Positions 1-64,000 of a DNA stretch of 64,000 bases are shown one piece after another (the stretch's first letter is position 1; each line of letters begins with the position of its first letter). The stretch lies in NCBI GenBank assembly GCA_964356125.1, contig CAYHHH010000002.1:12755-76754 (forward strand). Direction: 5' to 3'. Origin of the DNA: an uncultured Bifidobacteriaceae bacterium (GTDB lineage: Bacteria > Acidobacteriota > Vicinamibacteria > Vicinamibacterales > JAMQPK01). The translations under genes were made by a program, and so were the position numbers. The notes under the pieces were generated by a model. That model was not told where the DNA came from, did no database searches, and saw only the letters and a list, made by a program, of their open reading frames with translations.

Positions 1-1643
1 CCTGGATTCTTCGATGCCAGGTCGTCGATGATCATGTGTGGCACCCAGGACGTCTCGCCCGTCGCCGAACGCTTCTGCTCGAACCACGCCAGGCCCCAGC
101 CATGCGCTTCGAGGCTCGCGACGACGTCGTTCAACCCGTCGCCGTTCAGATCGGCCACGCGCAGCTCGCCACCGCCCGGACTCGCACCTGCGCGCGGCCA
201 TCGGCCGAACGCGACCGGATGATAGGGCCACGGACTGTCGACTGTCGACTGTCGACTGTTGACTGTCGACTGAGCCGGATGTTCCCACCATCCGTACGGA
301 GTGACGACATCCACGCGGCCGTCACCGTTGATATCACCCGCGCCAAGACCGTGCTGCGCGGCGACGGTGTACCCGGGCCCCGAGACGGGGCGGACCGTCC
401 ATGGGGACGTCGGATCGGCGGCGTTGACCGCTGCCACCGACACCATCCCGCCGTTGAGCACAACCGCATCCGGCGCACCGTCACCGGTGACGTCGTGGAA
501 TGCCACCACTTCGGCTGTGTTGGCAAAGGCGGGATGGCGATCCCACCTGCGCAGCTCCTTTCCCGGATTCACGTACATCACGAAGCTGCGCCCTTCCGAC
601 ACGACGACGTCGGGGAATCCATCGCCTGAGTAGTCGTGCGCGATGTTCATTGCGCCAGCGGCGTACTCGGCGCCAGGGTTGAAGATCCGGCTCACGTAGA
701 TCTCTCGCGACACGCGATAGTCGGGCCCGAGGAAATAGTGCGGCCCGGCAACGACGTCGAGCACGCCATCGCGGTTCACGTCGGCGGCGGTCGCGGACCA
801 GGCGTAATAGAAGTCGTTCAGCCGCTGCAGCCGGAACGCCGCGCCCGTTTGCTCATCGGTAAACACGCGGCGTCCGAGATCTTTGGTTTCAATCGATCGG
901 TATCGGACTTCCGTCGTCCCGCCGACGTACAGTCCTACTCGGCCGTAACGCGCGACGTGATCGTCGACGCGTCCGCTCGCCACGCCGGCTTCCGGTCCGT
1001 CGTTGAGCCACGAACGCAGGATGTTGGCGTCGAGGATCGACTCGAGCGTGTTCCATTCGCCCGGCCGAAACACGTATTCCGGCGGCGTGTACGGCGACCG
1101 CTCTGGCGGGCCGCCGCGTCCGGCAGCACCCGCGCCGCGTCCAGGACCGCCACGTCCCAGACCACCACGCCCCGGACCATCGGGTGCCCCTTGAGGCTGC
1201 GGAGGTGCGAGCGCGCGGACCGTGCCGCCGCCGCGCTCGAGCGGCTCCTTCGTGCGGAGGCGTCCCTGCGCGTCGAGCGTCACGGCGAACGCGCCAGGCG
1301 TGTCGGAGATCGAGACGAACACGCCCTTGTATCCATCCGCGGTCTTCTCGAGCCGCAGCACCAAGCCGGCTTGACACCCGGCCGCGCAGCGGAACGATGC
1401 CGCCATCTGCACGTCCTGCAAGGGTTTATTGAAGAGCAGCCATCCGCCATCCGGCGAGGACGGGGTGGCAGTCACCTCGCCGTTCTGCGCCGTCCAACTG
1501 GCGGCGCCGAGCTGCTCGGTGTCGGAAAGCGACGATCCGGCGAACGTCCAGTCAGGAACGAAATTCCTGTTCGCGTGCGATGCATGTTCCGTCGCCGCGG
1601 CGCAGAGGAGGGTCATCAGGGCCAATCGGATCAGGCGAGACAT
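1..1643 (-). CDS. Exported DUF1080 (3-keto-disaccharide-hydrolase-like) + FG-GAP/VCBS repeat protein; C-terminus runs off the window start (paralogue 1 of 3)
   Basis: Absent from the ORF track because it has no stop in the window. My reverse-strand translation from ATG 1643-1641 gives MSRLIRLALMTLLCAAATEHASHANRNFVPDWTF... It stays open to nt 3 and is collinear with ORFs 27577..29550 and 29551..31626 (DINGDGRVDVV, WWEHP, GLAWFEQKR). Confidence 0.85.
   Translation of the reverse strand, partial: MSRLIRLALMTLLCAAATEHASHANRNFVPDWTFAGSSLSDTEQLGAASWTAQNGEVTATPSSPDGGWLLFNKPLQDVQMAASFRCAAGCQAGLVLRLEKTADGYKGVFVSISDTPGAFAVTLDAQGRLRTKEPLERGGGTVRALAPPQPQGAPDGPGRGGLGRGGPGRGAGAAGRGGPPERSPYTPPEYVFRPGEWNTLESILDANILRSWLNDGPEAGVASGRVDDHVARYGRVGLYVGGTTEVRYRSIETKDLGRRVFTDEQTGAAFRLQRLNDFYYAWSATAADVNRDGVLDVVAGPHYFLGPDYRVSREIYVSRIFNPGAEYAAGAMNIAHDYSGDGFPDVVVSEGRSFVMYVNPGKELRRWDRHPAFANTAEVVAFHDVTGDGAPDAVVLNGGMVSVAAVNAADPTSPWTVRPVSGPGYTVAAQHGLGAGDINGDGRVDVVTPYGWWEHPAQSTVNSRQSTVDSPWPYHPVAFGRWPRAGASPGGGELRVADLNGDGLNDVVASLEAHGWGLAWFEQKRSATGETSWVPHMIIDDLASKNP
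233..274 (-). repeat. Heptanucleotide tandem array (GACTGTC x ~6) inside the CDS; encodes AQSTVNSRQSTVDS
   Basis: Direct reading: GACTGTC GACTGTC GACTGTC GACTGTT GACTGTC GACTGAG. It is in frame on the minus strand, between WWEHP and PWPYHP. Confidence 0.9.
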
Positions 1644-1708
1644 GTCAGGTCCCTTAAATTATCGATAACTTGGGTGAGCGGCGAGTATAGGATCGTCTCG
1701 CCCGGTAA

Positions 1709-1725
1709 GTGAGACATTTTGTGAC
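1709..1725 (+). promoter_or_regulatory. Candidate direct-repeat operator GTGAGAC-ATT-TTGTGAC
   Basis: Two 7-bp half sites with 10-bp phasing, 56 nt upstream of ATG 1782. It resembles the sites at 11344, 24385 and 36099(-). Confidence 0.3.
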
Positions 1726-1781
1726 GACCGCCATTTGCGGCCGTCGTGATGCGATGATGGCGCCCACGAAGGAGTCAGTCC

Positions 1782-4109
1782 ATGTTCCAGAACACTCGGC
1801 GGTTCCGCCAGTCGCTCGTCGTCATCCTCGGGCTATCGGCCGGGATGGCCGCGGTCGCGACCGGTCTCGCGCAGTCGTCCACGGGCAAGTGGTGGACGGG
1901 ATACGGCAACGGCCCCGATAACTCGCGCTATTTCGCATCCCGGCAGATCAACAAATCCAACGTCAGTCAGCTGCAGGTGGCGTGGACCTACCCCTATGGC
2001 GACACGAGCGGCAACCCGCTCGTCGTCCGCGGCGTGATCTACGGCCGGGGCCGCAACGGCTCCATCGTCGCTGTTGACGCGAAAAATGGCAAGGAGTTGT
2101 GGGTCCGCGAGAACATGAACGGCATGAGCAGCCGCGGCATGATGTACTGGGAAAGCCGCGACGGCCGCGATCAGCGCCTGATCTTCCCGATGAACAGCCT
2201 GCTGCAGCAGCTGGACGCGAAGACAGGGAAGTCGGTCATGTCGTTCGGCATCAACGGAGCCGTCGACTTGAGGGTGGGCATCGACGGACGCGACCCGGAA
2301 ACGATCGGGAATATCCAGTCGCAGACTCCCGGTGAAGTGTTCGAGAACCTGATCATTGTCGGCAGCGCCCCGGGTGAAGGCTACATGTCGCCGCCGGGCG
2401 ACATTCGCGCCTACGACGCCCTCACCGGCAAGCTCGTCTGGACCTTCCACACGGTCCCGCGTCCAGGCGAGTTCGGCTACGAAACGTGGCCGAAAGACGC
2501 GTGGAAGTACGTCGGCGGCACCAACAACTGGGGCGAAATGACGGTCGACACCCGCCGCGGGATCGCATACGTCCCGCTCGGATCAGCCACTTACGACTAT
2601 TACGGCGCCGACCGCATCGGCGCCAACCTGTTCGGCTCGTCGATCGTGGCGCTCAATGCGCGCACAGGCACGCGTCTGTGGCACTTTCAGATGGCCCACC
2701 ACGATCTCTGGGACTTCGACAACAATGCTGCGCCGCAACTGACGACGATCCGCCACAACGGACGCAATCGGGATGTCGTCGCCGTGGCCGGCAAGACCGG
2801 CTGGCTCTACGTATTCGATCGCGTAACGGGCGAGCCGATTTGGCCAATTGAAGAGCGGCCGGTACCCCAGACCGACATGCCGGGCGAACAGACCTGGCCC
2901 ACGCAGCCGTACCCGACCAATCCGCCGCCCTTTGCGAAGCAATCGTTCGGCGTTGACGACATTAATCCGTACCTCGAACCGGCTGAGTACGAGGCATTCA
3001 AGAAACGCGTGCTCGCCGCGAACAACAAAGGGCTGTTCACGCCGATCAACCATACCGACACCGTTCACATTCCAGGCAGCAACGGCGGCGCGCTGTTCGG
3101 CGGCACCGCAGCAGAGCCGAATACCGGTGCTGTGTACGTGATCACTCAGGACAATCCTGGCATGCTCCGCCTCCTCACAACCGCCGAGATGGCGGCGCGC
3201 GCCGGCGGCTTCGGGCCGCCCGGTCAGCTCGTCTACCAGCAGCACTGCCAGCAGTGTCACGGTGCAGATCGTCTCGGAACAGGTGACGGCGTGCCGCTTG
3301 TCTACGCGGACGCCGATCCGGCGAACAATATTGCCGCCGGCGCGTCGCGTTTCAGTGCGGTGGCGATCCGCGACATTCTCGAGACAGGCCGGGGCCGCAT
3401 GCCTGCGTTCCCGCATCTCAGCGCCGCCGACGCGGACATCCTGATCAGGTATCTCACCGCGGTGCCGGGCCCGGGGCGCGGTGCCGGTGGGGGATTCGGC
3501 CGCGGCGCAGGACCGGTCGCATCGGGCGCGCCACCCGCGCTGATTGCCGGATCCGGTTCCGTGTGGACGCGTCCGGACCCTCCAGGTGGACGCGGCCGCG
3601 GCGCCCCGCCGCCGTATCCCGAAGGGGTTCCTCAAACCGAGCGGTTCGTGATCAACGAATACGGAACGATCGGCGACCGCATGAAGCCGCCGTTCACGAC
3701 GATCGTCAAATACGACTTGAACGTACCCGCCATCAAGTGGCGCATCGGTTTCGGCGACGACCCTGCGCTCATCGGCCGTGGCGTCACGGGTACGGGCGTC
3801 ACTCAGATGCGCACCAGCATCATCGTCACGGAATCGGGTCTTGTCTTCGGCGCCGGGCGCGATAACCACATTCGCGCGTGGGACAGCGACACGGGCGCCC
3901 AACTTTGGTCGTCGCGGTTTGGCGGCAATTTCTTGGGCTCCCCAGCGATGTACGAGATGGACGGCAAGCAGTATCTGCTGGTGCCTGCCGCGAGCACGGC
4001 AGGCGGCCGGGGCGCCGGTGCTGGCGTGCCGCCGACACCAGGCGGGAGCCCGGCGACCGCTCCTCCCGCGCCCGGGCCGATGGGCTGGGTCGCCTACGCG
4101 GTGCCATGA
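1782..4109 (+). CDS. PQQ-type beta-propeller dehydrogenase (glucose/quinate-like) with an internally inserted cytochrome c domain
   Basis: 775-aa ORF with GAAGGAG upstream. Signal-like N-terminus MFQNTRRFRQSLVVILGLSAGMAAVATGLAQS. Quinoprotein N-terminal signature WTGYGNGPDNSRYFASRQINKSNVSQLQVAWTY. CQQCH at codons 489-493 (nt 3246-3260). Propeller-like blades resume after the heme domain. Confidence 0.85.
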   Translation: MFQNTRRFRQSLVVILGLSAGMAAVATGLAQSSTGKWWTGYGNGPDNSRYFASRQINKSNVSQLQVAWTYPYGDTSGNPLVVRGVIYGRGRNGSIVAVDAKNGKELWVRENMNGMSSRGMMYWESRDGRDQRLIFPMNSLLQQLDAKTGKSVMSFGINGAVDLRVGIDGRDPETIGNIQSQTPGEVFENLIIVGSAPGEGYMSPPGDIRAYDALTGKLVWTFHTVPRPGEFGYETWPKDAWKYVGGTNNWGEMTVDTRRGIAYVPLGSATYDYYGADRIGANLFGSSIVALNARTGTRLWHFQMAHHDLWDFDNNAAPQLTTIRHNGRNRDVVAVAGKTGWLYVFDRVTGEPIWPIEERPVPQTDMPGEQTWPTQPYPTNPPPFAKQSFGVDDINPYLEPAEYEAFKKRVLAANNKGLFTPINHTDTVHIPGSNGGALFGGTAAEPNTGAVYVITQDNPGMLRLLTTAEMAARAGGFGPPGQLVYQQHCQQCHGADRLGTGDGVPLVYADADPANNIAAGASRFSAVAIRDILETGRGRMPAFPHLSAADADILIRYLTAVPGPGRGAGGGFGRGAGPVASGAPPALIAGSGSVWTRPDPPGGRGRGAPPPYPEGVPQTERFVINEYGTIGDRMKPPFTTIVKYDLNVPAIKWRIGFGDDPALIGRGVTGTGVTQMRTSIIVTESGLVFGAGRDNHIRAWDSDTGAQLWSSRFGGNFLGSPAMYEMDGKQYLLVPAASTAGGRGAGAGVPPTPGGSPATAPPAPGPMGWVAYAVP

Positions 4110-4179
4110 AACGCCGTCGCTGTCGCTGGTGATGCGGCGCGGCTGACGCCGGAGCGCTGATACGGCGCCGGAGTGCCCG

Positions 4180-4196
4180 CACGGACGTCGTCCGTG
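4180..4196 (+). terminator. Candidate stem-loop CACGGAC-GTC-GTCCGTG downstream of the PQQ gene
   Basis: Perfect 7-bp stem with a 3-nt loop, 71 nt after the stop at 4109. No clear U-tract follows. Confidence 0.3.
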
Positions 4197-4212
4197 TCCA
4201 AATTTGTCTCAA

Positions 4213-4230
4213 ATCAGGGTTTTCCCTGAT
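4213..4230 (+). terminator. Candidate stem-loop ATCAGGG-TTTT-CCCTGAT
   Basis: Perfect 7-bp stem with a 4-nt loop. Its function (terminator or operator) is undetermined. Confidence 0.25.
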
Positions 4231-4254
4231 GGTATCGTCCGTGCCGATCACCAC

Positions 4255-4270
4255 CGATTATCGATTATCG
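4255..4270 (+). promoter_or_regulatory. (CGATTAT)2 tandem heptamer; shares the 12-mer TATCGATTATCG with 24409-24420
   Basis: CGATTATCGATTATCG lies 27 nt upstream of ATG 4297. The same 12-mer occurs upstream of gene 24483. Related ATTATCGAT elements occur at 1658-1667 and 11297-11303 (reverse complement). Confidence 0.35.
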
Positions 4271-4296
4271 TTTGACGCTCAGGAGCAGGAGGAGCC

Positions 4297-4473
4297 ATGA
4301 GACACCTTCGTCCGCGCGCCTACGCCTTGTTGATAGCAGCATTACTGTTCAACGTGACCGCGACCGAACTGGCGCCGGCCGAAATTCGGAGTCTCGAGAA
4401 ACTCCAGCACAGGCTTGGCCAGCTGGCGACGCCGCCGCGACAGATCGGCATCACGCTCCGGCTGGACTTCTAA
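4297..4473 (+). CDS. Small (58 aa) putative secreted protein
   Basis: Below the track's size cutoff. ATG is preceded by AGGAGCAGGAGGAG (SD). Translation: MRHLRPRAYALLIAALLFNVTATELAPAEIRSLEKLQHRLGQLATPPRQIGITLRLDF, ending in TAA, with a signal-like N-terminus. The track ORF 4272..4484 is in a different frame and Arg/Ser-rich. Confidence 0.4.
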   Translation: MRHLRPRAYALLIAALLFNVTATELAPAEIRSLEKLQHRLGQLATPPRQIGITLRLDF

Positions 4474-4476
4474 TTA

Positions 4477-4551
4477 GCTGGTAGCTGGTAGCCCGTAGCT
4501 GGTAGCAAGAGCTTTCGCTACCGGCTACCGGCTACCGCCTACCGCCTACCG
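4477..4551 (+). repeat. Long imperfect hairpin built from heptamer repeats: (GCTGGTA)x4, 10-nt loop, (GCTACCG/CCTACCG)x5
   Basis: Manual pairing 4475-4506 with 4517-4548 gives about 30 pairs, including 3 G-U and 3 mismatches. The 3' arm ends 3 nt before ATG 4555. Confidence 0.85.
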
Positions 4552-4554
4552 ACT

Positions 4555-6174
<1,620 letters not shown>

Positions 6175-6178
6175 CGGG

Positions 6179-9100
6179 CTAGAAGGTGAACTTCGCCACG
6201 AACTGGATGAACCGTGGAGAAGCGGCTGTCGCGCTCGTGATGCGTCCGAAGTCGGTGCTCGCCGGGTTCAGATTCGGGTTGGCGAACGTCGTCCGATTCG
6301 GGAGGTTGATGATGTCCACGCGGAAGCTGAGCGCACTGCGACCGGGCAGCGTCACCGTTCGCATGAAGTTCATGTTCACCTGCAGGAGGTTCGGCCCCCT
6401 GACCCCATCGATTCGGAACGGGAAGACGCGCTTCTGGAAGTTGGCGGGCACCTTCGCTGGATCGCGCTCGAACCCGGCGTCCACGTTGAACCAGTGCTCG
6501 AGCGTCGGGTCGTCACTCGGGATGTCCTCGAAATCGCCGTAGAAGAAGACGTTACCCCACGCGAGAAGCGGTCCAGGCTGGTATTCGAGCGTGCCGCCGA
6601 CCTGCCAGCCGCCGAGAATCGCGCCAAGAACGCCCGTGCTCGCGAACTTTCGCCCAGGGCCGAACGGCAACTCGGCCAGGCCGTTGGCTGTGACGCGGTG
6701 CGGACGGCCGTTGGCGTTCGGCTGCCAGAGCGTGGGCACGCGGTCGTACTCGTTCAAGAGCTCCAGATTGCGGATCCGGTTGCCCGAGTAGGCAGCGCTC
6801 AGGGCGAAACCCTTGTGGAAACGACGCGTGAGGTTGATCTCCACGCCATGCGTCGTCTGTTTGCCGAGCGGCAGGTTCTGGAACATGAGACCGTTGCCCG
6901 CGCTCATATGCGGGAAGGGCCGCAGCAGCCGGTGCAACTGCACGGTGGTACTCGTGAAGAAGGCGTTACCAGCCATCCGCGCGTAGAGGGCTGGGTTGCT
7001 CGCCTGCAGCGAGGAAAAGCGCGAGAGCAGGAAGGGATTGGGCACATTCGTCTGCAGGAAGTTCTGCTGCGTGAGGTCCCTGACATTATTCCCATTCCAG
7101 TATTGCTCCGGCAGGTAGTCCATGCGGAGTGTCATCGGCAGCCGATCGCCGACCTGGTAGTTGTAGGCAACCTCGATGGCCGTCGTGCCCCACAGCTCGC
7201 GCTGGACGCTGGCTCGATACCGCTGCACGCGCGGGTGCTTACGATCCGGATTGCCGATGTTCACGGCAGCGCCGAGCAACGAGTCGACACCGAGGCTGTC
7301 GCCAACGATCGGGTCATAGCGCGTGCCGTCGGCGCGCAGCGGGAACGGATCGGTTTGCGGAAGAATCCCGACGGCGGGATTCCCGAGCGCCCAGGTCTGT
7401 CCGAAGTCGTTGCTCGTCACGCGCGTGCTCGTTGCGCTATAGCCGGTCGTGAGCGGCGTGTAATTGGCCGCGTTCAGCGTGTCGTAGAACATGCCGTAGC
7501 CGGCCTTGAGGACCGTCCGGGTGCCGAGCCGGTAGGCGCCCGACAGGCGCGGCATCAACAGCGACTCTCCCTTCCAGGAGCTTCCGTTCGTTCGTGCATC
7601 GCTCGCGAAGATCGGCCCGCCGCGAACCTTGAACGCGCTCGCCGGGAGGTTCGGATTCGGACTCGCCGCGTAGGCCGCTTCGGCCAGCGCCGTGATGGCT
7701 GTCACCGCGTCTGGATCCCAACCGATGATGTCGCGCTGCCCGGTTTCGACGATACCGCTCTCGTACTCGTAGCGAAGGCCGAAGTTGAGCGTCAGGTTTT
7801 GGCCGACCCGCCACGTGTCCTGGCCGTAGACGGAGAAATACGGCGAGTGCAGCTCGGGCGCCACGAAATCGTCGATCGAAAACGACTGCGGCAGGCCGAG
7901 CATGAACGCGGCCCACTCCAGCCCGAGGTTGCCGGCCGGGAACACCGTCGTGTCGTCGGCGGCGCGCGTGTAGATGTTGGTGTAGTTCACCACGCCGGAC
8001 GTGTTGCCCAGGTTCGAGATCTTGCGAGCGTGGCTGCGGTTGTCCGAGCCGAACCGAAGCGTGTGCGCGTTCCTCACGTGTGTGACGTTGATCTGGCCCT
8101 GGATGTTGAGCACCTCCGGATACACGCCAACGTTGCCACCGAAGTCCTGATAGCCCTGAAAGTTCACCGCTGGCATCTGGCAGCCGCCCTGGCGTGCCGA
8201 GCAGAAGTCGTCGACGTACTGCGGCATCCCGAAGTCCGTCGGCTCGTAGCTCTTCATCCCGAGGCGCCGCTCTGAGTCGAGAAACCAGTTCGATGCCGCC
8301 TGCGTGTCGACGACCGTGCCGTTGCCGAAGACCCGCGTCCAGTTGCCCGTGTACGACCAGCTCTTGCGTAGGCGCCATGTCGCATGAAGGCCCTGCGAGA
8401 GCGGATTGGCGTACGTCCAGTCGTCGTCCTCTTCGGTGAAGTAGCTGCCCGCGGCGCGGAAGAAGAGACGGTCCTTTTGCGACAGGTTGAAATCGAGGCG
8501 CGTGCCCCAGACGTGGCTGTGCGTCTGATCGGGCTCGGCCGCGCCGAGGTAATTGTTGGTCGGCGCCAGCCCCGCAGGCGGGTTCTGGTTGGGCGCCGGC
8601 AGGAACTGGGTGTACAGCTTGTAGGCCGGGTTCACGATACGGTCCTGCGGGATGACGTTGTTCGGGAATGGATCACGGATGATGCGGCCGGGCCGGTTCG
8701 GGTCGGGCCGCGCCGTCAGCGGATCGTAGATGCGGTACTGCTGCGGATTTGGCAGCCGCAGGAGATCGGAGAAGTCGCCTCTCAGGTGGGCTTCGGTCGG
8801 AAGCGTGATGGCGCCGGCCTGGATGTTACCGGGGATGAGATCGGCGACGAATGAATAATTCGCGAAGAAGAACATCTTGTTCCGTCCGTCGACCAGTTTC
8901 GGGATCACGACGGGACCGCCGATGGTGTACGACATGTTCGTGGACTTGCCGGACTGGAATACGTTCTTCAATTCGGGATCGCGATCGAGAATGGGCCTCT
9001 GAAAGTGGTTCGCGCCGTTCAGGCGGCTCGTCCACGTTTGATAACCGGCCGTGCCGCTCCATCGGTTGGTGCCCGCCTTGGTCATCATCGCGACGCCGAG

Positions 9101-9805
9101 CCCCGTGCCGTGTCCCACCGACGCATCGAAGTTCGACGTTTCGATTCGCATTTCCTGCAACATGTCGGAATTGGGCGAAGTGGCTATGTTGCGGGCGTTG
9201 CCGGCATTCGTGGCGCCATCGATGGTGTACTCCGCGGCGCCGACGCCGCCGATCGGGCCGGCCTGCGACGATGGGCCGCCGACGAAGCCCTGGGTTGCAA
9301 ACTGTGGCGCCGCACTCGCGGCCACGCCCGAGACGTTGCGGATCAGAAGCAACGGCATGCTCGAGAACGACGGCAGCTCCGTAATCAGACGGTTCTCGAA
9401 ACTGAGCCCCGACGAAACCGCATTCATGTCGAGGAGCACGGCCGCCGCGACCACGTCCACGCGTTCGCTCATATTGCCGACGTCGAGCGTGATGGTGAGC
9501 GAAACCGTCCGGCCGACCGCGACCTGAATGCCGGTCTGCCGGAAGCCTTTGAAATTCGGGAGCTCGACCGAGACTTCGTAGGCGCCAGCGATGAGCAGGG
9601 GAGCCTCGAAGTACCCGCTGCCGTTGGTCGCCAGCTGTTGCGAGACGGTGGTGCCGGTGTTGGTGATCGTCACGTTCGCGCCAGGCAGAACGCCGTCCTT
9701 ATCGCGTACGGTTCCCGAAATCGTTCCGCGCGTCTCCTGCGCGGCCGCACTGCCGGCGATCAGCAGCGCGACCAGCGCGCAAGCGATCGTGAGCCACTTT
9801 CGCAT
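6179..9805 (-). CDS. TonB-dependent outer-membrane receptor with N-terminal carboxypeptidase-regulatory-like domain
   Basis: 1208 aa. Signal peptide MRKWLTIACALVALLIAGSAAAQE, then TRGTISGTVRDKDGVLPGANVTITN (CarboxypepD_reg-like). C-terminal ...FVAKFTF (terminal Phe, typical of OM beta-barrels). Confidence 0.9.
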   Translation of the reverse strand: MRKWLTIACALVALLIAGSAAAQETRGTISGTVRDKDGVLPGANVTITNTGTTVSQQLATNGSGYFEAPLLIAGAYEVSVELPNFKGFRQTGIQVAVGRTVSLTITLDVGNMSERVDVVAAAVLLDMNAVSSGLSFENRLITELPSFSSMPLLLIRNVSGVAASAAPQFATQGFVGGPSSQAGPIGGVGAAEYTIDGATNAGNARNIATSPNSDMLQEMRIETSNFDASVGHGTGLGVAMMTKAGTNRWSGTAGYQTWTSRLNGANHFQRPILDRDPELKNVFQSGKSTNMSYTIGGPVVIPKLVDGRNKMFFFANYSFVADLIPGNIQAGAITLPTEAHLRGDFSDLLRLPNPQQYRIYDPLTARPDPNRPGRIIRDPFPNNVIPQDRIVNPAYKLYTQFLPAPNQNPPAGLAPTNNYLGAAEPDQTHSHVWGTRLDFNLSQKDRLFFRAAGSYFTEEDDDWTYANPLSQGLHATWRLRKSWSYTGNWTRVFGNGTVVDTQAASNWFLDSERRLGMKSYEPTDFGMPQYVDDFCSARQGGCQMPAVNFQGYQDFGGNVGVYPEVLNIQGQINVTHVRNAHTLRFGSDNRSHARKISNLGNTSGVVNYTNIYTRAADDTTVFPAGNLGLEWAAFMLGLPQSFSIDDFVAPELHSPYFSVYGQDTWRVGQNLTLNFGLRYEYESGIVETGQRDIIGWDPDAVTAITALAEAAYAASPNPNLPASAFKVRGGPIFASDARTNGSSWKGESLLMPRLSGAYRLGTRTVLKAGYGMFYDTLNAANYTPLTTGYSATSTRVTSNDFGQTWALGNPAVGILPQTDPFPLRADGTRYDPIVGDSLGVDSLLGAAVNIGNPDRKHPRVQRYRASVQRELWGTTAIEVAYNYQVGDRLPMTLRMDYLPEQYWNGNNVRDLTQQNFLQTNVPNPFLLSRFSSLQASNPALYARMAGNAFFTSTTVQLHRLLRPFPHMSAGNGLMFQNLPLGKQTTHGVEINLTRRFHKGFALSAAYSGNRIRNLELLNEYDRVPTLWQPNANGRPHRVTANGLAELPFGPGRKFASTGVLGAILGGWQVGGTLEYQPGPLLAWGNVFFYGDFEDIPSDDPTLEHWFNVDAGFERDPAKVPANFQKRVFPFRIDGVRGPNLLQVNMNFMRTVTLPGRSALSFRVDIINLPNRTTFANPNLNPASTDFGRITSATAASPRFIQFVAKFTF

Positions 9806-9832
9806 GGTCGGTTCCTCCTCAAGCGACGACGA

Positions 9833-11242
9833 TTACCAGTGCGATAACGAGCCGTCGAGCCGCCTATGTGTCGGCCCTGGCGCGCCCTCGGTCATCTCCT
9901 CGAGGAACGTCAGAACCTTCTCGTCGACGCTGACGCCCAGACCCGGCCGTTCGTTCGGCCACACCTTGCCATTCCTGCACTCGAGGAACTCCGGCATGTA
10001 TGGCACTGGACGGTCGCCCTGGTTGTATTCCATGAGCACCTGACCGGGAAATGCCATCATCGTGTGCATGTGCCCAGCGGTGGCGATGGGGCCCGTGAAA
10101 TGCGGCACGATACCGACCTTGTGCGTATCGCACACCGCCATGATCTTCAGCATCTCGGTGATGCCGCCGGAGTTCGGCATCGACGCGCGTGCGAAATCGA
10201 TGTCGCGCTGCTCGACCAGCGGACTGAAGTCTGCCCTGATGCTCCACTCCTCACCGGGTGCAAGCGGCACGCTGGTGAGCAATCTGAGCTTCGGGATTTG
10301 TGTCCGGAACTGCTCCTCGCGGAGCGGATCCTCGACGCAGAACGGCCGCAGCGGCTCCATAAGCCTGCAGAGCTCGACCGACTCATGGAAATCGAACTTC
10401 TGATGCACGTCGATCATCCAATCGCCGTCGGCGCCGACACCGTCGCGGATCTGCTCGAGCGCCTTGATGATTTGCGGGATTCGCGCTCGTGAATTGAATA
10501 CGGACCCGCCCCGCCCGCCGCCCCGTCCGCCGGCTCGAGCGCCCGCAGCGCCTGGACCCGCTCCAGGGCCCGGGGCCGGTCCACCGGTTCGAGCGCCACC
10601 GGTGCTCGGCAGAATGCCGCCGTCCACGCGGTAGACGCGATAACCGGCAGCCATCGTCGCCGCCGCGCGCTCTTTCAGCCCCATCGCCTGTGCCTCGGCC
10701 GGCGGCACGACGCCCTGTGGGAGTCCGGATGTTGCGTACAACTCGACGTGCTCACGCGCCTTGCCGCCAAACAGCTGATACAGGGGCACGTTGAGCGCCT
10801 TTCCCTTGATGTCCCACAGCGCCAGGTCGATGGCGCCGAGCGCGTGCAGCCGTTCCTTGCCTGGCGAGTAAAAGCCGTCCATGAAGGCCGCCTGCCAGAT
10901 GGCCTCGGTATCGAAGGCATTCTTGCCGATGACGCTTCTGGCGACGTTGCGCACGGTGTCCGGAGAGCCGCCTTGGCCGACTCCCGTGATCCCTGCTTCG
11001 GTGTCCACAAGGACGACCATGTTGCTCTGCGGAAACGCCTGTGGGCCGTTCGCGTTGTAGTTAGGCGGATAGAAGATCCGGATCTTCGTGACCCGGGTGG
11101 GCGACAGGCGGCTGGCAGCCTGTGCGAGCGCGACTGGCATACGAGTCCACTCGGGCCTGTTCCGCAGGACCCATGAACCGGCGACAAGCGATCCTGCCGC
11201 TCCCACAAGCGACTTCGTGAAGGTTCTGCGATCGATGTTCAT
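9833..11242 (-). CDS. Enolase-superfamily (mandelate racemase/sugar-acid dehydratase-like) protein with twin-arginine signal
   Basis: 469 aa. N-terminus MNIDRRTFTKSLVGAAGSLVAGSWV (Tat-like). AIDLALWDIKGKALNVPLYQLFGG is an enolase-superfamily hallmark. A Gly/Arg-rich insert is present. Sits 27 nt upstream of the receptor gene on the same strand. Confidence 0.85.
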   Translation of the reverse strand: MNIDRRTFTKSLVGAAGSLVAGSWVLRNRPEWTRMPVALAQAASRLSPTRVTKIRIFYPPNYNANGPQAFPQSNMVVLVDTEAGITGVGQGGSPDTVRNVARSVIGKNAFDTEAIWQAAFMDGFYSPGKERLHALGAIDLALWDIKGKALNVPLYQLFGGKAREHVELYATSGLPQGVVPPAEAQAMGLKERAAATMAAGYRVYRVDGGILPSTGGARTGGPAPGPGAGPGAAGARAGGRGGGRGGSVFNSRARIPQIIKALEQIRDGVGADGDWMIDVHQKFDFHESVELCRLMEPLRPFCVEDPLREEQFRTQIPKLRLLTSVPLAPGEEWSIRADFSPLVEQRDIDFARASMPNSGGITEMLKIMAVCDTHKVGIVPHFTGPIATAGHMHTMMAFPGQVLMEYNQGDRPVPYMPEFLECRNGKVWPNERPGLGVSVDEKVLTFLEEMTEGAPGPTHRRLDGSLSHW

Positions 11243-11343
11243 AACTATGCTCCTTTAGACAGCGCACGAAGCTGATCAGCATTCCTTTGGAGGCGGCGAT
11301 AATTGACTGTTTGTGGGCATTCTAGCGGCGCATTCCCGGCGAG

Positions 11344-11360
11344 TTGGGACAAGTTGTGAC
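11344..11360 (+). promoter_or_regulatory. Candidate direct-repeat operator TTGGGAC-AAG-TTGTGAC
   Basis: 16/17 identical (19/20 with flank) to the reverse-strand site at 36099-36083. Lies 55 nt upstream of ATG 11416. Confidence 0.45.
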
Positions 11361-11415
11361 ACGCCGCGGCGACGGGTTCTCGCGCGACGGATTCGCGGTA
11401 ATCTCGCGTGACTTT

Positions 11416-13062
11416 ATGAGTTCATTTGGCCGACGCTCGTTCCTCTCCGGCCTGGGCAAGGCCGGGGCAGTGCTCGCCGCCAGTCCGTGGCTCAGCCCGA
11501 TCGGGTACGCACAGGTCAGCAGGGGGCCTGCGCGCGTGTTCCTCCGGCGATCGGCGACGCGCCCCGACTTCGATCGCCGGGTGCTCGGCGCGTTTCTCGA
11601 ACATCTCGGCCGTGCCGTCTACACCGGAGTGTTCGAGCCCGGGTCGCCTCTTGCTGATGCAAGCGGATTTCGCACCGACGTGGCGCGCGAGGTCAAGGAG
11701 CTCGGGGTGCCCGTCGTTCGCTATCCCGGAGGCAACTTCGTCTCCGGATATAACTGGCTCGATGGCGTCGGACCCAAGGCGAATCGTCCCGTGGTGCTCG
11801 AGCGCGCCTGGAATTCGATCGAGACAAACCAGTTCGGCACGAACGAGTTCATCGACTGGTGCCGCGCGGTCGGCACCGAGCCGCTGCTCGGACTCAACTT
11901 CGGTACCGGTACGGCCGAGATGGCGGTCGCTTACGTCGAGTACTGCAATGTGGAGCGCGGCACCAGGTGGAGCGATCTACGCCGCGCACACGGCTACGCC
12001 GAGCCGCACAACGTGCGCTACTGGTGTCTCGGCAACGAGATGGACGGCCCATGGCAGATCGGCCAGATGCAGGCGCGCGAGTACGGACGCAAGGCCCGCG
12101 ACGTCGCGCAGCAGATGCGGGCGATCGACCGCGAACTGAAGCTGCTCGCGTGCGGATCGAGCGGCACGTTCATGCCGACCTATCTGGCGTGGGATCGTGA
12201 AGTGCTCGAAGAGTGCTACGACCAGGTTGACGGCATCTCGCTTCACGCCTATTACGGCAACACGAACGCGTTGACCGGCAACAACACGGCGCGGTACCTG
12301 GCGATGAACCTCGACATGGATCGCCACATTCACGAGACGGCCGCGGTCTGCGACTACGTCCAGGGACTGAAACGGTCGAGCAAACGCCTGTGGCTGTCGT
12401 TCGACGAGTGGAACGTGTGGTACCGCGCGCGCGGCCGGGATGCCACCGACGGCCGCCGCACTGAGGCGCCGAAACTGCTCGAGGAGGTGTACAACCTCGA
12501 GGACGCGCTCCTGGTCGGCGGTCTCATCAACACCCTGCTCCGCAACTCGGACCGCGTGCACGTCGGTTGTCTGGCGCAGCTCGTCAACGTGATTGCGCCG
12601 CTGGTCACCAACTCGAGCGGCGTGCTGCGCCAGAGCACGTACTTCCCGTATGCGTGGGCGCTTCGTTACGCCCGCGGCCGCGTGCTCGATTTCCGCGTGG
12701 AGTCGGAGACCTATCCGATCAGAGCGGCCGGATTACAGGCCGACTTCGCGCGCAACGCAGACGTCCCGTTCGTCGATATCGTCGCCACGCTGGATGAGCA
12801 GAATGGCCAGGCGTGCGTCCTGATGCTCAATCGCGATCTCGACGCGGAACGCGAGGTGGTGCTCGAGTGGGACGACGTCACGCCGGCGCGCGTGCTCGCG
12901 TGCGAGACGTTGACCGGACCAGACCTGAAAGCGTTCAACACGTTCGACGAGCCGCGGCGCGTCGCGCCGCAGCCACTGGCTCCGCCCGCGCCTGGCAGCC
13001 GGATGTCGTTCAGGCTGCCTCCGCGTTCGTACAGCGTCGCGCACCTGAGCCTGAAAGCCTGA
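11416..13062 (+). CDS. abfA: GH51 alpha-L-arabinofuranosidase with Tat-type signal
   Basis: Motifs RYPGGNFVSGYNWLDGVGP, ETNQFGTNEF and WCLGNEMDGPWQIG (GH51 acid/base region). Start moved to the internal ATG 11416, giving MSSFGRRSFLSGLGKAGAVLAASPWL. Confidence 0.85.
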   Translation: MSSFGRRSFLSGLGKAGAVLAASPWLSPIGYAQVSRGPARVFLRRSATRPDFDRRVLGAFLEHLGRAVYTGVFEPGSPLADASGFRTDVAREVKELGVPVVRYPGGNFVSGYNWLDGVGPKANRPVVLERAWNSIETNQFGTNEFIDWCRAVGTEPLLGLNFGTGTAEMAVAYVEYCNVERGTRWSDLRRAHGYAEPHNVRYWCLGNEMDGPWQIGQMQAREYGRKARDVAQQMRAIDRELKLLACGSSGTFMPTYLAWDREVLEECYDQVDGISLHAYYGNTNALTGNNTARYLAMNLDMDRHIHETAAVCDYVQGLKRSSKRLWLSFDEWNVWYRARGRDATDGRRTEAPKLLEEVYNLEDALLVGGLINTLLRNSDRVHVGCLAQLVNVIAPLVTNSSGVLRQSTYFPYAWALRYARGRVLDFRVESETYPIRAAGLQADFARNADVPFVDIVATLDEQNGQACVLMLNRDLDAEREVVLEWDDVTPARVLACETLTGPDLKAFNTFDEPRRVAPQPLAPPAPGSRMSFRLPPRSYSVAHLSLKA

Positions 13063-13079
13063 GGAGGATCGTGAAAAAG

Positions 13080-14984
13080 ATGAACGCTCCATGTCGTGGA
13101 TACCTCGGTGTGTCTCTGGCCTGTGTGCTGTTTGTTGCCGGCTGCTCGAGCGGCGGACCGGAATGGGCCGAGCGCAACCAGCGCGTGATCGACGAGTTCA
13201 AGATCACGGGTCGGACGCGAGAGCTTCCCGAGGTCCGCGTGCCTGTGTCCCTCACGCCCGGCCAGCCGGTGGAGAACGCCGCGCTGCCCACCGCCACCCT
13301 CGCCCCCGGCGTTGTCGCCAGGCTCGCGTGGGGACGCGGCGCGTTGCTCGAACAGGTCGACATGCAAGCGGGCGCCGTCTACCCGGAGCAGACGCTCGCC
13401 GAGGAGCTGATCGTCATCGTGCGTGACGGCTCGGCGATCCTTCAGTTCGACGGCAAGACCGCAGAACTGATCAAGGATCACGTGATCTATCTCCAGCCGG
13501 GAACGAAGCGATCGATGAAAGCCGGGCCCGACGGGTGGAAGGCCTACGAGGTGTACTCGCCGGTACGGCTCGACCACCTCGCGCTCGCCGGACAGAAGGT
13601 CGATGGCGTGAACGCGACAGTCCCCGACCAGGGAGTGACCCCGTCGCTCCAGCCTGGTGTCGTCGCGAACCTCAACGACATCCAGTGGACGCCGCTGATT
13701 GATCCAGACGCGACCAGGTCGTATCGCCGCAGCACGGGACAGTCGCGGCTGATCTGGGGAAAGAACGCGCAGGTCAGCCTGATCCGCATGGACCCCGGCT
13801 CCCAGATTCCGAAGCACATGCACCCGGAGGATCAGCTCACGCACACGGTTCGAGGCACCCTCGATCAAGGTGTGATGGACGCGACGTTTCCCGAGACCGG
13901 TGCGGCCGGCCACACGTTGCTCCTGCCCGGCGGCATGGTGCATTCGGCGAAGCTGGGGGATGTCGGCGCCGATCAACTCGACGTCTTCTGGCCTGTGCGT
14001 CCCGACTACACGGAGCGCGCCGGAAAGCAGCGCGTGCTCTACGAGCAGATCGTGGCCCCCGAGACGAAGCCGCAGAAGCTGAGCGAGGGTTTCACGTTCA
14101 CCGAAGGACCCACGTGGTTGAAGGGGAAGCTGTACTTTTCGGACATGTTCTTTCAGAATCCGGCAGCCGGCGACTGGACCGGCAGCCCCGCCAAGAGCCG
14201 GCTGATCGCGATGACGCCGGATGGCAAGTGGCGAGTGCTGACGAGCGGGATGCAATCGAACGGCACCATCGCCGCCGCGAACGGCAATCTTCTCGTGTGC
14301 GACATGTTTGGCCACCGCGTGGTGGAGATCGATCCGGCGAACGGCCGGGTGGTGCGCGTGGTGCTCGACAAGGTGGGAGGCACACCCATCGACGGCCCGA
14401 ACGATCTCGTGATGGACGCCAGGGGCGGCCTCTACGTCACCGATCCGCAGTTCACGCCGGAAGCCAAGAAGAGTCAGCCCGGCAAACAGGTCTACTACGT
14501 CGCACCCGGCGGCACAGCCAGAGTCGTCATCGGGCCCGGCGAGTTCGCGATGCCAAACGGCGTCGAGCTGTCGCCTGACGGCAAGACGCTCTATGTGAAC
14601 AACACATGGTCGCAGCCCGGCGAGAACTTCGTTTACGCGTACGACGTCGCAGATGACGGCTCGGTGTCGAACAAGCGGCAGTTCGCGAAGTTGAACCTGA
14701 CGCCGGACGTGCTCGGCGCCGCCAATCCGCCCGATCGGTTCGATTCGCGCGCCGACGGCACGGCCGTCGACACCGATGGCCGTTACTACGTGGCGACGAA
14801 CACGGGCGTGCAGATGTTTCTGCGGGATGGTACGTACGCCGGCACGATCTGGGTGCCGCAATATCCCGTGAGCCTCACCTTCGGCGGCGCGAATAACGAC
14901 ATCCTCTATATGGTTGGCGAGTCGTCTGCCTGGTCGATACAGACCAGGGTGCGGGGGTTCCGCCATCCGCAAGGCATGAACTGA
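13080..14984 (+). CDS. Lipoprotein: two cupin-like domains + SMP-30/gluconolactonase/LRE-like beta-propeller (sugar lactonase candidate)
   Basis: Start trimmed (ATG 13080, or GTG 13071) to give MNAPCRGYLGVSLACVLFVAGCSS (lipobox). The C-terminal half has FTEGPTWLKGKLYFSD, NDLVMDARGGLYVTDP and PNGVELSPDGKTLYVNN. Confidence 0.8.
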   Translation: MNAPCRGYLGVSLACVLFVAGCSSGGPEWAERNQRVIDEFKITGRTRELPEVRVPVSLTPGQPVENAALPTATLAPGVVARLAWGRGALLEQVDMQAGAVYPEQTLAEELIVIVRDGSAILQFDGKTAELIKDHVIYLQPGTKRSMKAGPDGWKAYEVYSPVRLDHLALAGQKVDGVNATVPDQGVTPSLQPGVVANLNDIQWTPLIDPDATRSYRRSTGQSRLIWGKNAQVSLIRMDPGSQIPKHMHPEDQLTHTVRGTLDQGVMDATFPETGAAGHTLLLPGGMVHSAKLGDVGADQLDVFWPVRPDYTERAGKQRVLYEQIVAPETKPQKLSEGFTFTEGPTWLKGKLYFSDMFFQNPAAGDWTGSPAKSRLIAMTPDGKWRVLTSGMQSNGTIAAANGNLLVCDMFGHRVVEIDPANGRVVRVVLDKVGGTPIDGPNDLVMDARGGLYVTDPQFTPEAKKSQPGKQVYYVAPGGTARVVIGPGEFAMPNGVELSPDGKTLYVNNTWSQPGENFVYAYDVADDGSVSNKRQFAKLNLTPDVLGAANPPDRFDSRADGTAVDTDGRYYVATNTGVQMFLRDGTYAGTIWVPQYPVSLTFGGANNDILYMVGESSAWSIQTRVRGFRHPQGMN

Positions 14985-15013
14985 ACGGCACGCGACGGGT
15001 TTGGAGGGAGCGC

Positions 15014-16687
15014 ATGAGCACGGCGATGTCTCGACGGAGCATCCTGCAGTTGGCGTTGGCGCCGGCGTTTCTGTCTCGCGCGCAGGTGGGCGACCTTGCG
15101 CCGACAGTGTCGAGGGTTCATCCCGGGACCGACGGCAGGCTCGTCTACGTTCCCGATGAGCACGGCAACACGATTCTCGACTCTTCCCACGCCGGATACG
15201 GAGGCGGGGGCGTGCCAATTCCCACCGTGCCGGTCAAGGTGACCATCTGGCCGGTCGCCGGCGACAACACCGAGCACATCCAGGCGGCTATCGACAACGT
15301 CTCCGCACTCCCGCTCGACAAGAGCGGGTTCCGCGGCGCGGTGCTCCTGAGGGCTGGGTACTACAAGATGGCGACGCCGGTGCGGATTCAGGCCAGCGGC
15401 GTGGTGCTGCGCGGCGAGGGCATGGGTGACACCGGCACCATTCTCGTCGGCACCGGGACGGGCCGTATCCCTGCGCCTGCAGGAGCGGCAGGAGCGGGCG
15501 GTGGTCCCGGCGGGGGATTTGGCGGCGGCCAGTCGACGCTCGTGCAGATCGCCGGCGCCTCCGGCGTCACGACGAAGGATGAGACGAAGCAGATCGTCAC
15601 AGACGACCACGTGCCGGTCGGCGCGCGCAGCTTCAGGGTGGCATCGGCCCGGGGATTCAGGCGTGGCGATACGGTCATCGTCCGGCGCATGGGCAACGAT
15701 GAGTGGATCGCCGCGATCGGGATGAACGGGGAGACGCCGCAGAGCCGCTGGAAGCCGTTCAACGTGGAATGGGATCGTGTGATCACCGACGTCCAGGGAA
15801 ACACGATCACCATCGACGCGCCGATCACGTGCGCGATCGAGAAGCGCTGGGGCGGCGGCGAGCTGATGAAGTACGAGGATCCCGGCCGCATCGAGAAAGT
15901 GGGCGTCGAGAACCTTCGCGCCATGTCGGAGTTCGACCCGGCAGTACGCACGAAGGAATACGGCAACATGGACCGCCCGAATTACGTCGCCGAGGAGTAC
16001 TACGCCGACGAGAATCACTATCGCAACTTCATCACCTTCGACAATATAAAGGACGGCTGGGTGCGGAATGCCACCGCCCTGCATTTCGTCTACAGCATGG
16101 TGGGGACGGCGCGCGGATCGAAGTGCGTCACCGTGCAGGACTGCGTGTCGCGCGAGCCGATCTCGCGGAGGGCGGGCGCGCGGCGGTTTACGTTCGCGCT
16201 GCGCGGGCAGCTCGCGCTCGTGCAGCGGTGCCACTCCGACAAGGGGCGCCACTCGTTCATGGCGGGCCAGCCGACGGCGAGCGGAAACGTGTTTCTCGAC
16301 TGCAAGGCGACCAACCCGTATTCGTCGAGCGAGCCGCACGAGCAGTGGGCGACCGGCAGCCTCTACGACAACGTCCAGGCGCCGCTCACGGCCCGGTTCT
16401 GGAAAAACATCAGCATCGGATGGGCGGGCGCCAACACTGTCTTCTGGAACTGCGAAGGATCCTTCCTCGTCCAGAAGCCGCCGACGGCGCAGAATTTTTC
16501 GTTTGGCCACATCGGCGTCGACGCCGTGGTGTTCAACATCCCGCTGCAGGATCCGACGAAAGACGGCGGCTATATCGAGTCGCTGGACAGGCACGTCACG
16601 CCGCGCAGTCTCTATTTGACGCAACTCCGCGAGCGGCTCGGAGAGACCGCACTTCGCAATATTGCGGCGCCCAGCCAGCTCGGCTGA
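15014..16687 (+). CDS. Tat-exported right-handed beta-helix protein (pectate-lyase-superfamily / glycosidase-like)
   Basis: 557 aa with SD GGAGGGAG. N-terminus MSTAMSRRSILQLALAPAFLSRA. DNTEHIQAAIDNVSALPLDKSGFRGAVLLRAGYYKMATPVRIQASGVVLRGEG resembles the Pectate_lyase_3-type N-terminus. The family call is tentative. Confidence 0.6.
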   Translation: MSTAMSRRSILQLALAPAFLSRAQVGDLAPTVSRVHPGTDGRLVYVPDEHGNTILDSSHAGYGGGGVPIPTVPVKVTIWPVAGDNTEHIQAAIDNVSALPLDKSGFRGAVLLRAGYYKMATPVRIQASGVVLRGEGMGDTGTILVGTGTGRIPAPAGAAGAGGGPGGGFGGGQSTLVQIAGASGVTTKDETKQIVTDDHVPVGARSFRVASARGFRRGDTVIVRRMGNDEWIAAIGMNGETPQSRWKPFNVEWDRVITDVQGNTITIDAPITCAIEKRWGGGELMKYEDPGRIEKVGVENLRAMSEFDPAVRTKEYGNMDRPNYVAEEYYADENHYRNFITFDNIKDGWVRNATALHFVYSMVGTARGSKCVTVQDCVSREPISRRAGARRFTFALRGQLALVQRCHSDKGRHSFMAGQPTASGNVFLDCKATNPYSSSEPHEQWATGSLYDNVQAPLTARFWKNISIGWAGANTVFWNCEGSFLVQKPPTAQNFSFGHIGVDAVVFNIPLQDPTKDGGYIESLDRHVTPRSLYLTQLRERLGETALRNIAAPSQLG

Positions 16688-16708
16688 GCCCGGATTCTGG
16701 AGGGGACT

Positions 16709-17584
16709 GTGACTCTGACACGACGAGAGTTCCTGGCGCTGGTTGGTGCGGCGGCGGTGGTGCCGGGCACCGGGGTATCGGCCAATCCGCTCGGCCTGCC
16801 GTTCGGATTCCAGGCCTGGGAGATCGCCCCCGACATGCGGAAGGACTGGGATGGCACCCTGAAGGCCATGAAAGGATTTGGCTATTCGTACATCGACCTG
16901 AACCAGGTGAGCCCGTACATCGATCGGCCCGCGGCCGATCTCAAGGCCTCGTTCTCGTCGCACGGCTTCACCTTCTCGAACGCGCTCTGGTCCTACCAGG
17001 CGTTTGCGAACCGTCTCGATCAGACCGTTGCCGATTCGCTCACGCTGGGCTTGTCGACAATCGTCTGCTCCCCGAGACCGCGGCTGCGGACGAGCGACGA
17101 CTGGAAGAGCTTCGCGGAGGAGCTCAACAAGTACGGCGAGCGCACGAAGGCCGCGGGGCTGACGCTGGGTTTCCATAACCACGAGATCGAGTTCGTCAAG
17201 ACGCCGCAGGGCGACGTGCCGTGGGACATTCTCGTTCAGTCGACCGATCCGGCACTCGTCAGTTTTCTCATCGACGTCGGCAACCTCACGTTCGGAGGCG
17301 GCGATCCGTATGAATATCTGGCGAAATATCCGAAGCGCTACTATGGCGTGCATGTGAAAGACTTCAAGCGGGGAAAGGCGGCGATCCCGGTCGGCGCGGG
17401 CGACCTCGACTGGAAGCGGATCTTCACCCTCGTCAAAGCGGCCAACATCCGCAACATCGTCGCGGAAGTCGGCGCGTACGGCGCGAGTACCCTGCAAGGT
17501 GAGCCGCTCGAGCCGCCCGACTACAGCGTGCTCGAGCTGTACAAGCGCAGCGCGGAGTTTCTGCGAGCGTTTTCGGACGTGTGA
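16709..17584 (+). CDS. Tat-exported xylose-isomerase-like TIM-barrel protein (sugar phosphate isomerase/epimerase family)
   Basis: GTG start after GGAGGGGA. N-terminus MTLTRREFLALVGAAAVVPGTGVSA. Family-typical HNHEIEF and FLIDVGN motifs. Confidence 0.75.
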   Translation: MTLTRREFLALVGAAAVVPGTGVSANPLGLPFGFQAWEIAPDMRKDWDGTLKAMKGFGYSYIDLNQVSPYIDRPAADLKASFSSHGFTFSNALWSYQAFANRLDQTVADSLTLGLSTIVCSPRPRLRTSDDWKSFAEELNKYGERTKAAGLTLGFHNHEIEFVKTPQGDVPWDILVQSTDPALVSFLIDVGNLTFGGGDPYEYLAKYPKRYYGVHVKDFKRGKAAIPVGAGDLDWKRIFTLVKAANIRNIVAEVGAYGASTLQGEPLEPPDYSVLELYKRSAEFLRAFSDV

Positions 17585-17598
17585 AGGAGAACCTGGTT

Positions 17599-18774
17599 AT
17601 GCGAAGAACAGCAGCACTGGCACTTCTGTGCGGGCTCGCCGGTGTCGCGGGGCTCGTGGCCGCGCAGACCACCGCCGGCAAGACGCTCGACATCTACTAC
17701 ATCGACACGGAAGGCGGGCAATCCACGCTGTTCGTCAGCCCCGCTGGCGAGTCGCTCCTCGTCGACACCGGCAACGCCGGCGGCCGCGATCTCGAGCGGA
17801 TCATCGCAGCCGTCAACGCCGCCGGCGTCACGCAGATCGATCACATGTGGAGCACGCATTACCACGGCGATCACGTGGGCGCGATGGAAGAGCTGGCCAC
17901 GCGCGTGCCGATCGGGCATTTCTACGACCACGGACCGATTGCGCCGAACGATCGCGCGACGCCGGCCACGTTCTTCGCGATGTACGAGGCGCTGAGCAAG
18001 GGCCGCCGCACGACCGTCAAGCCCGGCGACAAGGTGCGAATGGCGGGCCTGGACATCACCACGGTGTCGTCGAACGCCGTGGCCATCAAGACCAGCCTGC
18101 CTGGCGCGGGCAAGCCGAATCCGGCGTGCGCGGGCGTCGAGAAGAAGGATGAAAGCGCCTATTTTGATCCCGACAACGGATCGTCGGCCGGCTTCGCGAT
18201 GACGTTCGGCAGGTTCACGACCGTCGATCTTGGAGATTTGACGTGGAACGGCGAGCTCGACATCGTGTGCCCAGTGAACCGCATCGGGAAAATCGACCTG
18301 TATCTCGTGTCGCACCACGGGATCGACCGTTCCAGCTCGCCGGCGCTGGTGCACGGACTCCAGCCGCGCGTGGCGATCATGAACAACGGCACGCGCAAGG
18401 GTGGCGCGGCCAACACGTTCAAGGTGCTCGAGTCGTCACCGGGACTCGAAGATCTCTGGCAGCTGCACTGGTCGCACAACGTCGGCGTCGAACACAACGC
18501 GCCCGGCACGTTCATCGCGAACATCGAGGACAACGAGACGATCGCCGGCGTGCTCACCGCGCCGCCGCCGGCGCCGCGCGGTGGGACGGGTGCGCCGGGT
18601 GCGCCAGGCGCTCGAGGTGCGGGCGCACGAGGGGGGCGCGGGGGACCCGGCGGCGGCGCCGCCGCCGCACACACGCCGGCCTACTGGCTCAAGGTTTCGG
18701 CGCAGCGCGACGGCGCGTTTACCATCACGAACCCGCGCAACGGATTCAGCAAGACGTACCGGCCGGAGGATTGA
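17599..18774 (+). CDS. Exported MBL-fold metallo-hydrolase
   Basis: ATG 17599 lies 9 nt after AAGGAG. Signal MRRTAALALLCGLAGVAGLVAAQ. WSTHYHGDHVG matches the HxHxDH motif. Long Gly/Arg/Ala/Pro insert near the C-terminus. Confidence 0.8.
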   Translation: MRRTAALALLCGLAGVAGLVAAQTTAGKTLDIYYIDTEGGQSTLFVSPAGESLLVDTGNAGGRDLERIIAAVNAAGVTQIDHMWSTHYHGDHVGAMEELATRVPIGHFYDHGPIAPNDRATPATFFAMYEALSKGRRTTVKPGDKVRMAGLDITTVSSNAVAIKTSLPGAGKPNPACAGVEKKDESAYFDPDNGSSAGFAMTFGRFTTVDLGDLTWNGELDIVCPVNRIGKIDLYLVSHHGIDRSSSPALVHGLQPRVAIMNNGTRKGGAANTFKVLESSPGLEDLWQLHWSHNVGVEHNAPGTFIANIEDNETIAGVLTAPPPAPRGGTGAPGAPGARGAGARGGRGGPGGGAAAAHTPAYWLKVSAQRDGAFTITNPRNGFSKTYRPED

Positions 18775-18785
18775 TTGACTGCGCC

Positions 18786-20834
18786 TTACGGCACCGGACG
18801 CGCGCGTTCCAGCCACGCCGTATCGCGATCGGCGTGACACGCGAGACAGGCGTTCGGACTCTGGTCCAACCCGAAGCGCTCGGTCATGGCGGCGTCGGGA
18901 ATGTCGTCGATCTCGTGCGTCCGCGCTGGAAACAACAGCGCGTCCATGATTCGCGGCATATGGCATGAGACGCAACGGCTGGCCTCGGTGCCAGGCAAGT
19001 GACGCGCATGGCGGGCGCGATCGTCGGCGAGCGCCGAATGGCACTGCGTACACATGTCGTTCGCATCAGCCGCGAATTTCAGAGAGGCCGGATTCGAGGC
19101 AGCGTTCGATGGATGGACGTCGTGACAGGACGCACACGTCGCTCCGCCTTCCTTGAAACAGCGCGACCGCGTGAACGCCTCGACGATGAACGTCGTCGCC
19201 CGGTGCCGTCCGTCGCGATAGAACGCGCGCCGCGTGAAATCCGACATCAGGTGGCGGGAATACGAACGATAGAAGTGCCCGCCCTCCTCGGAGTAATTCG
19301 CCGCGCCGCGCGGTTGCGCATCGTGCACGGCCGACTGCGCATGACACTGCGCACAGACGGCCACCGATTCGGCCGCCGTCAGGCGCGAAAAATACAGGGG
19401 CGTCATGCTGGCCGCCGGGCTATACTTCCGCGATCCCTGCATCGACTCGACGTGCCGGCGTGAGGGTCCGTGACACATTTCGCAGTTGATCCCGGGCTCC
19501 AGAAACGTTCCGGTGGCGGGGCGATCGATCCCCGATGAAAACTTCAATTGGCTCGTATGGCAGGGTGCGCACGCGCTTTGAGAGATCGCACCTGGCGGAC
19601 GCGTGTGGAACCGTGACACGTTCGCCCGTGCGCTGCCGGGCGCGTCGGTCAGCTTCCAGTAATTCAACCACTGCGAGTGAACGCGGCTGTACTGGATTGG
19701 AAACACGAGAATCGTATCGTCTGGAAGGCGCGTCGCATACGCCTGCTGCCACTTCGATCCGATGAGGTAGTCAACGGCATAGCGAATCCATTCGCCGGTG
19801 TCCCCGTTGCGGATCTCGATGAAGTGACGGCCGCGCTCCACGAGAGGACGAGCATCGCTGGGGATGCCGGTTCTCGCGGAGAAATCTCCGATCACGTCGG
19901 CTGCGCGATACGGACGAAACATTTTCGCCATGCCGGTTGCTTGCCAGTTCGCGTATTGCCTGGCGTGGCATTGATTGCACGCCGTCGATCCTGCGTACGT
20001 TTCTGCAGCATCGGCCCCGGACGCCCCCGTCGCCGCACGCGACGCGGGCGTATGCGCGGGAAACGGTTGCGTCCATACAAAGGAGGCTGCGTACTCGTCG
20101 AAGCTGAGGTGCGGCGCGTTCGTTCGGCGTCCGTACAGCTCCTGGAGCGCGGAGCGTGCGAAACGGGACCACGGTCCGTTTGACCTGAATACGTGGGCCA
20201 GCGCCGCGCCCGCTCCCCGGTCATCTTTCAGCGCCGCTCGAACCAACCCCAACATGTAAACGCTTTCCATGTCTTCAAGGTTTGTCTGAAGCGCCGTGAG
20301 CAGAAGGGCCTCAGCGTCGCGATACCCGCCGCGAGCAGCGGCGACTCTCCCCAGTGCGAGGCGGGCAGTGGCCAGGAGCTGGTCGCGCATCCTCGGCCAC
20401 TCGGCGGGCGGCACCTGTGTGGGTGGAACGCTGTGGGTCAGAAGCCGAAGCACGTCCTCGGCACTGCGAGAAGCCAGGTCGCGATCGGAGCGCCTGGCGG
20501 CAAGATCCGCCACCATTGCCGACAGGAACGGATTCTCCGGCATGAGGCGAAGCGACCGTTGTGCCCATACCAGAGCGGCGTCCACATCGCCCGCTGCGGC
20601 CGAGCCGCGTGCGGCGACTTCATAGACGTCCCTCAAGACAATCGATCGCGGAAACGACTCGACGAAACGGATCGACAGCGATCGCTGCGTGGCCGGATCG
20701 CGGTGTTCCCAAAGCTCACGGAACGCTGCCCGCTCCCGTGCATCTTCAATTTCATCGAGGACCGTCGGTGTGCCGGGCTGCTGAGCCGACGCCAAGCCAG
20801 CCGTCAGCACAATCGCCGGCAGCCACCATCTCAT
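18786..20834 (-). CDS. Exported TPR-domain + octaheme c-type cytochrome
   Basis: 682 aa with signal MRWWLPAIVLTAGLASAQQ. Eight CxxCH motifs: CNQCH, CAPCH, CEMCH, CAQCH, CASCH, CTQCH, CVSCH, CLACH. Helical TPR-like N-terminal third. Confidence 0.85.
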   Translation of the reverse strand: MRWWLPAIVLTAGLASAQQPGTPTVLDEIEDARERAAFRELWEHRDPATQRSLSIRFVESFPRSIVLRDVYEVAARGSAAAGDVDAALVWAQRSLRLMPENPFLSAMVADLAARRSDRDLASRSAEDVLRLLTHSVPPTQVPPAEWPRMRDQLLATARLALGRVAAARGGYRDAEALLLTALQTNLEDMESVYMLGLVRAALKDDRGAGAALAHVFRSNGPWSRFARSALQELYGRRTNAPHLSFDEYAASFVWTQPFPAHTPASRAATGASGADAAETYAGSTACNQCHARQYANWQATGMAKMFRPYRAADVIGDFSARTGIPSDARPLVERGRHFIEIRNGDTGEWIRYAVDYLIGSKWQQAYATRLPDDTILVFPIQYSRVHSQWLNYWKLTDAPGSARANVSRFHTRPPGAISQSACAPCHTSQLKFSSGIDRPATGTFLEPGINCEMCHGPSRRHVESMQGSRKYSPAASMTPLYFSRLTAAESVAVCAQCHAQSAVHDAQPRGAANYSEEGGHFYRSYSRHLMSDFTRRAFYRDGRHRATTFIVEAFTRSRCFKEGGATCASCHDVHPSNAASNPASLKFAADANDMCTQCHSALADDRARHARHLPGTEASRCVSCHMPRIMDALLFPARTHEIDDIPDAAMTERFGLDQSPNACLACHADRDTAWLERARPVP

Positions 20835-20839
20835 CGCTC

Positions 20840-23800
20840 TTAGAAAATCACTCGAACCCCGAGTCGAAGGTTTCGTTCGTCGTATTCGCGGCCAGGATTT
20901 GCGGTGAAAGTAATCTGCCCGAAATCGATGGCGTTGACGTTCGTGCCAGGATTGGTCCAGTGCGGCGTGTTCGTCACGTTCAGAGCCTCAAGGCGAACCT
21001 GGACCGAGACGGACCGTGAGAACCGGAACGTCCGAAACAGACTGGCGTCGAGGTTGGCGTATCCGGGCCCACGGTATCCATTCGCTTTGGATGTGCCGAA
21101 GCGCGCCGCAGTGACGGCGGCAAACGACGTCGTATCGAACCAGGGTCTGCCGGGTCCAACTCCGCCCAGCACGTTGAACGCCTTGACTTCGTCGGCGCGC
21201 TGGGCGCTGCCCGGTGCGTTCAACGAAGCTCCGCTGGCGGTCATGGTCATGGTCGAACCGCTGAAGGCCGTGAAATACGCGTTGAGCTGCCAGCCTCCGA
21301 CAATAGCGGCGGCTGCACCGTCGGTCAGATAGCGCTTGCCTGCGCCGAAGGGCAATTCATACGAGGCTGAGAGGTCCAGCTTGTTCGGAGACACGGTAGA
21401 AGCCGGACCCTCATTGAGATATCGGTACTCCGGGATCAGGATGCCTGTGGCCCACGCGTCTGTCCCTTTTGCCCTCGCGTACGCGGCAGTGAAGGCCAAC
21501 CCCTCGGAGAAGCGGCGGTTCACACTCACTTGAAGTGAGTCATAGTCGACCCTTCCGAGGGGATCGAGGAAGTTGAAGTTCGCGGTCGTGCCGAGGGCCC
21601 GGAAGAACGGCTGACTGGCGGCACCGCCACCAATAGTCCCATAGTTGCGATTCGTCGAACGGACCATGTCGCGCTGGCGGTTCCCCGCGTATCCGACCTG
21701 GACGCTCATATTTCTGGAGAACGACTTCTGCGCGGTCACGTTGAACCCCGTGATGGTTCCCCGAATGTAATTGTCGGGGGCCGTCGTGACCCCTGCGCCA
21801 GCTGGCAAGGCCAGCGAACCGGAGCTGTAATCTGGAATGGGCGAGACGCGATAGCCGGTCTCCAGCGTGCCTGCCGGCTGAAACGAGTTCAGGCCAGCCT
21901 GATTGATCGTGATGGACGCGGGATAGGTGTAGGTCGCACCGCGGTACATGTGGTCGTTCTGCGGATTCCGCGAGTATCCGGCGCGGATGACGAAGGATTC
22001 GAATGGACGGTATGCGATGCCCAGACGAGGGGTGAACAGATCCTTCTGAACCCCCACGCCGCACGTGTCGCTGTTGCCGGCGACGCCGCACATCAGCACG
22101 CGGTTGGTCGCGAGGTCGAAATGCTCGACACCACGGTCTGCCCGAACCGGCACCGGGTAGTATTCCCACCGCAGACCGAACGAGGCGGTCAGTTTCTGCC
22201 CAATCTGCCACTGGTCGCGCACGTAGAAACCCATTTCGCGCTCGCGCATCGTCACGGGCCGTTCAGGTGCACAGTTGTCGGCAACGACGCATGGCGGCAC
22301 CTGGGCGTTGCTCATGTTGCCCCCGATCTGCCCCAGCAGGAAGTCGGCCAATGCGTTATACGAATTCGCCGCCGGGCCTCCATTCAGCGAGGTCGCGATT
22401 CCGGTGAATGACATGGAGGTCAGCGGACTGATCTCGTAGTGATTCATGTGCTGCCAGTGAAAGTCGCCGCCGAACTTCACGTTGTGGTTGCCCCTGGTCC
22501 AGCCAAGGTTGGCAACCATCTGGTACTGACCGTCGTTATAGTCGAGGACCGAGGAGCTGAACCCGTTGTTCCCGAGCGGCTGAGTGCCGCCCGACGTGCC
22601 GCCCCGCGATGTAAATCCGGTGATCTCCATCTGGGGCAGCGCCCAGTCCCTGGCCTGGCAGGCGTTCGGAATGCCCATGAGATCCGCCCAGCACTGTTGC
22701 ACCCCATTGGGTTGCTGATAGGTGTGTGGTGTTGTCGCTCCACCCACCACATCCATCACGAGGTTGGGAGTCAGCGTCATCGTCGCTGCCAGTGAATAGC
22801 TGAAGATCTTGGCGTTGAGATCGGTGCCCAGACTCAAGGGATTGTCGTCGCCGTAGAGGCCCGCGGAATTCATATCGTCGTGCAGGCCGCTGATCCGCGC
22901 GTTGACGTTGAGACGGTTCGTCGGCGCCCACGTGATCTTCGAATCAATCTTGTAGAAGAGCGACGTGAACGGTGGCGTCGACACGTAGTTATTGACGTTG
23001 CCTGCCGTTTGGGGCGCCGGCAGATAGGCCAGCAGGCGCTGCGCCACCGGGCTGAGGCGGTTCGAGGGAATGAAATTGCACCCCGCGAACCTGGGATCGC
23101 TGGTGGACGTCACGCCGGGGCAGTTCGCGAAGGCAAACGGCGTCCGGCCGGTGCCGTTCGGGTTGCCTGTCAACGGGTCATAGATCGCGACACCGGTGCT
23201 GGAAAAGTTTCCAGTCCTGAACTCCGTCGGGGGCAGCGAGAGCAGCAGAGCGGACGATCCGACGAAGGGCCCGCCAACCGCCCTCGAATCCGTCGTCTCG
23301 AGACTGAAGAAGTAGAAAAGCTTATTCGGTTTGATCGGCCCCCCGATCGTGCCCCCGTAGATGTTTTTTGTCCCCTTCGGCTTCTCGCTGGTGGCCGGCA
23401 GAAAGTAATTCCTCGAGCGGAGGTTCGCGTGCTCGAAGTATTCGAATGCCGAACCGCGCAGCGAATTCGTGCCGCTCTTGACCTGCACGTTCACGGCGGC
23501 GCCACCGGCCATTCCCTGGTCGGCCTCAAAGTTGCTCGTCACGATGTTCACGGTTTCGATCGCTTCGATGGCGGGGCTATACGCCTGAAGGAACGGAATC
23601 CACTGATTGGTTATCGACATGCCGTCGAGGCGGAAGGCCGTATTCGTATTCGGTTGCCCGTTCACCGACACACTCATCGACCGTGACGGGTTGTTGATGC
23701 CACCGGTCTGGAAATACGACGGCTGCGCGACACCGGGAGTGAGCGCCAGCAGGCTCTGGTAGCTCCGGCCGTTAATCGGGAGATTCTCGAGTGCCTGTGC

Positions 23801-24250
23801 CGTTGTCACCGACTGCAACGCCGCGCTGTCGGCTTGCAGGATCGCCGCCTGGCCCGTCACCACAACGGATTCTTCGAGGGTTCCCACCGCGAGCCTCGCA
23901 TCGACGCGGACGATGGCGCCAATGTTGACGGTGATGTCACGGCTCGAAAATGTCCGGAAGCCGGGCAACGTCACGACAACGTCATAGGTGCCCGGCGAGA
24001 GATTGGGAAAGGAATAGGCGCCATTCACCGGTGTCGTCTGGTCGCGCGTCTGATTCGTTTCCCTCTGCGTGATGGTGACCGTGGCTCCCGGGACGATCGC
24101 TCCGGTTTCGTCCAGCACGTTGCCCACCAAGGATCCGTACAACGCCTGTGCGCTGGCGTTGGCGGCGGAGAAGACCATTAATCCTGCGACCAGTGCATGG
24201 CCAAGCCAGGCCCAGCAACCTGTCGATGCGGTGATGTGACGGGTCATCAT
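20840..24250 (-). CDS. TonB-dependent outer-membrane receptor with N-terminal carboxypeptidase-regulatory-like domain
   Basis: 1136 aa. ...SAANASAQALYGSLVGNVLDETGAIVPGATVTITQRETN. C-terminal ...LGVRVIF. SD GGAGGAG upstream. Confidence 0.9.
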   Translation of the reverse strand: MMTRHITASTGCWAWLGHALVAGLMVFSAANASAQALYGSLVGNVLDETGAIVPGATVTITQRETNQTRDQTTPVNGAYSFPNLSPGTYDVVVTLPGFRTFSSRDITVNIGAIVRVDARLAVGTLEESVVVTGQAAILQADSAALQSVTTAQALENLPINGRSYQSLLALTPGVAQPSYFQTGGINNPSRSMSVSVNGQPNTNTAFRLDGMSITNQWIPFLQAYSPAIEAIETVNIVTSNFEADQGMAGGAAVNVQVKSGTNSLRGSAFEYFEHANLRSRNYFLPATSEKPKGTKNIYGGTIGGPIKPNKLFYFFSLETTDSRAVGGPFVGSSALLLSLPPTEFRTGNFSSTGVAIYDPLTGNPNGTGRTPFAFANCPGVTSTSDPRFAGCNFIPSNRLSPVAQRLLAYLPAPQTAGNVNNYVSTPPFTSLFYKIDSKITWAPTNRLNVNARISGLHDDMNSAGLYGDDNPLSLGTDLNAKIFSYSLAATMTLTPNLVMDVVGGATTPHTYQQPNGVQQCWADLMGIPNACQARDWALPQMEITGFTSRGGTSGGTQPLGNNGFSSSVLDYNDGQYQMVANLGWTRGNHNVKFGGDFHWQHMNHYEISPLTSMSFTGIATSLNGGPAANSYNALADFLLGQIGGNMSNAQVPPCVVADNCAPERPVTMREREMGFYVRDQWQIGQKLTASFGLRWEYYPVPVRADRGVEHFDLATNRVLMCGVAGNSDTCGVGVQKDLFTPRLGIAYRPFESFVIRAGYSRNPQNDHMYRGATYTYPASITINQAGLNSFQPAGTLETGYRVSPIPDYSSGSLALPAGAGVTTAPDNYIRGTITGFNVTAQKSFSRNMSVQVGYAGNRQRDMVRSTNRNYGTIGGGAASQPFFRALGTTANFNFLDPLGRVDYDSLQVSVNRRFSEGLAFTAAYARAKGTDAWATGILIPEYRYLNEGPASTVSPNKLDLSASYELPFGAGKRYLTDGAAAAIVGGWQLNAYFTAFSGSTMTMTASGASLNAPGSAQRADEVKAFNVLGGVGPGRPWFDTTSFAAVTAARFGTSKANGYRGPGYANLDASLFRTFRFSRSVSVQVRLEALNVTNTPHWTNPGTNVNAIDFGQITFTANPGREYDERNLRLGVRVIF

Positions 24251-24384
24251 CTCCTCCTGTCCTTCCTGACGAGGGTTGCGTCAACGCGGCGAACGGACCG
24301 GCCGTCGTTAGGCGTCGTCGGTTTTATATCATGAAACTATGTTGTGTGCGGTGCACACTATAACCGCAGTCACACCCCTCGAAG

Positions 24385-24401
24385 TTGTGACAAATTGTGA
24401 C
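24385..24401 (+). promoter_or_regulatory. Candidate direct-repeat operator TTGTGAC-AAA-TTGTGAC
   Basis: Perfect 7-bp direct repeat with 10-bp phasing, 81 nt upstream of ATG 24483. Confidence 0.4.
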
Positions 24402-24407
24402 GGGTGG

Positions 24408-24424
24408 CTATCGATTATCGATAG
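24408..24424. promoter_or_regulatory. Perfect 17-bp palindrome CTATCGAT-T-ATCGATAG
   Basis: Checked base by base. Contains the 12-mer TATCGATTATCG that also occurs at 4259-4270. Lies in the divergent region between receptor 24250(-) and gene 24483(+). Confidence 0.4.
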
Positions 24425-24482
24425 GTCACCCGGCCGGTGTGTTACCATCGCCGCTTCACACCAGGCCGGAGGAATAGCACTC

Positions 24483-25643
24483 ATGACCCTTGCGAGATCG
24501 CTCGGCGTTGGAACCATGCTGGTACTCGCAGCGGGTTGGCTATCAGCCCAGACCCATCCCTCGCACCAAATCACGAATGGCGACCTCACCGCGACGGTCT
24601 ATCTGCCCGACGCACAGAACGGCTTCTACACGACGACGCGATTCGACTGGTCGGGCGCGATCGGAATCCTCAAGTACAAGGGCCATGAGTACTATGGAAT
24701 CTGGTGGTCGAAGATCACCGATATCTACGACTTCGGATACGAAGGGCCGAACAAGGATGTCCTCTCCGCCGACTTCACGGCGATGGTCGGCCCCGCCGAG
24801 GAGTTCGGCGCGCTCGGGTATACCGACGTTCCGGCAGGTGGACTCTTCGTCAAACCGGGAGTCGGCGCGCTGAAGCGCGACGAGATGAACTACAACCATT
24901 CGCGCACGTACGTGATTGCGAACGGCGGAACGTGGGACGTCAAGCGGTCGCGCGACGCAGTGGAGTTCACACACACGTTGAGCGAGCCGTCGATCAACTT
25001 CGGATACGTCTATACGAAGGTCGTGCGCCTCACGCCAGGCAAGCCGCAGATGACGATCGCGCACGTCATGAAGAACACCGGCTCGAAGCCGATCGTGACC
25101 AACGTGTACAACCACAACTTTACGACCATCGACAAACAGCCGACCGGGCCCGACATCGAGATCGCCGTGCCGTGGCAGATGACGCGCGCCGCCGGACGCG
25201 GCGGTCGGGGCCCCGCGACTCCGCTTGGGGCAGGCGGACCGGCGGCGCCCGCCCCGCCCGCCCGGCAAGGCCCGCCGCCGGCAGATCCGTACGCGCCGCT
25301 GGCGGCCGGCGAGCGCATGGGCACGCAGTGCGGCCAGCCGCAGATGCAAACGCTGGCCAGCCCGCAGGGCAACACGCTCGTGTACTCCAAGGTGCTCGAG
25401 GGCTCGGAGTGTTACCAGGCCGGCTTCACCGGCTTCGGCGCGGCGCCGACGGACAACGACATCCGCATCGAGAACAAGCGGACAGGCGCCGGCGTTCGCA
25501 TCACTGGCGATCGGCCCGTGACGCGGTTCGGGTACTGGTCGATCCGGACAGTGGTGGCGCCCGAGCCGTACATCGACCTCAACATCGAGCCGGGCCAGCA
25601 GTTCGCCTGGACGTATACGTACGACTACTACACAACGAAGTAG
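24483..25643 (+). CDS. Exported hypothetical protein (no family recognised)
   Basis: Start trimmed to ATG 24483 (GGAGGA 9 nt upstream), giving MTLARSLGVGTMLVLAAGWLSAQ. Coding-like composition. Contains a Gly/Arg/Pro insert. 9 nt upstream of the next gene. Confidence 0.7.
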   Translation: MTLARSLGVGTMLVLAAGWLSAQTHPSHQITNGDLTATVYLPDAQNGFYTTTRFDWSGAIGILKYKGHEYYGIWWSKITDIYDFGYEGPNKDVLSADFTAMVGPAEEFGALGYTDVPAGGLFVKPGVGALKRDEMNYNHSRTYVIANGGTWDVKRSRDAVEFTHTLSEPSINFGYVYTKVVRLTPGKPQMTIAHVMKNTGSKPIVTNVYNHNFTTIDKQPTGPDIEIAVPWQMTRAAGRGGRGPATPLGAGGPAAPAPPARQGPPPADPYAPLAAGERMGTQCGQPQMQTLASPQGNTLVYSKVLEGSECYQAGFTGFGAAPTDNDIRIENKRTGAGVRITGDRPVTRFGYWSIRTVVAPEPYIDLNIEPGQQFAWTYTYDYYTTK

Positions 25644-25652
25644 ACAAAGATC

Positions 25653-27602
25653 ATGAAGACATCAAAGCATCGCGCGCTGAGCGCAGTCGTGTACGCGTCG
25701 GTCCTCTTCGCGACGAGCGCGTTCGCGCAATCCGAGAGCGCCGGCGTGAATCAGTACTTCAACAACTGCGCCTCGTGCCATGAGAGCAACGAGCCAGGAC
25801 ATCAGGCGCCGTCCACCGCCGTGCTCAAGCGGATGACGCCTGAACGGATTCTCGAAGTGATGACGACCGGCTCGATGCGAACCGCCGCCGCCGCCGTCAG
25901 CGACCAGGACAAGCGCCTCATCGCGGAATGGGTGGCCGGGCGGAAGCTCGACACCGATCTGGTTGGCGCCGCCGAGAAGATGTCGAACGTCTGTGCCAGT
26001 CATGCGCCGGTGCGCGAATCGAACACGCCGGCATGGAACGGCTGGGGTGTTGATTACCGGAACTCGCGCTTCCAATCGGGCGCGGCCGCCGGCTTGTCTC
26101 CCGGACAAGTGTCGCGCCTGCAGCTGAAGTGGGCCTTCGGATTTCCGGGCGCCACGGCGCTGTACGGCCAGACGGTGTATGACGGACGGCTGTATGTGAC
26201 GTCCAATGCCGGGTACGTCTACTCGCTCGACGCCGAGACCGGCTGTCTGCACTGGGGGTTCCGCGCGCAATCGGCGGTGAGGAGCGGGTTCACGATTGGC
26301 CGCCTCAGCAAGACCGATCCGCGGCTCGCCATTTTCTTCGGCGATATTCATGGCACGGCATACGCACTGTCGGCAAGCACCGGCGAGGAGATCTGGAAGA
26401 CGCTTACCGATCCGCATCCGCTCGCTCGGATTACCGGAACGCCGGTGCTGTTCGAGGGACGGCTGTTGGTGCCGGTCGCCTCGCTCGAAGAGCCGGAGTC
26501 GGGACAGGCCGATTACGCGTGTTGCACCTTCCGCGGGTACATGTCGGCGTTGGATTCGGCAACCGGCCGTCAGATCTGGAAGACATACACGATTCCGGAC
26601 GTGCCGAAGGTCGTTGGCAAGAACTCGCGCGGCAAAAACATGCTGGAGCCGGCCGGCGCCGGCGTCTGGGCGACGCCGACGATCGACGTGAAACGCCGCG
26701 CTCTGTACGTGACCACCGGCAACGCCTTCTCGGGCACGCCCAAAACAGCCAACGCCGTGATGGCGATGAACATCGACACGGGCAAAGTACTGTGGTCGAT
26801 GCAGGCGCTCCCATTCGATACGTGGCACAACGGCTGTGTGCAGAACATTCCCGGTGGAGCATTTCCCGCTCGGAGTGGCGGCGGCGGACGTGGCGGCCGC
26901 GCCGGCGGACCTGGCATTCCCTATCCGCCTGAAAACTGCCCCGCGGTGCTCGGACCCGACTGGGACTTTGCAGCGCCTCCGGCGCTCGCGACAACCAGCG
27001 ACGGCCGGGACATTCTCATCGCGCCGCAGAAGCAGGGGCTCGTGTGGGCCGTCAATCCGGAAAACGGCCAGGTATTGTGGAAGCAGGATGTGGCGCGCGA
27101 AATCGCCGGCGGCCGCGGAGAGACGCTCTTCGGCGCTGCGGTAGACAGCGAGAAAGCCTACTTCGGTCTGATCAGCAGCGCGCACCTCGCGCTCGATCTC
27201 AAGACTGGGGAAGAGGTCTGGTACGTACCACTGATTCCGCCACCGGGCCGTGAGAACCAGCGCGGGGTCGTCGGCGCCGTCACGCTGATTCCCGGCGTGC
27301 TCTTATCGGGCGCGCGCGATGGGATGATTCGCGCGGCGTCGTCGCGAACCGGTCAACTCCTGTGGCAGTTCGACAGTGCGCAGGAATTCACGACCGTCAA
27401 TGGCGTGCAGGCGCGCGGTGGTTCCGCCGCCTCCGGCGGCCCCATCGTCGCGAACGGGATGGTGTTCATCGGCTCGGGCTATCCCGGCTTCCAGGGGGGA
27501 CAGCCCGGAAATGTGCTGCTTGCCTTCGCGCCGGCGGTGCGGCTCGACGTGCATGCCGACGAGTTGAAGCGGAAAGCTAGCGACGCCGACCCCAGAAAAT
27601 GA
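25653..27602 (+). CDS. Quinohemoprotein-like dehydrogenase: N-terminal cytochrome c domain + PQQ-type beta-propeller (PVA-dehydrogenase-like layout)
   Basis: 649 aa with signal MKTSKHRALSAVVYASVLFATSAFAQ. CASCH heme motif near the N-terminus. Repeated propeller blades (LYVTSNAGYVYSLDAETG, GMVFIGSGYPG). Confidence 0.8.
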   Translation: MKTSKHRALSAVVYASVLFATSAFAQSESAGVNQYFNNCASCHESNEPGHQAPSTAVLKRMTPERILEVMTTGSMRTAAAAVSDQDKRLIAEWVAGRKLDTDLVGAAEKMSNVCASHAPVRESNTPAWNGWGVDYRNSRFQSGAAAGLSPGQVSRLQLKWAFGFPGATALYGQTVYDGRLYVTSNAGYVYSLDAETGCLHWGFRAQSAVRSGFTIGRLSKTDPRLAIFFGDIHGTAYALSASTGEEIWKTLTDPHPLARITGTPVLFEGRLLVPVASLEEPESGQADYACCTFRGYMSALDSATGRQIWKTYTIPDVPKVVGKNSRGKNMLEPAGAGVWATPTIDVKRRALYVTTGNAFSGTPKTANAVMAMNIDTGKVLWSMQALPFDTWHNGCVQNIPGGAFPARSGGGGRGGRAGGPGIPYPPENCPAVLGPDWDFAAPPALATTSDGRDILIAPQKQGLVWAVNPENGQVLWKQDVAREIAGGRGETLFGAAVDSEKAYFGLISSAHLALDLKTGEEVWYVPLIPPPGRENQRGVVGAVTLIPGVLLSGARDGMIRAASSRTGQLLWQFDSAQEFTTVNGVQARGGSAASGGPIVANGMVFIGSGYPGFQGGQPGNVLLAFAPAVRLDVHADELKRKASDADPRK

Positions 27603-29550
27603 ACGTGCCGCGCACGCTCGACGTGACGATGTCCATCGCGCCGTCTTTGTTGAGGTCCGCCGCCGAGAATTGCGAGCCGACGCCAGACCGATTGTGAATC
27701 AGCTCGGGCACGAACTCCGCGCCGCCCGGCGCCTTCCGATTTCGCACGGTGCGAAACCAATACAGCGCCGGAGTGCCGTAAGGATCGGGGTCGGTATAGC
27801 TCTCCAGGTGGGAAAAGTAACGCTTGCCCGTGACGTAGTCAGTTACCCCGTCGCCGTCGATGTCGGCTGCCAGCGACGCGTGCATTTCCGACAGCGTCAC
27901 GTTGCCGGCGTTCTTCGTCGAGTAGTCGTCGATGATCATGTGCCGCTCGAACGAGATGCGCCCATCCGTGTCGCGTTTCTGCTCGAACCACGCCAGGCCG
28001 AATCCGTGAGCGTTCAGCCCGGTGACCACATCGTTGAGCGTGTCGCCGTTGACGTCATACACGCAGAGCTCGGCGCCTCCGGCGCCCTCCGCTCGGCCCC
28101 ACCGCCCGAACGCCTCGGGATGGTAGATCCACGCTTCAGACTCTGGACTCTGGACTGTCGACTCTGGACTTTGGACTTTCGACTTTGGACTAGCCGAAGG
28201 CTGTTCCCACCAGCCAGCCGTCTGGAGAATGTCCACGCGCCCGTCGCCGTTGATGTCGCCGGCACCCAGGCTGTGACCGTATGCCATTCCCGGCGCCGAA
28301 ATCGTGTGCACCACCCACGGGCGAGTTGGATCGGCAGGATCCGGCTGCGCGTACGCCAGCGTTCCCTTCGCCGTGCCGGTGCCGGTCCCGAAGATCGCTT
28401 CGGGCTTACCGTCGCCGTCCACATCCCGCATGAGCACCAGCTCGCTGTTGCCCTGCGGCACAGCCGGGTACTTCGCCCAGCGCCGGCGCTCGCCTTTCGG
28501 ATTCACGTACATAAATAAAGGACGGTTCTCGCCGGACACGACGTCGGGCCAGCCGTCGCCGGTGAAGTCGAAGACGAAGTGAAACCCGGCGCGCGGAAAC
28601 TGATCGCTCGGATTGACAGTCGGCGCGACATAGATCTCGCGTCGCGACGTGTACTCGGGCCCCAGGTAGTAGTACGGGCCAGCGACGACGTCGAGGACGC
28701 CGTCGCGGTTGAGATCACCGACGCCGGCGCCCCAGGTGTAGAAGAATTCGTCGAGCTGCTGCATGCGGAACCGTGTGGATGTCTGCTCGGGTGGTACGAC
28801 CCGCACGTTGAGATCTTTGAATGAGACGTCCTTGAAGTGCACCTCGCCGCTGCCCACGAAGAGCGCGACGGGCCCGTAGCCGCTGGCGCGGTCGTCGGTC
28901 GTTGCAGCGGGAATGTCGACCCCCTGATTCAGCGTCGATCGAATGATATCGGCGTCGAGCGCGACACTCAGCGTGTTCCACTCGCCCGCGCGCGGGCCGG
29001 GCTGCGGAGGCATCAGCGGAGCGAGCGGTACAGGCAAGGTCATCGCCGGACCGCCCGTGCCCGCGCCGCCGCGCGCTGGACCACCGCTCCGGGCACCTGC
29101 CGCAGGCGGCGGTGGCGCGGAGCGGATGAACGCCGCCACGCCGCGCAGCGGTTCGCGCGCCGTCTCGCGGCCTGCCGCGTCGAGCGTGACGCGAAATGCC
29201 GCGAGCTCACCGGCATTGAGCGCGAGATACACGCCGGTCATACCCTCAGCGGTTTTTTCGGCGCGGAAGAGCACCCCTGTGCGGCACTCCCCGGCGCAAC
29301 GGAACCGCGTGAAGAAGTTCAGATCCTGATACGACGCATCGAGCACGAGCCAGCCGCCGCCGGGGCCCGACGCGGTTCCGATCAGCTCGCCGTTCTGTGC
29401 CTTCCACTGTGAGGAGCCGAGCGTATGCCAGCCGGCGAGCGTGGACCCGCTGAAGGTCGAATCCGGCCGGAAATCATGTGCCGGTCCCTGCGCGCCGATC
29501 CACGCGGCGGCCAGTGTCACGGCGGCGACGATGACGACTAGTCGTCTCAT
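27577..29550 (-). CDS. Exported DUF1080 + FG-GAP/VCBS repeat protein (paralogue 2)
   Basis: 657 aa with signal MRRLVVIVAAVTLAAAWIGAQ. DUF1080-like LAGWHTLGSSQWKAQNGELIG...GVLFRAEK. FG-GAP-like DINGDGRVD and DVNGDTLND. Its ATG directly abuts the stop of the upstream paralogue. Confidence 0.9.
   Translation of the reverse strand: MRRLVVIVAAVTLAAAWIGAQGPAHDFRPDSTFSGSTLAGWHTLGSSQWKAQNGELIGTASGPGGGWLVLDASYQDLNFFTRFRCAGECRTGVLFRAEKTAEGMTGVYLALNAGELAAFRVTLDAAGRETAREPLRGVAAFIRSAPPPPAAGARSGGPARGGAGTGGPAMTLPVPLAPLMPPQPGPRAGEWNTLSVALDADIIRSTLNQGVDIPAATTDDRASGYGPVALFVGSGEVHFKDVSFKDLNVRVVPPEQTSTRFRMQQLDEFFYTWGAGVGDLNRDGVLDVVAGPYYYLGPEYTSRREIYVAPTVNPSDQFPRAGFHFVFDFTGDGWPDVVSGENRPLFMYVNPKGERRRWAKYPAVPQGNSELVLMRDVDGDGKPEAIFGTGTGTAKGTLAYAQPDPADPTRPWVVHTISAPGMAYGHSLGAGDINGDGRVDILQTAGWWEQPSASPKSKVQSPESTVQSPESEAWIYHPEAFGRWGRAEGAGGAELCVYDVNGDTLNDVVTGLNAHGFGLAWFEQKRDTDGRISFERHMIIDDYSTKNAGNVTLSEMHASLAADIDGDGVTDYVTGKRYFSHLESYTDPDPYGTPALYWFRTVRNRKAPGGAEFVPELIHNRSGVGSQFSAADLNKDGAMDIVTSSVRGTFIFWGRRR
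28139..28194 (-). repeat. Heptanucleotide tandem array (GACTCTG/GACTGTC/GACTTTG x ~8) inside the CDS
   Basis: Direct reading with unit boundaries 28139, 28146, 28153, 28160, 28167, 28174, 28181 and 28188. Encodes SPKSKVQSPESTVQSPESE between WWEQP and WIYHP. Confidence 0.9.
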
Positions 29551-31551
29551 CTATTTCCTTGTCCGCGGCTGGCCGAGAAACGCGAATGCGCCCAGCTCGC
29601 CCGCCGTCACCAGGTCCATCACGCCGTCCTTGTTCAGATCCACGGCGAGCACCTGCGAGCCTGCGCCAGACTGGTTGTGCACCAGCTCGGGCACGAATTC
29701 GGCGCCGCCCGGCGCGTTCTTGTTGCGAACCGTGCGGTAGACGTACAGCACCGGTGCGCCGTAGGGATCGGGATCGGCGTAACTCTCGTTGTGCGAGAAG
29801 AACCGTTTGCCGATGACGAAGTCGGTCGTACCGTCGCCGTTCATGTCGGCGCACGTCGAGCCGTGGGGTTCGGAGAAGACCACGCCGCCTGCGTTCTTCG
29901 TGGCGAAGTTGTCCGAAATCATGTGCCGCACGAAGGAGATCTGTCCGCCGGCATCGCGCTTCTGCTCGAACCACGCGAGCCCGAACACGTGCGCCTGCAG
30001 CGACGTCACGACGTCGTTGAGTTTGTCGCCGTTGACGTCGTACACGCACATCTCGGCGCCACCGGGCGCGCCGCGGCCGTTTTGACGCCCGAAGGCCTGG
30101 GGATGGTAGATCCACGGACTCTCGCCTTTCGACTGTCGACTTGCGCCTTGCGACTGTGCGGGCTGTTCCCACCAGCCGTACACGTTCAGGATGTCGACGC
30201 GTCCATCGCCGTTGACGTCGCCCGCGCCGATGCCATGCGCCGCGTAGGTGCCGGGCTCGCCAACTTGCGTCGACAGCCACGGCCCGGTGGGGTTGGCTGG
30301 ATCGGGCTTCGCCCATCGCACGGCGCCCGCGCTCGCGTACACCAGGTCGGGCTTGCCGTCCGCATCGACGTCCTTCATCACCGACACTTCCGAGACGTTG
30401 GGGGCAGGCGGCACGACGCCCGCGTACGAGTCCCATCGTCTCGGCTCGCCCTTCGGATTCACGTACACCCGGCTGCCCGACGTCGACGCGAGCAGCACGT
30501 CGGGCCACCCGTCTCCGGTAAAGTCGCCGGCGAACTCGAGCCAGTTCGACGAGAAGTTCGTCGAGGGGTTGGTGGAGAGCGCCATGTAGAACTCGCGCAC
30601 CTTCGTGAAATCGGGCCCCAGGAAAATGAACGGTCCCGACACGATGTCGATGTTGCCGTCGCGATCGAAATCCGCGGCGCCCGACGCGAAGGAATAGTAA
30701 AAAGGCGTGAGCCGCAACATGCGGTAGTTGGGCGATAGCTCTTCTTTGACGACTCGTTTGAGGCTCAGATCGCGATACGACACATCGCGGAAATGCACCG
30801 CACCCGAGCCGCCGACATAGATGGCTATAGGGCCGAACGTGCCGAGATCATCGTCGGCCGCGCCGCCGCCGTTGGCGGAAGTGTTCACCCACGGCCGCAG
30901 AATGTTCGCGTCGATCACGACGTCGACATCATTCCAGTCGTTCGGTTTGAGTGCGGATGGCGCCATCAGATCGGGGAGCGTTGCGCCGGATGGCAGCGCA
31001 CCGCGCCCGCGTCCGCCGACCTGCGCGCCGGCGGCGCCCGGCGCCCCGCGTCCGGCCCCGCGACCTGCACCACCGCCACGCGCGGCGGCTGCGGCCGCGG
31101 CTTCAGCCGCCGATGGTGCAACGCGAATCAACCCGCCGCCTGCACGAAGACGCTCTCGTGTCAGGATCGTGCCGTTCGCGTCGAGCGTGACGGCGTAGCC
31201 GCCGACCTCGCCTTCGTCCAGTGAGAGGAACACGCCTTTCATTCCCGTCGCCGTCTTCTCCGCGCGCAGCAGCACACCTGTCCGGCACTCGCCCACGCAC
31301 TTGAAGTCGGCGCCGAACTCGACATCCTGAAACGATGTGTCGAGCACGAGCCAGCCGCCGTCTGCCGACTTCGGTGTGCCAACCAATTCGCCGTCGATCG
31401 CTTTCCACTCGGCGGCGCCGAGCACATGCCAGCCGGCGAGCGTGCTTCCCTTGAACGTCCAGTCTGGAACGAACGTGCCGCGCGTGCCGCGAAGAGGCAC
31501 ACCTGTGAGCGCGCCGAGTATCGCGACGAGGCCGAGTAATCGACGCGTCAT
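29551..31551 (-). CDS. Exported DUF1080 + FG-GAP/VCBS repeat protein (paralogue 3)
   Basis: Start trimmed to ATG 31551 (MTRRLLGLVAILGALTGVPLRG) so it does not overlap gene 31589..32596. Collinear with paralogues 1 and 2. Confidence 0.9.
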   Translation of the reverse strand: MTRRLLGLVAILGALTGVPLRGTRGTFVPDWTFKGSTLAGWHVLGAAEWKAIDGELVGTPKSADGGWLVLDTSFQDVEFGADFKCVGECRTGVLLRAEKTATGMKGVFLSLDEGEVGGYAVTLDANGTILTRERLRAGGGLIRVAPSAAEAAAAAAARGGGAGRGAGRGAPGAAGAQVGGRGRGALPSGATLPDLMAPSALKPNDWNDVDVVIDANILRPWVNTSANGGGAADDDLGTFGPIAIYVGGSGAVHFRDVSYRDLSLKRVVKEELSPNYRMLRLTPFYYSFASGAADFDRDGNIDIVSGPFIFLGPDFTKVREFYMALSTNPSTNFSSNWLEFAGDFTGDGWPDVLLASTSGSRVYVNPKGEPRRWDSYAGVVPPAPNVSEVSVMKDVDADGKPDLVYASAGAVRWAKPDPANPTGPWLSTQVGEPGTYAAHGIGAGDVNGDGRVDILNVYGWWEQPAQSQGASRQSKGESPWIYHPQAFGRQNGRGAPGGAEMCVYDVNGDKLNDVVTSLQAHVFGLAWFEQKRDAGGQISFVRHMISDNFATKNAGGVVFSEPHGSTCADMNGDGTTDFVIGKRFFSHNESYADPDPYGAPVLYVYRTVRNKNAPGGAEFVPELVHNQSGAGSQVLAVDLNKDGVMDLVTAGELGAFAFLGQPRTRK
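30117..30158 (-). repeat. Degenerate heptanucleotide array (GACTCTC GCCTTTC GACTGTC GACTTGC GCCTTGC GACTGTG) inside the CDS
   Basis: Direct reading. Encodes AQSQGASRQSKGES at the same WWEQP...WIYHP loop. Confidence 0.75.
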
Positions 31552-31588
31552 GTGTGCCTCCACAAAAAGTGACGAACGCGGCCGTGCG

Positions 31589-32596
31589 TTATTTTGCGGC
31601 GACCCGCAGCTTCGACGCCATCGCACACTCCGCCATCACGGTGAAGTAGCGCTGCACGGCATCGGCGCCGATGATGAACGGATGGTTTTCGCCAGGCTGG
31701 CGCGGTGCCGCGAGCAGCCGGGCCTTCGTGTAGGCGCCATCATATTCGCTGTGATTCGAGAGCAGGACGCTCGCCCCCGCATCGGCTGCCGCCTTCGCGA
31801 TCTTGCGCTGCGAGGCGATGTACTCGTCCCACCGCGCGCCGTCTGTACCGAACGCGCCGGTGAGCGTGCCGCCCGAATAGGCGACCATCACGGTCCTGCC
31901 CTGGTCCTTCACGGGGAAGACATACGACAGCGTTCCAGGTGAGTGGCCCGGCGTCGCGACGATCTCCACAGTGGTGTCTCCCAGCGTCATCTTCCTGCCA
32001 TCCGATCCGACCGAGATGTCCTTCCTCGGTACTCCGCCCGCGGCGGTGGGCGGGCGGCTGAGTGTCGCCTCCCAGTCTGCTGCGCCCATCACGACTTGCG
32101 CGGTGTAGCGCTCCTGCAGCTCTGCAGCTCCCTGGTCGTGATCGCCGTGTGCATGGCTGATGATCACGTACTTGATGCCTTGCGGATTCAGCTTGAGCGC
32201 AGTCAGGCCGTCGATAATCTCCGGCCGTGTCGCCCAGGCGAAATTGGTATCGATGATGATGATGCCATCGCTCGTCTGGAGCGCCCACGTGGAATGCTGG
32301 CGTGTGCCCAGCCAGTAGAGGTTATCGAACACCTTGAAGGGCGGGGCATACCAGTTGGCACGGTCCGGTGTTTGAGGTGCGCCGGTTCCACGCGCCGCGC
32401 CGGCTCCGCGTGCGCCGCCGCCGCGCGGAGCGCTCGGGAGGCAGAGATTGATGAATGTGTTCCGGTGCTCCATTCCTGCAGCGGCCCTGGCCGTCGCGAT
32501 GTGGGCGTCAATCTGGCTGGGCGGCGCCTGCGCCAGGACAACGGTGCCGAGGAGCATGGCCGACAGTGAGGAAATCACGACAGACGTGCGCTTCAC
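31589..32596 (-). CDS. Exported subclass-B3-like metallo-beta-lactamase-fold hydrolase
   Basis: 335 aa with signal MKRTSVVISSLSAMLLGTVVLAQA. PFKVFDNLYWLGT, IIIDTNF, ISHAHGDHDQGAAELQ (HxHxDH) and TPGHSPGTL are collinear with B3 MBL motifs. Confidence 0.75.
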   Translation of the reverse strand: MKRTSVVISSLSAMLLGTVVLAQAPPSQIDAHIATARAAAGMEHRNTFINLCLPSAPRGGGARGAGAARGTGAPQTPDRANWYAPPFKVFDNLYWLGTRQHSTWALQTSDGIIIIDTNFAWATRPEIIDGLTALKLNPQGIKYVIISHAHGDHDQGAAELQERYTAQVVMGAADWEATLSRPPTAAGGVPRKDISVGSDGRKMTLGDTTVEIVATPGHSPGTLSYVFPVKDQGRTVMVAYSGGTLTGAFGTDGARWDEYIASQRKIAKAAADAGASVLLSNHSEYDGAYTKARLLAAPRQPGENHPFIIGADAVQRYFTVMAECAMASKLRVAAK

Positions 32597-32694
32597 TTCT
32601 TCCTCCCTTGTATAGAGGTACGCCCGGCAGACGGTAGCACAAAATCCTGACAGCGGAATGTGACATTGTTGGTCGGCACGGCGTCCCCGGCAGT

Positions 32695-33381
32695 TCAGCC
32701 TGATGTCATTGCCTCCACAGTCAATATGTAACCGTCGCCATGGACGGTGCGAAGAAAGCGCGGATTACGTGGGTCGGGCTCGATCTTCTGCCGGAGCCGC
32801 GAAACCGCCCGGTCGACCGACCTGGTGGTCGACGCGTCCACGAACCCCCAGATCTCCTTGAAAAGCTCGTCTCGGAAGACCACCCGCGAATGGCGTTCGG
32901 CGAGGACCCGCAGAATTTCGAACTCCCGGTGCGTCAGGTGCAAATCGCCGGTCGTGCCCGTCGCAATCCCCCGCTGGAAATCGATCGTGACCGATCCGAG
33001 CTGGACCGTGCCGACGGCCGGCTTCACACGGCGCAGCACGGTGTGGATGCGCGCCACCAGCTCTTCCATGTCGAACGGCTTGGTAATGTAGTCGTCCGCT
33101 CCGAGGCGCAGCCCCTGCAGCTTGTCAGCCTTCTCGCCGCGGGCCGACAAGATAATGATGGGCGTCTTGCCTCCGTGTCTGAGCACGCGGCCCAACTCGT
33201 ACCCGCTCAAGTCGGGCAGCATGAGGTCGAGAAGAACGAGATCGGGCACGAAGGAGCGGTAGAGGGTGAGTGCATTTTCCGCATTTGCCGCCCACTCGAC
33301 TTCGAACCCGTCCACGAGCAGGTTGTCGCGCAGGATCTGCACGAGCGACGAATCGTCTTCGACGATGAGGATGCGCGGCAT
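32695..33381 (-). CDS. OmpR/PhoB-family response regulator (receiver + winged helix)
   Basis: MPRILIVEDD...DLVLLDLMLPDLSG...DDYITKPF. C-terminal LTHREFEILRVLAE...RTVHGDGY. Confidence 0.92.
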   Translation of the reverse strand: MPRILIVEDDSSLVQILRDNLLVDGFEVEWAANAENALTLYRSFVPDLVLLDLMLPDLSGYELGRVLRHGGKTPIIILSARGEKADKLQGLRLGADDYITKPFDMEELVARIHTVLRRVKPAVGTVQLGSVTIDFQRGIATGTTGDLHLTHREFEILRVLAERHSRVVFRDELFKEIWGFVDASTTRSVDRAVSRLRQKIEPDPRNPRFLRTVHGDGYILTVEAMTSG

Positions 33382-33382
33382 G

Positions 33383-35056
33383 TCAAGCTTCCGCGGCCGG
33401 GATGCAGAGGGTCACCGTCGTGCCGGACCCGATCTGGCTGCTGATGTGGAGCGCGCCCTGGTGGTCTTCGGCGATGCGGCTGACGATCGCGAGGCCCAGT
33501 CCGTTGCCGTCGCCGGGCGCCGTCCTCCCGCGCACGAAGCGCCGCCTCACCGCGGGCAGTTCGTCGTCAGCGATGCCCACTCCGCGGTCGATAACCTCGA
33601 AGCGCACTTCACCGTTCGCCGCCGTGGCATGGATGGCCACGGACGTGGCGTCGCCTGAATAACGGATGGCGTTGTCGATGAGGTTGTCGAGCGCGAGAAC
33701 GATCGCGGTGCGATCGGCCTTGACGGCCGGGATGTCTGGCGCGACCGAGACGTCGAGGCTGAAGCCGCTGTCGGCCAGTTGCCGCCGAAACCCCTGTATC
33801 GCCTCGGTGATGAGCGCCCCCGGATCGTGCGGCTCGAACGAATACACCTCGGTGACGTCGGTGACCCTCGAGTACGCGAGCAGATTGTTCACGAGCCGCG
33901 TCAAACGCCGTTCTTCGCGCACGAGCATCTTCGCGTAGCGCTTGAGGTCCTGATCGGTCTTGATGCGGCCTCGGACCAAGGTCTCTCCGACCGCCCGTAT
34001 CGTGGAGAGCGGCGTTTTCAGCTCGTGCGTGACGGTCGCGACGAAGTCGGCACGCACGGCCGCGATCGCGGCGCTTGCCCGTGCCGCGCGGGCCGTTGCG
34101 AGGAGGCTGAGCGCCAGCAGCGTGACGCCCGCGCCGACCACCACGAGGCTCCGCCGCGCGCCGCGCGCCGCCAGCACGAACGTCGGATCGCCTGCGGCGC
34201 TCGTAGCGACCGTCCAGGACTGTTGCGTGAGATCGGCCGGTGGATCGACCGCGATCAGCGTGGGATCGAAGAACAAGACTGGAAAGGCGCGCGTGGCGGT
34301 CGCTTCCTGCGCTGACGGGTCCAGCGTGCCCGCGACACGGCGACCGCGTTCGTCGATCACGGCATAAGAGGTGGCGCTGGAATTTCCGACGATCTGCGCC
34401 ACTTGTTGGAGGATGTCGTTGAAATAATGGTTCCGCGCCCACTGCAGATTGACGGCGATGCCGAACACACGGTCGAGCCGTTCGCGCGTAGTACCTTCGT
34501 ACGCAAGCAGCGCGACAATTTGGTACCGGACTCCTCCTATTGACGTGTCGAACACCGAATAACGACGGCGGCGGGCGATGTCGAGTTCGACGCGCCGGCG
34601 CAGCGCCGCGATTTCCGGCGGATCGCGCCACACCTCGACGGGATAAACGTCCGCCTTTTCGGTGGCGGTGATCCAAGGCGGTAGCCGATCGGTGCGGGCG
34701 AACATCACAGCGCCGCCGCTCGATGGAGTCCATCCGAAGAAAAACTCCGGATAGGGATAGCGCGCAAATGCAAGCGCGACGAGATCGTTGGCCTCGTAGG
34801 GAGGATCGAACGCGTGGCGATTCTGCTCCGGGCTGTTCAGGATCGACGTCTGCACGCCGGACATGTCGCGAGTCAGCGCGCGGGTGAGCAGATCCGCCGC
34901 TTCCTGTCCGCGGTGATCGGCCAGGAGCGCCGCGCTGCGGTGCCACTGGTCGGTGACACGATAGCCGAACCACGCCAGCGCGCACAGGCCGCAGCAGATG
35001 AGCGCGGCCAGCCATGTGGAGGGCTCGGCGACGAACGCACGCGGCCGCAGGTTCAT
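33383..35056 (-). CDS. Sensor histidine kinase with large periplasmic domain
   Basis: 557 aa with two TM segments flanking about 270 aa. H-box FVATVTHELKTPLS. HATPase N/G boxes DNLIDNAIRY and GNGLGLAIV. 1 nt before the RR start and a 4-nt ATGA overlap with the upstream TAXI gene. Confidence 0.9.
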   Translation of the reverse strand: MNLRPRAFVAEPSTWLAALICCGLCALAWFGYRVTDQWHRSAALLADHRGQEAADLLTRALTRDMSGVQTSILNSPEQNRHAFDPPYEANDLVALAFARYPYPEFFFGWTPSSGGAVMFARTDRLPPWITATEKADVYPVEVWRDPPEIAALRRRVELDIARRRRYSVFDTSIGGVRYQIVALLAYEGTTRERLDRVFGIAVNLQWARNHYFNDILQQVAQIVGNSSATSYAVIDERGRRVAGTLDPSAQEATATRAFPVLFFDPTLIAVDPPADLTQQSWTVATSAAGDPTFVLAARGARRSLVVVGAGVTLLALSLLATARAARASAAIAAVRADFVATVTHELKTPLSTIRAVGETLVRGRIKTDQDLKRYAKMLVREERRLTRLVNNLLAYSRVTDVTEVYSFEPHDPGALITEAIQGFRRQLADSGFSLDVSVAPDIPAVKADRTAIVLALDNLIDNAIRYSGDATSVAIHATAANGEVRFEVIDRGVGIADDELPAVRRRFVRGRTAPGDGNGLGLAIVSRIAEDHQGALHISSQIGSGTTVTLCIPAAEA

Positions 35057-36021
35057 CGCCTCAACTCTCGCTCTCGATAGTAGAGCGCCGCGCCCGGGTG
35101 CAGCGGAACCGGCGTGGCCGGCGCACGTTCGGGCATCATGCCTTTCAGGAACGGCAGCTCTGCGGTGAGCTGAGGCAGCATTCGGAAGAGCCCCTCCGTC
35201 AGCCGCCGCACTATCGCGTCATCAAGACCGGCGCGCGCGAGCAGCACGACATCGACCGAGAGCGTGCGCACGGGTTGATCGACCCCGCGGTACGCGCCCG
35301 CAGGAATGAGCTCCGAGCGGAAGAATGGATACATCGTCCGCAGTCGATCCACGCGAGGACCGCCGATCGGTATCAGCCGCGCACCCGCGTCGCTCATGTG
35401 CTTCGCGTCTTCGTTCGGCACGCTCGAAACGGTGAATGCCGCATCGATCTCGTCGCGAAGCAGCATCGATGCGGTGAGCGGCACGGTCGCGTTCACTTCG
35501 TGCACGTCTCCCGGCGAGAAATACCCCTGTAGGAGTGCGTGCGAGATGACCGCGGCCCCGCTGCCGTCCGGGCCGACACCCACACGGCGGCCGACCAGCT
35601 CGTCGATCGAGCGGATACGCGAGCGGGGGCCGACCAGCAGCTGGACCGCGGAGGAATTCAGTATGGCGATGCCGCGAATCCCTCGCATCGCGCGGACCGA
35701 CTGACGCAGCCGTCCGTTGTAGGCCATGTAGGCGATGCCGGCCTGCGAGAGCCCGATGTCAATGGCGCCGTCTTCGAGCCCCTGAATGTTGTCCAGCGAT
35801 CCGGTCGTATCGATTTGCTGGATGCGAACGTCCGGCATCAGTTGCGCGTAACCCTTGACGAGCGCCTCGCTGAACGGCCGGAAGTTGCCGGATGGAAATC
35901 CGGTCGACATTCTGATCGTTGCGGCCTGCTCGGTGTCGGCTGACTGGACGCGCCCGCACGACGCGGCGAACGCCATCAAGGGCACGAGGGCCGCTGTCGA
36001 CAGGATGCGATGGGTTGTCAT
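35053..36021 (-). CDS. TAXI-family (TRAP-associated, immunogenic-protein-like) periplasmic solute-binding lipoprotein
   Basis: 322 aa. LMAFAASCGR lipobox. C-terminal PLHPGAALYYRE is characteristic of TAXI receptors. No TRAP membrane genes are adjacent. Confidence 0.75.
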   Translation of the reverse strand: MTTHRILSTAALVPLMAFAASCGRVQSADTEQAATIRMSTGFPSGNFRPFSEALVKGYAQLMPDVRIQQIDTTGSLDNIQGLEDGAIDIGLSQAGIAYMAYNGRLRQSVRAMRGIRGIAILNSSAVQLLVGPRSRIRSIDELVGRRVGVGPDGSGAAVISHALLQGYFSPGDVHEVNATVPLTASMLLRDEIDAAFTVSSVPNEDAKHMSDAGARLIPIGGPRVDRLRTMYPFFRSELIPAGAYRGVDQPVRTLSVDVVLLARAGLDDAIVRRLTEGLFRMLPQLTAELPFLKGMMPERAPATPVPLHPGAALYYRERELRR

Positions 36022-36082
36022 TCAGGGTTCCGAGCACTTGTGCCACTCGTGGATGCTGGTGTCAAGGGATAGGCTCTCCCGT

Positions 36083-36099
36083 GTCGCAACTTGTCCCAA
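36083..36099 (-). promoter_or_regulatory. Candidate direct-repeat operator TTGGGAC-AAG-TTGCGAC (read on the minus strand)
   Basis: 61 nt upstream of the TAXI start (36021), oriented toward it. 16/17 identical to 11344-11360. Confidence 0.45.
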
Positions 36100-36172
36100 T
36101 TTCCGCAGTAATGCCTCGCTACAGTACTTCGTATTGACTCAACAGTTGCAGTGTTTCCTGGAGGGAGGACGC

Positions 36173-39100
36173 ATGAAGATCGCGTGGAGAAGTGTGCTGG
36201 TGGCGGTACTTCTGTCGGCGGCGGCGAATGTCGGCGCACAGGCGCTATACGGGTCGCTCCTGGGCAACGTCGCTGATGAAACCGGAGCAGCACTTCCTGG
36301 CGCGACCGTCAGCGTGACGCAGCGGGAAACGAACCTCGTGCGCGAGGTCGTCACCAACGAAACCGGCGGTTACAACGTGCCGAACCTCCTGCCGGGCACC
36401 TACCAGATCGACGTGAAACTTCCAGGATTTTCAACCTTCACGGCACGTGACCTCAGCGTGCGCCAGGGGCTCGACGTTCGCGTCGACGCGAGACTGAGCG
36501 TCGGCGCGCTCGAAGAGTCGATCGTCGTCTCGGGGCAAGCAGCCGTTCTGCAGACCGAGAGCGCCGCCGTGCAGTCACTGACGACGGCCGAGCAGCTCGA
36601 GACCGTGCCGACGAGCGGACGCGCCTATCAGACGGCGCTTGCGCTCATGCCCGGCGTCGCGCAGCCGAGTTACGACCAGTCCGGCGGCAGCAACAATCCG
36701 ACGCGGTCGATGGCCGTGACGGTCAACGGCCAGCCGTCGAACAATACGGTCTTCCGCCTTGACGGCGTGTCGCAGATCAACCAGTTCTTTCAGCAGATCC
36801 AGGCCTACACGCCGAGTATCGAGGCGATTGAAACGGTCAGCGTCGTGACCAGCAGCTTCGACGCCGATCAGGGGATGGCGGGCGGCGCAGCCGTCAACGT
36901 GCAGGTGAAAAGCGGCACGAACAGCATTGCAGGCTCGATATTCGAGCACGTCACCGACTACCGGATGAAGTCGAAAAACTTCTTTCTGCCGGCCGGCGAT
37001 CCGAGAGGCACAGGCAGCGTGCACATCTACGGCGGCACGATCGGCGGGCCCATCAAGCGCAACAAGGTGTTCTTCTTTGCCAGCGCCGAGCGGACGCGCC
37101 AGCGCACCGAGGCCGGTAATGCCTTGTCGAACTCGGGCGCCAACGGCCTTCGCAGCCTTCCGACGATGGCGATGCGCGAAGGGAATTTCTCGGGCACCGG
37201 CACGGTGCTCTACGATCCGCGCACCGGGAACGCGAACGGCACAGGACGCACACCGTTCGCGTTCGCGAACTGCCCGGGGCTCAGCGTGCTCTCGGGCCCG
37301 CAATTCGACGCGTGCAACTACATTCCAGCGAACCGCATCAACCAGATCTCAAAGAACTTCCTGAGCAAGCTGGTGGCGCCGACGCTCCCTGGCTTCACGA
37401 ACAACTTCTTCGCGACCAACAGCTACGATACCGACTACAACAAGTACGACGGGAAGATCACCTGGACGCCGAGCGCGCGGGTCATCATCAACGGCCGCCT
37501 GGGCTACGGAGACAGCTACGAGGACAGCGCGCCCGAGATGCCGTCGATCGACGGCGGCGTCAACCAGATCTTCCAGGGCCGGATCTGGGACTCGACCGTG
37601 CACAGCCATTCGCTGGCAGTGACCTCCACGTTGTCGCCCACGATGGTGATGGACGGCGTGTTCGGGTTCACCCGCACTGATATGCTGGCGCGGCCGCACA
37701 CCGACGACTGCTGGGGCGAGCTGCTCGGCGTCAAGAACAGCTGCCAGCCGCCGCTCTCCCGCGCCACCGCGATTCCGCAAGTCACCGCATCGGTGTACCG
37801 GCTGTCCGGCGACGCCTCGCCGCGCGCGTACCGCGATCCGCAGTGGAGCGGCTCGATGAACTTCGGGTGGACCAAAGGGGACCACAACGTGAAGTTCGGC
37901 GGCGAGATGAAGATCCTGCATCAGAACCACTACGAGACGCAGACGCCGACGTTCACGTTCACGGGAGGCCGCACGGCGCTCGCCCCTGCGGGGCCGAACA
38001 ACTTCAACGCGTTCGCCGACTTCCTGCTCGGAGAGATGAACTCGAGAACGTCAGAAGCGATGACGCCGATGATCGGCGACAACCCAACCGTCGACGACAT
38101 GATGGATTTCCGCCCGGCCACGCTGCGGTCGAACCAGTACGGTCTGTACGTCCGAGACCAGTTCGAGCTGAACCGGAAAATGACGGTCTCGATCGGGCTG
38201 CGTTGGGAGTACTACCCGATGACACAGCGTGCGGACCGCGGTCTCGAGATCTTCGACTTCGAGTCGCGGCAGCTCTTGATCTGCGGGGTGTCCGGCAACC
38301 ACGACACGTGCGGGATCACCGTCGAGAAAGATCTGTTCACGCCGCGCCTGGGTTGGGCCTACCGTCCGACAGAGAAGACGGTTATTCGCGTGGGCTACTC
38401 GCGCAATCCGCAGAACGATACCTCGGGCCGCAATCAGATGCCGCCGTTCCAGGCATTCCCCGCGACCATCATCCTGACCGAGACGGCGCCGAACACCTAC
38501 TCGGCAATCGGCAACTTCAACGATGGCGTCAGCATCGTTCCGCAATTCGACCTGGCCGTCGGCCGCGTCACGCCGAGGGCCGGCATGACGACGTATCGCG
38601 ACAAGTTCGAGCGCGGCAAGATCTCCTCGTGGAATGTGAGCATGCAGCAGCTGCTGCCGGCCAACCACAGCCTGACGCTGGGCTACGTGGCGAACCGCCA
38701 GCGCGGCATGACGCGCAACCTGAATCAGAACTACGGTCAGCTTGGCGGCGGCACCGCGAGCCAGCCGTATCGCGAGCTCACCACGGCGGCCATCAACGTC
38801 CAGGGTCCGTACGGCCGGGTTAACTACGACTCGTTCCAGGCGAGCGTGAACAAGCGGATGTCGAACGGACTTCAGTACACCGCCGCGTACACGTTTGCGA
38901 AGGCGATCGACTGGTGGGCCGGTACGATTCCGCAACCTGAGTTCCAATACTTGAACAAGGGCAATCAATCCAACAGCAATCCGCACCTGTTCAATACATC
39001 GGTGATCTATGCGCTGCCGTTTGGCAAGGGCCGGAAGTTCCTCGATGACGCCGGTGCCTTATCGCACATCGCCGGCGGGTGGCAGGTCAACGCGTTCTTC

Positions 39101-39565
39101 ACCGCGCGCTCGGGAACGCCGTTCACGGTGACGGCTTCGACCGCTTCGCTCAATGCCGGCACCGGGACACCGCAGATGGCGGATCTTGTCAAGGAAGACG
39201 TCGAGATCCTGGGCGGACTGAGCCCGTATTTCGATGTGACCGCGTTCCGGCCGGTGACCCAGGTCCGGTTCGGCAACGCCGGATTCAACACCCTTCGGGG
39301 GCCCGGCGTCGCGAACCTCGACTTGAGCCTGTTCCGGACGTTCACGCTGGGCGGCGCAAGAACCTTGCAGCTGAGGGTTGAGGCGCTGAACGCGACCAAT
39401 ACGCCGCACTTCTCGAATCCGGCCTCAAACGTGGCCAATCTGCAGCTGAATCCGGACGGAAGTGTCCGTAGCCTCAATGGGTTCGGAGTGATTACGTCCA
39501 CGGATCGGCGGGGCCGCCAGTACGACGAACGGGAGTTCCGATTGGGTATCCGGATGACGTTTTAG
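36173..39565 (+). CDS. TonB-dependent outer-membrane receptor with N-terminal carboxypeptidase-regulatory-like domain
   Basis: Start trimmed to ATG 36173 (GGAGGGAGG upstream), giving MKIAWRSVLVAVLLSAAANVGAQALYGSLLGNVADETGAALPGATVSVTQRETN. Ends ...LGIRMTF. The track ORF start at 35855 would overlap the TAXI gene. Confidence 0.9.
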   Translation: MKIAWRSVLVAVLLSAAANVGAQALYGSLLGNVADETGAALPGATVSVTQRETNLVREVVTNETGGYNVPNLLPGTYQIDVKLPGFSTFTARDLSVRQGLDVRVDARLSVGALEESIVVSGQAAVLQTESAAVQSLTTAEQLETVPTSGRAYQTALALMPGVAQPSYDQSGGSNNPTRSMAVTVNGQPSNNTVFRLDGVSQINQFFQQIQAYTPSIEAIETVSVVTSSFDADQGMAGGAAVNVQVKSGTNSIAGSIFEHVTDYRMKSKNFFLPAGDPRGTGSVHIYGGTIGGPIKRNKVFFFASAERTRQRTEAGNALSNSGANGLRSLPTMAMREGNFSGTGTVLYDPRTGNANGTGRTPFAFANCPGLSVLSGPQFDACNYIPANRINQISKNFLSKLVAPTLPGFTNNFFATNSYDTDYNKYDGKITWTPSARVIINGRLGYGDSYEDSAPEMPSIDGGVNQIFQGRIWDSTVHSHSLAVTSTLSPTMVMDGVFGFTRTDMLARPHTDDCWGELLGVKNSCQPPLSRATAIPQVTASVYRLSGDASPRAYRDPQWSGSMNFGWTKGDHNVKFGGEMKILHQNHYETQTPTFTFTGGRTALAPAGPNNFNAFADFLLGEMNSRTSEAMTPMIGDNPTVDDMMDFRPATLRSNQYGLYVRDQFELNRKMTVSIGLRWEYYPMTQRADRGLEIFDFESRQLLICGVSGNHDTCGITVEKDLFTPRLGWAYRPTEKTVIRVGYSRNPQNDTSGRNQMPPFQAFPATIILTETAPNTYSAIGNFNDGVSIVPQFDLAVGRVTPRAGMTTYRDKFERGKISSWNVSMQQLLPANHSLTLGYVANRQRGMTRNLNQNYGQLGGGTASQPYRELTTAAINVQGPYGRVNYDSFQASVNKRMSNGLQYTAAYTFAKAIDWWAGTIPQPEFQYLNKGNQSNSNPHLFNTSVIYALPFGKGRKFLDDAGALSHIAGGWQVNAFFTARSGTPFTVTASTASLNAGTGTPQMADLVKEDVEILGGLSPYFDVTAFRPVTQVRFGNAGFNTLRGPGVANLDLSLFRTFTLGGARTLQLRVEALNATNTPHFSNPASNVANLQLNPDGSVRSLNGFGVITSTDRRGRQYDEREFRLGIRMTF

Positions 39566-39596
39566 TGTGCGAAACTCGAGTCCATCAGGAGCCACA

Positions 39597-39819
39597 ATGA
39601 CGCGGAAGGTGTTTGCCGGATTCGCGGTTTGCGCAATCAGCCGCGTGAGCACAGCAAGCCATCTGGCCCAAGGTGATCGAGCGCGACGCCGTCATCAACT
39701 GGATTCGCAAGCTGCCGGGCGTGGCGGACGCGGCGCCCGTGCGCAGCAGCGCCGGACGCGTGACGGCGCGCCGCCTGAATCGCGTCGAGTACAACTCAGA
39801 AAGGAACTCACACGTATGA
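39597..39819 (+). pseudogene. Possible frameshifted gene remnant in the receptor-cupin spacer
   Basis: AGGAG-N5-ATG at 39597 opens MTRKVFAGFAVCAISRVSTAS. A different frame (39649-39819, GC3-rich) reads AQQAIWPKVIERDAVINWIRKLPGVADAAPVRSSAGRVTARRLNRVEYNSERNSHV. Its TGA overlaps ATG 39816 (ATGA). Confidence 0.25.
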
Positions 39820-40811
39820 ATCGCGCACGGCGTGCCTGGAGGTTCGTTCGCATCCTGTTCGCGTGCATCGGCGCACTTGGATCGCTTCCCGCTCGACTGG
39901 GCGCCCAGGCGCCATCGGCCCCGACATTCCCCAACTCGATCACGGTCTCGTCAGGCCCGAAGACGAATCTGTTTCCGCACCTCATGACGAAAGCCGAAGT
40001 CCTGGCGGCGCTGGCGCAGGTGAAGGATTCGCAGGACCTCGTGGTGAAAAACAATTTCGCGCTCACATTGCGCGCGGCGAGCAATACGACGAAGCTGCCC
40101 TGGAAGATACACACCGAGGCCGATGAAATCTGGTTTGTCTACAAAGGGTCGGCCAGGGTGAGCCTGGCGCCGTTCTCGTTGCAGGTGGGCATCACGCCTC
40201 CAGGCACCACCCATGATGTGGGCGAAGGGGCCATCGTGAACGTCCCGCGCGGCATGGCGTATCGCATCATGCCCGCCGGCCGTTTCGAGTATGTGGCGGT
40301 ACGGAAATTTGCGATCCAGCCTCCTCCTGCCGGCCGGGCTGGCGGCCCGCCTCCGGGGCCACCGCCGACCGTGGTGACCCAAGCGCAACTCGATGAGTTC
40401 TACGCCACCGCTACGAGGAGCGTGGTCCTCTATCCCGGAATCACTCGCAATCTCTATAACGGCGGCCCCGACGGCGTGAAATGGGGTCCGTTCGATGGCG
40501 GTCCCGTCGAAAACCATGAAATCGACGAGCACCTCTATGTGGTGACGTATGGCACGGGCAAGGCGTATCTGGACGGGTTCATCCCCAACGGGCACTGGGA
40601 CACCCGCGGCGTGATGGGAGTCCCGCTCCCGCAGGGTTCAACTGAGTACACGATCAACCCGGGCGACCTCCTGTTCGTCTTCCGTAATACGCTGCACTAC
40701 ATCGTTCCCATCCCCGCCAGGGGCAAGGTCGGCTACCTCCTTGTCGATCTACCGGAGAGCGAGGCGTTCTGGCCGAAGTCGATTGTGCCGAATGGCACCG
40801 GTGCGTACTAG
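39816..40811 (+). CDS. Exported bicupin protein (paralogue A)
   Basis: Start trimmed to ATG 39816, giving MNRARRAWRFVRILFACIGALGSLPARLGAQA. Cupin-like HTEADEIWFVYKGSARV...VNVPRGMAYRI, and a second HEIDEHLYVVTYGTGKAYL...GDLLFVFRNTLHYI. Confidence 0.8.
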   Translation: MNRARRAWRFVRILFACIGALGSLPARLGAQAPSAPTFPNSITVSSGPKTNLFPHLMTKAEVLAALAQVKDSQDLVVKNNFALTLRAASNTTKLPWKIHTEADEIWFVYKGSARVSLAPFSLQVGITPPGTTHDVGEGAIVNVPRGMAYRIMPAGRFEYVAVRKFAIQPPPAGRAGGPPPGPPPTVVTQAQLDEFYATATRSVVLYPGITRNLYNGGPDGVKWGPFDGGPVENHEIDEHLYVVTYGTGKAYLDGFIPNGHWDTRGVMGVPLPQGSTEYTINPGDLLFVFRNTLHYIVPIPARGKVGYLLVDLPESEAFWPKSIVPNGTGAY

Positions 40812-40855
40812 AGGGAGTCCACCAGCGGTTATGGCGACCCGAAAGGATTAGGCGT

Positions 40856-41764
40856 ATGAACCCTTCGCGATCTGTCGGGATTGTCGCGCTGGCCTTGTGC
40901 GTGCTCATGCTGGGGCTGGCGCCCCGCCGGGCGCATGCGCAGGCCAAGCTGACCAGGAACTTGTTTTCCCACGTGATGAAGAGCGCGGATGTCGACGCGC
41001 TGTTTGCCAGGATCCAGGATTCGTGGGATGTCTACACGAAGACGAATCACGCCGTCACATTTCGCGTCGCGACCAGGAACCTGCCGGCGACGCCCCATCA
41101 GGAGGCCGACGAGTACTGGTTCGTGCGGAAGGGCACGGCCAAGGTGACGCTGGATACAGGAGTCACTCCGGCCAGCGCCTCGGTACGCGGGGGCGATGTC
41201 GTGCATGTCCCGCGCAACGTGGCGTATGCGATTGAGCCCTCGGGGCGCTTCGAGTATGTGGCGCTTCGGATATTTGCACCTCCCCCCCCCTCGCGAGGTG
41301 CTGGTCCCGGAGGCGAGGGTGCCTCGCAACCGACGTCGTATTTTGCCAGGAAGGCAGACATCGACAAGACCTTCGCGAGCGAACCCCGATCGACGCAGCT
41401 AGGTTTCCCTGGCGGGGCGAACGTCAGCATGATCATCTACGACGGCGCCATCGGTCCTTACGAATCACACGAGGTTGTGGACCAGATCTATTTTGTGCGC
41501 CACGGAACCGCGAAGGCCGCTCTTGACGGCCGGTTGATCAACCCGACGGTCACCACACCCGGCCAGATCCGCGGGACGGGTTATCTCGACGCGAGCGAAT
41601 ACACCATCGGTCCAGGTGATATCGTGTGGATACCGCGCAATCAGCTGCACTTCGTCGATCCAGGCACCGGCAAGATCGGCTACTTTCTGGTCGGGATGCC
41701 GACATCCCAGTCGGGCTTTCCGGAGCCGCCGCCTTCCCCTGGACGAGGAAGAGGCGCGCAATAG
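40856..41764 (+). CDS. Exported bicupin protein (paralogue B)
   Basis: 302 aa with signal MNPSRSVGIVALALCVLMLGLAPRRAHAQ. HQEADEYWFVRKGTAKV...VHVPRNVAYAI and HEVVDQIYFVRHGTAKAAL...GDIVWIPRNQLHFV. Collinear with 39816..40811. Confidence 0.85.
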   Translation: MNPSRSVGIVALALCVLMLGLAPRRAHAQAKLTRNLFSHVMKSADVDALFARIQDSWDVYTKTNHAVTFRVATRNLPATPHQEADEYWFVRKGTAKVTLDTGVTPASASVRGGDVVHVPRNVAYAIEPSGRFEYVALRIFAPPPPSRGAGPGGEGASQPTSYFARKADIDKTFASEPRSTQLGFPGGANVSMIIYDGAIGPYESHEVVDQIYFVRHGTAKAALDGRLINPTVTTPGQIRGTGYLDASEYTIGPGDIVWIPRNQLHFVDPGTGKIGYFLVGMPTSQSGFPEPPPSPGRGRGAQ

Positions 41765-42017
41765 GAGGATCACCTCGCTACGGTCACGGAGCAATAAAGG
41801 CGGCTCCCATGCGTCGACACTCGTGGTTCCTGGCGGCGCTCAGCGTGTTGCTCACCGTAAGGCTGGCCGAAGCGCAAGACGGGTGCACATCCCAAGAAGA
41901 CCGAACAGGTTTTCGAGCAGCGTGTCTTCGTATCGGACGCCGCCGCCGGGTTGAATGCTCGAGCGTCCATTGGCCTCCGAGGGGAAAGGACCTTGAGCTC
42001 GATAGTCGAGCCTGCCA

Positions 42018-43313
42018 TCAGGAAAGCCAGGTGCCGAGCAGGGAAGGAATCCGATCGAGCGGCACGGGTTCTGACTGCCCGAGCAGAGGAAATTCGGGAG
42101 GGGCAATGACGTAGGCGCTCGGCGTGGCCTCCGCAAGGCAGACGCACGCCGCGGTCTCTTGGTACTCGGGAAAGCGCCCCGCCGCCAGCCCCATGTAATA
42201 CGCCATGATCTGCGCGTCCAGCGCGCTGCCGGGCAAATCCTCTTCTGCGGGCAGCGGGTTCGCTCTTTCCTGATTCTCGAAGATCGCCACGCTTGTGAAC
42301 GGTTTGGGTTTGGCCCGCGTGCCCAGATGGGCGACGAGCACCGAGGGTCGAGCGCGTCGAAACGCCTCGGTGGCCGCCCACTCCACAAAAGCATTGCTGA
42401 ACACGAGAGCGCCGTTGCCGCTCAGAAACAGGGATCGGACGAATTCCCGCACTTCCGGCCGCGCGGCAACCTCCGGCGGACACCACCGGCCAACGTCCGC
42501 CTCTCGCAGGGCGGCATACACCGCATCGGCATCCGCCAAGTCTCTCCGGATCGCGTTGATGCGCTCCAGGAATCCTTCGCGAAACGGCTTGAGGCGCTCA
42601 AAGCTCAGAAACGTCGCGCGTGGGGGCTTTGCCCCGCCCATGAGGTCTTCCAAACGGCGTCCGATCTCCGTTCCAGCCTCGATGACCCAGCAGTCGTCCG
42701 CCGCGCGATCGTGGCGGCTGACAAAATCCTCGAGGAACGTGCGCCGCTTCGCGCCCCCTTCCCGACCAGGAGGGCCAAAGAGCACATCGAGCATCGGTTG
42801 TCCAACACCGGCAGGCGGCAACTCGATGGCCATCTCCCTGCCCATGCCCTGCCACCGTGCCCAGATGGTTCTGGAATCCAGCGGGAGTCGGGCCGGGAAG
42901 ATCAGCAGGATCAACCGGCGACCCACAAAACGACCGTCCCGCGAGAGGGACTCCCGATCCATCTCGTCGAACACTTTCTGAACCTCACCGCGCCATTCCT
43001 GGTAATAGGGCGAGCGGGCGAGCAGCGACGCGTTCTCGATGGTCTGCACGTCGGTGGAGAACTTCCAGCGGCTCACGTCCATTCGCATCTCGATGTCGCG
43101 CACGCCGCGGAAGAGCGTCGCGAACTGCTCGCGGCTCAGGCTCCCCAGATAGCGGAGCATGCGCACCAGGTAGCGCTGCTCGTGGGGAAACGCGAGTTCC
43201 CACTCCCGGATCTGCTGGTTCACGAAAGGCAGGAACGTGATGGGCAAGCGCGCTAACACGTCTCCCTGGACGGCTGCCTGGAGCCCCGTCGGCACGTTGG
43301 TCTGCGCGCTCAC
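42018..43313 (-). CDS. Hypothetical cytoplasmic protein, 431 aa, no family recognised
   Basis: GTG start 16 nt after the RidA stop, with AAGGTG upstream. Non-repetitive, coding-like composition with no signal peptide. Last gene of a three-gene minus-strand unit. Confidence 0.75.
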   Translation of the reverse strand: MSAQTNVPTGLQAAVQGDVLARLPITFLPFVNQQIREWELAFPHEQRYLVRMLRYLGSLSREQFATLFRGVRDIEMRMDVSRWKFSTDVQTIENASLLARSPYYQEWRGEVQKVFDEMDRESLSRDGRFVGRRLILLIFPARLPLDSRTIWARWQGMGREMAIELPPAGVGQPMLDVLFGPPGREGGAKRRTFLEDFVSRHDRAADDCWVIEAGTEIGRRLEDLMGGAKPPRATFLSFERLKPFREGFLERINAIRRDLADADAVYAALREADVGRWCPPEVAARPEVREFVRSLFLSGNGALVFSNAFVEWAATEAFRRARPSVLVAHLGTRAKPKPFTSVAIFENQERANPLPAEEDLPGSALDAQIMAYYMGLAAGRFPEYQETAACVCLAEATPSAYVIAPPEFPLLGQSEPVPLDRIPSLLGTWLS

Positions 43314-43329
43314 GCCGACACCTTGAAGA

Positions 43330-43815
43330 TCATGTTCGTTTCCGCCCTCGCAGATGTCTCGGCGTCGCCCGGCCGGACTCGAAGATCGCGATGGCTTCTA
43401 TTTCGACGAGCAGGTCCGCCCGGCACAGAATCACCTGGATTCCCGTCGAAGCCGGCAGCGGATTCAATTCCTGCTCCTTGAAGAACCGGGTCCGCATCTC
43501 ATTGAAAGCCGCGTAATCGCGCTCCATGTCGCGCAGGTAGCAGGTCGTGCGCACCACGTCCTTCCACGTTGCGCCCTCGGCGCCGAGCAGCGCGGTGATG
43601 TTCTCGTAGGTCCTCCGGGTCTGGGCGCGAACGTCTCCAGCGTGGACAGTACGACCATGCTCGTCCACGCTCGCCGTCCCGGAAATGAAGACGATCGCGA
43701 TGCCTTTGATGTCGATGCGCAGTCCTCGGGAGAAGGAAGAGGGGTGCGGATAGTCGGGGGCTTCATTCAGCGCCTGCGGCGCGCTGATCGCCCTCTTCGA
43801 GGCCGGCTTCCCCAT
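43330..43815 (-). CDS. RidA/YjgF/TdcF-family (endoribonuclease L-PSP) protein
   Basis: Start trimmed to ATG 43815, giving MGKPASKRAI.... FISGTASVDEHGRTVHAGDVRAQTRRTYENITALL...DVVRTTCYLRDM...PASTGIQV...LVEIEAIA is typical of RidA. The ATG shares one base with the upstream TGA (TGATG). Confidence 0.85.
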   Translation of the reverse strand: MGKPASKRAISAPQALNEAPDYPHPSSFSRGLRIDIKGIAIVFISGTASVDEHGRTVHAGDVRAQTRRTYENITALLGAEGATWKDVVRTTCYLRDMERDYAAFNEMRTRFFKEQELNPLPASTGIQVILCRADLLVEIEAIAIFESGRATPRHLRGRKRT

Positions 43816-44987
43816 CACGCTTTCAACTCTGCCAGCCTGGCGCCTCTCGAATCGGGCGCATTGCACCCCAGCACGTGAGCGAGCGTGGAACACACGTCGA
43901 TGTGTTGGACGGGCCGTTCGACGAGCTGTGGCCGATCGACTGCGGCACCCAGGCACATCATCCACGTGGTCCGGCAGGACGGCTCGGGGCTGCGATGGTT
44001 CAGAAACCCGTTGGTGGAAGAGCCATCGGGATCGCGTCCGAACTCCGGCAGAACGATCATCGTGGTCTGGCCCCGGTACTGCGGGTTCGCATTCACTTCC
44101 CGCCAGAGTTCGTACACAAGCCTGTCGCCCGTCCTGATTCCGGCAAGGTGAAGAGAGTAAGACCCGAAATGGGCCGACTCGACGTCGGAGAAGATCACAA
44201 CGAGAAGCTTCGGAGCGAATTTCCGCATGATTTCGCGGCTGACGAAGTAGGTCAACTCGTCGCCGGAGGTCGGGCCGTTCCCCTGGGTGAAGCTCGCCAG
44301 CGCATCCTGGACAGCCTGCCTGGCGCGCGGCTCCAGACGGTCTGCCGCGTCAAAGACCGTCCAACCCAGCCCCTCGTAGTTGCTTTCCTGGAGCATCGCC
44401 TCGAGCTCGGCCTGAACCTTGGCGCGGTCGGCCATGTTGCGGCTTCGCCCTTCCCACAGCGATTTTTCGACAGCGTTGATCATCAACTGCTTGGGAAACA
44501 CGACGTTTGCCCCATAGCTGGGCCCGAAGTCTCGCACCGAGCTTGCGCCGATCTGGCTCGTGAGCGCTTTGTTGCTGGCCACCACCCACACGTCGCTCTG
44601 CGGGATGCCAAGGTCCTTTCGGAAGTACTCGAAGAGCGTGGGAGAGTTCGGGGCTACCTTCCCCCAGTCGTCCACTCTCTGCCAATTGCCAGACAGGATG
44701 CTCGATACGGCGTTGAAGTGTGCGGTGACGCCTTCGTTCCGGGTGTTCAGGTAGAAAAGCGACTGGGGTGACAGATCTCGCACCAGGTGAGGGATGTTCT
44801 CGATGCCTTCTGGCGAAAACGTCTCCTGCTTGCGCACTCCGCCGAAGATGGTGAGGACGACTTTTTGCCCCGCTCCGCCAGCCTTGTGCCCTTGGCGCGC
44901 CAACGCACGGCATGGCAGCAGCAGACTGTCGGCCACCAGCATGCCAGCAGCCTGAAGGAACAGACGCTTTGAGATGTCCATGGCCAA
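43815..44987 (-). CDS. Exported alkaline-phosphatase-superfamily protein (DUF1501/sulfatase-like)
   Basis: 390 aa. N-terminus MAMDISKRLFLQAAGMLVADSLLLPCRALA (Tat-like with KR). C-terminal ...HIDVCSTLAHVLGC resembles the DUF1501/sulfatase C-terminus. The family call is tentative. Confidence 0.6.
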   Translation of the reverse strand: MAMDISKRLFLQAAGMLVADSLLLPCRALARQGHKAGGAGQKVVLTIFGGVRKQETFSPEGIENIPHLVRDLSPQSLFYLNTRNEGVTAHFNAVSSILSGNWQRVDDWGKVAPNSPTLFEYFRKDLGIPQSDVWVVASNKALTSQIGASSVRDFGPSYGANVVFPKQLMINAVEKSLWEGRSRNMADRAKVQAELEAMLQESNYEGLGWTVFDAADRLEPRARQAVQDALASFTQGNGPTSGDELTYFVSREIMRKFAPKLLVVIFSDVESAHFGSYSLHLAGIRTGDRLVYELWREVNANPQYRGQTTMIVLPEFGRDPDGSSTNGFLNHRSPEPSCRTTWMMCLGAAVDRPQLVERPVQHIDVCSTLAHVLGCNAPDSRGARLAELKA

Positions 44988-45150
44988 AGGCCCCTAACCG
45001 GCGGTTGCGTGGACGATTGTATGAACGTGTCGCGTGCGGGCGATATGATGGCGGTCATAGGCGGCGCCATGCGCCCATGATATTCCGTGCACCGCCGTGC
45101 GAACAACATCGGATTAGCGCTTGGCGGGTCACTCTCGAAGGAGGCACTGC

Positions 45151-47259
45151 GTGGGCGGGTGGAAACCGACCGGACGAGCGGACGGCTGGAGCGCGCGCCT
45201 GTCCCGCGTCGCCGGCACCGGCCTCGTGTTCCTGAGCGCGAGCGGCCTGGCCATCACGTTCGGCCCGTTCCATCCCGTCGTGCAATGGGCCCTGTTGGTG
45301 CACGCGGCAGTCGGAGCGATCCTCGCCGCGCCGCTGGCGTGGTACACGGCGGTGCACTGGCTCGACTATCGCCGCTTCCAGATGAGCCACATCGTGCTGC
45401 TCGGCTACGTCGCCGCGGTGGCGCTCGTCGCGTGCGTCGCCTCCGGACTCGTCGTGACATGGCAGGGCATCTTCGGCATCCGCACGTCGTGGGCGTGGCG
45501 ACAGGTGCATCTCGTCTCGACTTTCGTCATGCTTGGGGCCGCCTTGCCGCACGTCGTCCTGCTGGCCGTGCGAGTCTGGCGCGCGCTACTCACGCCGCGG
45601 CGGTACACGTGGCAGGTGCTCGGGGCGTCCGCCGCGCTCACCGCCGTGACCGCTGGCCTTCCCGGCATCTACGCCGGCACGCGCTACGTCAACGAGTTCC
45701 CGTCCGACTACGTCTTCCTCCACGGCAAGGATCGCCCGTTCGCGCCAAGCCTCGCGAAGACGGCGACGGGCGGCGCCTACGACGCCCGGTCGCTCGCCGG
45801 CTCTGAGGGCTGCGGGACGGCCGGCTGCCACCGCCAGATCGTCGAGGAGTGGCGACCGAGTGCCCACAGGTACGCCGCGATGGACCCGCTCTTCCAGGGC
45901 ATCCAAACCGTCATGGCGAAGCAGAACGGCGCGGAATCGACACGTTACTGCGGCGGCTGCCACGATCCCATCTCTCTCTTCTCTGGCACCAAGAACATCT
46001 TCGTGAAGGACCTCACGAATCTGCTGGGCTATCAGGAGGGCGTCTCCTGCCTGGCGTGCCACGGCATCCGGAAGACCGACGTGAAGGGCAATGCCGATTT
46101 CACCGTGGCGCAACCGCGCGAGTACCTCTGGCAGTGGAACGACACCGGTGCCCCGCGGGTGGCTCGCGATTTCCTGATCCGTACCTATCCCGACGAGCAC
46201 GCCGGGCTCAGCAAGCGGCTGTTCAAATCGCCTGAGTACTGCGCGGCCTGCCACAAACAGTTCATCGACGAGCAGGTGAACAGGGTTGGGTGGGTGCAGC
46301 TGCAGAACCAGTACGACAACTGGGCCAACAGCCACTGGAACACGAAGGGCGATCCCCGCAAGACGGTCGAGTGCCGTGAGTGCCATATGCCGCTGGTGGA
46401 GTCGACCGATCCGGCGGCGGGTGACGCCAGCGACTACAACCGCCAACCCGGTGACCGCAAACACCGAAGCCATCGGTTCATCGCGTCGAACCAGCTCGTG
46501 CCCGCGCTGCTCAAGCTGCCTGGATGGCAGGAGCAGGTCCGCCTGACGGAGCAGTGGATGCAGGGTGAGCGGGAGGTGCCGGAGATCGCCTCGAAGTGGG
46601 CGCGCGGTCCCATCGTAACGATAGGGCTCGAGCTCGGGACCGCACGGCCCGGCGCGGCATCTGTTCCGCTGCGCGTCGTGATGGCCTCGAATAAGGTCGG
46701 GCACGACTATCCGACCGGCCCGCTCGATATCATCCAGAGCTGGGTGGAGATCTCTGTGACCGACGGCCAGAAGCGCACCGTGTTCTCGTCGGGCGCGCGC
46801 GACGACCGGCATTTCCTCGCAGCGGGGACGACGTTGTTCAAAGCCGAGCCGGTCGATCAGCATGGCAATCTCATCGATCGCCACAATCTCTGGGAGATGG
46901 TGGGCGTGCGCTTCCGGCGCTCGCTGTTCCCTGGCTACTCCGACACGTTCGAGTACCAAGTGCCGTGTCTGCTCCCCGGCGAGTCCGCGGCCGCGCCGCG
47001 GAAGGACGGCGCGAGCCAGCCCGACCACCGCGACTTCAGCATGCCGCTCCGGACCGGGCGCTACCGCGTCGAAGCCGCCCTCAATTACCGCAAGGTCGAT
47101 CAGTTCCTGGTCAACTACCTGCTGGGCGAGCAGTCGGGAGTCACCGCGCCAGTCGTCCAGATTGCGCGCGTCGGGGCGTGGCTCGATGTGGCGCCGCCCA
47201 CGCGGGAAGGCCGGCCCGTGGTCCGCCTGGTCCACGACGCCACCCGGGGAGGTAAATGA
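45151..47259 (+). CDS. Membrane-anchored pentaheme c-type cytochrome with N-terminal 4-TM His-containing (b-type/DUF4405-like) domain
   Basis: GTG 45151 lies 6 nt after GAAGGAGG. Four hydrophobic helices carry His residues (FGPFHPVVQWALLVHAAVG, WRQVHLVSTFVMLGAALPHVV). Five CxxCH motifs: CGTAGCH, CGGCH, CLACH, CAACH, CRECH. Confidence 0.8.
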   Translation: MGGWKPTGRADGWSARLSRVAGTGLVFLSASGLAITFGPFHPVVQWALLVHAAVGAILAAPLAWYTAVHWLDYRRFQMSHIVLLGYVAAVALVACVASGLVVTWQGIFGIRTSWAWRQVHLVSTFVMLGAALPHVVLLAVRVWRALLTPRRYTWQVLGASAALTAVTAGLPGIYAGTRYVNEFPSDYVFLHGKDRPFAPSLAKTATGGAYDARSLAGSEGCGTAGCHRQIVEEWRPSAHRYAAMDPLFQGIQTVMAKQNGAESTRYCGGCHDPISLFSGTKNIFVKDLTNLLGYQEGVSCLACHGIRKTDVKGNADFTVAQPREYLWQWNDTGAPRVARDFLIRTYPDEHAGLSKRLFKSPEYCAACHKQFIDEQVNRVGWVQLQNQYDNWANSHWNTKGDPRKTVECRECHMPLVESTDPAAGDASDYNRQPGDRKHRSHRFIASNQLVPALLKLPGWQEQVRLTEQWMQGEREVPEIASKWARGPIVTIGLELGTARPGAASVPLRVVMASNKVGHDYPTGPLDIIQSWVEISVTDGQKRTVFSSGARDDRHFLAAGTTLFKAEPVDQHGNLIDRHNLWEMVGVRFRRSLFPGYSDTFEYQVPCLLPGESAAAPRKDGASQPDHRDFSMPLRTGRYRVEAALNYRKVDQFLVNYLLGEQSGVTAPVVQIARVGAWLDVAPPTREGRPVVRLVHDATRGGK

Positions 47260-49865
47260 GCGCGATTCGGGGCCTGAGCCGTCGTCGGCGGCAGTTGCTG
47301 GCCACCGCGGTCACGCTCATCGCTGCCATCGCGGTCGCGGCAACGATGCTGGTTCGGCACTACCGTTCCGGCGCTGCGGCCACGTACCGACCAGGCGAAG
47401 AGAACGCCGACATCACCAACTCGCTGGCGCGAGGGTTGCCCGCCGACGCGCCCATGCCGCGCTTCGTCGACGTCACGGAGGAGGCGGGACTCAGCGGATT
47501 CCGCGTCTTCCAGGGCGCCCGCGCATCCCAGTTGCCCGAGGACATGGGCTCGGGCGCCGCGTGGGGGGACTTCGACAACGACGGCGACGACGACCTGTTC
47601 CTGGTGAGCGCGGGGGCCGCGCTGGCGGCGCCGCCCGGCGAGCGCGCCCCCAGCCAGCTGTTCGAGAATGTCGAGGATGGGCGTTTCCGGCTCGTGGCCG
47701 ATTTCCCGGACACCCGCATCATCGGGATGGGCGCGGCATGGGGCGACGTGAATGGCGATGGCTGGCTCGATCTCGTCGTTACGGGCTACGGCACCATTCT
47801 GCTGTTCAGGAATACGAGCGGCCACTTTGCCGTGGATGTGCGGTTCGCGTCGCCGGCGGGCTTCTGGACGGGTGCGGCCTTTGGCGACTACGACCGGGAC
47901 GGCGACCTCGACCTGTATGTCTGCGGCTACGTGCAGTACCGCGAGGAGCCGGCCAACGGGTCGCGCCGGTCGCAGCACTACGGCGCGTCGGTGCCCTACA
48001 CGCTCAACCCGGCTTCGTACGAGCCCGAGCGCAATCTGCTCTTCCGAAACAACGGCAACGGCGTTTTCCGTGAAGTGGCGCACGCCCTCGGTGTCGACAA
48101 CCCCGAAGGCCGTAGCATGAGCGCCGTATGGCACGACTTCGACGGCGACGGCTGGCTCGATTTGTACGTGGCCAACGACATCTCGGACAACGTCATGTAC
48201 CGCAACGTTCGGGGACGGTTCGAGGACATCAGCCACGCGGCGTGGGTGGCTGACTACAGGGGTGCGATGGGGTTGGCCGTCGGCGACTGGAATCAGGACG
48301 GCGACGACGACCTGTTTGTGACCCATTGGGTGGCGCAGGAGAACGCGCTCTTCGATTCGCTGCTCGTCGACGCCGGCCGTCAACCGGCGGCGGGCCCCGC
48401 GGTCGGCGGTCAGGGTTCGGCATCACCGCTCCGGTTCGTCGACGCGGCCGACGCGGTGGGCCTCGGGCAGATCGCGCTCCCGATGGTCGGCTGGGGCGCC
48501 GAATTCGCCGACTTCGACGCTGACGGCTGGCTGGATCTCGTCGTCGCCAACGGCAGCACGTTCGAGACCGACACCGAGCCACGGCAGCTCAAGCCGCAGC
48601 TGCCGTTCCTCTTCTGGAACCGCCGTGGCGAACACTTCTACGACCTGGCGCCGCTCACGCCGGCGCTCGCGCGGCCTTCGGTGGCGCGCGGCCTGGCCGT
48701 CGCGGACTACGACCACGATGGCGATCTCGACATCCTCATGGTCCGGCGCGACGCCGGCGTGCAGTTGCTCAGCAACGGCATGCAGCGGGGGCATTGGCTG
48801 AAGCTGCAGCTGCGCAGCCGCGTGCCGGGCCGGCCGGAGGCATATGGCCGCGGGCTGGGTGCACAGGCCATCGCGTACCTGGGCCCAACCGAGGTCCGTC
48901 GCGCCGTGAGCCCCGCGTCGTACCTGTCACAGAGCAGCCCGGTGCTGCACTTCGGCCTCGGCGACAAGACCGGCATCGATCGGCTGGATATCAGGTGGGC
49001 GAGCGGCGCGACCGCCACATTCGGTGCGCTCGCGGCTGACCGCACCTGGGAGATCACTGAAGGCCAGGATGCCCCGCGGGAGGTGCCGCGCACGGCGACG
49101 TCGACCGCCTCACGGCGGATGCCGTCGATTCCCGCCGACGACAGGAGCCGAACCGTCGCTTTCTGGGCGAAGCAGCGCGAGGCCATGCAGGCATTGAAGG
49201 TGGACCGTGACGTCGCGCGAGCGGCGGTGCTGCTTCGCGAGGCGATCGCCCTCGATCCTGCGCACGAGGATACTCGCTACTACCTCGCCAGCTCCCTGGC
49301 GACGCTGGGCGACGTGCCAGGTGCGCTCGCCGAACTGGAGACCCTGACCCGGTTGAACCCGAGCAGCCATCGCGCGCTCGCGCGCTGGGGTGCGTTGCGT
49401 GCGCAGACGGCCCGCGGGACGGCGGATCTCTTCGCCGCCGAGACATCCCTGCAGCGGGCTCACGATCTGAACCCCGAAGAAACGGGTGCGCTGCTGGCTC
49501 TTGGCGAGATCTCACTGCTGCTGGGCGACCGCACGCGTGCCGAGCAACGGCTCGGCGCCGTGTGCGCGGCCAACCCCCGCGCGGCGGGGGGGTTGTTCCT
49601 GCTCGGGTACCTGCACTGGACGCGCGGCGACGAGCAGCATGCGACGGAACTGCTGGCTCGGACGCGCGCGGCGCTCGGGAACGACTGGAAGCCGCGCGGC
49701 TCGACCTCCGAGGGCGACGTCGCGCGGAAGACCCACGAGGACACGACGCCGCTGGCGCCGTTCCTCGATGGCTGGAACGACAGCCGACGCCCGGCGGACG
49801 CCTACCGGGATCTGGATCGGCACCTGCGTCGCGTGTCAGATGGAGAGTCGCGACGTCCTAGATGA
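47256..49865 (+). CDS. CRTAC1-family protein: TM anchor + FG-GAP/VCBS repeats + ASPIC/UnbV domain + C-terminal TPR
   Basis: ATGA overlap with the upstream cytochrome, with GGGGAGG upstream. Repeated GDFDNDGDDDL, GDVNGDGWLDL, GDYDRDGDLDL, HDFDGDGWLDL and ADFDADGWLDL. UnbV-like RRAVSPASYLSQSSPVLHFGLGD. TPR-like C-terminus. Confidence 0.88.
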   Translation: MSAIRGLSRRRRQLLATAVTLIAAIAVAATMLVRHYRSGAAATYRPGEENADITNSLARGLPADAPMPRFVDVTEEAGLSGFRVFQGARASQLPEDMGSGAAWGDFDNDGDDDLFLVSAGAALAAPPGERAPSQLFENVEDGRFRLVADFPDTRIIGMGAAWGDVNGDGWLDLVVTGYGTILLFRNTSGHFAVDVRFASPAGFWTGAAFGDYDRDGDLDLYVCGYVQYREEPANGSRRSQHYGASVPYTLNPASYEPERNLLFRNNGNGVFREVAHALGVDNPEGRSMSAVWHDFDGDGWLDLYVANDISDNVMYRNVRGRFEDISHAAWVADYRGAMGLAVGDWNQDGDDDLFVTHWVAQENALFDSLLVDAGRQPAAGPAVGGQGSASPLRFVDAADAVGLGQIALPMVGWGAEFADFDADGWLDLVVANGSTFETDTEPRQLKPQLPFLFWNRRGEHFYDLAPLTPALARPSVARGLAVADYDHDGDLDILMVRRDAGVQLLSNGMQRGHWLKLQLRSRVPGRPEAYGRGLGAQAIAYLGPTEVRRAVSPASYLSQSSPVLHFGLGDKTGIDRLDIRWASGATATFGALAADRTWEITEGQDAPREVPRTATSTASRRMPSIPADDRSRTVAFWAKQREAMQALKVDRDVARAAVLLREAIALDPAHEDTRYYLASSLATLGDVPGALAELETLTRLNPSSHRALARWGALRAQTARGTADLFAAETSLQRAHDLNPEETGALLALGEISLLLGDRTRAEQRLGAVCAANPRAAGGLFLLGYLHWTRGDEQHATELLARTRAALGNDWKPRGSTSEGDVARKTHEDTTPLAPFLDGWNDSRRPADAYRDLDRHLRRVSDGESRRPR

Positions 49866-49973
49866 TGGGACGCCCACGCAGTCGCGCCGCCGGCGCGCGT
49901 GCTCAAGCCCTGGGGCCGCCACCATTTGGCGCGCGGTTCGGGCTTTAGTGGGAACCCCTGCTATTATCTCGGC

Positions 49974-50852
49974 GTGAATAAAGCCTCTTCGACGCGCAAG
50001 ACACGTCCCGAGCCGCCGGCCTCCCGCTATCGGGTGCAGGTGCTCGATCGAACCATCGCGGTCTTGCAGGCGGTCGCCGATTCCGAAACGGATCTGCCGG
50101 CCGCCGACATCGCGCGGCAGCTTCGCCTGCACAAGAGCACGGTGCACCGGCTGCTGGTCGTCCTCGAGTCGTACCGGCTCATCAAGAAAGGCCCGGAGGG
50201 CGCCTACGGCCTGGGCACGCGGCTGATTGAGCTGGGCGAGTGCGCGATCGCCCGCCTCAAGCTCAGCGAATACGCCGAGCCGCATCTGCGCACGCTCGCC
50301 GACCGGACCGGGGAGGGCGCGCACGTCACGATCCTGAACGGCACCGAGCTGCTGTCGATCGCGCACGTCGAGGGGCGATGGGCCCTGCATTCGCTCACGA
50401 GAACCGGCCAGCGCACGGAGATTCATTCCACCGCCGCGGGAAAAGCCGTGCTCGCGTTCCTGTCAGCAGAGGCGTGCGACGACCTGCTTGCGCGGCTGAC
50501 GCTGAAGCGCAAGACGCGTCGCACGATCGTGAAGCCGTCGGCGATGAAGCTGGAGCTGATGCGCGTGCGCAACCTCGGGTACGCGGTCGACGACGAGGAA
50601 TTCGAGGAGGGGCTGCGGTGCGTCAGCGCCCCGATTTTCGATCACCGCGGCCACGTGGTCGCGTCGCTCAGCATGGCCGCGCCGGTCTTTCGTCTGCGCA
50701 AGGAGCAGGTGCCGCAGGTGGCCAGGCTCGTCGTCGCCGCCGCGCAGGGGCTGTCGGACGACCTGGGGCGCCGGAACCCCAACCAAGGGAAGCGCGGCGC
50801 CGTGGCCAGGGTGGCGCCGGCGCGCGCGAAAGGGCGCCGTCTCACATCGTGA
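49974..50852 (+). CDS. IclR-family transcriptional regulator
   Basis: YRVQVLDRTIAVLQAVADSETDLPAADIARQLRLHKSTVHRLLVVLESYRLI (wHTH), followed by an IclR effector domain (GYAVDDEEFEEGLRCVSAPIFD). Start uncertain: GTG 49974 (6 nt after TATTAT, possibly leaderless) or GTG 49899. Confidence 0.85.
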   Translation: MNKASSTRKTRPEPPASRYRVQVLDRTIAVLQAVADSETDLPAADIARQLRLHKSTVHRLLVVLESYRLIKKGPEGAYGLGTRLIELGECAIARLKLSEYAEPHLRTLADRTGEGAHVTILNGTELLSIAHVEGRWALHSLTRTGQRTEIHSTAAGKAVLAFLSAEACDDLLARLTLKRKTRRTIVKPSAMKLELMRVRNLGYAVDDEEFEEGLRCVSAPIFDHRGHVVASLSMAAPVFRLRKEQVPQVARLVVAAAQGLSDDLGRRNPNQGKRGAVARVAPARAKGRRLTS

Positions 50853-50909
50853 TATCTGGTATCGCGATCGTGAAACCCTGAGGCATAATAGCGGCTCACA
50901 TCTGCATGT

Positions 50910-50958
50910 GTAGGGCTCGTTCGTAGGGCTCGTTCGTAGGGCTCAACTTAAGTTGAGC
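50910..50958. repeat. 13-mer tandem repeat (GTAGGGCTCGTTC x2 + GTAGGGCTCAAC) merging into a perfect 18-bp palindrome GCTCAACTTAAGTTGAGC (50941-50958)
   Basis: Direct reading and a reverse-complement check. Intergenic, between the IclR gene and the small ORF/MFS gene. Confidence 0.85.
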
Positions 50959-50988
50959 ACTACCGCATGAGCACTACCCGGAGGCGCC

Positions 50989-51168
50989 ATGTCGCGATTA
51001 CTCGTGTACCCGTCCGGCGAAGAGAAAACCGTGCTGCGCGTGCCGAACTACCGGTTCGACTGGCAGGTCGGGTACGAGCTGGCGGAGCCGCTCGATCTTC
51101 CCAAGGGGACCAGGTTCAAGACCGGCGCGCACCTTCGGGACCCCGAGCCGAGTCGAGGGGCCTGCTGA
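50989..51168 (+). pseudogene. 59-codon ORF resembling a C-terminal fragment of a larger redox-enzyme domain (copper-monooxygenase-C-like / TlpA-associated)
   Basis: ATG after CCGGAGG. MSRLLVYPSGEEKTVLRVPNYRFDWQVGYELAEPLDLPKGTRFKTGAHLRDPEPSRGAC. GC3-rich. Its TGA directly abuts ATG 51169. The pattern (DFxWQ..Y....P..LPKGT) is recalled from memory and was not searched. Confidence 0.3.
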
Positions 51169-52425
51169 ATGAAGAAGCAGAAGCTGTTCGTCGCCAGTTG
51201 CCTGTCCATCGCGACGGCGTCGATGGTGTTTGCCATCCGCGGCGACGTCGCCGGGGCGCTGAGCCAGTCGTTCCACATCACCAACGAGCAGATGGGGCTC
51301 GTGTTCAGCCCGGCGTTCTGGGCGTTCACGATCGCCATCTTCATCAGCGGCAACCTGGTCGACATCGTCGGCATGCGCCGGCTGCACATCATGTCGGCGC
51401 TCGGCTTCATCGTCGGTGTGGCGCTCATCGTGCTCGCTCCGCGGCCGATCGAGCCGGTGGTGTCGCTGTTCGATCACACGGGCACGACGCTGCTGTACGC
51501 GGGCTTCTTCATGCTGGGTATCTCGCATGGGCTCGTCGAGGGGGTCATCAACCCGCTGATGGCCTCGCTCTACCCGGACGAAAAAACCAGGCGCATCACC
51601 TCTGTTCACGCCTGGTGGCCGGCAGGGCTCGTCATCGGCGGCCTGCTCGCCATCCTGATGAGCAACTTCGGGATCGGCTGGCAGTTGAAGCTCGGCCTCA
51701 TCCTCGTGCCCGCGATCATCTATCTCGTCATGGCGCTGTCGGTCAGCTATCCCGTGACCGAGCGCGTGACGTCGAACGTGTCCACCGGCACCATGTGGAA
51801 GGAAGCGACGCGCCCGCTCTTTCTTCTGCTGCTCGTGTGCATGTGCATGACGGCGGCGGTCGAGATGGGGCCGGACCAGTGGTTCCCCCGCGTGATGGGC
51901 GAGCTCGTGCCGCAGTTGAGCCCTGAACGGGGCAGCGGCGTGTTCTTTCTCGTGTATACGGGCGGGCTGATGTTCGTGCTCCGCATGTGGGGCAGCAACG
52001 TCACGCACAAGTCTCCGGTCGGGACGATGATTGTCAGCTCGCTGCTGAGTGCCGTCGGCCTGTACTGGCTGGGCGCGCTCGATGGCACGTCGAGCGCGGC
52101 CGTCGCGCTCATCGCCGCGACGCTCTTCGGCATCGGCAAGACGTTCCTGTGGCCGACGATGATCGGCATCACCGCTGAACAGTTTCCGCGCGGCGGCGCG
52201 CTGCTGCTGTCGATCATGGGGGGCACCGGCCTGCTCTCGGTGGCCATCGTGCTGCCGATCATGGGCGCGCGGATGGATCAGTACGGCCCGGGCGCCGCGC
52301 TGCAGATGGTGGCCGCGCTCGGCGCCATCCTGACTGTCATCTTCATCGGGCTCTGGCTGTACTTCCGTTCGCGGGGCGGATATCGCGCGGTCGCCATTAC
52401 TGAAGGCATTAAGAAGGTCGCGTAG
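51169..52425 (+). CDS. MFS transporter (sugar/H+ symporter-like)
   Basis: 418 aa with about 12 hydrophobic segments. N-terminus MKKQKLFVASCLSIATASMVFAIRGDVAG. Confidence 0.8.
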   Translation: MKKQKLFVASCLSIATASMVFAIRGDVAGALSQSFHITNEQMGLVFSPAFWAFTIAIFISGNLVDIVGMRRLHIMSALGFIVGVALIVLAPRPIEPVVSLFDHTGTTLLYAGFFMLGISHGLVEGVINPLMASLYPDEKTRRITSVHAWWPAGLVIGGLLAILMSNFGIGWQLKLGLILVPAIIYLVMALSVSYPVTERVTSNVSTGTMWKEATRPLFLLLLVCMCMTAAVEMGPDQWFPRVMGELVPQLSPERGSGVFFLVYTGGLMFVLRMWGSNVTHKSPVGTMIVSSLLSAVGLYWLGALDGTSSAAVALIAATLFGIGKTFLWPTMIGITAEQFPRGGALLLSIMGGTGLLSVAIVLPIMGARMDQYGPGAALQMVAALGAILTVIFIGLWLYFRSRGGYRAVAITEGIKKVA

Positions 52426-52442
52426 GGGATCGCCGGCTGCTC

Positions 52443-54194
52443 ATGAACACGCGGTTCTGGGTTCTTGGTTCGGCGGTTCTGGGGTCCTGGTTCTGGGTTC
52501 ATGGTGCGAGTGTGTTCGCACAACTCGGTCCGGCGCGGGCCCGCACGCAAACGGCCGCGTACGAGTTGACCGATGGCCGCACGATCGAGGGCATCCCTCT
52601 CAATCACGAGCGCGCCGACGATGTGCAGCTGCGCACGGCGGCGGGCCCGGTTCTCCTGCTCAGGAAATCGGGCGATCGGTATCGCGTGGTCACCTCCACG
52701 GTCGACTGGCCGAGCTACGACGGCTCGACAACCGGTAATCGCTATACCGCGCTGACCCGGATCGACAAATCGAATGTCGGACGGCTGGCGCCCAGGTGGA
52801 TCTACGCGATACCGACATCAGTGCGTCTGCAAACGACGCCGGTGGTCGTGGGCGGCTTGATGTATGTCACCAGCGCCAACGAATGCTATGCGCTCGACGC
52901 CGGCAACGGCCGCGAGGTCTGGCGCTTTCAGCGGCCGCGCACGAAAGGCCTCGTCGGCAACGCGGCCGGCGGTATCAATCGCGGCGTTGCGATCGCGGGC
53001 GAGCGTCTGTTCATGGTCACCGACCACGCGCATCTGATCGCGCTGAATCGGTTTACGGGCGAGCTGCTGTGGGACATGGTGATGGCCGACTGGCAGCAGA
53101 ACTACAACGCCACGTCGGCGCCCTTGATTGTCGGAGATTTGGTGATCGCCGGCACCGCCGGCGGCGAGCAGGGCGTGCGCGGGTTTCTCGCGGCCTACGA
53201 TCAGGCGACCGGACGCGAAGCGTGGCGATTCTGGACGGTGCCGAAGCCAGGTGAACCTGGATCGGAAACATGGAAGGGCACAGGCATCGAACATCCGGGC
53301 GGCGTCACCTGGATGACCGGCGTGTACGATCCAGCGCTCGACCTCGTCTACTGGACGACCGGCAATCCCAGTCCGGATTACAACGGCGACGAGCGATTGG
53401 GCGACAATCTGTACGCGAGCTCGGTCGTCGCGCTCGATGCGCGCAGCGGCCGCTTGAAGTGGCACTTCCAGTTCACGCCACACAACGTGTGGGATTGGGA
53501 CGCACAGCAGCCCACCGTGCTCGTCGATACGACATGGGAAGGGCGCCCGCGAAAGCTTCTTGTTCAGGCGAGCCGCAACGGGTTCTTCTACGTGCTCGAC
53601 CGCACCGACGGGAAATTTCTGCTCGCGAAGCCGTTCGTCAACAACCTGACCTGGGCGCGCGAAATCGGATCGGGCGGCCGGCCGGTGCTGGTGCCGGGGC
53701 AGGAGCCCAGTCCCGAAGGCACGCGCGTCTGTCCGTCGGCGCACGGCGCGGCGAACTGGTACTCGACGTCATACAGCCCGCAGACCGGGCTGTATTACGT
53801 GCAGACCCTCGAGAACTGCAATGTGTTCGTCAAGTTCGTCAGCGAATGGGCCGCGGGAAACGCGTACTGGGGCGGCTCCACGCGGCAGGCCGAAGATGCA
53901 CCGAATCAGAAAATTCTTCGCGCCATCGACGTGAAGACCGGGAAGATCGCGTGGGAACTGCCGCAGACGGGCCCCGGGGCCGCGCGCGGCGGAACGCTGG
54001 CCACGGCGAGCGGCCTGCTGTTCTTCTGCGACGACCAGGATCGATTTGCCGCCGTCGACGCGGCAACCGGAAAACCGCTCTGGCAATTCGGGATGAACAG
54101 CGTGTGGCGGGCGTCACCGATGACGTACGAGTTCGACGGAAGGCAGCACATCGCCATCGCATCGGGGTCGAACATCATCGCGTTTGGTTTGTGA
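52443..54194 (+). CDS. PQQ-type quinoprotein alcohol-dehydrogenase-family beta-propeller (no heme domain)
   Basis: 583 aa. NRYTALTRIDKSNVGRLAPRWIY..LQTTPVVVGGLMYVTSANECYALDAGNGREVWRF and later blades are typical of the methanol/ethanol DH family. The N-terminal hydrophobic core is encoded by a heptamer array. Confidence 0.85.
   Translation: MNTRFWVLGSAVLGSWFWVHGASVFAQLGPARARTQTAAYELTDGRTIEGIPLNHERADDVQLRTAAGPVLLLRKSGDRYRVVTSTVDWPSYDGSTTGNRYTALTRIDKSNVGRLAPRWIYAIPTSVRLQTTPVVVGGLMYVTSANECYALDAGNGREVWRFQRPRTKGLVGNAAGGINRGVAIAGERLFMVTDHAHLIALNRFTGELLWDMVMADWQQNYNATSAPLIVGDLVIAGTAGGEQGVRGFLAAYDQATGREAWRFWTVPKPGEPGSETWKGTGIEHPGGVTWMTGVYDPALDLVYWTTGNPSPDYNGDERLGDNLYASSVVALDARSGRLKWHFQFTPHNVWDWDAQQPTVLVDTTWEGRPRKLLVQASRNGFFYVLDRTDGKFLLAKPFVNNLTWAREIGSGGRPVLVPGQEPSPEGTRVCPSAHGAANWYSTSYSPQTGLYYVQTLENCNVFVKFVSEWAAGNAYWGGSTRQAEDAPNQKILRAIDVKTGKIAWELPQTGPGAARGGTLATASGLLFFCDDQDRFAAVDAATGKPLWQFGMNSVWRASPMTYEFDGRQHIAIASGSNIIAFGL
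52453..52509 (+). repeat. Heptanucleotide tandem array (GGTTCTG x ~8, one 1-nt interruption)
   Basis: GGTTCTG GGTTCTT GGTTCGG c GGTTCTG GGGTCCT GGTTCTG GGTTCAT GGTGCGA. It lies within codons 4-23 of ORF 52443. Confidence 0.9.
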
Positions 54195-55521
54195 GAGCCG
54201 CCGCCACCGCCCTCGCCTCGTCGCTTTCCTTCCGCAGCGCCGCATCCCGGCTGACGATCCGCAGGGACAGCACGAGCACGCTGCCGATCAGTCCGCACGC
54301 AACCAGGTACAGAATGCCCGCCGTATAGCTGCCTGTCAGGTCGGCGAGATAGCCGATCATGTACGGTCCGGCGAAGCCGCCGAGATTTCCGGTTGCGTTG
54401 ATCAACGCAATGCTCGCGGCGGCCGCGGGTCCGCTCAGGAAGATCGTCGGCAGAGCCCAGAACGGCGATGGGAACGAATACAACGCCATCGTCGCCGCAG
54501 AAAACGCCGCAATGGCCAGTACCAGGTGGTTGCCCGCGGCGATGCTCAGCGACAGCGCGAGCCCGACTACGAACAGAGGAATGGCCGCATGCCACCGGCG
54601 CTCTCTGGTCTTATCTGAATGCCATGCGGTGATGAACATCATCGGAATCGCTGCCAGCCACGGTATTCCCGAGATCAGAATGACCTGCGTCGTGCTGAGG
54701 CCGGAGATGCGACGGACGATGGTGGGCAGCCATGAGCTCAGACCGACGCTGTTTGTGATGTAGCAGAAGCAGGCGAGCGCAAGGATGATCACCTGCGGAT
54801 GCCGCAGTGCCTCCAGCGTGCTCAGTTTCCTGACGTGCTTCTTGTTCTCCCTCTCGCGTTCCAACTCGTCCGCAATCCAACGCCGCTCGTCGTCGGCGAG
54901 CCAGCGCGCGTCCTCGGGCCGGTCGGTGAGATAGAAAAACGCGACGACGCCGAGGAGCAGTGTCGGCAGCCCTTCGAGGATGAGCAGCCATCGCCAGCCG
55001 TTCCACCCAAGCCAATCGATGCGCATGAGCGCGGCGGCCACCGCGGCGCCGACCATGTTCGATGTCGGGATCGCCATCATGAACATGGCGACGGCCTTCG
55101 CGCGATCCTGATACCGGAACCAGTGCGTGAGGTACACGATGATGCCTGGGAAAAAGCCGGCCTGCGCGATGCCAAGGAAAAAGCGCACCCAGTAGAACTC
55201 GCCGGCAGTGTCGATGAGCCCCGTGAGCGCGGCAAGCGCGCCCCAGAGAACCAGGCTGAGCGTGATGAAGTTGCGCGCGCTCCACAATTCGGTGAGCAGC
55301 GTCGACGGAATCTGAAGGAGAAAGTATCCGATGAAGAAGATGCCGGCGCCGAATCCGAAGACCGTGTTCGAGAATCCAAGATCGGCCCGCATCTGCAGCG
55401 CCGCGTAGCCGACGTTGACGCGGTTCATGTAGTTGAACACGTACAGCACGAAGAGAAACGGCATCAGGCGGCGCGTGATGCGGCGGCGCGTCCGCTCGGC
55501 GATGTCGTCCTTCGACTCCAT
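54175..55521 (-). CDS. MFS transporter, anion:cation symporter (ACS) family (sugar-acid/tartrate/galactonate-type)
   Basis: 448 aa. RRLMPFLFVLYVFNYMNRVNVGYAALQM..LGFSNTVFGFGAGIFFIGYFLLQIPS is typical of the ACS subfamily. Confidence 0.85.
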   Translation of the reverse strand: MESKDDIAERTRRRITRRLMPFLFVLYVFNYMNRVNVGYAALQMRADLGFSNTVFGFGAGIFFIGYFLLQIPSTLLTELWSARNFITLSLVLWGALAALTGLIDTAGEFYWVRFFLGIAQAGFFPGIIVYLTHWFRYQDRAKAVAMFMMAIPTSNMVGAAVAAALMRIDWLGWNGWRWLLILEGLPTLLLGVVAFFYLTDRPEDARWLADDERRWIADELERERENKKHVRKLSTLEALRHPQVIILALACFCYITNSVGLSSWLPTIVRRISGLSTTQVILISGIPWLAAIPMMFITAWHSDKTRERRWHAAIPLFVVGLALSLSIAAGNHLVLAIAAFSAATMALYSFPSPFWALPTIFLSGPAAAASIALINATGNLGGFAGPYMIGYLADLTGSYTAGILYLVACGLIGSVLVLSLRIVSRDAALRKESDEARAVAAALTNQTR

Positions 55522-55538
55522 GAGCCCTCTCTTTCCGG

Positions 55539-56465
55539 TCAGATTCGAGCCAGGTGTCCGGTCGGAATGGGTCGAGTGATGTCGACGCCGGGGAGCGTGC
55601 GCGCAAGAATCGCGTCGAGCTGCTGCGATTGTGCGGCGGAAATCGTGGCGCCGGGATGCCTGACGCGCGGCGAGGCGAAAAGGCCGCGTCGGCGGAACAG
55701 CTCTTTGCGGATCGCGACACCGGGCTGCTGCTCGAACACGATCAGGGCGGCGAATCGCGAGTAAATCTGATGCACCCGCGGCCAGTCCTGCGCGCGTGCG
55801 GCCGCCACGAGCGCCTGCATGACTTCCGGAAACGCGAAGCCCGTGTTGAACCCGTCGGATCCGGCTTCCAGATCGAACGGCGCGTAGAGCCCGCCGAGGC
55901 CGGACAGAATCGGCATGCGCCGCTCGGTGAACGCTTCACGCAGTTGACGAATCTTGGGCGCTGTCGGTACCGCTTCTTCCTTGACGCAGCCGATCGACGG
56001 AACCGATCGGAGAATCCGCGCGACGAGCGCCGCCGGCATGTGGACATCGGCCGATGCCGGGTGGTCCTGCAGTACGATCGGAATGGAAACAGCCTGCGCG
56101 ATCTGCTGATAGAGCTCGACGATGCGATCGTCGCTGGGCACCGGCTCCTTGGCGGGTGCGATCATGACGGCGTCTGCCCCGAGATCGTGCGCCATGCGTG
56201 CCAGCGACGCCGCGGTGCGGGTGCCCGACGCGCTCGCACCGACGATGATCGGCATGCGGCCGCGTACCACGGCGGCAGCTGCTTCGATGAGGGTACGGCG
56301 CTCTTCGTCGTTGAGCCGATTCGCTTCGCCGAGGACTCCGAGAATCGTGACGCCGTCGACGCGGAGCTCGATCATGAACTCCAGCAGCCGCTGCCAGGAG
56401 CTCAGATCCAGGCTGTCTTCGTCGGCAAATGGCGTGGCGAGAATCGGGATGACGCCGGCAAACAT
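55539..56465 (-). CDS. DHDPS/NAL-family class I aldolase or dehydratase (2-keto-3-deoxy sugar-acid enzyme candidate), cytoplasmic
   Basis: Start trimmed to ATG 56465, giving MFAGVIPILATPFADEDSLDLSSWQRLLEFMIELRVDGVTILGVLGEANRL, a DapA-like N-terminus. 17 nt upstream of the ACS transporter. Confidence 0.8.
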   Translation of the reverse strand: MFAGVIPILATPFADEDSLDLSSWQRLLEFMIELRVDGVTILGVLGEANRLNDEERRTLIEAAAAVVRGRMPIIVGASASGTRTAASLARMAHDLGADAVMIAPAKEPVPSDDRIVELYQQIAQAVSIPIVLQDHPASADVHMPAALVARILRSVPSIGCVKEEAVPTAPKIRQLREAFTERRMPILSGLGGLYAPFDLEAGSDGFNTGFAFPEVMQALVAAARAQDWPRVHQIYSRFAALIVFEQQPGVAIRKELFRRRGLFASPRVRHPGATISAAQSQQLDAILARTLPGVDITRPIPTGHLARI

Positions 56466-56481
56466 GTTGGATGGCGCCTGT

Positions 56482-56487
56482 ATTATA
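56482..56487 (-). promoter_or_regulatory. Perfect TATAAT (-10-like) hexamer on the minus strand, 16 nt before ATG 56465
   Basis: The plus strand reads ATTATA. No SD lies between it and the ATG, which suggests a very short or absent leader. Confidence 0.3.
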
Positions 56488-56590
56488 TCGCCTCGTTTTA
56501 GTGGTTGGCGCACAGGGCGACCTGGGGCTACACTCCCGAAACCCGCTCGTACATCGATGCTCCGGTATCTACACTCAGAGGAGGCCGACC

Positions 56591-57859
56591 GTGAACCGTC
56601 GAAACTTTCTCCGCGCGTCCGCATCGCCGATCCTGGCCCCCATGCTGGCTCCCGTGTTTGCGCCGTTGCGCGCCTACGCGCAGGAGTCGTCGAAATCGAA
56701 TTCGCTGACGATTACCAAGATCGAGCCGTATCTGATGCGGACTCAACCGGCTCCGGCTCGCGGGCGCGGCGCGGGTCCGGGTGGCGGAGGAGGGGGAGGA
56801 TATCCCTGCGTCCGCATCGAGACAGCCGAAGGCATTCATGGATGGGGCGAGGCTACGACGCCTCCGACCAGTCCTGCTGTACTGACGCAGATTCGCGAGT
56901 CGGGCAAGCTGCTTATGGGCAAGAGCGCCTGGGACATCGAAGGCCATTGGGTTCAGATGTACACGACTGAATTCAATACCCTCGGCGGCACACTCTTCGC
57001 CGCGATGAGCGCGATCGACATTGCGCTGTGGGACATCGTCGGCAAGAAGCTTGGCGTGCCGGTCTACAAGCTGCTCGGCGGCCGCGCGATTCCGGCGCGT
57101 ACGAGCCTGCGTATTTACGCGAGCGAGCCCTGGCGCGGCATCCCTCGAACGCGCGAGGCATACACGGCGAGAACGAAGGAGATCATCGCAAAGGGCGCCA
57201 CGGGCGGGAAAACAGATTTCTTTGGCGGCACGCCGCTCGATCGCGAGCTGACCTCGCAGAACCTTCACGACGCGCGCGAGATGATAGCCGGCGTACGCGA
57301 TGCGAGTCCGACGTTCGACATCTGTGTCGAGGCGCACGCCAAATTCAACATGCACTCGGCGGGACGCATCGTGAACATGGTCGAACCGTTCGACGTCTAC
57401 TTTCTCGAGGAGCCCGTTCCGCCGGAAGATATCGAGGCGATGGCGCTGATCCAGCATCAAACGAACGTGCCCATCGCAACCGGCGAGAGCCTGCAGTCGC
57501 ATTACAACTTCCGCGAAGTGCTCGAAAAACGGGCGGCGCGTGTCCTGCAGCCCGATCTGGCGAGGACAGGCGGCATCACGTCGGGCAAGAAGATCGCCGC
57601 GATGGCGGAGACGCACTATGTGAATGTGGCGCCTCACAACCCGAACGGCCCCATTTGCACGGCGGCGACGTTGCACCTGTGCACGTCGATTGCCAACTAC
57701 CTGATCATCGAACAAGGCAACACCAACACCGCGCTTTACAAGGACATCTTCACGGGCGGCTGGAAGGAAAGCCTCGCGGAGATGTGGGTGCCCGAAGGGC
57801 CCGGCCTCGGCGTCGATTTCTCGCCTGCGTTCGTCAAGGAATACGGGACGCCGGCGTAA
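56591..57859 (+). CDS. Enolase-superfamily (sugar-acid dehydratase-like) protein with twin-arginine signal
   Basis: GTG 56591 lies 6 nt after AGAGGAGG. N-terminus VNRRNFLRASASPILAPMLAPVFAPLRAYA. AIDIALWDIVGKKLGVPVYKLLGG and LEEPVPPEDIEAMA are enolase-superfamily hallmarks. Gly-rich insert near the N-terminus. Confidence 0.85.
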   Translation: MNRRNFLRASASPILAPMLAPVFAPLRAYAQESSKSNSLTITKIEPYLMRTQPAPARGRGAGPGGGGGGGYPCVRIETAEGIHGWGEATTPPTSPAVLTQIRESGKLLMGKSAWDIEGHWVQMYTTEFNTLGGTLFAAMSAIDIALWDIVGKKLGVPVYKLLGGRAIPARTSLRIYASEPWRGIPRTREAYTARTKEIIAKGATGGKTDFFGGTPLDRELTSQNLHDAREMIAGVRDASPTFDICVEAHAKFNMHSAGRIVNMVEPFDVYFLEEPVPPEDIEAMALIQHQTNVPIATGESLQSHYNFREVLEKRAARVLQPDLARTGGITSGKKIAAMAETHYVNVAPHNPNGPICTAATLHLCTSIANYLIIEQGNTNTALYKDIFTGGWKESLAEMWVPEGPGLGVDFSPAFVKEYGTPA

Positions 57860-57863
57860 GTGG

Positions 57864-59225
57864 TTGGATGCTGATCTTTCCGCGCTGTCGACAGGAGATG
57901 CACGAGCCCTCGCGCATCTCCTGAACGATATCCTGCACGCCGTTCACTTCGACGTGGTGAATCGCGAGTTCAGGCTGCCGCGGTATGGGGGCGATTACGA
58001 CGTTCGCCCCTTCCCGCTGCCGGAGTCGCCTGTCGACGTCGCGGCCATGAAGGTCCGTCTTCGTCAAGGCGAGAAGACATCGCCAACGGCCGATGAGCAC
58101 AGCCTCGCGCGGCGAATCAGATATGCCTTCACGTTTTTCATGTTTGGAGAGCCGCTCCCACGAGAACCGCTGGAGCACCTGTTCGGCAAAGGACAGAGCC
58201 GAGGCATTGATGAGGGCCTGAAGCTGGGACTCTTCGTTCGCGCGGAAGGGCAGGCCATCCGGCTGAACGGGTTGTCGCTGTTCTCCAGGAGATTGCCGAA
58301 CGGCGAGCCGATTCATCTATTTGCCGACACGCCACCGCATTTCGAACGCAGAACAGGAAAGCCACGCGTCTACATCGGCGCGGATTCGTACGAGCTCGTG
58401 GACCGGGTCTCGCGAATGCGAGACATCACAGGGTGCTGTGTCGAAATGGGGTCCGGCTCCGGCATACAGCTCGTGGCGGCTCTGAAGCAGCATCCCGGCA
58501 TCGTGAAGGCAATCGGAAAGGAGCGCGATCGGCGCGCGGCCAATGTGTCCGTGTTCAACGCTACCATCAACGGCGTTGCCGACAGGATGACGATTGTCGA
58601 GAGCGATCTCCGTTTGCACGCCGAGCTGGACGGGTGTTCGGTATCGTTGGCGTTGAGCAACCCACCATTTCTGGCCGTGCCCGGCTGGCTCGACCTCGAT
58701 GCGGGCGATCGAGCGACTGTGGGAGCGCTGGCGAACGTCCGCGAGACCGATCGCGGGCCGCAGCTGGATGTGCAGACGCTCTTTCCAGAAGCGGGGTGGG
58801 GCGGCGATGACGGGCTGGAGGTGACGAAGTCGTTCATCGAGGCGTTGACGCCGGAATTGACGTCTGGCACGCCATTCGTCATTTATTCGCAATTCGCGGG
58901 AGATCGTACTGGCCCGACGCTCCTTCGCGCCTATGCGCACCAAGCCGGGTTCCAGTTCAGTTTCGAGCCGCTGCCGTCGCGGCCTGGGCGGACCCAGCCG
59001 CTGCTTTCCCGTGAGGAGGCGGCCGATACGGCCGCCCGCTTGATCGTGTCGGCGCTGCTGGCCAGGCGCGAGCGGCCCCGCATCCAGATGAGGCTGAGGC
59101 AGGGCTCGCCCGAGCAGAGACTGCTGGCTCACCTTTCTGAACGGATCCATGAGTCCTACCGGACCCAGGGCATCAGCCATTTCCACGATGGGTTTTCGGT
59201 GCTGACCAGGAATCCAAAAACGTGA
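57864..59225 (+). CDS. Class I SAM-dependent methyltransferase, HemK/PrmC-like (NPPF motif) with long N-terminal extension
   Basis: TTG start 4 nt after the upstream stop. VEMGSGSGIQL (SAM motif I) and LALSNPPFLAVP (N/DPPY/F motif). Confidence 0.7.
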   Translation: MDADLSALSTGDARALAHLLNDILHAVHFDVVNREFRLPRYGGDYDVRPFPLPESPVDVAAMKVRLRQGEKTSPTADEHSLARRIRYAFTFFMFGEPLPREPLEHLFGKGQSRGIDEGLKLGLFVRAEGQAIRLNGLSLFSRRLPNGEPIHLFADTPPHFERRTGKPRVYIGADSYELVDRVSRMRDITGCCVEMGSGSGIQLVAALKQHPGIVKAIGKERDRRAANVSVFNATINGVADRMTIVESDLRLHAELDGCSVSLALSNPPFLAVPGWLDLDAGDRATVGALANVRETDRGPQLDVQTLFPEAGWGGDDGLEVTKSFIEALTPELTSGTPFVIYSQFAGDRTGPTLLRAYAHQAGFQFSFEPLPSRPGRTQPLLSREEAADTAARLIVSALLARRERPRIQMRLRQGSPEQRLLAHLSERIHESYRTQGISHFHDGFSVLTRNPKT

Positions 59226-59227
59226 AG

Positions 59228-59244
59228 TTGTGGTCGGTTTCACA
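59228..59244 (+). promoter_or_regulatory. Weak match to the direct-repeat motif (TTGTGGT-CGG-TTTCACA)
   Basis: 64 nt upstream of ATG 59309. Only a partial match, so low confidence. Confidence 0.15.
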
Positions 59245-59308
59245 TCGAGATACCGATGCGCGCATCATGGTAAGCTCCACCCCTCAGCCACCATATTCAG
59301 GAGGATCC

Positions 59309-62300
59309 ATGACGAAGATTCTCACGCGCCTTGCTCTTCTGGCCGTGCTCTGTGTGGTCGCCGGCAACACCGTTCTCGCGCAGCTTCAGTCGGGGCGCAT
59401 CGTGGGAACCATTTACGACACGCAGCGGGCGGGCATCCCGGGCGCGACCGTCAGCGTCACGAACATCAGGACGAACCTGTCGCGCAGCGCCGTGACCGAT
59501 TCGCAGGGCAACTACGTCATCACGCCGCTCGATCCCGGCATCTACAACGTGAGCGCCGTGATGTCCGGTTTCCAGACGACCGTGAGGAACAACCTCGAGC
59601 TGACCGTCGGCCAGGCGGCCCGCGTCGAGCTGGTGCTGAGCCTCGGCGGGCTGTCGACGGAAGTGCAGGTCACAGCCGAGACGCCGCTGCTGAACACCGA
59701 ATCGGCGACGTTGAGCGAGGTCATCACGAACGAGCAGATCGTCGATCTCCCGCTGAACGGCAGAGGTTTTCACGAGCTGGCACGCCTCACATCGGGTGTC
59801 GCGCTGCTGCCGCCGACCGGCAACACGCAGCCGGTGCGCCCCGAGGTCGTCAATGGCAACGTCATCGGCGGCGTCGCCGGATCGCAGACGCGCTTTCTCC
59901 TGGACGGCGTGGACATCACCGAAGAGCACCAGGGGGGCACCTGGATTCAGACGTCGGTGGACGCGCTGCAGGAGTTCAGCGTGTCGCAGAACGCGTACTC
60001 GGCCGAATTCCACGGCGCCGGCGCCACGTTCAACGTGACGACGAAATCGGGCGGCAACGCGTTTCATGGCAGCGTGTTCGAGTTCATGCGCAACGACGCG
60101 CTCGACTCGAAGAACTTTTTCGCTGTCAACAAAGAGAAGCTCGAGCGCAATCAGTTCGGCGGCACGCTCGGCGGCCCGGTGATGATTCCGGGCTTGTACG
60201 ACGGACGAAACAAGACCTTCTTCTTCGCGAGCTACGAAGGTCACCGGAGGCAGCAGGGCATCGTCGATGTCACCAACGTGCCGTCGGCGGCACAGCGCCA
60301 GGGGGATTTCAGCGGCCTCGCGCCCATTTTCGATCCCCTGACCACCGCGACCGTCGGAGGCGTCGCGACGCGCACGCAGTTTGCGAACAACCAGATTCCG
60401 GCGAATCGCCTCTCGCCGCAGGCGCAGTTCTTCCTTCGGTACATCCCGCTGCCGAACGCGCCTGGCAATACGTACGTGTCGAACCCCATCACGCAGTTCA
60501 ACGCCGACCAGATGACGCTGCGGCTCGACCAGGAGATCACCTCGCAGCACCGGTTCTTCGCGCGATACAGCAAGCATGCGAACGAAGAAACCAGACAGGA
60601 TGCATGGGACACGCTGGGGTCGACTCGTCTCGAGGGGCCGGCGTTCAACGTGGCGCTGTCGCTGACGTCGAATTTCGGATCTTCGTTGGTCCATGAGCTT
60701 CGCTTCAGCCGCATGTACGGCGAGTACCGCTCGACGGCGTATTTCCAGGGCGAGGGCGTCAACCTCGTGCAGCAACAGGCCGGGGTGAAAGGGCTCGAAG
60801 GCATTCAGGATCCGAACATCGGCAGTCTTCCCGCGTTCACGATCTCCGGCTACCAGGGATTTTCCGGTAACGCCGGCGACGGCCGCCCGAAATGGCAGGA
60901 CCGCGGCGAGTACGAGCTCATCGACAGCCTCACCTGGATCAAGGGCCGGCACATCCTGAAGTTCGGCGGCAGAATGTATCACCGCAACATTCTGTTTACC
61001 GACGCGAGAAGCCACAACGGCGTGTTCAACTTCAACGGTTCGATGACGCAGCGTCCGGTCACTTCTGCGGGCACGGGCGTGTCGTTCGCCGATTTCCTGC
61101 TCGGTCATCCCAACAGCGTGACGCGCTCGAACCCCGCGACGTGGTGGGGCGGATCCGGCACGTACTGGCACGGTTTCTTCCAGGATGACTATCGGTTGAC
61201 GAACAATCTGACCGTCAATCTTGGCTTGCGGTACGAGTACACGCCGTGGCTGACCTCGTACCGTAATCAGGCGGCTGTTTTCGATCCGACGCGCGCCAAG
61301 CCCATTATCGTCTCGAGCGACTCCGACCAGATCGATCTCGGCGCGCAGGCGCTGGCCGATGTCGGGTATCGCCTGTTCGGCGATCTCATCCAGACCAGCA
61401 GCCAGGCGGGCGTTCCGCTGCAACTGACGAAGAACGATACGAACCAGTGGGCGCCGCGCATCGGGTTTGCGTACCGCCTTGGCGATCGTACCGTCGTGCG
61501 CGGCGGCTATGGCATGTTCTACGAAGCCGAAGGCACGAGCGGGCGGCTGAACTTCCACTTCCTGCCGTTCAGCATGAGCGAGACCGTGAACGCCACGACC
61601 AACGTGGTGCCGACGCGCACGATGGCGGACTTTTTCCTGGGTGTGCCGTTCGGCGCGGGGGTCGGCAGCGTCGGCTGGAACCCGCTGACGCTCGATGCCG
61701 ACTTCGGATACGACCAGCGCTGGAACTTCGGCGTGCAGCGCGAAATTGCGAACCGGATGAGCCTCGAAATCAACTATGTCGGCACGAAGGGGACGAATCA
61801 GCAGGAGGCCGAGCCGATCAATATTCCCGCAGCGGGTCCCGGAAATATTCAGGCGCGCCGGCCGTATCCGCGGTTCGGCAACATGAACATTCACAGCCAG
61901 GCGAGATCGAGTGAGTATCACGCCCTGCAGACGAAACTGCAGAAGCGGACCTCTGGCGGCTTGTGGTACCTGGTGTCGCACACGTGGGGCAAGAGCGAGA
62001 CGACAGTGCCTGCGCCAGGGATCGGCGGCAACTTTACGTACGACACGGGGCCGGCCGGCTTCGACATTCGGCACCTTCTGACGATGAGCTTCGGCGCCCA
62101 ACTGCCGTTCGGCCGGGGCAAGCGATTCCTCGGCGAAGCCGGAACGCTCGCCAACGGTCTGCTCGGTGGCTGGCAGGCGCAGAGCATCGTGAACTATCGC
62201 AGCGGCCTTCCGTTTACGCCGAGCGTCTCGCGCGACGTGGCGAACACGGGCGCGGGCGGGCAGCGCCCCAATCGCATCGGCGACGGCGAGCTGGACGATC

Positions 62301-62602
62301 CCACCATCGCCGCGTGGTTCGACAAGACGGCTTTCGTCGTGCCGCCCGATTTCACGTTCGGAAATTCGGGGCGGGGCATTCTTCGCGGCGACCACCAGTG
62401 GAACGTGGATTTCTCACTGTTCAAGCGATTCAGCGTCCCCGGATCGACGAACCTGGAGTTCAGGGCCGAGGCCTTCAACCTCCTCAATTCTGTCTACTAC
62501 AGCAACCCGAATACGAATATCGATACGGCGACGGGCGGCCGGGTGACGAGCACCTCGCTTGCCGCGAGACAGCTGCAGTTCGGGATCAAATACCTGTTCT
62601 AG
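59309..62602 (+). CDS. TonB-dependent outer-membrane receptor with N-terminal carboxypeptidase-regulatory-like domain
   Basis: Start trimmed to ATG 59309 (CAGGAGGA upstream), giving MTKILTRLALLAVLCVVAGNTVLAQLQSGRIVGTIYDTQRAGIPGATVSVTN. Ends ...FGIKYLF. Confidence 0.9.
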   Translation: MTKILTRLALLAVLCVVAGNTVLAQLQSGRIVGTIYDTQRAGIPGATVSVTNIRTNLSRSAVTDSQGNYVITPLDPGIYNVSAVMSGFQTTVRNNLELTVGQAARVELVLSLGGLSTEVQVTAETPLLNTESATLSEVITNEQIVDLPLNGRGFHELARLTSGVALLPPTGNTQPVRPEVVNGNVIGGVAGSQTRFLLDGVDITEEHQGGTWIQTSVDALQEFSVSQNAYSAEFHGAGATFNVTTKSGGNAFHGSVFEFMRNDALDSKNFFAVNKEKLERNQFGGTLGGPVMIPGLYDGRNKTFFFASYEGHRRQQGIVDVTNVPSAAQRQGDFSGLAPIFDPLTTATVGGVATRTQFANNQIPANRLSPQAQFFLRYIPLPNAPGNTYVSNPITQFNADQMTLRLDQEITSQHRFFARYSKHANEETRQDAWDTLGSTRLEGPAFNVALSLTSNFGSSLVHELRFSRMYGEYRSTAYFQGEGVNLVQQQAGVKGLEGIQDPNIGSLPAFTISGYQGFSGNAGDGRPKWQDRGEYELIDSLTWIKGRHILKFGGRMYHRNILFTDARSHNGVFNFNGSMTQRPVTSAGTGVSFADFLLGHPNSVTRSNPATWWGGSGTYWHGFFQDDYRLTNNLTVNLGLRYEYTPWLTSYRNQAAVFDPTRAKPIIVSSDSDQIDLGAQALADVGYRLFGDLIQTSSQAGVPLQLTKNDTNQWAPRIGFAYRLGDRTVVRGGYGMFYEAEGTSGRLNFHFLPFSMSETVNATTNVVPTRTMADFFLGVPFGAGVGSVGWNPLTLDADFGYDQRWNFGVQREIANRMSLEINYVGTKGTNQQEAEPINIPAAGPGNIQARRPYPRFGNMNIHSQARSSEYHALQTKLQKRTSGGLWYLVSHTWGKSETTVPAPGIGGNFTYDTGPAGFDIRHLLTMSFGAQLPFGRGKRFLGEAGTLANGLLGGWQAQSIVNYRSGLPFTPSVSRDVANTGAGGQRPNRIGDGELDDPTIAAWFDKTAFVVPPDFTFGNSGRGILRGDHQWNVDFSLFKRFSVPGSTNLEFRAEAFNLLNSVYYSNPNTNIDTATGGRVTSTSLAARQLQFGIKYLF

Positions 62603-62603
62603 A

Positions 62604-62652
62604 AAGGGGCAAGGGACAAGGGGCAATCATTGCCCCTTGCCCCTTACCCCTT
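62604..62652. terminator. Strong hairpin built from heptamer repeats: (AAGGGGC AAGGGAC AAGGGGC)AA-TCA-TT(GCCCCTT GCCCCTT ACCCCTT), between convergent genes
   Basis: Manual pairing 62604-62626 with 62630-62652 gives 23 positions with 2 mismatches and a 3-nt loop. It starts 2 nt after stop 62602 and ends 25 nt before stop 62677. Confidence 0.6.
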
Positions 62653-62676
62653 ACTTAACAGGAGCCTTCTGTTGTT

Positions 62677-64000
62677 TTATCTGACGACGAGAGGTTTCAG
62701 CGTCGTTGGTGACCCATTGTTTTCGAACCAGTCAATCCCCTCACTGACCAGATCGAACTTCAGCATGTAGTTGCCGGGCGTTGTGGGCGCGACGATCTCG
62801 ATGGGGACGTCGATGCTGGCGCCCGGTTTCAGCGTTTCCGGCAGCCATGCGCGCGCGTAATCGCGCTCGAGGAGGGTGCCGTGCTCGTCGCACAACTGCG
62901 CGCCGAGCCTGACCAGCCGGCGGCCGTACGAGGCCTTCGCGGGGAAGGGGCGCGCGGACACGTTCTCGACGCGCGTTCTGATCTTCAGCTTCCTGGCCGC
63001 GCGCGTCGTGAACGGGCGCGCGGGGAAGAACCGCTTCCGCACTTCGATCTTCGCCTTCGGCGTGGCGCCGGGAATGGCGTTGCCGAGGCCGGTCATGTCC
63101 CAGATTTCATGCTTGATGGCCTCGTAACCCGGTGTGCCCGGTACGAAGCGGCGCGAGAACGCGTTCTCGGGATGATCCGTCAGCTCCCACGACAGCCGAT
63201 CGACGCCGATTTCCGTGGCCAGCCGCCGCGCCAGGTTCATCTCCTCGTCGCTGTCGTTCCACTTGAAGAGGATGTAACGCCAGTTGAGGTGCGGCACATC
63301 GCGACGCGAGCGCCGCTTCTCTTCGGCCATGACGCGCAGGTTGCGAAGCGCGAGATCGAACTTGCCTCGCTGCCGGTACTGCACGTAGGTATCCTGCGAT
63401 GCGCCGTCGATCGAGAAGGTCACCTCGTCGATGCCCGAGTGCACGAGCCGCTTCGCCGACTCCTCGGTGAACATCAGCCCGTTGGTGCTGGTGTAGAGAT
63501 AGATGTGCGGAAAGCGCGTCTTGATGTATTCGCACATCTCGACGGCGCGCTTGTGCAGGAACGCCTCGCCGTAATTGAAGAAGTCGATGCGCACGAGCCC
63601 GGGCCCCGCCTCGTCGACGACGTTCTTGAAGAGATCGAAGTCGAGCATGCCGGCGTTGCGCGTTTTCGTGATGCCGGTTTCCGGCGCGCAGCAGGCTTCG
63701 GTGCACGAGATGTTGCAGGCCGCGGTGCACTCGATATACAGCCGGTTCGGCAGGCGTCCGACGTCGAGCGACCGCTCCGTCGGCGTCTGCCCCTTGAGCG
63801 GCAGCTTGAGCGGGCAGTTGCCGCAGAACGACGAGCCGCCGGCGTTCAGCTCGGTACGCAGCGACGTCATGCGCGGGTTGTTCCAGATCTCCGAGATACT
63901 GGCGGTCCTGGCATCGCCAAGGACGCGTTTCCCGTAAGGATCCGAACACCCGCAGACAATGCGGCCGTCGCAGAGCATGATGAGCGTGCTCCACGGCCAA
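62677..64000 (-). CDS. Radical-SAM-like enzyme with Cys-rich SPASM/twitch-like segment N-terminal to the core and a C-terminal Ig-like domain; the frame is open to the window edge
   Basis: FNYGEAFL, YTSTNG and VTFSIDG resemble radical-SAM core motifs. The Cys cluster is CTAACNISCTEACC. The N-terminal CDGRIVCGC...EIWNNP...CGNCP resembles a SPASM motif. The frame continues upstream of Met 63978 (WPWSTLI) to nt 64000. Confidence 0.65.
   Translation of the reverse strand, partial: WPWSTLIMLCDGRIVCGCSDPYGKRVLGDARTASISEIWNNPRMTSLRTELNAGGSSFCGNCPLKLPLKGQTPTERSLDVGRLPNRLYIECTAACNISCTEACCAPETGITKTRNAGMLDFDLFKNVVDEAGPGLVRIDFFNYGEAFLHKRAVEMCEYIKTRFPHIYLYTSTNGLMFTEESAKRLVHSGIDEVTFSIDGASQDTYVQYRQRGKFDLALRNLRVMAEEKRRSRRDVPHLNWRYILFKWNDSDEEMNLARRLATEIGVDRLSWELTDHPENAFSRRFVPGTPGYEAIKHEIWDMTGLGNAIPGATPKAKIEVRKRFFPARPFTTRAARKLKIRTRVENVSARPFPAKASYGRRLVRLGAQLCDEHGTLLERDYARAWLPETLKPGASIDVPIEIVAPTTPGNYMLKFDLVSEGIDWFENNGSPTTLKPLVVR

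Follow-up and report, generated by a model that had tools for sequence, protein, structure and literature searches.

Pseudomonas (P. taiwanensis VLB120 and P. putida) runs a compartmentalised Weimberg pathway: pentoses are oxidised in the periplasm by a PQQ-dependent dehydrogenase, in a reaction coupled to respiration, the resulting lactone is opened there by a lactonase, and the acid is dehydrated to 2-keto-3-deoxy-pentonate (PMC11252243). A second periplasmic system, the 3-keto-glycoside pathway of Bacteroides and Alistipes (AL/BT1-3), makes use of exported, partly Tat-dependent, enzymes of the xylose-isomerase-like TIM-barrel and DUF1080 families. Our searches of the literature for exported enolase-family dehydratases found none.

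Here we describe a locus, within a stretch of 64,000 nucleotides (the window), which suggests that the sugar-acid dehydratase step, always described as cytoplasmic, may in this case be located outside the cytoplasm. The host genome is that of a soil Acidobacteria. The original prediction, of an exported sugar-oxidation module that includes a dehydratase, is supported, with location, activity and substrate all inferred.

Results

The protein at the centre of this proposal, E1 (9833..11242, minus strand), is a GalD/ManD-like member of the enolase superfamily with 469 residues and a twin-arginine leader, which we propose to be a periplasmic acid-sugar dehydratase. It passes the Pfam cut-offs for both MR_MLE_N (46.5 bits) and MR_MLE_C (141.9 bits), and carries a Gly/Arg-rich insert of some 30 residues (214-249). 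Among solved structures it comes closest to galactonate and mannonate dehydratases (3rr1, 3vcn; E 1e-38 to 1e-39), and identity to GalD/ManD is about 30-35%. The metal carboxylates (D278, E304, E331), the D-x-H histidine (H280) and H381 are all conserved; these ligands and histidines, along with the closest structures, favour a protein that would be catalytically competent as a dehydratase. The Asp of the GalD dyad is, however, replaced by S354 (Thr in P0121, P0128 and P0129), the Tyr that acts as base in ManD has no counterpart in the alignment, and the E1 clade has PHFTGP where GalD-like proteins show PHNPxGP. E1 also scores well under every NCBIfam cut-off for characterised dehydratases, reaching 166.9 bits for GalD (cut-off 311) and 166.7 bits for ManD (cut-off 550).

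E1 and the four genes that open the adjacent operon sit at the positions originally predicted, each in a high-GC3 frame. As foreseen, E1 lies beside a TonB-type outer-membrane receptor (6179..9805, minus strand; CarboxypepD_reg and OMP_b-brl_4, 402 bits), 27 nt downstream on the same strand; the two are likely to be co-transcribed. A divergent plus-strand operon opens with a Tat-signal GH51 alpha-L-arabinofuranosidase (11416..13062, plus strand, 11416 being the true start), which passes the NCBIfam ArfA equivalog (629.4 bits against a cut-off of 625) and matches Pfam Alpha-L-AF_C. Next is a lipoprotein (13080..14984, plus strand) combining two cupin domains with an SMP-30/gluconolactonase beta-propeller; its lipobox (FVAGC), its matches to SGL (127.9 bits), Cupin_2 and AraC_binding, and its PDB relatives, the gluconolactonases 3e5z and 3dr2, agree with the lactonase first assigned here, and we propose that it serves as the periplasmic sugar lactonase. 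The third gene (15014..16687, plus strand) encodes a conserved exported-type protein of 557 residues, a recurrent partner of E1, with a Gly-rich insert (152-175). Its anticipated RR leader is present (N-terminus MSRRSILQLALAPAFLSRAQ), but the beta-helix fold also ascribed to it was not recovered: the protein has no Pfam family and no PDB match, the BT3328 lyase family (38 bits, weak) as its sole hint, 2528 homologues that are all unnamed, and an AlphaFold model with a pLDDT of 35. After a TIM-barrel gene (see below), the operon ends with a metallo-beta-lactamase-fold protein (17599..18774, plus strand; Pfam Lactamase_B) that has a Sec signal, a Gly/Arg-rich insert and a Shine-Dalgarno sequence before its ATG at 17599; this is a candidate lactonase or hydrolase.

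Beyond the receptor lie an LctP-family (lactate/glycolate-type) permease (4555..6174, plus strand; Lactate_perm, 466 bits), a candidate importer of the acid product, and a quinohaemoprotein PQQ dehydrogenase (1782..4109, plus strand; Pfam PQQ, 513 bits, and Cytochrome_CBB3, residues 481-559 forming the cytochrome c domain), proposed as the module's periplasmic sugar or aldehyde oxidase. Both flanking dehydrogenases that had been expected, this one and a PQQ/cytochrome c enzyme (25653-27602), are indeed present. The nearest PDB entries to the first are type II quinohaemoprotein alcohol dehydrogenases; that the PQQ enzymes are nearest to these, and not to known aldose dehydrogenases, counts against the sugar-oxidation step.

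We surveyed 79 E1 loci from other Acidobacteriota MAGs. Within 6 kb of E1 the genes found are for esterases (21 loci), TonB-dependent receptors (20), PQQ enzymes (12), GH43 (9), cupin-SGL (7), GH51 (7) and a second, CBM-bearing GH51-type cluster (7). Receptor orthologues (49-88% identity) adjoin E1 in either order (L001, L009, L061, L062, L085 and others), and lactonase orthologues lie near it at 67-75% identity in L009, L057 and L085, with weaker matches (28-34%) in L030, L045, L055 and L056. Orthologues of the 1782..4109 dehydrogenase (at least 50% identity) occur within 10 kb in nine loci. Such neighbourhoods support the proposed link of E1 to periplasmic oxidation and a lactonase. Counting against it, the surroundings of E1 are variable, a PQQ gene comes within 10 kb in only about one-fifth of them, and these genomes are PQQ-rich. 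The 557-residue protein adjoins E1 in L009 and L049 and is near it in L057. Several loci bring these elements together: L009 has receptor, E1, 557-residue protein and GH51 in series, with the PQQ dehydrogenase and cupin-SGL close by; L049 has the PQQ dehydrogenase, then the 557-residue protein divergent from E1, which is followed by LctP; and L007 combines PQQ, SGL, GH43 and E1. In L044 and L049 the permease gene follows E1 on the same strand, starting 8-11 bp beyond it. Operons running from GH43 through a 241-residue protein to E1, and from an esterase to E1, are also seen. In four genomes (L029, L032, L037, L060), which also hold orthologues of the metallo-beta-lactamase-fold protein near E1 (61-66% identity), a Sec-signal HpcH/HpaI aldolase with Gly-rich linkers, akin to YfaU and GarL (E about 1e-19), stands beside E1: in L037 E1 follows it after 33 bp, and in the other three it lies within a co-directional series of metallo-beta-lactamase-fold protein, HpcH, cytochrome c-PQQ and E1. 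No HpcH homologue was found in the window.

A paralogue of E1 and second putative Tat-signal dehydratase of the enolase superfamily, E2 (56591..57859, plus strand; Pfam MR_MLE), has a Gly-rich insert (52-73) and a canonical GalD-type active site in which the Asp of the His-Asp dyad is kept. E1 itself is not a member of either equivalog, GalD or ManD. Divergent from E2 is a DHDPS-family protein (55539..56468, minus strand; 108.7 bits) resembling KDG / 2-keto-3-deoxy-pentonate aldolases, which has no signal peptide (N-terminus MFAGVIPILATPF) and is proposed to carry out the next step in the cytoplasm. MFS transporters accompany the pair; one of them, downstream of this aldolase (54175..55521, minus strand; MFS_1, 164 bits), is a candidate importer of the keto-deoxy acid, and the cluster also holds a third PQQ dehydrogenase (52443..54194, plus strand; 296 bits). 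An MFS-DHDPS-regulator block likewise faces an E2 homologue in L087, and lactonase-like beta-propellers adjoin E2 in L087 and L088.

There is a lesser, though real, chance that E1 is exported but does not dehydrate free aldonates and acts on another periplasmic carboxylate. It might then be an aldaro-/uronolactone cycloisomerase, an epimerase/racemase, or a dehydratase whose substrate is the aldonate terminus of an oxidised oligosaccharide. Cycloisomerases and epimerases are both found among enolase-superfamily members, and the replaced dyad Asp, the PHFTGP motif and the sub-cut-off scores against all NCBIfam equivalogs would be compatible with such a role; the two histidines H280 and H381 are nonetheless invariant, these being the acid/base pair of GalD/ManD-type dehydratases. 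The neighbours likewise divide, in that esterases and glycosidases, not dehydrogenases, are the commonest, while aldolases that use keto-deoxy acids (HpcH, DHDPS) adjoin E1 and E2, and the recurrence of the lactonase with E1 indicates an open-chain acid substrate.

The fourth operon gene encodes a xylose-isomerase-like TIM barrel (16709..17584, plus strand; AP_endonuc_2), whose identity and Tat signal (TIGR01409, 21.2 bits) agree with the original prediction; its placement in a sugar-acid route does not hold up as well. The closest solved chains (8tct, 8tcs, 8tcd) are labelled ‘sugar phosphate isomerase’, a label shared by proteins demonstrated to be 3-keto-glucoside lyases, and the protein is probably a keto-sugar lyase/isomerase engaged in 3-keto-glycoside lyase chemistry rather than in a Weimberg/Dahms role. 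Two DUF1080 proteins are encoded at 27577-31626. It could be argued that the cluster as a whole serves oxidation-elimination-hydration cleavage of glycans, with PQQ enzymes replacing the Gfo/Idh/MocA oxidase and E1 being peripheral or unrelated, and both the TIM barrel and the DUF1080 proteins (lyase/hydratase in the 3-keto-glycoside pathway) would suit this, as would the Tat-signal Gfo/Idh/MocA genes near E1 in four loci. We consider it improbable: no Gfo/Idh/MocA gene is present in the window, of the 79 loci just one has the TIM barrel near E1 and two have DUF1080, and the lactonase, enolase members and aldolases are all left unexplained. The known pathway shares the TIM-barrel and DUF1080 families with the window, but relies on an NAD-bound Gfo/Idh/MocA oxidase, cleaves glycosidic bonds, and is without an enolase-superfamily enzyme, lactonase or aldolase.

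Export-type N-termini directly follow the start codons of E1 and of the first four operon genes, with a Shine-Dalgarno sequence 6-8 nt upstream in four of these five (GH51 being the exception) and also in E2. For E1 (MNIDRRTFTKSLVGAAGSLVAGSWVL), an AAGGAG lies 7 nt 5' of the ATG, and the leader, 40-50 residues long, extends to about residue 42. R5, R6 and F8 are fixed, RRxF being invariant in 16 of 16 aligned homologues, as residues 25-45 drift; 118 of 120 close homologues, and 75 of 86 E1-related ORFs (79 species-level genomes), have an RR followed by an uncharged stretch. A more distant clade, in Bryobacterales, has a textbook leader (MNRRSFLKSLAA; consensus RRSFLKS, S/T-R-R-x-F-L-K), and representatives of cytoplasmic GalD-like clusters begin at about E1 residue 50, without the extension of some 50 residues. 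RR leaders also occur in other enolase lineages: E2 (MNRRNFLRAS, with GAGGAGG ahead of a GTG start), at least 100 of its 114 full-length homologues, P0204, and paralogues of 422-438 residues. Tat models gave a mixed result, with GH51 (MSSFGRRSFLS; 17.3 bits against a TIGR01409 cut-off of 16.7) and the TIM barrel passing, E2 falling under the cut-off, and the leaders of E1 and the 557-residue protein escaping detection by TIGR01409 and PF10518. Retention of the RR in an otherwise variable leader, and recurrence of the gene set in shuffled order elsewhere, argue that the E1 observation is not due to chance.

The objection that the true starts lie downstream of the RR N-termini fails on the Shine-Dalgarno sequences, the conserved RR pattern and the start of the cytoplasmic relatives at about E1 residue 50. 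The least probable account, in which these N-termini do not function as Tat signals and E1 and E2 are cytoplasmic Weimberg/Dahms dehydratases supplied with aldonate by import, as in Pseudomonas, draws on the missing Tat HMM match of E1, the long region after its hydrophobic stretch (RNRPEWTRMPVALAQA) and the cytoplasmic location of all characterised relatives (PMC11252243), but runs counter to the Shine-Dalgarno-backed starts, the invariant RRxF in a drifting leader, the distant-clade consensus, the shorter cytoplasmic relatives and the overwhelmingly exported products of neighbouring genes.

Discussion

Synthesising the domain identities, conserved leaders and recurring neighbourhoods, we infer export itself, the location and dehydratase activity of E1, the nature of its substrate and sugar, and an order of steps; and we lean, if only modestly, towards a periplasmic route for hemicellulose sugars that runs from dehydrogenase to lactonase to dehydratase, with Tat-exported E1 and E2 as the acid-sugar dehydratases. 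Fragments of arabinoxylan-type hemicellulose would enter the periplasm through TonB-dependent receptors, and pentoses would be freed by the exported GH51 (elsewhere also by GH43, GH10 and esterases). We suggest that the free sugar is oxidised to its lactone by a quinohaemoprotein PQQ dehydrogenase, which would pass electrons to the respiratory chain, and that the ring is opened by the SMP-30 lipoprotein or the metallo-beta-lactamase-fold enzyme. E1 and E2, as Mg2+-dependent enzymes folded in the cytoplasm and then exported by the twin-arginine route, may act next, with E1 dehydrating the aldonate to a 2-keto-3-deoxy acid while still in the periplasm. This product might then be imported (by the MFS or LctP permease) and cleaved by the DHDPS-type aldolase in the cytoplasm or, in some genomes, be cleaved in the periplasm by the Sec-exported HpcH/HpaI aldolase.

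E1 shares with GalD/DgoD and ManD the two-domain MR_MLE architecture, three metal carboxylates, the D-x-H histidine and the strand-7 histidine, and E2 additionally has the His-Asp dyad of GalD; E1 differs in its dyad Ser, insert, Tat leader and lack of an aligned ManD Tyr, and we know of no description of any of these four features in the characterised enzymes. Both families of Dahms-type pyruvate aldolase are represented, DHDPS (YagE/YjhH/KDG aldolases) beside E2 and HpcH/HpaI (YfaU, GarL) beside E1 in the four genomes noted above, which is the pairing expected where a dehydratase is followed by an aldolase. The HpcH proteins depart from these aldolases in their Sec signal peptides and Gly-rich linkers, and to our knowledge no exported member of that family has been described.

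The sequence of PQQ oxidation, lactone opening and dehydration proposed here is that of the Pseudomonas Weimberg pathway, with soluble quinohaemoprotein dehydrogenases in place of the membrane-bound Gcd. In Pseudomonas, however, it is the aldonate that is taken into the cytoplasm, where the dehydratase and all later enzymes reside, whereas here the dehydratases carry conserved Tat leaders and the aldolase of some genomes a Sec leader, such that the compartment boundary appears to be shifted onwards by one or two reactions; if true, the route would go past the known periplasmic half-pathway of Pseudomonas by a single step, or by two in some genomes.

Gene content of the window

The interval 9833-17584 is filled by two divergent transcription units. 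On the minus strand, the 469-aa enolase-superfamily protein with a twin-arginine leader (E1; 9833-11242, N-terminus MNIDRRTFTKSLVGAAGSLVAGSWVL) is followed after 27 nt by a 1208-aa TonB-type receptor (6179-9805, CarboxypepD_reg/OMP_b-brl_4). The plus-strand unit, with intergenic gaps of 17, 29, 21 and 14 nt, runs from a GH51 arabinofuranosidase (11416-13062, N-terminus MSSFGRRSFLSGLGKAGAVLAAS) through a 634-aa lipoprotein in which two cupins are fused to an SMP-30/gluconolactonase propeller (cupin-SGL; 13080-14984, leader ...LACVLFVAGC), a 557-aa protein (15014-16687, N-terminus MSTAMSRRSILQLALAPAFLSRAQ) and a xylose-isomerase-like TIM barrel (16709-17584, N-terminus MTLTRREFLALVGAAAVVPG) to a protein of metallo-beta-lactamase (MBL) fold (17599-18774, N-terminus MRRTAALALLCGLAGVAGLVAAQ). 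The GH51 enzyme belongs to the ArfA equivalog NF051901 (629.4 bits against a cut-off of 625, over residues 39-544 of 548). The 557-aa protein falls in no Pfam family, and neither a Pfam nor a PDB match backs the ‘beta-helix’ label predicted for it; AlphaFold2, run on a shallow alignment of 30 sequences (at least 79% identical to the query), returned a pLDDT of 35.

The exported gene set anticipated by the original prediction (an enolase-superfamily member together with a TonB-dependent-type receptor, GH51, a lactonase and the TIM barrel) was thus found as described, by domain matches and export-type N-termini, and the PQQ dehydrogenases expected to flank it, at 1782 and 25653, are both present and carry cytochrome c domains; a third PQQ dehydrogenase lies at 52443. 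The wider window also encodes an LctP permease (4555-6174), multihaem cytochromes, further TonB receptors and two DUF1080 proteins. Its G+C content is 62-69%, and genes are distinguished by high third-position G+C; homologues place the source in uncultured Vicinamibacterales (Acidobacteriota), the best genome match being a Vicinamibacterales MAG at 90% identity. A scan for consensus promoters returned none, and terminators were no more frequent than in shuffled sequence.

Two large exported multihaem c-type cytochromes (18786-20834, minus strand; 45121-47259, plus strand) lie between the sugar clusters, with MtrC/c554-like motifs and, in one, a TPR region; they may receive the electrons of the quinohaemoprotein dehydrogenases. 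A 434-aa ORF (24339-25643, plus strand), which contains a Gly/Arg-rich insert and, internally, a signal-like stretch (MTLARSLGVGTMLVLAAGWLSAQ), ends 10 nt upstream of the cytochrome c-PQQ dehydrogenase gene at 25653, with which it is probably co-transcribed. We rejected this ORF as a second enolase gene, as it matches no Pfam family; the real second member (E2) lies at 56591-57859 on the plus strand.

A proposed extracytoplasmic route

Non-phosphorylative routes of the Weimberg/Dahms type combine a sugar dehydrogenase, a lactonase and an aldonate dehydratase with either an aldolase or a second dehydratase and a semialdehyde dehydrogenase. Candidate genes for a dehydrogenase (PQQ), a lactonase (SGL) and a dehydratase (E1, E2) are present and linked, as judged by domain matches, and we consider it probable, if not strongly so, that they serve a periplasmic dehydrogenase-lactonase-dehydratase route for hemicellulose sugars. 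In such a route, the TonB receptor would admit hemicellulose fragments, from which pentoses would be released by exported GH51, GH43 and GH10 enzymes and esterases; a quinohaemoprotein would then turn the sugar into a lactone, to be opened by the lipoprotein lactonase, and E1 or E2, exported by Tat in the folded state, would dehydrate the aldonate to a 2-keto-3-deoxy acid. This acid might be imported, through an MFS or LctP transporter, and cleaved by a cytoplasmic aldolase of the DHDPS family, or alternatively be split by an exported HpcH aldolase while still in the periplasm. We observe the domain assignments, leaders and linkages of this module directly. A point against the route is that the PQQ enzymes are nearer to alcohol than to aldose dehydrogenases.

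Chemistry of E1 and E2

Both domains of the enolase superfamily are found in E1 (PF02746, 46.5 bits against a cut-off of 22; PF13378, 141.9 bits against 29.4) and in E2 (64.2 and 183.4 bits, respectively). The closest solved relatives of E1 are a putative galactonate dehydratase (3rr1) and the mannonate dehydratases 3vcn and 4gme (E ~1e-39). Members of the superfamily bind their essential divalent metal through three carboxylate ligands at the ends of barrel strands 3, 4 and 5, and alignment with 3rr1 and 3vcn identifies D278, E304 and E331 as the corresponding residues of E1; among 13 diverse sequences E304 and E331 never change and D278 almost never does (Glu in E2). Also conserved in E1 are H280, the histidine of the D-x-H motif, and H381, that of strand 7. 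AlphaFold2 gave a pLDDT of 34 for E1 on a shallow, 16-sequence alignment.

E1 scores 166.9 bits against the D-galactonate dehydratase (GalD) model NF010624 (cut-off 311) and 166.7 bits against the D-mannonate dehydratase (ManD) model NF043051 (cut-off 550), and is also well under the cut-offs of the other equivalogs that it matches. The general base is a His-Asp dyad in GalD and, in ManD, a Tyr-Arg dyad in the 150-180s loop. At the position of the GalD dyad Asp, which is retained in cytoplasmic GalD-like proteins, in E2 and in the related protein P0204, E1 has S354, and its Tat-bearing clade has Thr or Phe; at the site of the ManD loop E1 has a variable, Gly/Arg-rich insert of 30 residues, and there, where this insert makes the loop alignment uncertain, R205 may match the ManD Arg and no Tyr is aligned. 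As E1 scores under every equivalog cut-off and the dyad Asp is replaced, it belongs to no characterised equivalog; sources currently name proteins of its family only ‘galactonate dehydratase’ or ‘mandelate racemase family’.

Taken together, E1 is most likely an acid-sugar dehydratase whose general base, as far as sequence can tell, is assignable to neither dyad, and E2 looks like a canonical GalD-type dehydratase. The departure of the E1 active site from both reference subgroups counts against the proposed route, and it leaves room for E1 to be exported but to act on a different substrate or catalyse a different reaction; with both histidines in place, we regard this as a credible, if somewhat unlikely, alternative.

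Gene neighbourhoods in other genomes

We fetched 79 loci around E1 homologues from other MAGs (given here as L numbers) and clustered the genes within 6 kb; all the neighbours tabulated have signal peptides. The most frequent were PF00756 esterases (21 of the 79 loci) and TonB receptors (20), followed by PQQ dehydrogenases (12, or 17 within 10 kb) and a family of about 241 aa without a Pfam match (12). GH43 was found at nine loci, sulfatases at eight, and the ArfA-type GH51 of the window, a second GH51 type with a CBM_4_9 domain and the cupin-SGL lactonase at seven each; MFS transporters occurred at six, and GH10, carboxylesterases and HpcH/HpaI aldolases at five each.

These neighbourhoods are variable, which again counts against the proposed route. 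Nevertheless, the gene set of the window recurs in other orders: L009 has TonB receptor, E1, 557-aa protein and GH51 in succession, with the PQQ dehydrogenase of the 1782-4109 type (PQQ1) and cupin-SGL close by; L049 has PQQ1 and the 557-aa protein, the latter divergent from an E1 gene that is followed by LctP; in L057, a Steroidobacteraceae MAG, E1 is accompanied by the 557-aa protein, PQQ1, cupin-SGL and an E2-like protein; and L007 has a TonB receptor, PQQ, SGL, an esterase, GH43 and E1. Conserved content in shuffled order is a classic sign of functional coupling, and we read it as such here. Tight units are also seen, with esterase-E1 and GH43-241-aa protein-E1 arrangements at gaps below 50 bp in several species, and the LctP-family permease starts 8-11 bp past E1 in L044 and L049.

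The secreted family of about 241 aa (L013 9263-9964, L016 8900-9625, L072 9228-9953 and nine other loci) sits between GH43 and E1 in several species, with gaps of 16-48 bp, and none of the annotated window genes is homologous to it. Homologues of E1 at 70-73% identity also occur in MAGs labelled Gammaproteobacteria, Chloroflexota (Limnocylindrales) and Planctomycetota (L057, L039, L040, L050, L080), in L057 with the 557-aa protein, PQQ1 and cupin-SGL as partners; either the module has been transferred horizontally or contigs of Acidobacteriota were mis-binned.

It is improbable, in our view, that the cluster is mainly a 3-keto-glycoside system. The closest solved relatives of the TIM barrel (8TCD, 8TCT and 8TCS) are annotated ‘sugar phosphate isomerase’, as are proven 3-keto-glucoside lyases, a link that rests on this shared annotation, and DUF1080 proteins, recently shown to be 3-keto-glucoside lyase/hydratases, act in that pathway. 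However, TIM barrel and DUF1080 genes seldom accompany E1, and the scan of window ORFs revealed no gene for the Gfo/Idh/MocA 3-oxidase that the AL/BT1-3 pathway combines with a TIM-barrel lyase and a DUF1080 lyase/hydratase, which places the cluster outside that pathway despite its TIM barrel and two DUF1080 proteins. The latter are tandem exported proteins (27577-29550 and 29551-31626, minus strand) in which DUF1080 (‘3-keto-disaccharide hydrolase’) is fused to FG-GAP repeats and, with the Tat TIM barrel, they hint that the genome encodes another uncommon sugar chemistry of the periplasm.

Twin-arginine leaders and Gly/Arg-rich inserts

Tat substrates are marked by an N-terminal S/T-R-R-x-F-L-K-like motif, a weakly hydrophobic stretch and an AxA-type cleavage site. 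The leader of E1 fits this pattern (DRRTFTKS, 16 uncharged residues, then ALA-QA), and that of E2, which has a GTG start after GAGGAGG, fits the motif (MNRRNFLRAS). Short Tat-signal models overlook many true signals: TIGR01409 (cut-off 16.7) caught the leaders of GH51 (17.3 bits) and the TIM barrel (21.2 bits), the isolated leaders of E1 and the 557-aa protein matched neither TIGR01409 nor PF10518, both short models, and the E2 leader reached 16.9 bits against a cut-off of 22.7 for a similarly short curated model. With only two leaders caught in this way, we relied on comparative conservation.

The search for E1 homologues gave 3521 matches, the best 120 of which share at least 79% identity with it along their whole length; in 118 of these, RR and an uncharged stretch directly follow the start, as they do in 75 of 86 related ORFs from 79 species-level genomes, most exceptions being truncated genes. 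In an alignment of 16 sequences R5, R6 and F8 are invariant, and residues ~25-45 vary in sequence and length. A Bryobacterales clade 42-49% identical to E1 carries a textbook MNRRSFLKSLAA, and the next full-length relatives (42-59% identity), from a search of 1.8 billion cluster representatives, have RR leaders too, as do at least 100 of the 114 members of the E2 family and further enolase paralogues that adjoin E1 in other genomes. GalD-like representatives at 34-37% identity start with MKI(T/E)D, at a position equivalent to residue ~50 of E1.

The E1 leader is, on this comparison, a family-specific N-terminal addition under selection for RRxF; as RRxF is kept, the leader otherwise drifts and relatives start near residue 50, it reads as an export signal and not a mis-called start. 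The objection that the true starts lie downstream therefore fails, also in view of the clear Shine-Dalgarno sites found 6-8 nt before the start codon of every gene of the two units except GH51, and the RR N-termini stand as originally predicted. That the leaders are non-functional and E1 cytoplasmic, for all that the curated models are silent on E1, is very improbable given this conservation. Export by Tat makes sense for enolase-superfamily enzymes, since these are normally oligomeric and metal-binding.

Ten proteins of the window, all predicted exported soluble enzymes, contain Gly/Arg-rich low-complexity inserts of 16-36 aa (GRGG or GAGPG type): 1782-4109 (aa 559-584 and 740-756), 9833-11242 (aa 214-249), 15014-16687 (aa 152-175), 17581-18774 (aa 333-366), 24339-25643 (aa 285-301), 25653-27602 (aa 399-426), 27577-29550 (aa 151-171), 29551-31626 (aa 179-209), 31589-32596 (aa 57-74) and 56591-57859 (aa 52-73). 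None was found in nine cytoplasmic or inner-membrane proteins and four TonB receptors of the window. Similar inserts occur in exported E1 neighbours of other MAGs (esterase, GH43, HpcH aldolase, MBL); in E1 neither its sequence nor its length is constant, and the Bryobacterales clade lacks it. The insert may be a lineage-specific feature of secreted proteins.

Aldolases and a bolder form of the proposed route

The E2 cluster of the window comprises IclR, MFS, PQQ, MFS, a signal-less DHDPS aldolase, E2 with its Tat leader, a protein of unnamed family and a TonB receptor. In L087 the MFS-DHDPS-LysR arrangement, divergent from E2, is seen again, with a TonB receptor and a lactonase close by; in L088 a beta-propeller with only faint lactonase-family Pfam matches directly follows E2. 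The 453-aa ORF between E2 and the receptor (57864-59225, plus strand) has no signal and no Pfam match, and the L087 gene at its position has a faint methyltransferase (MTS) match; a methyltransferase-like gene of cytoplasmic type stands out in an otherwise exported or membrane cluster.

Besides this DHDPS gene, candidate aldolases are provided by HpcH/HpaI class II homologues near E1 (L029 6366-7427, L032 6163-7317, L037 8772-9968, L047 16631-17581, L060 6020-7207), all with Sec-type signal peptides and with Gly-rich linkers; they resemble YfaU and GarL (E ~1e-19), the closest PDB entries being 3qz6, YfaU and GarL. We know of no exported member of this family. The aldolase shares an operon with E1 in four genomes, three of which also include the PQQ dehydrogenase: most tellingly, in L029 and L060 an MBL-fold protein, an HpcH/HpaI aldolase, a cytochrome c-PQQ dehydrogenase and E1 are encoded in this order by four co-directional genes, L032 has HpcH, PQQ and E1 in that order, and in L037 HpcH precedes E1 by a 33-bp gap. 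The window itself has no HpcH aldolase by tblastn.

A bolder form, which we put forward as doubtful, is that some Vicinamibacterales carry out all of the oxidative sugar route outside the cytoplasm and import only small acids. Sugar would be converted to pyruvate and a C2 or C3 aldehyde by a PQQ dehydrogenase of the quinohaemoprotein type, a lactonase of SMP-30 or MBL fold, the Tat-exported enolase-type dehydratase and a Sec-exported HpcH/HpaI aldolase; PQQ enzymes would oxidise the aldehyde further, and pyruvate, glycolate and lactate would enter through the LctP-family permease encoded just after E1 in some genomes. The Gly/Arg-rich loops, which almost all of these exported enzymes have in common, might keep them together or tether them in the envelope.

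Relation to known systems

Homologues of the E1 type number in the thousands and belong to soil Acidobacteriota that are abundant and for the most part uncultured; some of the genomes add the exported aldolase. The enzyme families and the chemistry are already known; what is new is the compartment, the class of Tat cargo and perhaps also the export of an aldolase. In the full texts searched, no enolase-superfamily dehydratase was described as periplasmic or as exported by Tat; as the coverage is incomplete, this is weak evidence. For the proposed route, we infer location, activity, substrate and step order; if our reading is right, the enolase superfamily would join the list of Tat cargo, and the module would suggest how these oligotrophs draw respiratory energy from hemicellulose sugars without importing them, as well as offering parts (exportable dehydratases, keto-deoxy-acid importers) for engineered pentose use.

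Aldonate uptake is a known bottleneck, and to our knowledge, in every textbook and engineered version of the Weimberg and Dahms routes, the periplasmic part stops at the aldonate and everything from the dehydratase onward is cytoplasmic; Tat-exported dehydratases would shift this periplasm/cytoplasm boundary. The nearest described system is the Weimberg pathway of Pseudomonas, where Gcd and the lactonase are periplasmic and the aldonate is imported, the dehydratase and later enzymes being cytoplasmic (PMC11252243), whereas the dehydratases described here carry Tat leaders.

Follow-up and report, generated by a model that had tools for sequence, protein, structure and literature searches.

The window, by which we mean the whole 64,000-nt stretch of DNA that was analysed, comes from a soil MAG of the Vicinamibacterales (Acidobacteriota) and holds a sugar-utilization gene cluster. 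It carries on its minus strand an operon of three genes encoding a TAXI-family solute-binding protein, a histidine kinase (HK) and a response regulator (RR). A TonB-dependent receptor gene is transcribed away from this TAXI-HK-RR operon, and further receptor, glycoside hydrolase and PQQ dehydrogenase genes belong to the same picture:

35053..36021, minus strand: TAXI-family solute-binding protein with a lipoprotein-type signal (Pfam NMT1_3)
33383..35056, minus strand: sensor histidine kinase (HisKA and HATPase_c)
32695..33381, minus strand: OmpR/PhoB-family response regulator (Response_reg and Trans_reg_C), candidate binder of the box described below
36176..39565, plus strand: TonB-dependent receptor (CarboxypepD_reg and OMP_b-brl_4), in all orthologous loci divergently paired with the TAXI operon
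6179..11242, minus strand: predicted target operon of box s1, with an MR_MLE sugar-acid dehydratase-like gene (9833-11242) and a TonB-dependent receptor (6179-9805)
11416..13062, plus strand: GH51 alpha-L-arabinofuranosidase with a Tat-type signal, first gene of an operon running to about 18774
18786..24250, minus strand: predicted target operon of box s3, with a TonB-dependent receptor (20840-24250) and a multihaem cytochrome/TPR protein (18786-20834)
24483..27602, plus strand: conserved hypothetical gene (24483-25643, hyp24483) and cytochrome c-PQQ dehydrogenase (25653-27602)

The TAXI protein scores 187.5 bits against TIGR02122 (cut-off 84.35), and its lipobox cysteine, Cys22, is invariant. 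Neither the scanned window ORFs nor the gene tables for orthologous loci include a TRAP membrane subunit (DctQ/DctM); the kinase gene comes next instead, its start overlapping the TAXI stop codon (ATGA). The kinase has two predicted transmembrane segments around a periplasmic region of ~270 aa that has no Pfam match. Kinase and regulator genes are 1 nt apart, and the synteny is kept in all orthologous loci. The regulator matches Response_reg with 97.9 bits and Trans_reg_C with 80.8 bits (cut-off 26.2). Its EDD, LLD and TKPF motifs align with E. coli PhoB, and thus the acidic pocket, the phospho-acceptor Asp and the Lys are present; its recognition helix is TTRSVDRAVSRLRQKI. The protein falls below the cut-off of every named equivalog, with 177.4 bits against 296.2 for PhoB (TIGR02154), 168 against 270 for the Bacteroidota PhoB model and 197.7 against 300 for MtrA (NF040689), the second-best named match; this last score excludes orthology with MtrA. 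It is indeed the sole OmpR-type regulator among the scanned window ORFs, as an earlier, sequence-only reading of this DNA had stated, and an IclR-family regulator is encoded in the window as well. The hypothetical protein hyp24483 has no Pfam, NCBIfam or PDB sequence match.

Between these genes lies a recurrent element of ~20 bp, composed of two tandem 10-bp units, nTTGnGACAA followed by nTTGYGACA. Five sites were located in the window:

11344..11360, plus strand: box s1, TTGGGAC-AAG-TTGTGAC, 31.9 bits, exact match; between the MR_MLE dehydratase/receptor operon (minus) and the GH51 operon (plus)
36083..36099, minus strand: box s2, TTGGGAC-AAG-TTGCGAC, 33.8 bits, exact match; between the TAXI-HK-RR operon (minus) and TonB-dependent receptor 36176 (plus)
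24385..24401, plus strand: box s3, TTGTGAC-AAA-TTGTGAC, 31.9 bits, exact match; between the receptor/multihaem cytochrome operon (minus) and the hyp24483-PQQ/cytochrome c genes (plus)
1709..1725, plus strand: box s4, GTGAGAC-ATT-TTGTGAC, 28.7 bits; between a 3-keto-disaccharide-hydrolase/FG-GAP gene (minus) and PQQ dehydrogenase 1782 (plus)
4196..4212, minus strand: box s5, TTGAGAC-AAA-TTTGGAC (TTGAGACAAATTTGGAC), 24.1 bits, newly found; upstream of a small ORF (4297-4473) and a lactate-permease-family gene (4555-6174)

Scores refer to a weight matrix of 21 columns built from 14 window and orthologous sequences, with the four strong window sites s1-s4 among these training sequences and s5 outside them. 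Scanned across the window, the matrix returns the five sites at 24-34 bits and nothing else above 12.3 bits. All five are intergenic, in a window of which only ~3% is intergenic (P ~2e-8); this is the outcome, for the window, of the comparison of intergenic with coding matches that had been proposed. The core pattern TTGKGAC-N3-TTGYGAC (TTGKGACNNNTTGYGAC) occurs in three exact copies in the 64,000 nt, compared with none in 100 dinucleotide shuffles; s4 departs from it at two positions. The arrangement of 7-bp repeats with a 3-bp spacer is found at 5/5 window sites and at all orthologous sites. The letters of the four strong sites reported by the sequence-only reading, 11344-11360(+), 36083-36099(-), 24385-24401(+) and 1709-1725(+), are exactly as given there, as are the 19/20 identity between the 11344 and 36083 sites with the ACG flank and the distances of 55, 61, 81 and 56 nt from motif to start codon of the four genes named. 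Its site list needed revision beyond these: the weak site at 59228-59244, before receptor 59309, scores <10 bits with the matrix and is rejected, and the site at 4196-4212(-) had been overlooked.

The pattern is internally repetitive, and an unrestricted metagenome scan gives many unrelated low-GC tandem-repeat matches, so that one could take the box for a chance similarity or for a fragment of some mobile element or dispersed repeat. The scan with TTGNGACAANTTGNGAC returned at least 120 stretches, nearly all of them unrelated low-GC tandem repeats or chance matches, with three contigs of at least 67% GC among the matches listed. This explanation is effectively refuted by the empty shuffles, by the clear gap between the five sites and all else in the matrix scan, by the exclusively intergenic position of the sites, and by an invariant box in genomes whose flanking intergenic sequence has diverged. 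Moreover, beyond ~21 bp the flanks of the window sites are unrelated to one another, as they would not be if the sites were copies of a dispersed repeat. Taken together, the observations support the motif as a genuine conserved cis-regulatory element.

Conservation was followed in orthologous TAXI-HK-RR loci of Vicinamibacterales MAGs, whose TAXI proteins are 59-76% identical. The box stands upstream of TAXI in 14/14 of them (31.9-36.8 bits), the result of the conservation check that had been suggested for these operons, and in an alignment of 13 orthologous intergenic regions, which separate the TAXI-HK-RR operon from the divergent TonB-dependent receptor gene, no other invariant non-coding block is as long. 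Sites, conservation and fixed geometry are established from the sequence. Other targets (GH51, hyp24483-PQQ, PQQ 1782, keto-hydrolase, receptors, cupin) retain it in most genomes although the gene order has been reshuffled (L009, L024, L146-L150); in L145, L151 and L152 it is lost or degraded at these other targets, and the regulator-adjacent site is always kept. Counterparts of individual window sites include an identical site with the same flanks for s1 (L149), homologous flanks with the box for s3 (L009, L146, L147 and L148) and, for s4, a homologous site in L024 at 14794 and a decayed copy with a 4-bp insertion in L152. Outside these regions, ~0.6 Mb of related sequence is almost free of the box. 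A search for homologues of the regulator gave, among the 120 matches listed, only close orthologues at least 68% identical.

A paralogous system with two TAXI genes (TAXI-TAXI-HK-RR) has the box in 5/6 loci, between the system and its own divergent receptor gene; at the sixth, in L018, there is no box within 21 kb. The paralogous regulator is ~60% identical to the one in the window, and its recognition helix (TTRSVDHAIVRLRKKI) is near-identical to TTRSVDRAVSRLRQKI. At least five genomes hold both regulators, with practically one and the same box. A TTGTCGC sequence at the paralogous loci was considered as a paralogue-specific half-site and rejected, because it is the same box read on the other strand.

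Every window site lies in a divergent intergenic region (5/5), and the following promoter elements are predicted around them:

36120..36125, plus strand: predicted -10 TACAGT of the receptor 36176 promoter, 20 nt from s2, no -35 match
11319..11324, minus strand: predicted -10 TAGAAT of the MR_MLE/receptor operon, 19 nt from s1
24357..24362, minus strand: predicted -10 TATAGT of receptor 20840-24250, 22 nt from s3
1684..1689, minus strand: predicted -10 TATACT of the 3-keto-disaccharide-hydrolase gene, 19 nt from s4
4233..4238, plus strand: predicted extended -10 TGgTATCGT of the small ORF/lactate-permease genes, 20 nt from s5
36037..36065, minus strand: predicted TAXI operon promoter, TTGACA (36065-36060), 17 nt, TGg-CACAAG (36042-36037)
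11399..11404, plus strand: predicted -10 TAATCT of the GH51 promoter, 38 nt downstream of s1, kept in L149
24440..24448, plus strand: predicted extended -10 TGtTACCAT of the hyp24483 promoter, 41 nt downstream of s3

At all five window sites a TAnnnT -10 without a -35 occurs on the strand opposite to the motif, at 19-22 nt from it (P ~4e-8, for a distance window chosen post hoc). The regions orthologous to that of s2 have TAAAAT, TAGAAT, TACAAT or TAAGAT at the same distance in 12/12. The geometry is not seen everywhere, L009 and L147/L148 having boxes with no TAnnnT at 19-22 nt. By inspection, the -35 of these promoters matches at 1-2 of 6 positions. On its other side the box has a -10 that is 38-41 nt away or, at the TAXI promoter, an invariant TTGACA as the -35, with s2 lying 17 nt upstream of it and centred at about -61; CTTGACA and TGG.A.A before TAXI are invariant in 13 genomes. 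The hyp24483 -10 is kept as TGtTACCCT, TGtTACCAT or TGcTACCAT in L009, L146-148 and L152. From the GH51 -10 one would expect a very short leader, in keeping with the lack of a Shine-Dalgarno sequence. PQQ 1782 has no convincing promoter at standard distance from its box. In L150, as an exception, the box lies ~41 nt upstream of a full TTGACA-N18-TATAGT promoter.

Because the sites lie in divergent regions with a -10 on the opposite strand, the box would also sit at about -41 of the divergent promoters, and at about -61 of three of the four genes named earlier. The claim that the sites face their downstream gene needs revision, since the clearest promoters (TAnnnT at 19-22 nt, no -35) run the opposite way. 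With these opposite-facing promoters the predicted regulon takes in three TonB-dependent receptor operons, the sugar-acid dehydratase, the 3-keto-disaccharide-hydrolase-like gene, and the small ORF with the lactate-permease-family gene.

Half-sites that start with TTG, like a -35, and that keep a fixed spacing to a -10-like hexamer might be read as part of the promoter itself, an unusual -35 or UP-like element for a housekeeping or alternative sigma factor. We regard this as very improbable: in one orientation TTGnGA would stand 23 nt or more from the -10, the box occurs in either orientation and at two widely differing distances, and 17 nt downstream of it the TAXI promoter has an invariant TTGACA of its own. 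Furthermore, no sigma-factor gene is linked to the sites, and most window promoters have no box, among them those of the IclR, MFS and PQQ 52443 genes and of receptor 59309, where the matrix finds none; the box is thus no general element of promoters. The conserved TGGCAC (TGGCACAAGAG) before TAXI was also considered as a sigma-54 promoter (TGGCAC-N5-TTGC, with GG and GC exactly 10 nt apart) and rejected: there is no GC at the required spacing, and a 2-nt indel separates genomes with CACAAG from those with CACACAAG. No sigma-54 activator was found in the window. An RNA element was likewise rejected, as Rfam gave no family match anywhere in the window; lying upstream of the predicted -10 and -35, the box is not transcribed from the nearby promoters.

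A second, independent cis-element accompanies the box:

24410..24422, no strand assigned: palindrome ATCGATTATCGAT, between box s3 and the hyp24483 -10

The window has related copies of the palindrome at 4253-4272 and 1657-1670. A conserved palindrome at the same promoters points to at least one further regulator acting there.

Which protein, then, recognizes the box? OmpR/PhoB regulators are well known to bind tandem repeats whose period is 10-11 bp, and the 10-bp geometry fits dimers of this type, as the sequence-only reading had proposed. Since the box is kept before the two-component operon in every related genome examined, it is most likely the binding site of that regulator, and autoregulation by the local OmpR-type protein appears the best candidate explanation of the 14/14 conservation. 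The proposal of a regulon of the local regulator draws support from the conserved box, the geometry and the 14/14 loci; against it stands the same box at the paralogous TAXI-TAXI-HK-RR system (5/6 loci), for which reason the box cannot be assigned to the window regulator alone. Either the shared box is not specific to the window regulator, or a third protein binds it.

Such a third protein would be a different, unlinked factor, for instance a catabolic or global regulator of glycan-oxidation and receptor genes, with TAXI-HK-RR as one target or as the mere neighbour of the true target, the receptor. All sites being in divergent regions, control need not be exerted on the side of the regulator operon; indeed, because the TAXI operon and the divergent receptor gene always share the box, a receptor-dedicated factor would look the same as autoregulation. 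One box serving two paralogous sensory systems, the boxes of L146-L148 with no regulator within 10 kb on either side, the presence of other factors at these promoters that the palindrome implies, and the IclR regulator in the window all favour an unlinked factor. We nevertheless think it unlikely. Factors of the IclR, LacI, GntR and TetR types use palindromes, and tandem 10-bp direct repeats would be atypical for them; the locus gene tables contain no other regulator gene conserved near the sites; and the box is universally conserved only beside an OmpR-type regulator gene (14/14 orthologous and 5/6 paralogous loci).

We therefore return to the local regulator. From co-localization and geometry, and with a probability of about 0.6, we infer that the box is the operator of the phosphorylated 32695-33381 regulator, which would activate both promoters of the divergent pairs; binder identity, activation as the direction of control, transcription start sites and signal are all part of this inference. 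An orphan TAXI lipoprotein, the kinase whose gene overlaps the TAXI stop codon and the regulator would form a three-gene sensory module. A head-to-tail dimer of the phosphorylated regulator would occupy the two 10-bp units, and a close paralogue, encoded elsewhere in related genomes, probably uses the same box as well. A single dimer would serve both promoters of a divergent pair. On the near side, with the box ending 19-22 nt from TAnnnT and no -35, it would be centred at about -41, a class-II, pho-box-like activator position, and would drive the three receptor operons, the dehydratase, the 3-keto-disaccharide-hydrolase-like gene and the small ORF with its lactate-permease-family neighbour. 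On the far side, 38-41 nt from the -10, it would be centred at about -61, a class-I position, and drive GH51, the hyp24483-PQQ dehydrogenase pair and TAXI-HK-RR itself, the last amounting to positive autoregulation. At orthologue-type sites the nearest -10 is faced in one box orientation, and at paralogue-type sites in the opposite one (22 nt), an arrangement not usually seen with a polar head-to-tail dimer. As for the signal, the TAXI protein probably senses a carboxylate or sugar acid.

The same regulator might bind the box and mainly repress, occluding the -35 of the divergent promoters, with phosphorylation or the signal relieving or imposing repression. OmpR-family proteins do repress at some promoters, the box overlaps or abuts the -35 position where the -10 is 19-22 nt away, and the TAXI promoter with its perfect TTGACA could fire unaided. 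However, a good -10 with essentially no -35, as at the promoters with the box at -41, is a hallmark of activator dependence seen in PhoB targets, and at three promoters the box lies at about -61, too far upstream to occlude RNA polymerase; repression as the main mode thus seems distinctly improbable.

Activation by the local regulator can be set beside several known systems. One is PhoB and the pho box of E. coli, in which an OmpR/PhoB-family regulator encoded with its kinase likewise binds tandem, roughly heptameric half-sites at or abutting the -35 position of promoters with a good -10 and no -35, and acts at its own operon by positive autoregulation, as predicted here. The pho box half-site is CTGTCATAA; our sites on the transcribed strand read TTGTCnCAA. 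Unlike the present box with its 10-bp period, the pho box is an 18-bp CTGTCATAWAWCTGTCAY with an 11-bp period before phosphate-acquisition genes, whereas our targets (receptors, GH51, PQQ dehydrogenases and others) include no phosphate genes. With 19-22 nt between its end and the -10, our box lies farther upstream than a pho box, by about one helical turn; the regulator is under the PhoB equivalog cut-off and has a different recognition helix; and a TAXI binding protein, not PstSCAB/PhoU, is the sensor part. OmpR at ompF and ompC binds 10-bp tandem units head-to-tail, and in the CRP paradigm class II sites lie near -41 and class I sites near -61, with one site able to serve divergent promoters. 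Our sites are predicted near the same positions and in divergent regions; these positions derive from predicted -10 boxes, and each promoter has one two-unit site in place of the arrays of three or four bound by OmpR.

MtrA is another OmpR-family regulator; in Mycobacterium it recognizes GTCACAgcg as direct repeats (PMC4285127), in Streptomyces GTnACC-n5-GTnACn (PMC13189361). Our half-site, reverse-complemented to GTCACAA or GTCGCAA, resembles these boxes, but the spacer is 3 nt (10-bp period) as opposed to 5-6 nt, the targets are catabolic and uptake genes instead of cell-cycle and envelope genes, and an MtrB/LpqB-type partner is missing here. Kinases that sense via a periplasmic solute-binding protein are exemplified by TorT-TorS, LuxP-LuxQ, ChvE-VirA and BctC-BctDE (PMC8050422), a review that does not mention TAXI proteins as kinase partners. 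In these systems, as here, where the two are translationally coupled, the binding-protein gene adjoins the kinase gene and no cognate transporter is adjacent; the difference is that our binding protein belongs to the TAXI family and that conserved gene order is what suggests its interaction with the kinase. Bacteroidota polysaccharide utilization loci (PULs) with hybrid two-component systems also place a sensory system beside genes for TonB-dependent receptors and glycoside-degrading enzymes, the predicted objects of its control in our locus, and their regulator sites are direct repeats as well (compare PMC3878776). Unlike them, our locus has no SusD partner, hybrid kinase or AraC-type output domain; its receptors are of the acidobacterial CarboxypepD_reg/OMP_b-brl_4 kind and its enzymes are largely periplasmic PQQ dehydrogenases.

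Our literature search found no described regulon for Acidobacteria or Vicinamibacter and no coupling of TAXI proteins to kinases. Vicinamibacterales are among the most abundant soil Acidobacteriota and are almost uncultured; to our knowledge, almost nothing is known about their gene regulation. The analysis provides a conserved operator, a predicted promoter architecture (TAnnnT -10, extended -10, -35-less), a candidate sensor-regulator pair and a defined set of predicted targets: TonB-dependent receptors, GH51, PQQ dehydrogenases, 3-keto-disaccharide-hydrolase-like proteins and a sugar-acid dehydratase. It thereby offers a testable hypothesis and a handle for annotating similar MAG loci. As a regulon prediction it is solid and of an ordinary kind; an OmpR-type dimer on tandem repeats and autoregulation are textbook, so the conceptual advance is modest. 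More tentatively, and with the odds somewhat against it, the TAXI lipoprotein without a transporter partner may be a ligand-binding co-receptor of the kinase, and the two paralogous modules may share one DNA code and jointly run a PUL-like programme of TonB-dependent receptors and periplasmic PQQ-dependent glycoside and sugar oxidation in Vicinamibacterales. If this were true, TAXI would be a binding-protein family without prior documentation in kinase signalling, and the shared box would represent the first cis-regulatory logic for carbon acquisition in this soil lineage.

A direct repeat of the general form TTGKGAC-N3-TTGYGAC, a candidate operator referred to here as the box, occurs at five sites in the window:

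1709-1725, forward strand: box s4, between divergent genes 1643 and 1782
4196-4212, reverse strand: box s5 (TTGAGACAAATTTGGAC), new, ahead of a 58-codon ORF and the gene of a lactate-permease-family protein
11344-11360, forward strand: box s1, between divergent genes 11242 and 11416
24385-24401, forward strand: box s3, between divergent genes 24250 and 24483
36083-36099, reverse strand: box s2, between divergent genes 36021 and 36176

The four strong sites carry exactly the sequences that the sequence-only reading had given for them; its weak site at 59228 scores below 10 bits by weight matrix and was dropped, and site 4196 was added. That all sites lie between divergent genes had gone unnoted. 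The pattern TTGKGACNNNTTGYGAC is matched exactly three times in the 64-kb window and never in 100 dinucleotide-preserving shuffles, and the 1709 site departs from it at two positions. A weight matrix of 21 columns, trained on window and orthologous sites, yields five window matches at 24-34 bits (next best 12.3); the four strong sites belong to the training set, so their scores are not independent, and the fifth lies outside it. All five sites are intergenic, in a window that is only about 3% intergenic (P about 2e-8), and their flanks are unrelated from one site to another. The Rfam families searched across the window gave no match.

Pfam and NCBIfam annotation, together with related loci, assigns the window to a Vicinamibacterales (Acidobacteriota) MAG, in which the region forms a PUL-like cluster with four TonB-dependent receptors (TBDRs; CarboxypepD_reg/OMP_b-brl_4 type), several PQQ dehydrogenases, part of them with cytochrome c domains, three 3-keto-disaccharide-hydrolase/FG-GAP proteins, a Tat-exported GH51 enzyme, enolase-superfamily sugar-acid dehydratases, a gluconolactonase-like protein, cupins, MFS/LctP permeases and an IclR regulator. 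The hypothetical protein hyp24483 (24483-25643; 386 aa) keeps 76-89% identity in over 100 metagenomic clusters and adjoins a cytochrome c-PQQ dehydrogenase in every case; it is a conserved partner of that enzyme, and Pfam, NCBIfam and PDB sequence searches returned no match for it. After the 58-codon ORF stops and before the lactate-permease-family gene starts lies a very stable hairpin (4475-4548; -47.8 kcal/mol, z = -6.7), made of GCTGGTA-type heptamer repeats plus their complement and without a T-run after it. It might serve as an attenuator or as a stabiliser of the mRNA, or be a REP-like element.

Three genes form a single operon, TAXI-HK-RR:

35053-36021: TAXI solute-binding protein
33383-35056: histidine kinase
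32695-33381: OmpR-type response regulator

The TAXI protein has a lipoprotein signal with an invariant Cys22, the stop codon of its gene and the kinase start codon overlap as ATGA, no TRAP membrane subunit turned up nearby, and the kinase periplasmic region of about 270 aa has no Pfam match. These features point to a putative binding-protein-dependent sensor; the TAXI family is not among the known kinase partners listed in a review (PMC8050422). The regulator falls below the cut-off of every named NCBIfam equivalog (RpaB 199/330, MtrA 198/300, PhoB 177/296). A metallo-beta-lactamase-fold gene (31589-32596) is linked to the module in all loci, mostly downstream of the regulator and in four loci (L006, L008, L011, L013; around 12680-13680) between kinase and regulator, and may be a functional part of it.

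Conservation of the box is strongest beside this operon. Searching a genome collection with a TAXI alignment brought up 13 orthologous loci in Vicinamibacterales MAGs, in which identity to the window proteins is 59-76% for TAXI, 68-80% for the kinase and 82-92% for the regulator; a JGI contig brought the number to 14. The sequence-only reading had proposed looking for the box upstream of orthologous operons, and it is there in 14 of 14 loci (31.9-36.8 bits), in the interval that separates TAXI from an orthologous, divergently transcribed receptor gene. When 13 of these intergenic regions are aligned, A.TTG.GACAA.TTGCGAC is the longest invariant block; further conserved islands are the receptor-gene Shine-Dalgarno and start codon, an ATTTTA-type -10 on the receptor strand, CTTGACA, and TGG.A.A right before the TAXI ATG. 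One genome has a second, weaker box-like element (L153 9871-9891; TTGTGAC-CTA-TTACGAC, 13.7 bits) some 45 bp away from the main box, towards the receptor gene.

A paralogous TAXI-TAXI-kinase-regulator module, whose regulator is about 60% identical to that of the window, was found in six more loci, five of them from genomes that also have the orthologous system. The same box lies between the module and its own divergent receptor gene in five of the six, turned the other way relative to the TAXI genes than at the orthologous loci and perhaps with a weak third unit; the sixth (L018) lacks a divergent receptor gene and shows no box within 21 kb. Window regulator and paralogue have almost the same recognition helix (TTRSVDRAVSRLRQKI in the former, TTRSVDHAIVRLRKKI in the latter), which, with the shared box, favours a connection of the box with this clade of regulators. 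Since the box also accompanies the paralogous module, it is not assignable to one paralogue alone.

For the promoters, sites were oriented as TTGnGAC-N3-TTGnGAC and all TAnnnT hexamers up to 90 nt away to either side were listed. On the opposite strand, a TAnnnT stands 19-22 nt from the box 5' end at all five window sites (TATACT, TATCGT, TAGAAT, TATAGT, TACAGT) and in 12 of 12 orthologous TAXI/receptor regions; the chance of five out of five is about 4e-8 at an intergenic frequency of 0.0086 per position, a generous figure because the spacing range was picked post hoc. At the -35 position just 1-2 of 6 bases agree with TTGACA, so the box covers about -33 to -50 of predicted -35-less divergent promoters, a class-II, pho-box-like arrangement. 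Exceptions are the paralogue-type sites, with TATAGT 22 nt downstream in forward orientation, L150, where a full TTGACA-N18-TATAGT promoter follows the box at about 41 nt, and L009 and L147/148, which lack TAnnnT at 19-22 nt. The main rival explanation is that an unlinked factor acts at the receptor-side promoters; we regard it as rather unlikely.

On the other side of the box, TAATCT lies 38 nt away at GH51, TGtTACCAT 41 nt away at hyp24483 (conserved in L009, L146-148 and L152), and at TAXI an invariant TTGACA 17 nt away is followed after 17 nt by TGg-CACAAG. These distances would place the box near -61 of the predicted GH51, hyp24483 and TAXI promoters, a class-I position. For PQQ1782, a PQQ dehydrogenase gene, no convincing promoter turned up at a standard distance; its orthologues in L009 and L147/148 lie within operons on the opposite side of a box. 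The GH51 -10 position implies a very short leader, which fits the absent Shine-Dalgarno. Both GH51 and TAXI (11399-11418, 36019-36042) lack a Shine-Dalgarno, unlike genes 1782, 4297, 24483 and 59309 with their clear GGAGG-type sites, and the predicted -10 only about 12-15 nt before the ATG implies near-leaderless mRNAs. Just before the TAXI start codon, GAGTGGCACAAGAG is conserved in the window (36037-36047) and in orthologous regions, and GGTGGCAAGTAGA occupies the equivalent position in paralogous operons. GAGTGGCACAAGAG resembles a sigma-54 -24 element, but the -12 GC is missing at the right spacing and a 2-nt indel separates genomes; more likely an extended -10 (TGn) is combined here with a weak -10 that has lost its last T.

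The box is not the sole control on these promoters, as a palindrome, ATCGATWATCGAT, is also present: the 544 kb of related sequence hold 12 exact copies, against about 0.02 expected by our estimate, and eight of these are within 60 nt of a box. It lies just downstream of the receptor-side predicted -10, between box and forward -10, or over a -35 position. Copies are at 24410-24422 (between box and forward -10), 4253-4272 and 1657-1670 in the window, and in related loci at L007 9877, L009 18838, L146 8279, L147 8198 and 8281, L151 1154 and L149 9899. Its occurrence without a box in L151 and L149 makes it an independent operator, probably a repressor operator for the same catabolic genes.

The sequences show the sites themselves, how they are conserved and how they are spaced; the binder, the ligand, the start sites and the sign of regulation are inferred. 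In the best-supported model, a phosphorylated dimer of the TAXI-linked OmpR-family regulator, its paralogue or both would bind the two 10-bp units, activating the divergent -35-less promoter from a position near -41 and the promoters of TAXI, GH51 and hyp24483 from one near -61; at TAXI this would be positive autoregulation, and the TAXI lipoprotein would be the kinase's ligand-binding partner. The candidate regulator and autoregulation survive from the sequence-only reading; its orientation and target assignment call for revision, the 19-22-nt promoters driving the divergent genes rather than those it had named. The closest known systems are PhoB with its pho box, the MtrA boxes and OmpR. The pho box shares the logic and a similar TGTC-containing half-site, but has an 11-bp period, lies nearer to the -10 and serves another regulon, and the regulator misses the PhoB equivalog threshold; MtrA boxes are GTCACAgcg direct repeats (PMC4285127, PMC13189361). 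The box works like these systems but belongs to no named regulon among them.

Across related genomes the gene order near the box varies and the attached gene set stays the same:

L009: PQQ1782-keto-hydrolase, box, GH51
L024: box, then hyp24483-PQQ
L146, L147, L148: receptor(-SGL-PQQ), box, GH51-hyp24483-PQQ (L146 28.6 bits; L147/L148 weak, 16.9 bits)
L149: the s1 sequence in an identical copy, and a further site (34.8 bits) next to a receptor gene
L150: box, then a receptor-hyp24483-PQQ operon
L019: box, then the gene for a secreted cupin

Almost no sites occur outside these regions in about 0.6 Mb of related sequence, and receptor gene 59309 has none, so the box is not a general promoter element. 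Three cases lack it or hold it in decayed form: L145, in which the gene stands in a different context without an intact box; L151, with ATCGATWATCGAT only; and L152. L152 shares one 78-kb contig with L153, whose TAXI-side box is intact (36.0 bits). The L152 TBDR/hyp24483 intergenic region (9880-9920) has no box, only a faint remnant, the palindrome-like element (GATTATCGATTATCGA) and extended -10 being still there, and the copy upstream of the PQQ1782 orthologue (3925-3950) has a 4-bp insertion between half-sites that breaks the phasing. From these sequences, the contig looks like regulon shrinkage caught in progress. A site that is constant beside the regulator gene, with targets that depend on the genome, is what one usually sees when a regulator controls its own operon.

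Follow-up and report, generated by a model that had tools for sequence, protein, structure and literature searches.

Does a heptanucleotide repeat inside a coding sequence, shared by three paralogous genes, mark a site of adaptive variation, a genetic switch, or a stretch of unstable DNA in a protein segment that tolerates it? The question is raised by a 64-kb stretch of DNA (64,000 nt, hereafter the window) from a soil Vicinamibacterales acidobacterium, in which a first-pass annotation had noted tandem heptamers in three related genes. The longest of these tracts, array 2, lies in the second paralogue.

The translated array of paralogue 2

The features of this gene are as follows.

27577–29550, minus strand: paralogue 2 (P2) gene, 657 aa (Pfam scan, structure model and Foldseek)
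28139–28194, minus strand: heptamer array 2, eight units, GACTNTN on the plus strand and NANAGTC on the coding strand
28132–28200, minus strand: whole variable loop of P2, 69 nt, 23 aa, PSASPKSKVQSPESTVQSPESEA, residues 451–473, between GWWEQ and WIYHP

Read directly, positions 28139–28194 comprise GACTCTG GACTCTG GACTGTC GACTCTG GACTTTG GACTTTC GACTTTG GACTAGC, exactly the eight units listed by the first-pass annotation, which on the coding strand become GCTAGTC CAAAGTC GAAAGTC CAAAGTC CAGAGTC GACAGTC CAGAGTC CAGAGTC. Tandem Repeats Finder (TRF) recovers both periods over 28139–28191, at 7 nt (7.6 copies, 84% matches, score 64) and at 21 nt (2.5 copies, 90% matches, score 85), and self-identity reaches 68% at lag 7, against 7–27% at lags that are not multiples of seven. 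All 10 occurrences of the pattern AGTCNNNAGTCNNNAGTC in the window lie inside array 2 or the array at 233–271, and 100 dinucleotide-preserving shuffles gave none. Array 2 is nevertheless imperfect: its units come in five variants, no more than two adjacent ones are identical, and its present slippage rate may therefore be low. An assembly artefact is ruled out by equivalent arrays in independent ENA, JGI and NCBI assemblies, and an Rfam scan of the whole window gave no match at the gathering threshold.

The array occupies codons 453–471 of the 657-codon gene, about two-thirds of the way in. Translation of the minus-strand ORF 27577..29550 (...GWWEQ-PSASPKSKVQSPESTVQSPESEA-WIYHP...) bears out the earlier proposal that three DNA units make one seven-residue protein repeat, SPKSKVQ/SPESTVQ/SPESEA. 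The tract has the properties of an in-frame coding VNTR, namely a higher-order unit of 21 nt, a multiple of three, and a variable copy number.

In P2, a helix resembling a signal peptide lies at the N terminus, and the protein further comprises a jelly-roll domain of the 3-keto-disaccharide hydrolase/DUF1080 type and an FG-GAP/VCBS β-propeller; Pfam places an N-terminal PF06439 domain and PF13517/PF01839 repeats in it, all above gathering scores. The AlphaFold model has a pLDDT of 89.6 and a pTM of 0.88; Foldseek matches its propeller to those of integrin-α type, YesW and aldos-2-ulose dehydratase, and the protein also to the DUF1080 proteins BT3469 and BDI_1869. Residues 455–461 and 463–470 of the loop fall below a pLDDT of 50, between strands 446–449 and 475–477. 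By this model, the array-encoded insert is a predicted disordered loop joining two β-strands. Rich in Ser, Gln, Pro, Lys, Glu and Val, it is most likely a tolerated floppy loop rather than a folded functional motif, if neutrality is assumed.

The other two paralogues carry their own arrays in the same loop.

1–1643, minus strand: paralogue 1 (P1) gene, from the Pfam scan, its 3′ end running past the window start
231–278, minus strand: P1 loop, 48 nt, PAQSTVNSRQSTVDSP, the most regular array
29551–31626, minus strand: paralogue 3 (P3) gene, directly abutting P2, with its ORF listed from a GTG at 31626
30115–30162, minus strand: P3 loop, 48 nt, PAQSQGASRQSKGESP, a degenerate six-unit array

The full-length P1 protein is represented by P0121 (662 aa), and the true start of P3 is likely the ATG at about 31551 (MTRRLLGL...). 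P2 and P3 share 54% amino acid identity, and P1 is 47–49% identical to either. The P1 array consists of four CAGTCGA units followed by CAGTCAA and CAGTCCG, and its unit GACNGTC is a quasi-palindrome; the P3 array reads CAGTCGC AAGGCGC AAGTCGA CAGTCGA AAGGCGA GAGTCCG, with a lag-7 self-identity of 59%. Single-strand DNA folding indicates a significant hairpin for the P1 array (z-scores of −4.0 and −3.2) but not for array 2 (−1.2 and −1.9), and hairpin-driven instability of array 2 was rejected. The P2 loop has 23 residues, compared with 16 in both P1 and P3. It had been described as longer by about eight residues; longer it is, but by exactly seven (21 nt, three heptamers).

Elsewhere in the window lie three unrelated heptamer arrays (4475–4555, 52453–52500 and 62604–62652), whose units differ from the AGTC type. 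For the one at 52453–52500, in a signal peptide, homologues in the compared loci are at most 57% identical, with alignments that begin after residue 28. Across those loci, period-7 arrays additional to the loop arrays occur in the window only. AGTC-type arrays are absent within the 64 kb outside the three paralogue loops, and absent from the first 77 related loci. A search for arrays in other families with the peptide (QSTVDSR)6 gave only 11 weak short-ORF matches, at low power, the family's own loops being themselves unscored. Within 64 kb, the AGTC unit does not behave as a dispersed heptamer family, in which one unit recurs at many, mostly intergenic loci.

Age and variability of the arrays

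About 90 of the 120 homologues have a non-repeat loop of 8–9 residues. Sister species at 84–86% identity already possess the P3–P2 tandem pair, with the short non-repeat loops PAKATTEM and PPAGANQGT. Across 11 sister Vicinamibacterales loci, from genomes and metagenome contigs, the P3 loop is PxKATTxM, and every P2 gene present on the contig has a non-repeat loop; P1 orthologues mostly have the 8-residue loop PASGFGGP. In a loop-masked neighbour-joining tree, all repeat-coded P2 loops fall inside one clade, in which short loops with no repeat, PAGGNAST and RSPTD among them, occur as well, whereas the array-bearers of the corresponding P3 tree are not grouped, which is compatible with several gains. 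Sequence comparison shows that the arrays are restricted to the close clade of the window and that the loop ancestrally had 8–9 non-repeat residues. Protein-query scans of metagenome and genome contigs returned no array-bearing loci, and the array-bearing DNA used here was obtained protein by protein instead.

Descent of the arrays from the duplication can be ruled out, since the P2 and P3 orthologues of the sister species and most P1 orthologues lack them; their origin therefore lies much later than the duplication, within one sub-clade. The suggestion that the insert expanded after the duplication holds in that the loop of the window is one 7-residue step longer than that of its nearest 16-aa relative, P0004 (PAASPKSTVQSPESEA compared with PSASPKSKVQSPESTVQSPESEA), but not in its premise of an array inherited from the duplication.

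Within the clade, turnover is fast. DNA of eight further loci (L158–L165) contains the same xAGTCxx heptamers, and lag-7 identity is 54–76% across all 15 arrays examined. Among P2 proteins clustered at 90% identity or more, loops measure 23, 26 and 27 residues in one cluster and 9, 9, 8 and 30 in another, and a P1 cluster at the same threshold holds ancestral 8-residue loops beside arrays of 17–20. A control cluster with no array has a 9-residue loop in all eight members covering it, identical in seven and PPPGAAQGL in P0278. The P2 gene of L164 is 92% identical to that of the window at the nucleotide level, yet its array is restructured (78 nt compared with 69 nt), and the array of L165 contains three 21-nt superunits in tandem, two with the same sequence (AAGTCGAAAGGCGACAGTCCA). 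Judged from these sequences, the arrays are shown to be hypervariable: proteins that share 90% identity or more differ in array length and in array sequence, all length comparisons being between different metagenomic lineages, with slippage read from the differences between them. Such repeat-number polymorphism among close relatives is characteristic of contingency loci. An identical, non-variable insert with no 7-nt periodicity in orthologues would have spoken against the first-pass annotation's variable insert; the orthologous inserts are instead variable and 7-nt periodic.

Loop lengths favour 2 + 7k residues (9, 16, 23 or 30), and so steps of 21 nt: such a length is found in 13 of the 27 array-clade P2 sequences, these being the ones with a scorable loop, five 5-residue members included. 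Loops of 5, 6, 10, 12, 17, 20, 24, 26 and 27 residues do not fit this series and point to a contribution from other indels or from boundary shifts. For annotation, the length of this DUF1080/FG-GAP propeller loop is unreliable as an orthology character. The arrays do not resemble the variable region of a diversity-generating retroelement, as they vary in how long they are and in how many units they have, and not by A-specific substitution; the window holds no template-like second copy of an array outside the three genes.

Probable exchange between paralogues

Alignment of the three arrays at the nucleotide level had been proposed as a way of telling shared descent from independent expansion. 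Shared descent in the three paralogues does not survive the comparison: the genes are 47–54% identical in amino acid sequence, and the arrays arose later, in one sub-clade, and were exchanged between paralogues. The P1, P2 and P3 loops are 75–88% identical in nucleotide sequence, in the same register and with six units, in genes that are about 65% identical.

The most direct case is P0256, which is 94.8% identical to the P2 protein of L160 and 54.6% identical to its P3, but whose loop matches the P3 loop at 15 of 16 residues and the P2 loop at 10 of 16. A P3-type loop in a P2 backbone points to exchange between paralogues, and on this sequence evidence at least one P2 allele is shown to carry a P3 loop. 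Furthermore, P3 has an array in five of the six genomes with a P2 array, compared with none of the 11 without one, and the 3′ end ...CAGTCGA AAGGCGA NAGTCCG is common to the P3 genes of the window and L158 and to the P2 gene of L161. Low-complexity arrays can, as a general matter, resemble each other through convergence.

The arrays might instead have been born de novo in each paralogue, through a lineage-wide bias towards heptamer slippage acting on similar loops, with low complexity making them converge. The lineage does generate heptamer repeats, as the unrelated arrays of the window attest; P3 array-bearers are non-monophyletic, and the P3 array of L163 is built from a different heptamer, CCCAAAG/CCCAGAG. 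Nor is a long gene-conversion tract visible, P2–P3 flank identity over 15–150 nt being equal in array-bearing and array-free genomes. We nonetheless regard separate births as very improbable: in P1 and P3 the array stands in place of the ancestral residues, not between them, with the PA...DSP boundaries, register and six units of P2 type-A arrays; the ancestral P3 and P1 loops have no AGTC proto-repeat from which an array could have grown; and P0256 combines a P3-type loop with a P2 backbone.

The same observations invite an adaptive interpretation, in which the loop is an exposed, hypervariable epitope seen by phages, predators or competitors, and slippage and inter-paralogue conversion diversify it under selection. 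In its favour are the extreme turnover of the loop among proteins that differ by less than 10% overall and are otherwise stable, also in their non-array loops, the modelled position of the loop on the outside of a confident fold, a signal peptide indicated by both sequence and model, the cassette-like swap and the parallel acquisition of arrays by three paralogues. The same pattern would, however, be expected of a loop that tolerates change and is a neutral hotspot of mutation, and the host is a free-living soil bacterium without known antigenic-variation biology; selection on an epitope is, in our view, unlikely. A stronger version, in which the three predicted exported propeller paralogues form a purpose-built diversification site by sharing a slippage-prone cassette and swapping it through gene conversion, is clearly unlikely as well. 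Were it true, a population would hold a repertoire of surface-loop variants, and perhaps of ON/OFF states, with which to escape phages, predators or bacteriocins, and contingency or antigenic variation would extend beyond host-associated pathogens.

A proposed history and known systems

We consider it probable that array 2 is a lineage-specific, slippage-prone heptanucleotide microsatellite, translated within a tolerant disordered loop, filtered by the reading frame and spread by short-patch gene conversion. Its unit is 7 nt long (NANAGTC on the coding strand, with a family consensus of CAGTCGA). A single origin of the arrays is probable, perhaps in situ in P2 from a AGTCAAAGT-like proto-repeat. 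Replication slippage or unequal exchange between heptamers would then have changed array length; changes of one or two units would introduce a stop within 3–64 codons, which would leave steps of three units (21 nt, 7 aa), or combinations that otherwise keep the frame, as the sole changes to persist. We propose that this filtering produced the 21-nt higher-order repeat. Short-patch gene conversion between the flanks GGNTGGTGGGARCARCC and TGGNNNTAYCAYCC, which are near-identical, would later have pasted the array into the same loop of P3 and P1. Array 2 of the window would be an interrupted, partly decayed descendant, lengthened by one 21-nt step compared with its 16-aa relatives.

To our knowledge, the behaviour of only a few coding heptanucleotide repeats has been documented, and neuO is the textbook case. 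This gene of Escherichia coli K1 and phage CUS-3 contains the heptanucleotide (5′-AAGACTC-3′)n in 3–53 repeats and yields full-length protein only at unit counts divisible by three; OFF genotypes make up 66% of genomes, and repeat length is reported to affect catalytic activity (PMC13001214). Array 2 is like neuO in being a tandem 7-nt repeat within an ORF, in which three units encode a 7-residue repeat and copy number varies (in neuO, between strains).

The likeness suggests a phase-variable switch, in which slippage by one or two heptamers would silence the gene through a frameshift (OFF) and restore it again (ON), as happens in neuO with precisely such a unit, and reversible silencing of a predicted exported protein would be advantageous. 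A length of 7 nt is not divisible by three, copy number varies between close relatives, and changes of ±7 and ±14 nt in silico abolish full-length translation, with stops 3–64 codons after the array start and the loss of about 190 C-terminal propeller residues. Against a switch, the tracts are short and interrupted, with 6–13 imperfect units in many variants compared with the long neuO tract of one named unit, and array 2 sits in an internal propeller loop two-thirds into the gene and not at the 5′ end, where the neuO tract lies. No allele is broken at the array among the protein-database cluster members, and truncated ones break elsewhere, although this search for OFF alleles is biased because such databases under-report frameshifted genes. 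With the array common to three paralogues, silencing one would also give little phenotypic switch, and we judge a switch quite improbable.

The microsatellite that we favour has a broader setting, as heptanucleotide repeats are reported to be the most abundant class of long simple sequence repeats (SSRs) in bacteria, with polymerase slippage given as the cause (Mrazek et al. 2007, cited in PMC4692102 and PMC4679880). Heptameric SSRs are described as over-represented in bacteria yet little studied, and include genome-wide families such as Xanthomonas GGGAATC, Nostoc GGGGAYT, the cyanobacterial STRR and Beggiatoaceae TAACTGA (PMC4692102, PMC4679880). Shared features are a 7-nt period, length and sequence differences between close relatives, inverted array pairs and proposed slippage (PMC4692102, PMC4679880), and the window too carries intergenic heptamer arrays. 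The genome-wide families are, however, described there as mostly intergenic, under-represented in coding regions and based on one unit at many loci, whereas the AGTC-type unit is translated and confined, within 64 kb, to one loop of one gene family.

With the simple-sequence contingency loci of Haemophilus and Neisseria, array 2 shares a tract inside an ORF, a unit that is not a multiple of three and copy-number polymorphism. Classical loci of this kind have 1–5-nt units in long perfect tracts, with demonstrated ON/OFF switching in host-adapted pathogens (see also PMC2651432). The arrays described here, in contrast, are imperfect tracts of a 7-nt unit, in which any switching is hypothetical. 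The loops also resemble pilin or Msp-type cassettes in being short variable segments with conserved flanks, swapped between paralogous copies. In those systems, variable regions are driven by gene conversion in multigene families; here, each of the three copies is a full-length gene and none a silent donor cassette, exchange is deduced from one allele and from similarity patterns, and there is no known link to immune or phage evasion.

Taken against these systems, the P2 array is a further real case of a known kind, an unstable coding heptanucleotide repeat. The locus offers a natural series in uncultured soil Acidobacteriota, in which repeat birth, 21-nt stepwise growth, decay and transfer between paralogues are traceable across metagenomes. 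Two questions could be addressed with it: how selection for the reading frame makes a 7-residue protein repeat out of a 7-nt slippage unit, and whether free-living soil bacteria have variation of the contingency type.

A coding heptamer array in a propeller loop

The first-pass annotation had listed eight heptamers at 28139-28194, and the sequence reads exactly as it gave them: GACTCTG GACTCTG GACTGTC GACTCTG GACTTTG GACTTTC GACTTTG GACTAGC (array 2). TRF describes 28139-28191 both with period 7 (7.6 copies, 84% matches) and with period 21 (2.5 copies, 90% matches). All 10 matches of the window to the skeleton AGTCNNNAGTCNNNAGTC lie in array 2 or in the array at 233-271, whereas 100 dinucleotide-preserving shuffles gave none. 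Folding gave no significant single-strand hairpin potential for array 2; array 1, which is quasi-palindromic, does have it. Array 2 is coding and is translated as ...GWWEQ-PSASPKSKVQSPESTVQSPESEA-WIYHP..., and heptamer-coded inserts occupy this same loop in all three DUF1080/FG-GAP paralogues of the window (P1, P2 and P3), which share 47-54% identity:

1..1643: P1 gene, extending beyond the window edge; loop peptide PAQSTVNSRQSTVDSP, coding-strand units (CAGTCGA)n, nearly perfect
27577..29550, minus strand: P2 gene, 657 aa; 23-aa loop peptide, eight units in five variants
28139-28194: array 2, inside the P2 gene
29551..31626: P3 gene, adjoining P2 without a spacer (29551/29550); loop peptide PAQSQGASRQSKGESP, coding-strand array degenerate

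At its 3' end, P2 shares 26 nt (27577-27602) with the 3' end of a convergent gene for a PQQ/cytochrome-c dehydrogenase (25653..27602), an overlap of the same length being kept in relatives (L158 10778-10803, L159 3473-3498).

P2 joins a signal-peptide-like N-terminus to a 3-keto-disaccharide hydrolase/DUF1080 domain and FG-GAP/VCBS repeats. Its AlphaFold model, built with 100 homologues as input, is confident (pLDDT 89.6, pTM 0.88), and the only low-confidence internal stretches are 156-162 and 455-470, the latter being the insert, between strands 446-449 (GWWEQ) and 475-477 (WIYHP). Foldseek relates the protein to FG-GAP-type propellers (integrin alpha, rhamnogalacturonan lyase YesW, aldos-2-ulose dehydratase, fungal lectins) and to DUF1080 jelly rolls (BT3469, BDI_1869, CBM66). 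Among genomes, the closest are MAGs of the Vicinamibacterales (Acidobacteriota), with 84-86% identity at the protein level. L164, a syntenic relative, has genes nearby for PQQ/cytochrome-c dehydrogenases, TonB-dependent-receptor-like barrels, a beta-helix protein and a two-component system, which suggests a carbohydrate uptake and oxidation locus. Read most simply, the P2 array is a mutational hotspot that a floppy loop tolerates, any function of the peptide being putative.

Age and turnover of the arrays

Among 120 homologues, the P2 loop nearly always consists of 8-9 non-repeat residues (PAAGPRSGL, PPAGANQGT and similar), and longer Q/S/T/V/D/K/P-rich loops are found in the closest relatives only. 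The P3-P2 tandem is already present in sister Vicinamibacterales genomes and soil contigs, where P3 loops are of the PAKATTEM type (11 loci) and P2 loops of the PPAGANQGT type wherever the contig includes the loop; most P1 orthologues carry PASGFGGP. A loop-masked NJ tree places every repeat-coded P2 loop in one clade, which also holds members with short non-repeat loops. The arrays are thus younger than the paralogue duplication, and the earlier proposal that the paralogues inherited an array, of which copy 2 then expanded, is unsupported. The first-pass annotation stands as an observation, and its interpretation is supported in part.

Eight further loci (L158-L165) carry xAGTCxx heptamers as in the window, and lag-7 self-identity is 54-76% in 15/15 arrays, against at most 44% at lags that are not multiples of 7. 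Among proteins clustered at 90% identity or more, loop lengths compare as follows:

Loop lengths within protein clusters
Window's P2 cluster: 23, 26 and 27 aa
Another P2 cluster: 9, 9, 8 and 30 aa
P1 cluster: 8 aa (ancestral loops), 17-20 aa (arrays), and an unrelated insertion, LPAEAQGAKAG
Non-array control cluster: 9 aa in 8/8 members that include the loop (seven PAPGANQGL, one PPPGAAQGL)

The LPAEAQGAKAG insertion occurs in P1 orthologues P0125, P0133, P0138, P0269 and P0270, at the site equivalent to window 231-278. Even between the window and the syntenic L164, which are 92% nucleotide-identical across the P2 gene, the array is restructured (78 nt in L164 versus 69 nt). Adaptive diversification of an exposed loop is a less likely reading with which this turnover would be compatible.

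Growth seems to favour steps of 21 nt. The loop equals 'PA' plus whole heptads (9, 16, 23 or 30 residues) in 13 of the 27 array-clade P2 sequences whose loop was scorable; L165 holds three 21-nt superunits in tandem, two of them identical (AAGTCGAAAGGCGACAGTCCA); the loop of the homologue P0004 (PAASPKSTVQSPESEA) plus one 7-aa step gives the window's P2 loop; and in silico, a gain or loss of one or two heptamers brings a stop 3-64 codons later. These observations fit slippage by the 7-nt unit with subsequent selection for an intact frame, a combination that would yield the 21-nt/7-aa higher-order repeat. Lengths off the heptad series (5, 6, 10, 12, 17, 20, 24, 26, 27) show that other indels also contribute. 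The same in silico stops make ON/OFF phase variation of the neuO type mechanically possible, but the tracts are short and interrupted, and a search for OFF alleles, itself a biased test, found none.

Exchange between paralogues and origin

Across different genomes, the 48-nt loops of P1, P2 and P3 are 75-88% identical and share a common register, with six units and PA...(D/A/E)SP boundaries, against about 65% nucleotide identity for the genes around them. In P1 and P3, the array substitutes for ancestral residues and is not inserted among them. P3 arrays are present in 5/6 genomes with a P2 array, versus 0/11 without. The proposed spread between paralogues is supported most directly by P0256, a P2 allele with 94.8% identity to L160-P2 and 54.6% to L160-P3, whose loop, PAKSTVASQQSLVDSP, agrees with that of L160-P3 at 15/16 residues but with that of L160-P2 at only 10/16. 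The proposed route is short-patch gene conversion through the coding flanks GWWEQP and WxYHP, which are nearly identical; no longer conversion tract is visible around the loop.

The L163-P3 loop (L163 5558-5608, peptide PATQSPEPKAQSQTSST) has another heptamer as its unit, CCCAAAG/CCCAGAG x4, which hints at an independent origin of one or more arrays at this site. P2 loops such as that of L002 (GCGAGTCAAAGTACC, PATGASQST) contain a AGTCAAAGT proto-repeat, and 'type B' arrays (window, L163, L164, P0004) retain PxAS... and ...GT/EA ends; speculatively, an array could have been born in situ in P2 from such a loop.

Related repeats and known systems

The window holds other tandem repeats, heptameric except for the last one listed:

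4475-4506 and 4517-4555: inverted pair, (TAGCTGG)x4.6 and (GCTACCG)x5.6; stem about 34 bp, single-strand DNA -23.9 kcal/mol, z -4.7
52453-52500: (GGTTCTG)x6.7, within the first 20 codons (MNTRFWVLGSAVLGSWFWVHG...) of a PQQ-dependent dehydrogenase (52443..54194)
62604-62626 and 62630-62652: inverted pair, (AAGGGGC)x3.3 and (TTGCCCC)x3.3; near-perfect hairpin, -22.1 kcal/mol, z -6.9
50910-50944: 13-nt tandem repeat (GTAGGGCTCGTTC)x2.7, 100% matches, between ORFs ending at 50852/50881 and an ORF starting at 50967

Because its 3' arm ends at the next gene's ATG (4555), the first hairpin could cover the ribosome-binding region of that gene or serve as a terminator. The 62604-62652 hairpin, flanked by convergent ORFs ending at 62602 and 62677, looks like a bidirectional terminator made of 7-nt repeats. 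Given its position, the (GGTTCTG) array encodes the hydrophobic core of the dehydrogenase's signal peptide. As other Acidobacteriota loci carry inverted pairs (L003 1764-1908, CAATGGG/CCATTGC; L008 19481-19574, CGTTCCC/GAACGGG), such 'heptamer-array hairpins' seem recurrent in the phylum; for Xanthomonas, PMC4692102 describes GGGAATC in comparable inverted pairs.

In L164 (86-92% identical), the PQQ gene (window 1782..4109) adjoins the TonB-like receptor gene (window 20840..24250) at L164 18913-19008, so that about 16.7 kb of the window (about 4110-20840) is missing or relocated there; one boundary lies near the 4475-4555 hairpin. An AP_endonuc_2 gene takes P1's place in L164 and L158.

Among the papers searched, none links Vicinamibacter with tandem repeats. 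PMC4692102 and PMC4679880, summarising Mrazek 2007, rank heptameric SSRs first in abundance among the long SSRs of bacteria, with polymerase slippage as their proposed cause. Most heptameric SSRs lie between genes. Mechanistically, the window's locus is not without precedent. The best-studied coding heptanucleotide repeat is neuO (PMC13001214), with which the window's array shares the 7 nt x 3 = 7 aa relation and copy-number polymorphism. Unlike neuO, it lies in an internal loop, has imperfect units, is common to and apparently exchanged among three paralogues, and belongs to a free-living soil acidobacterium. The locus is a well-resolved natural case in which a coding heptamer repeat was probably born, grew in quantised steps and passed between paralogues.
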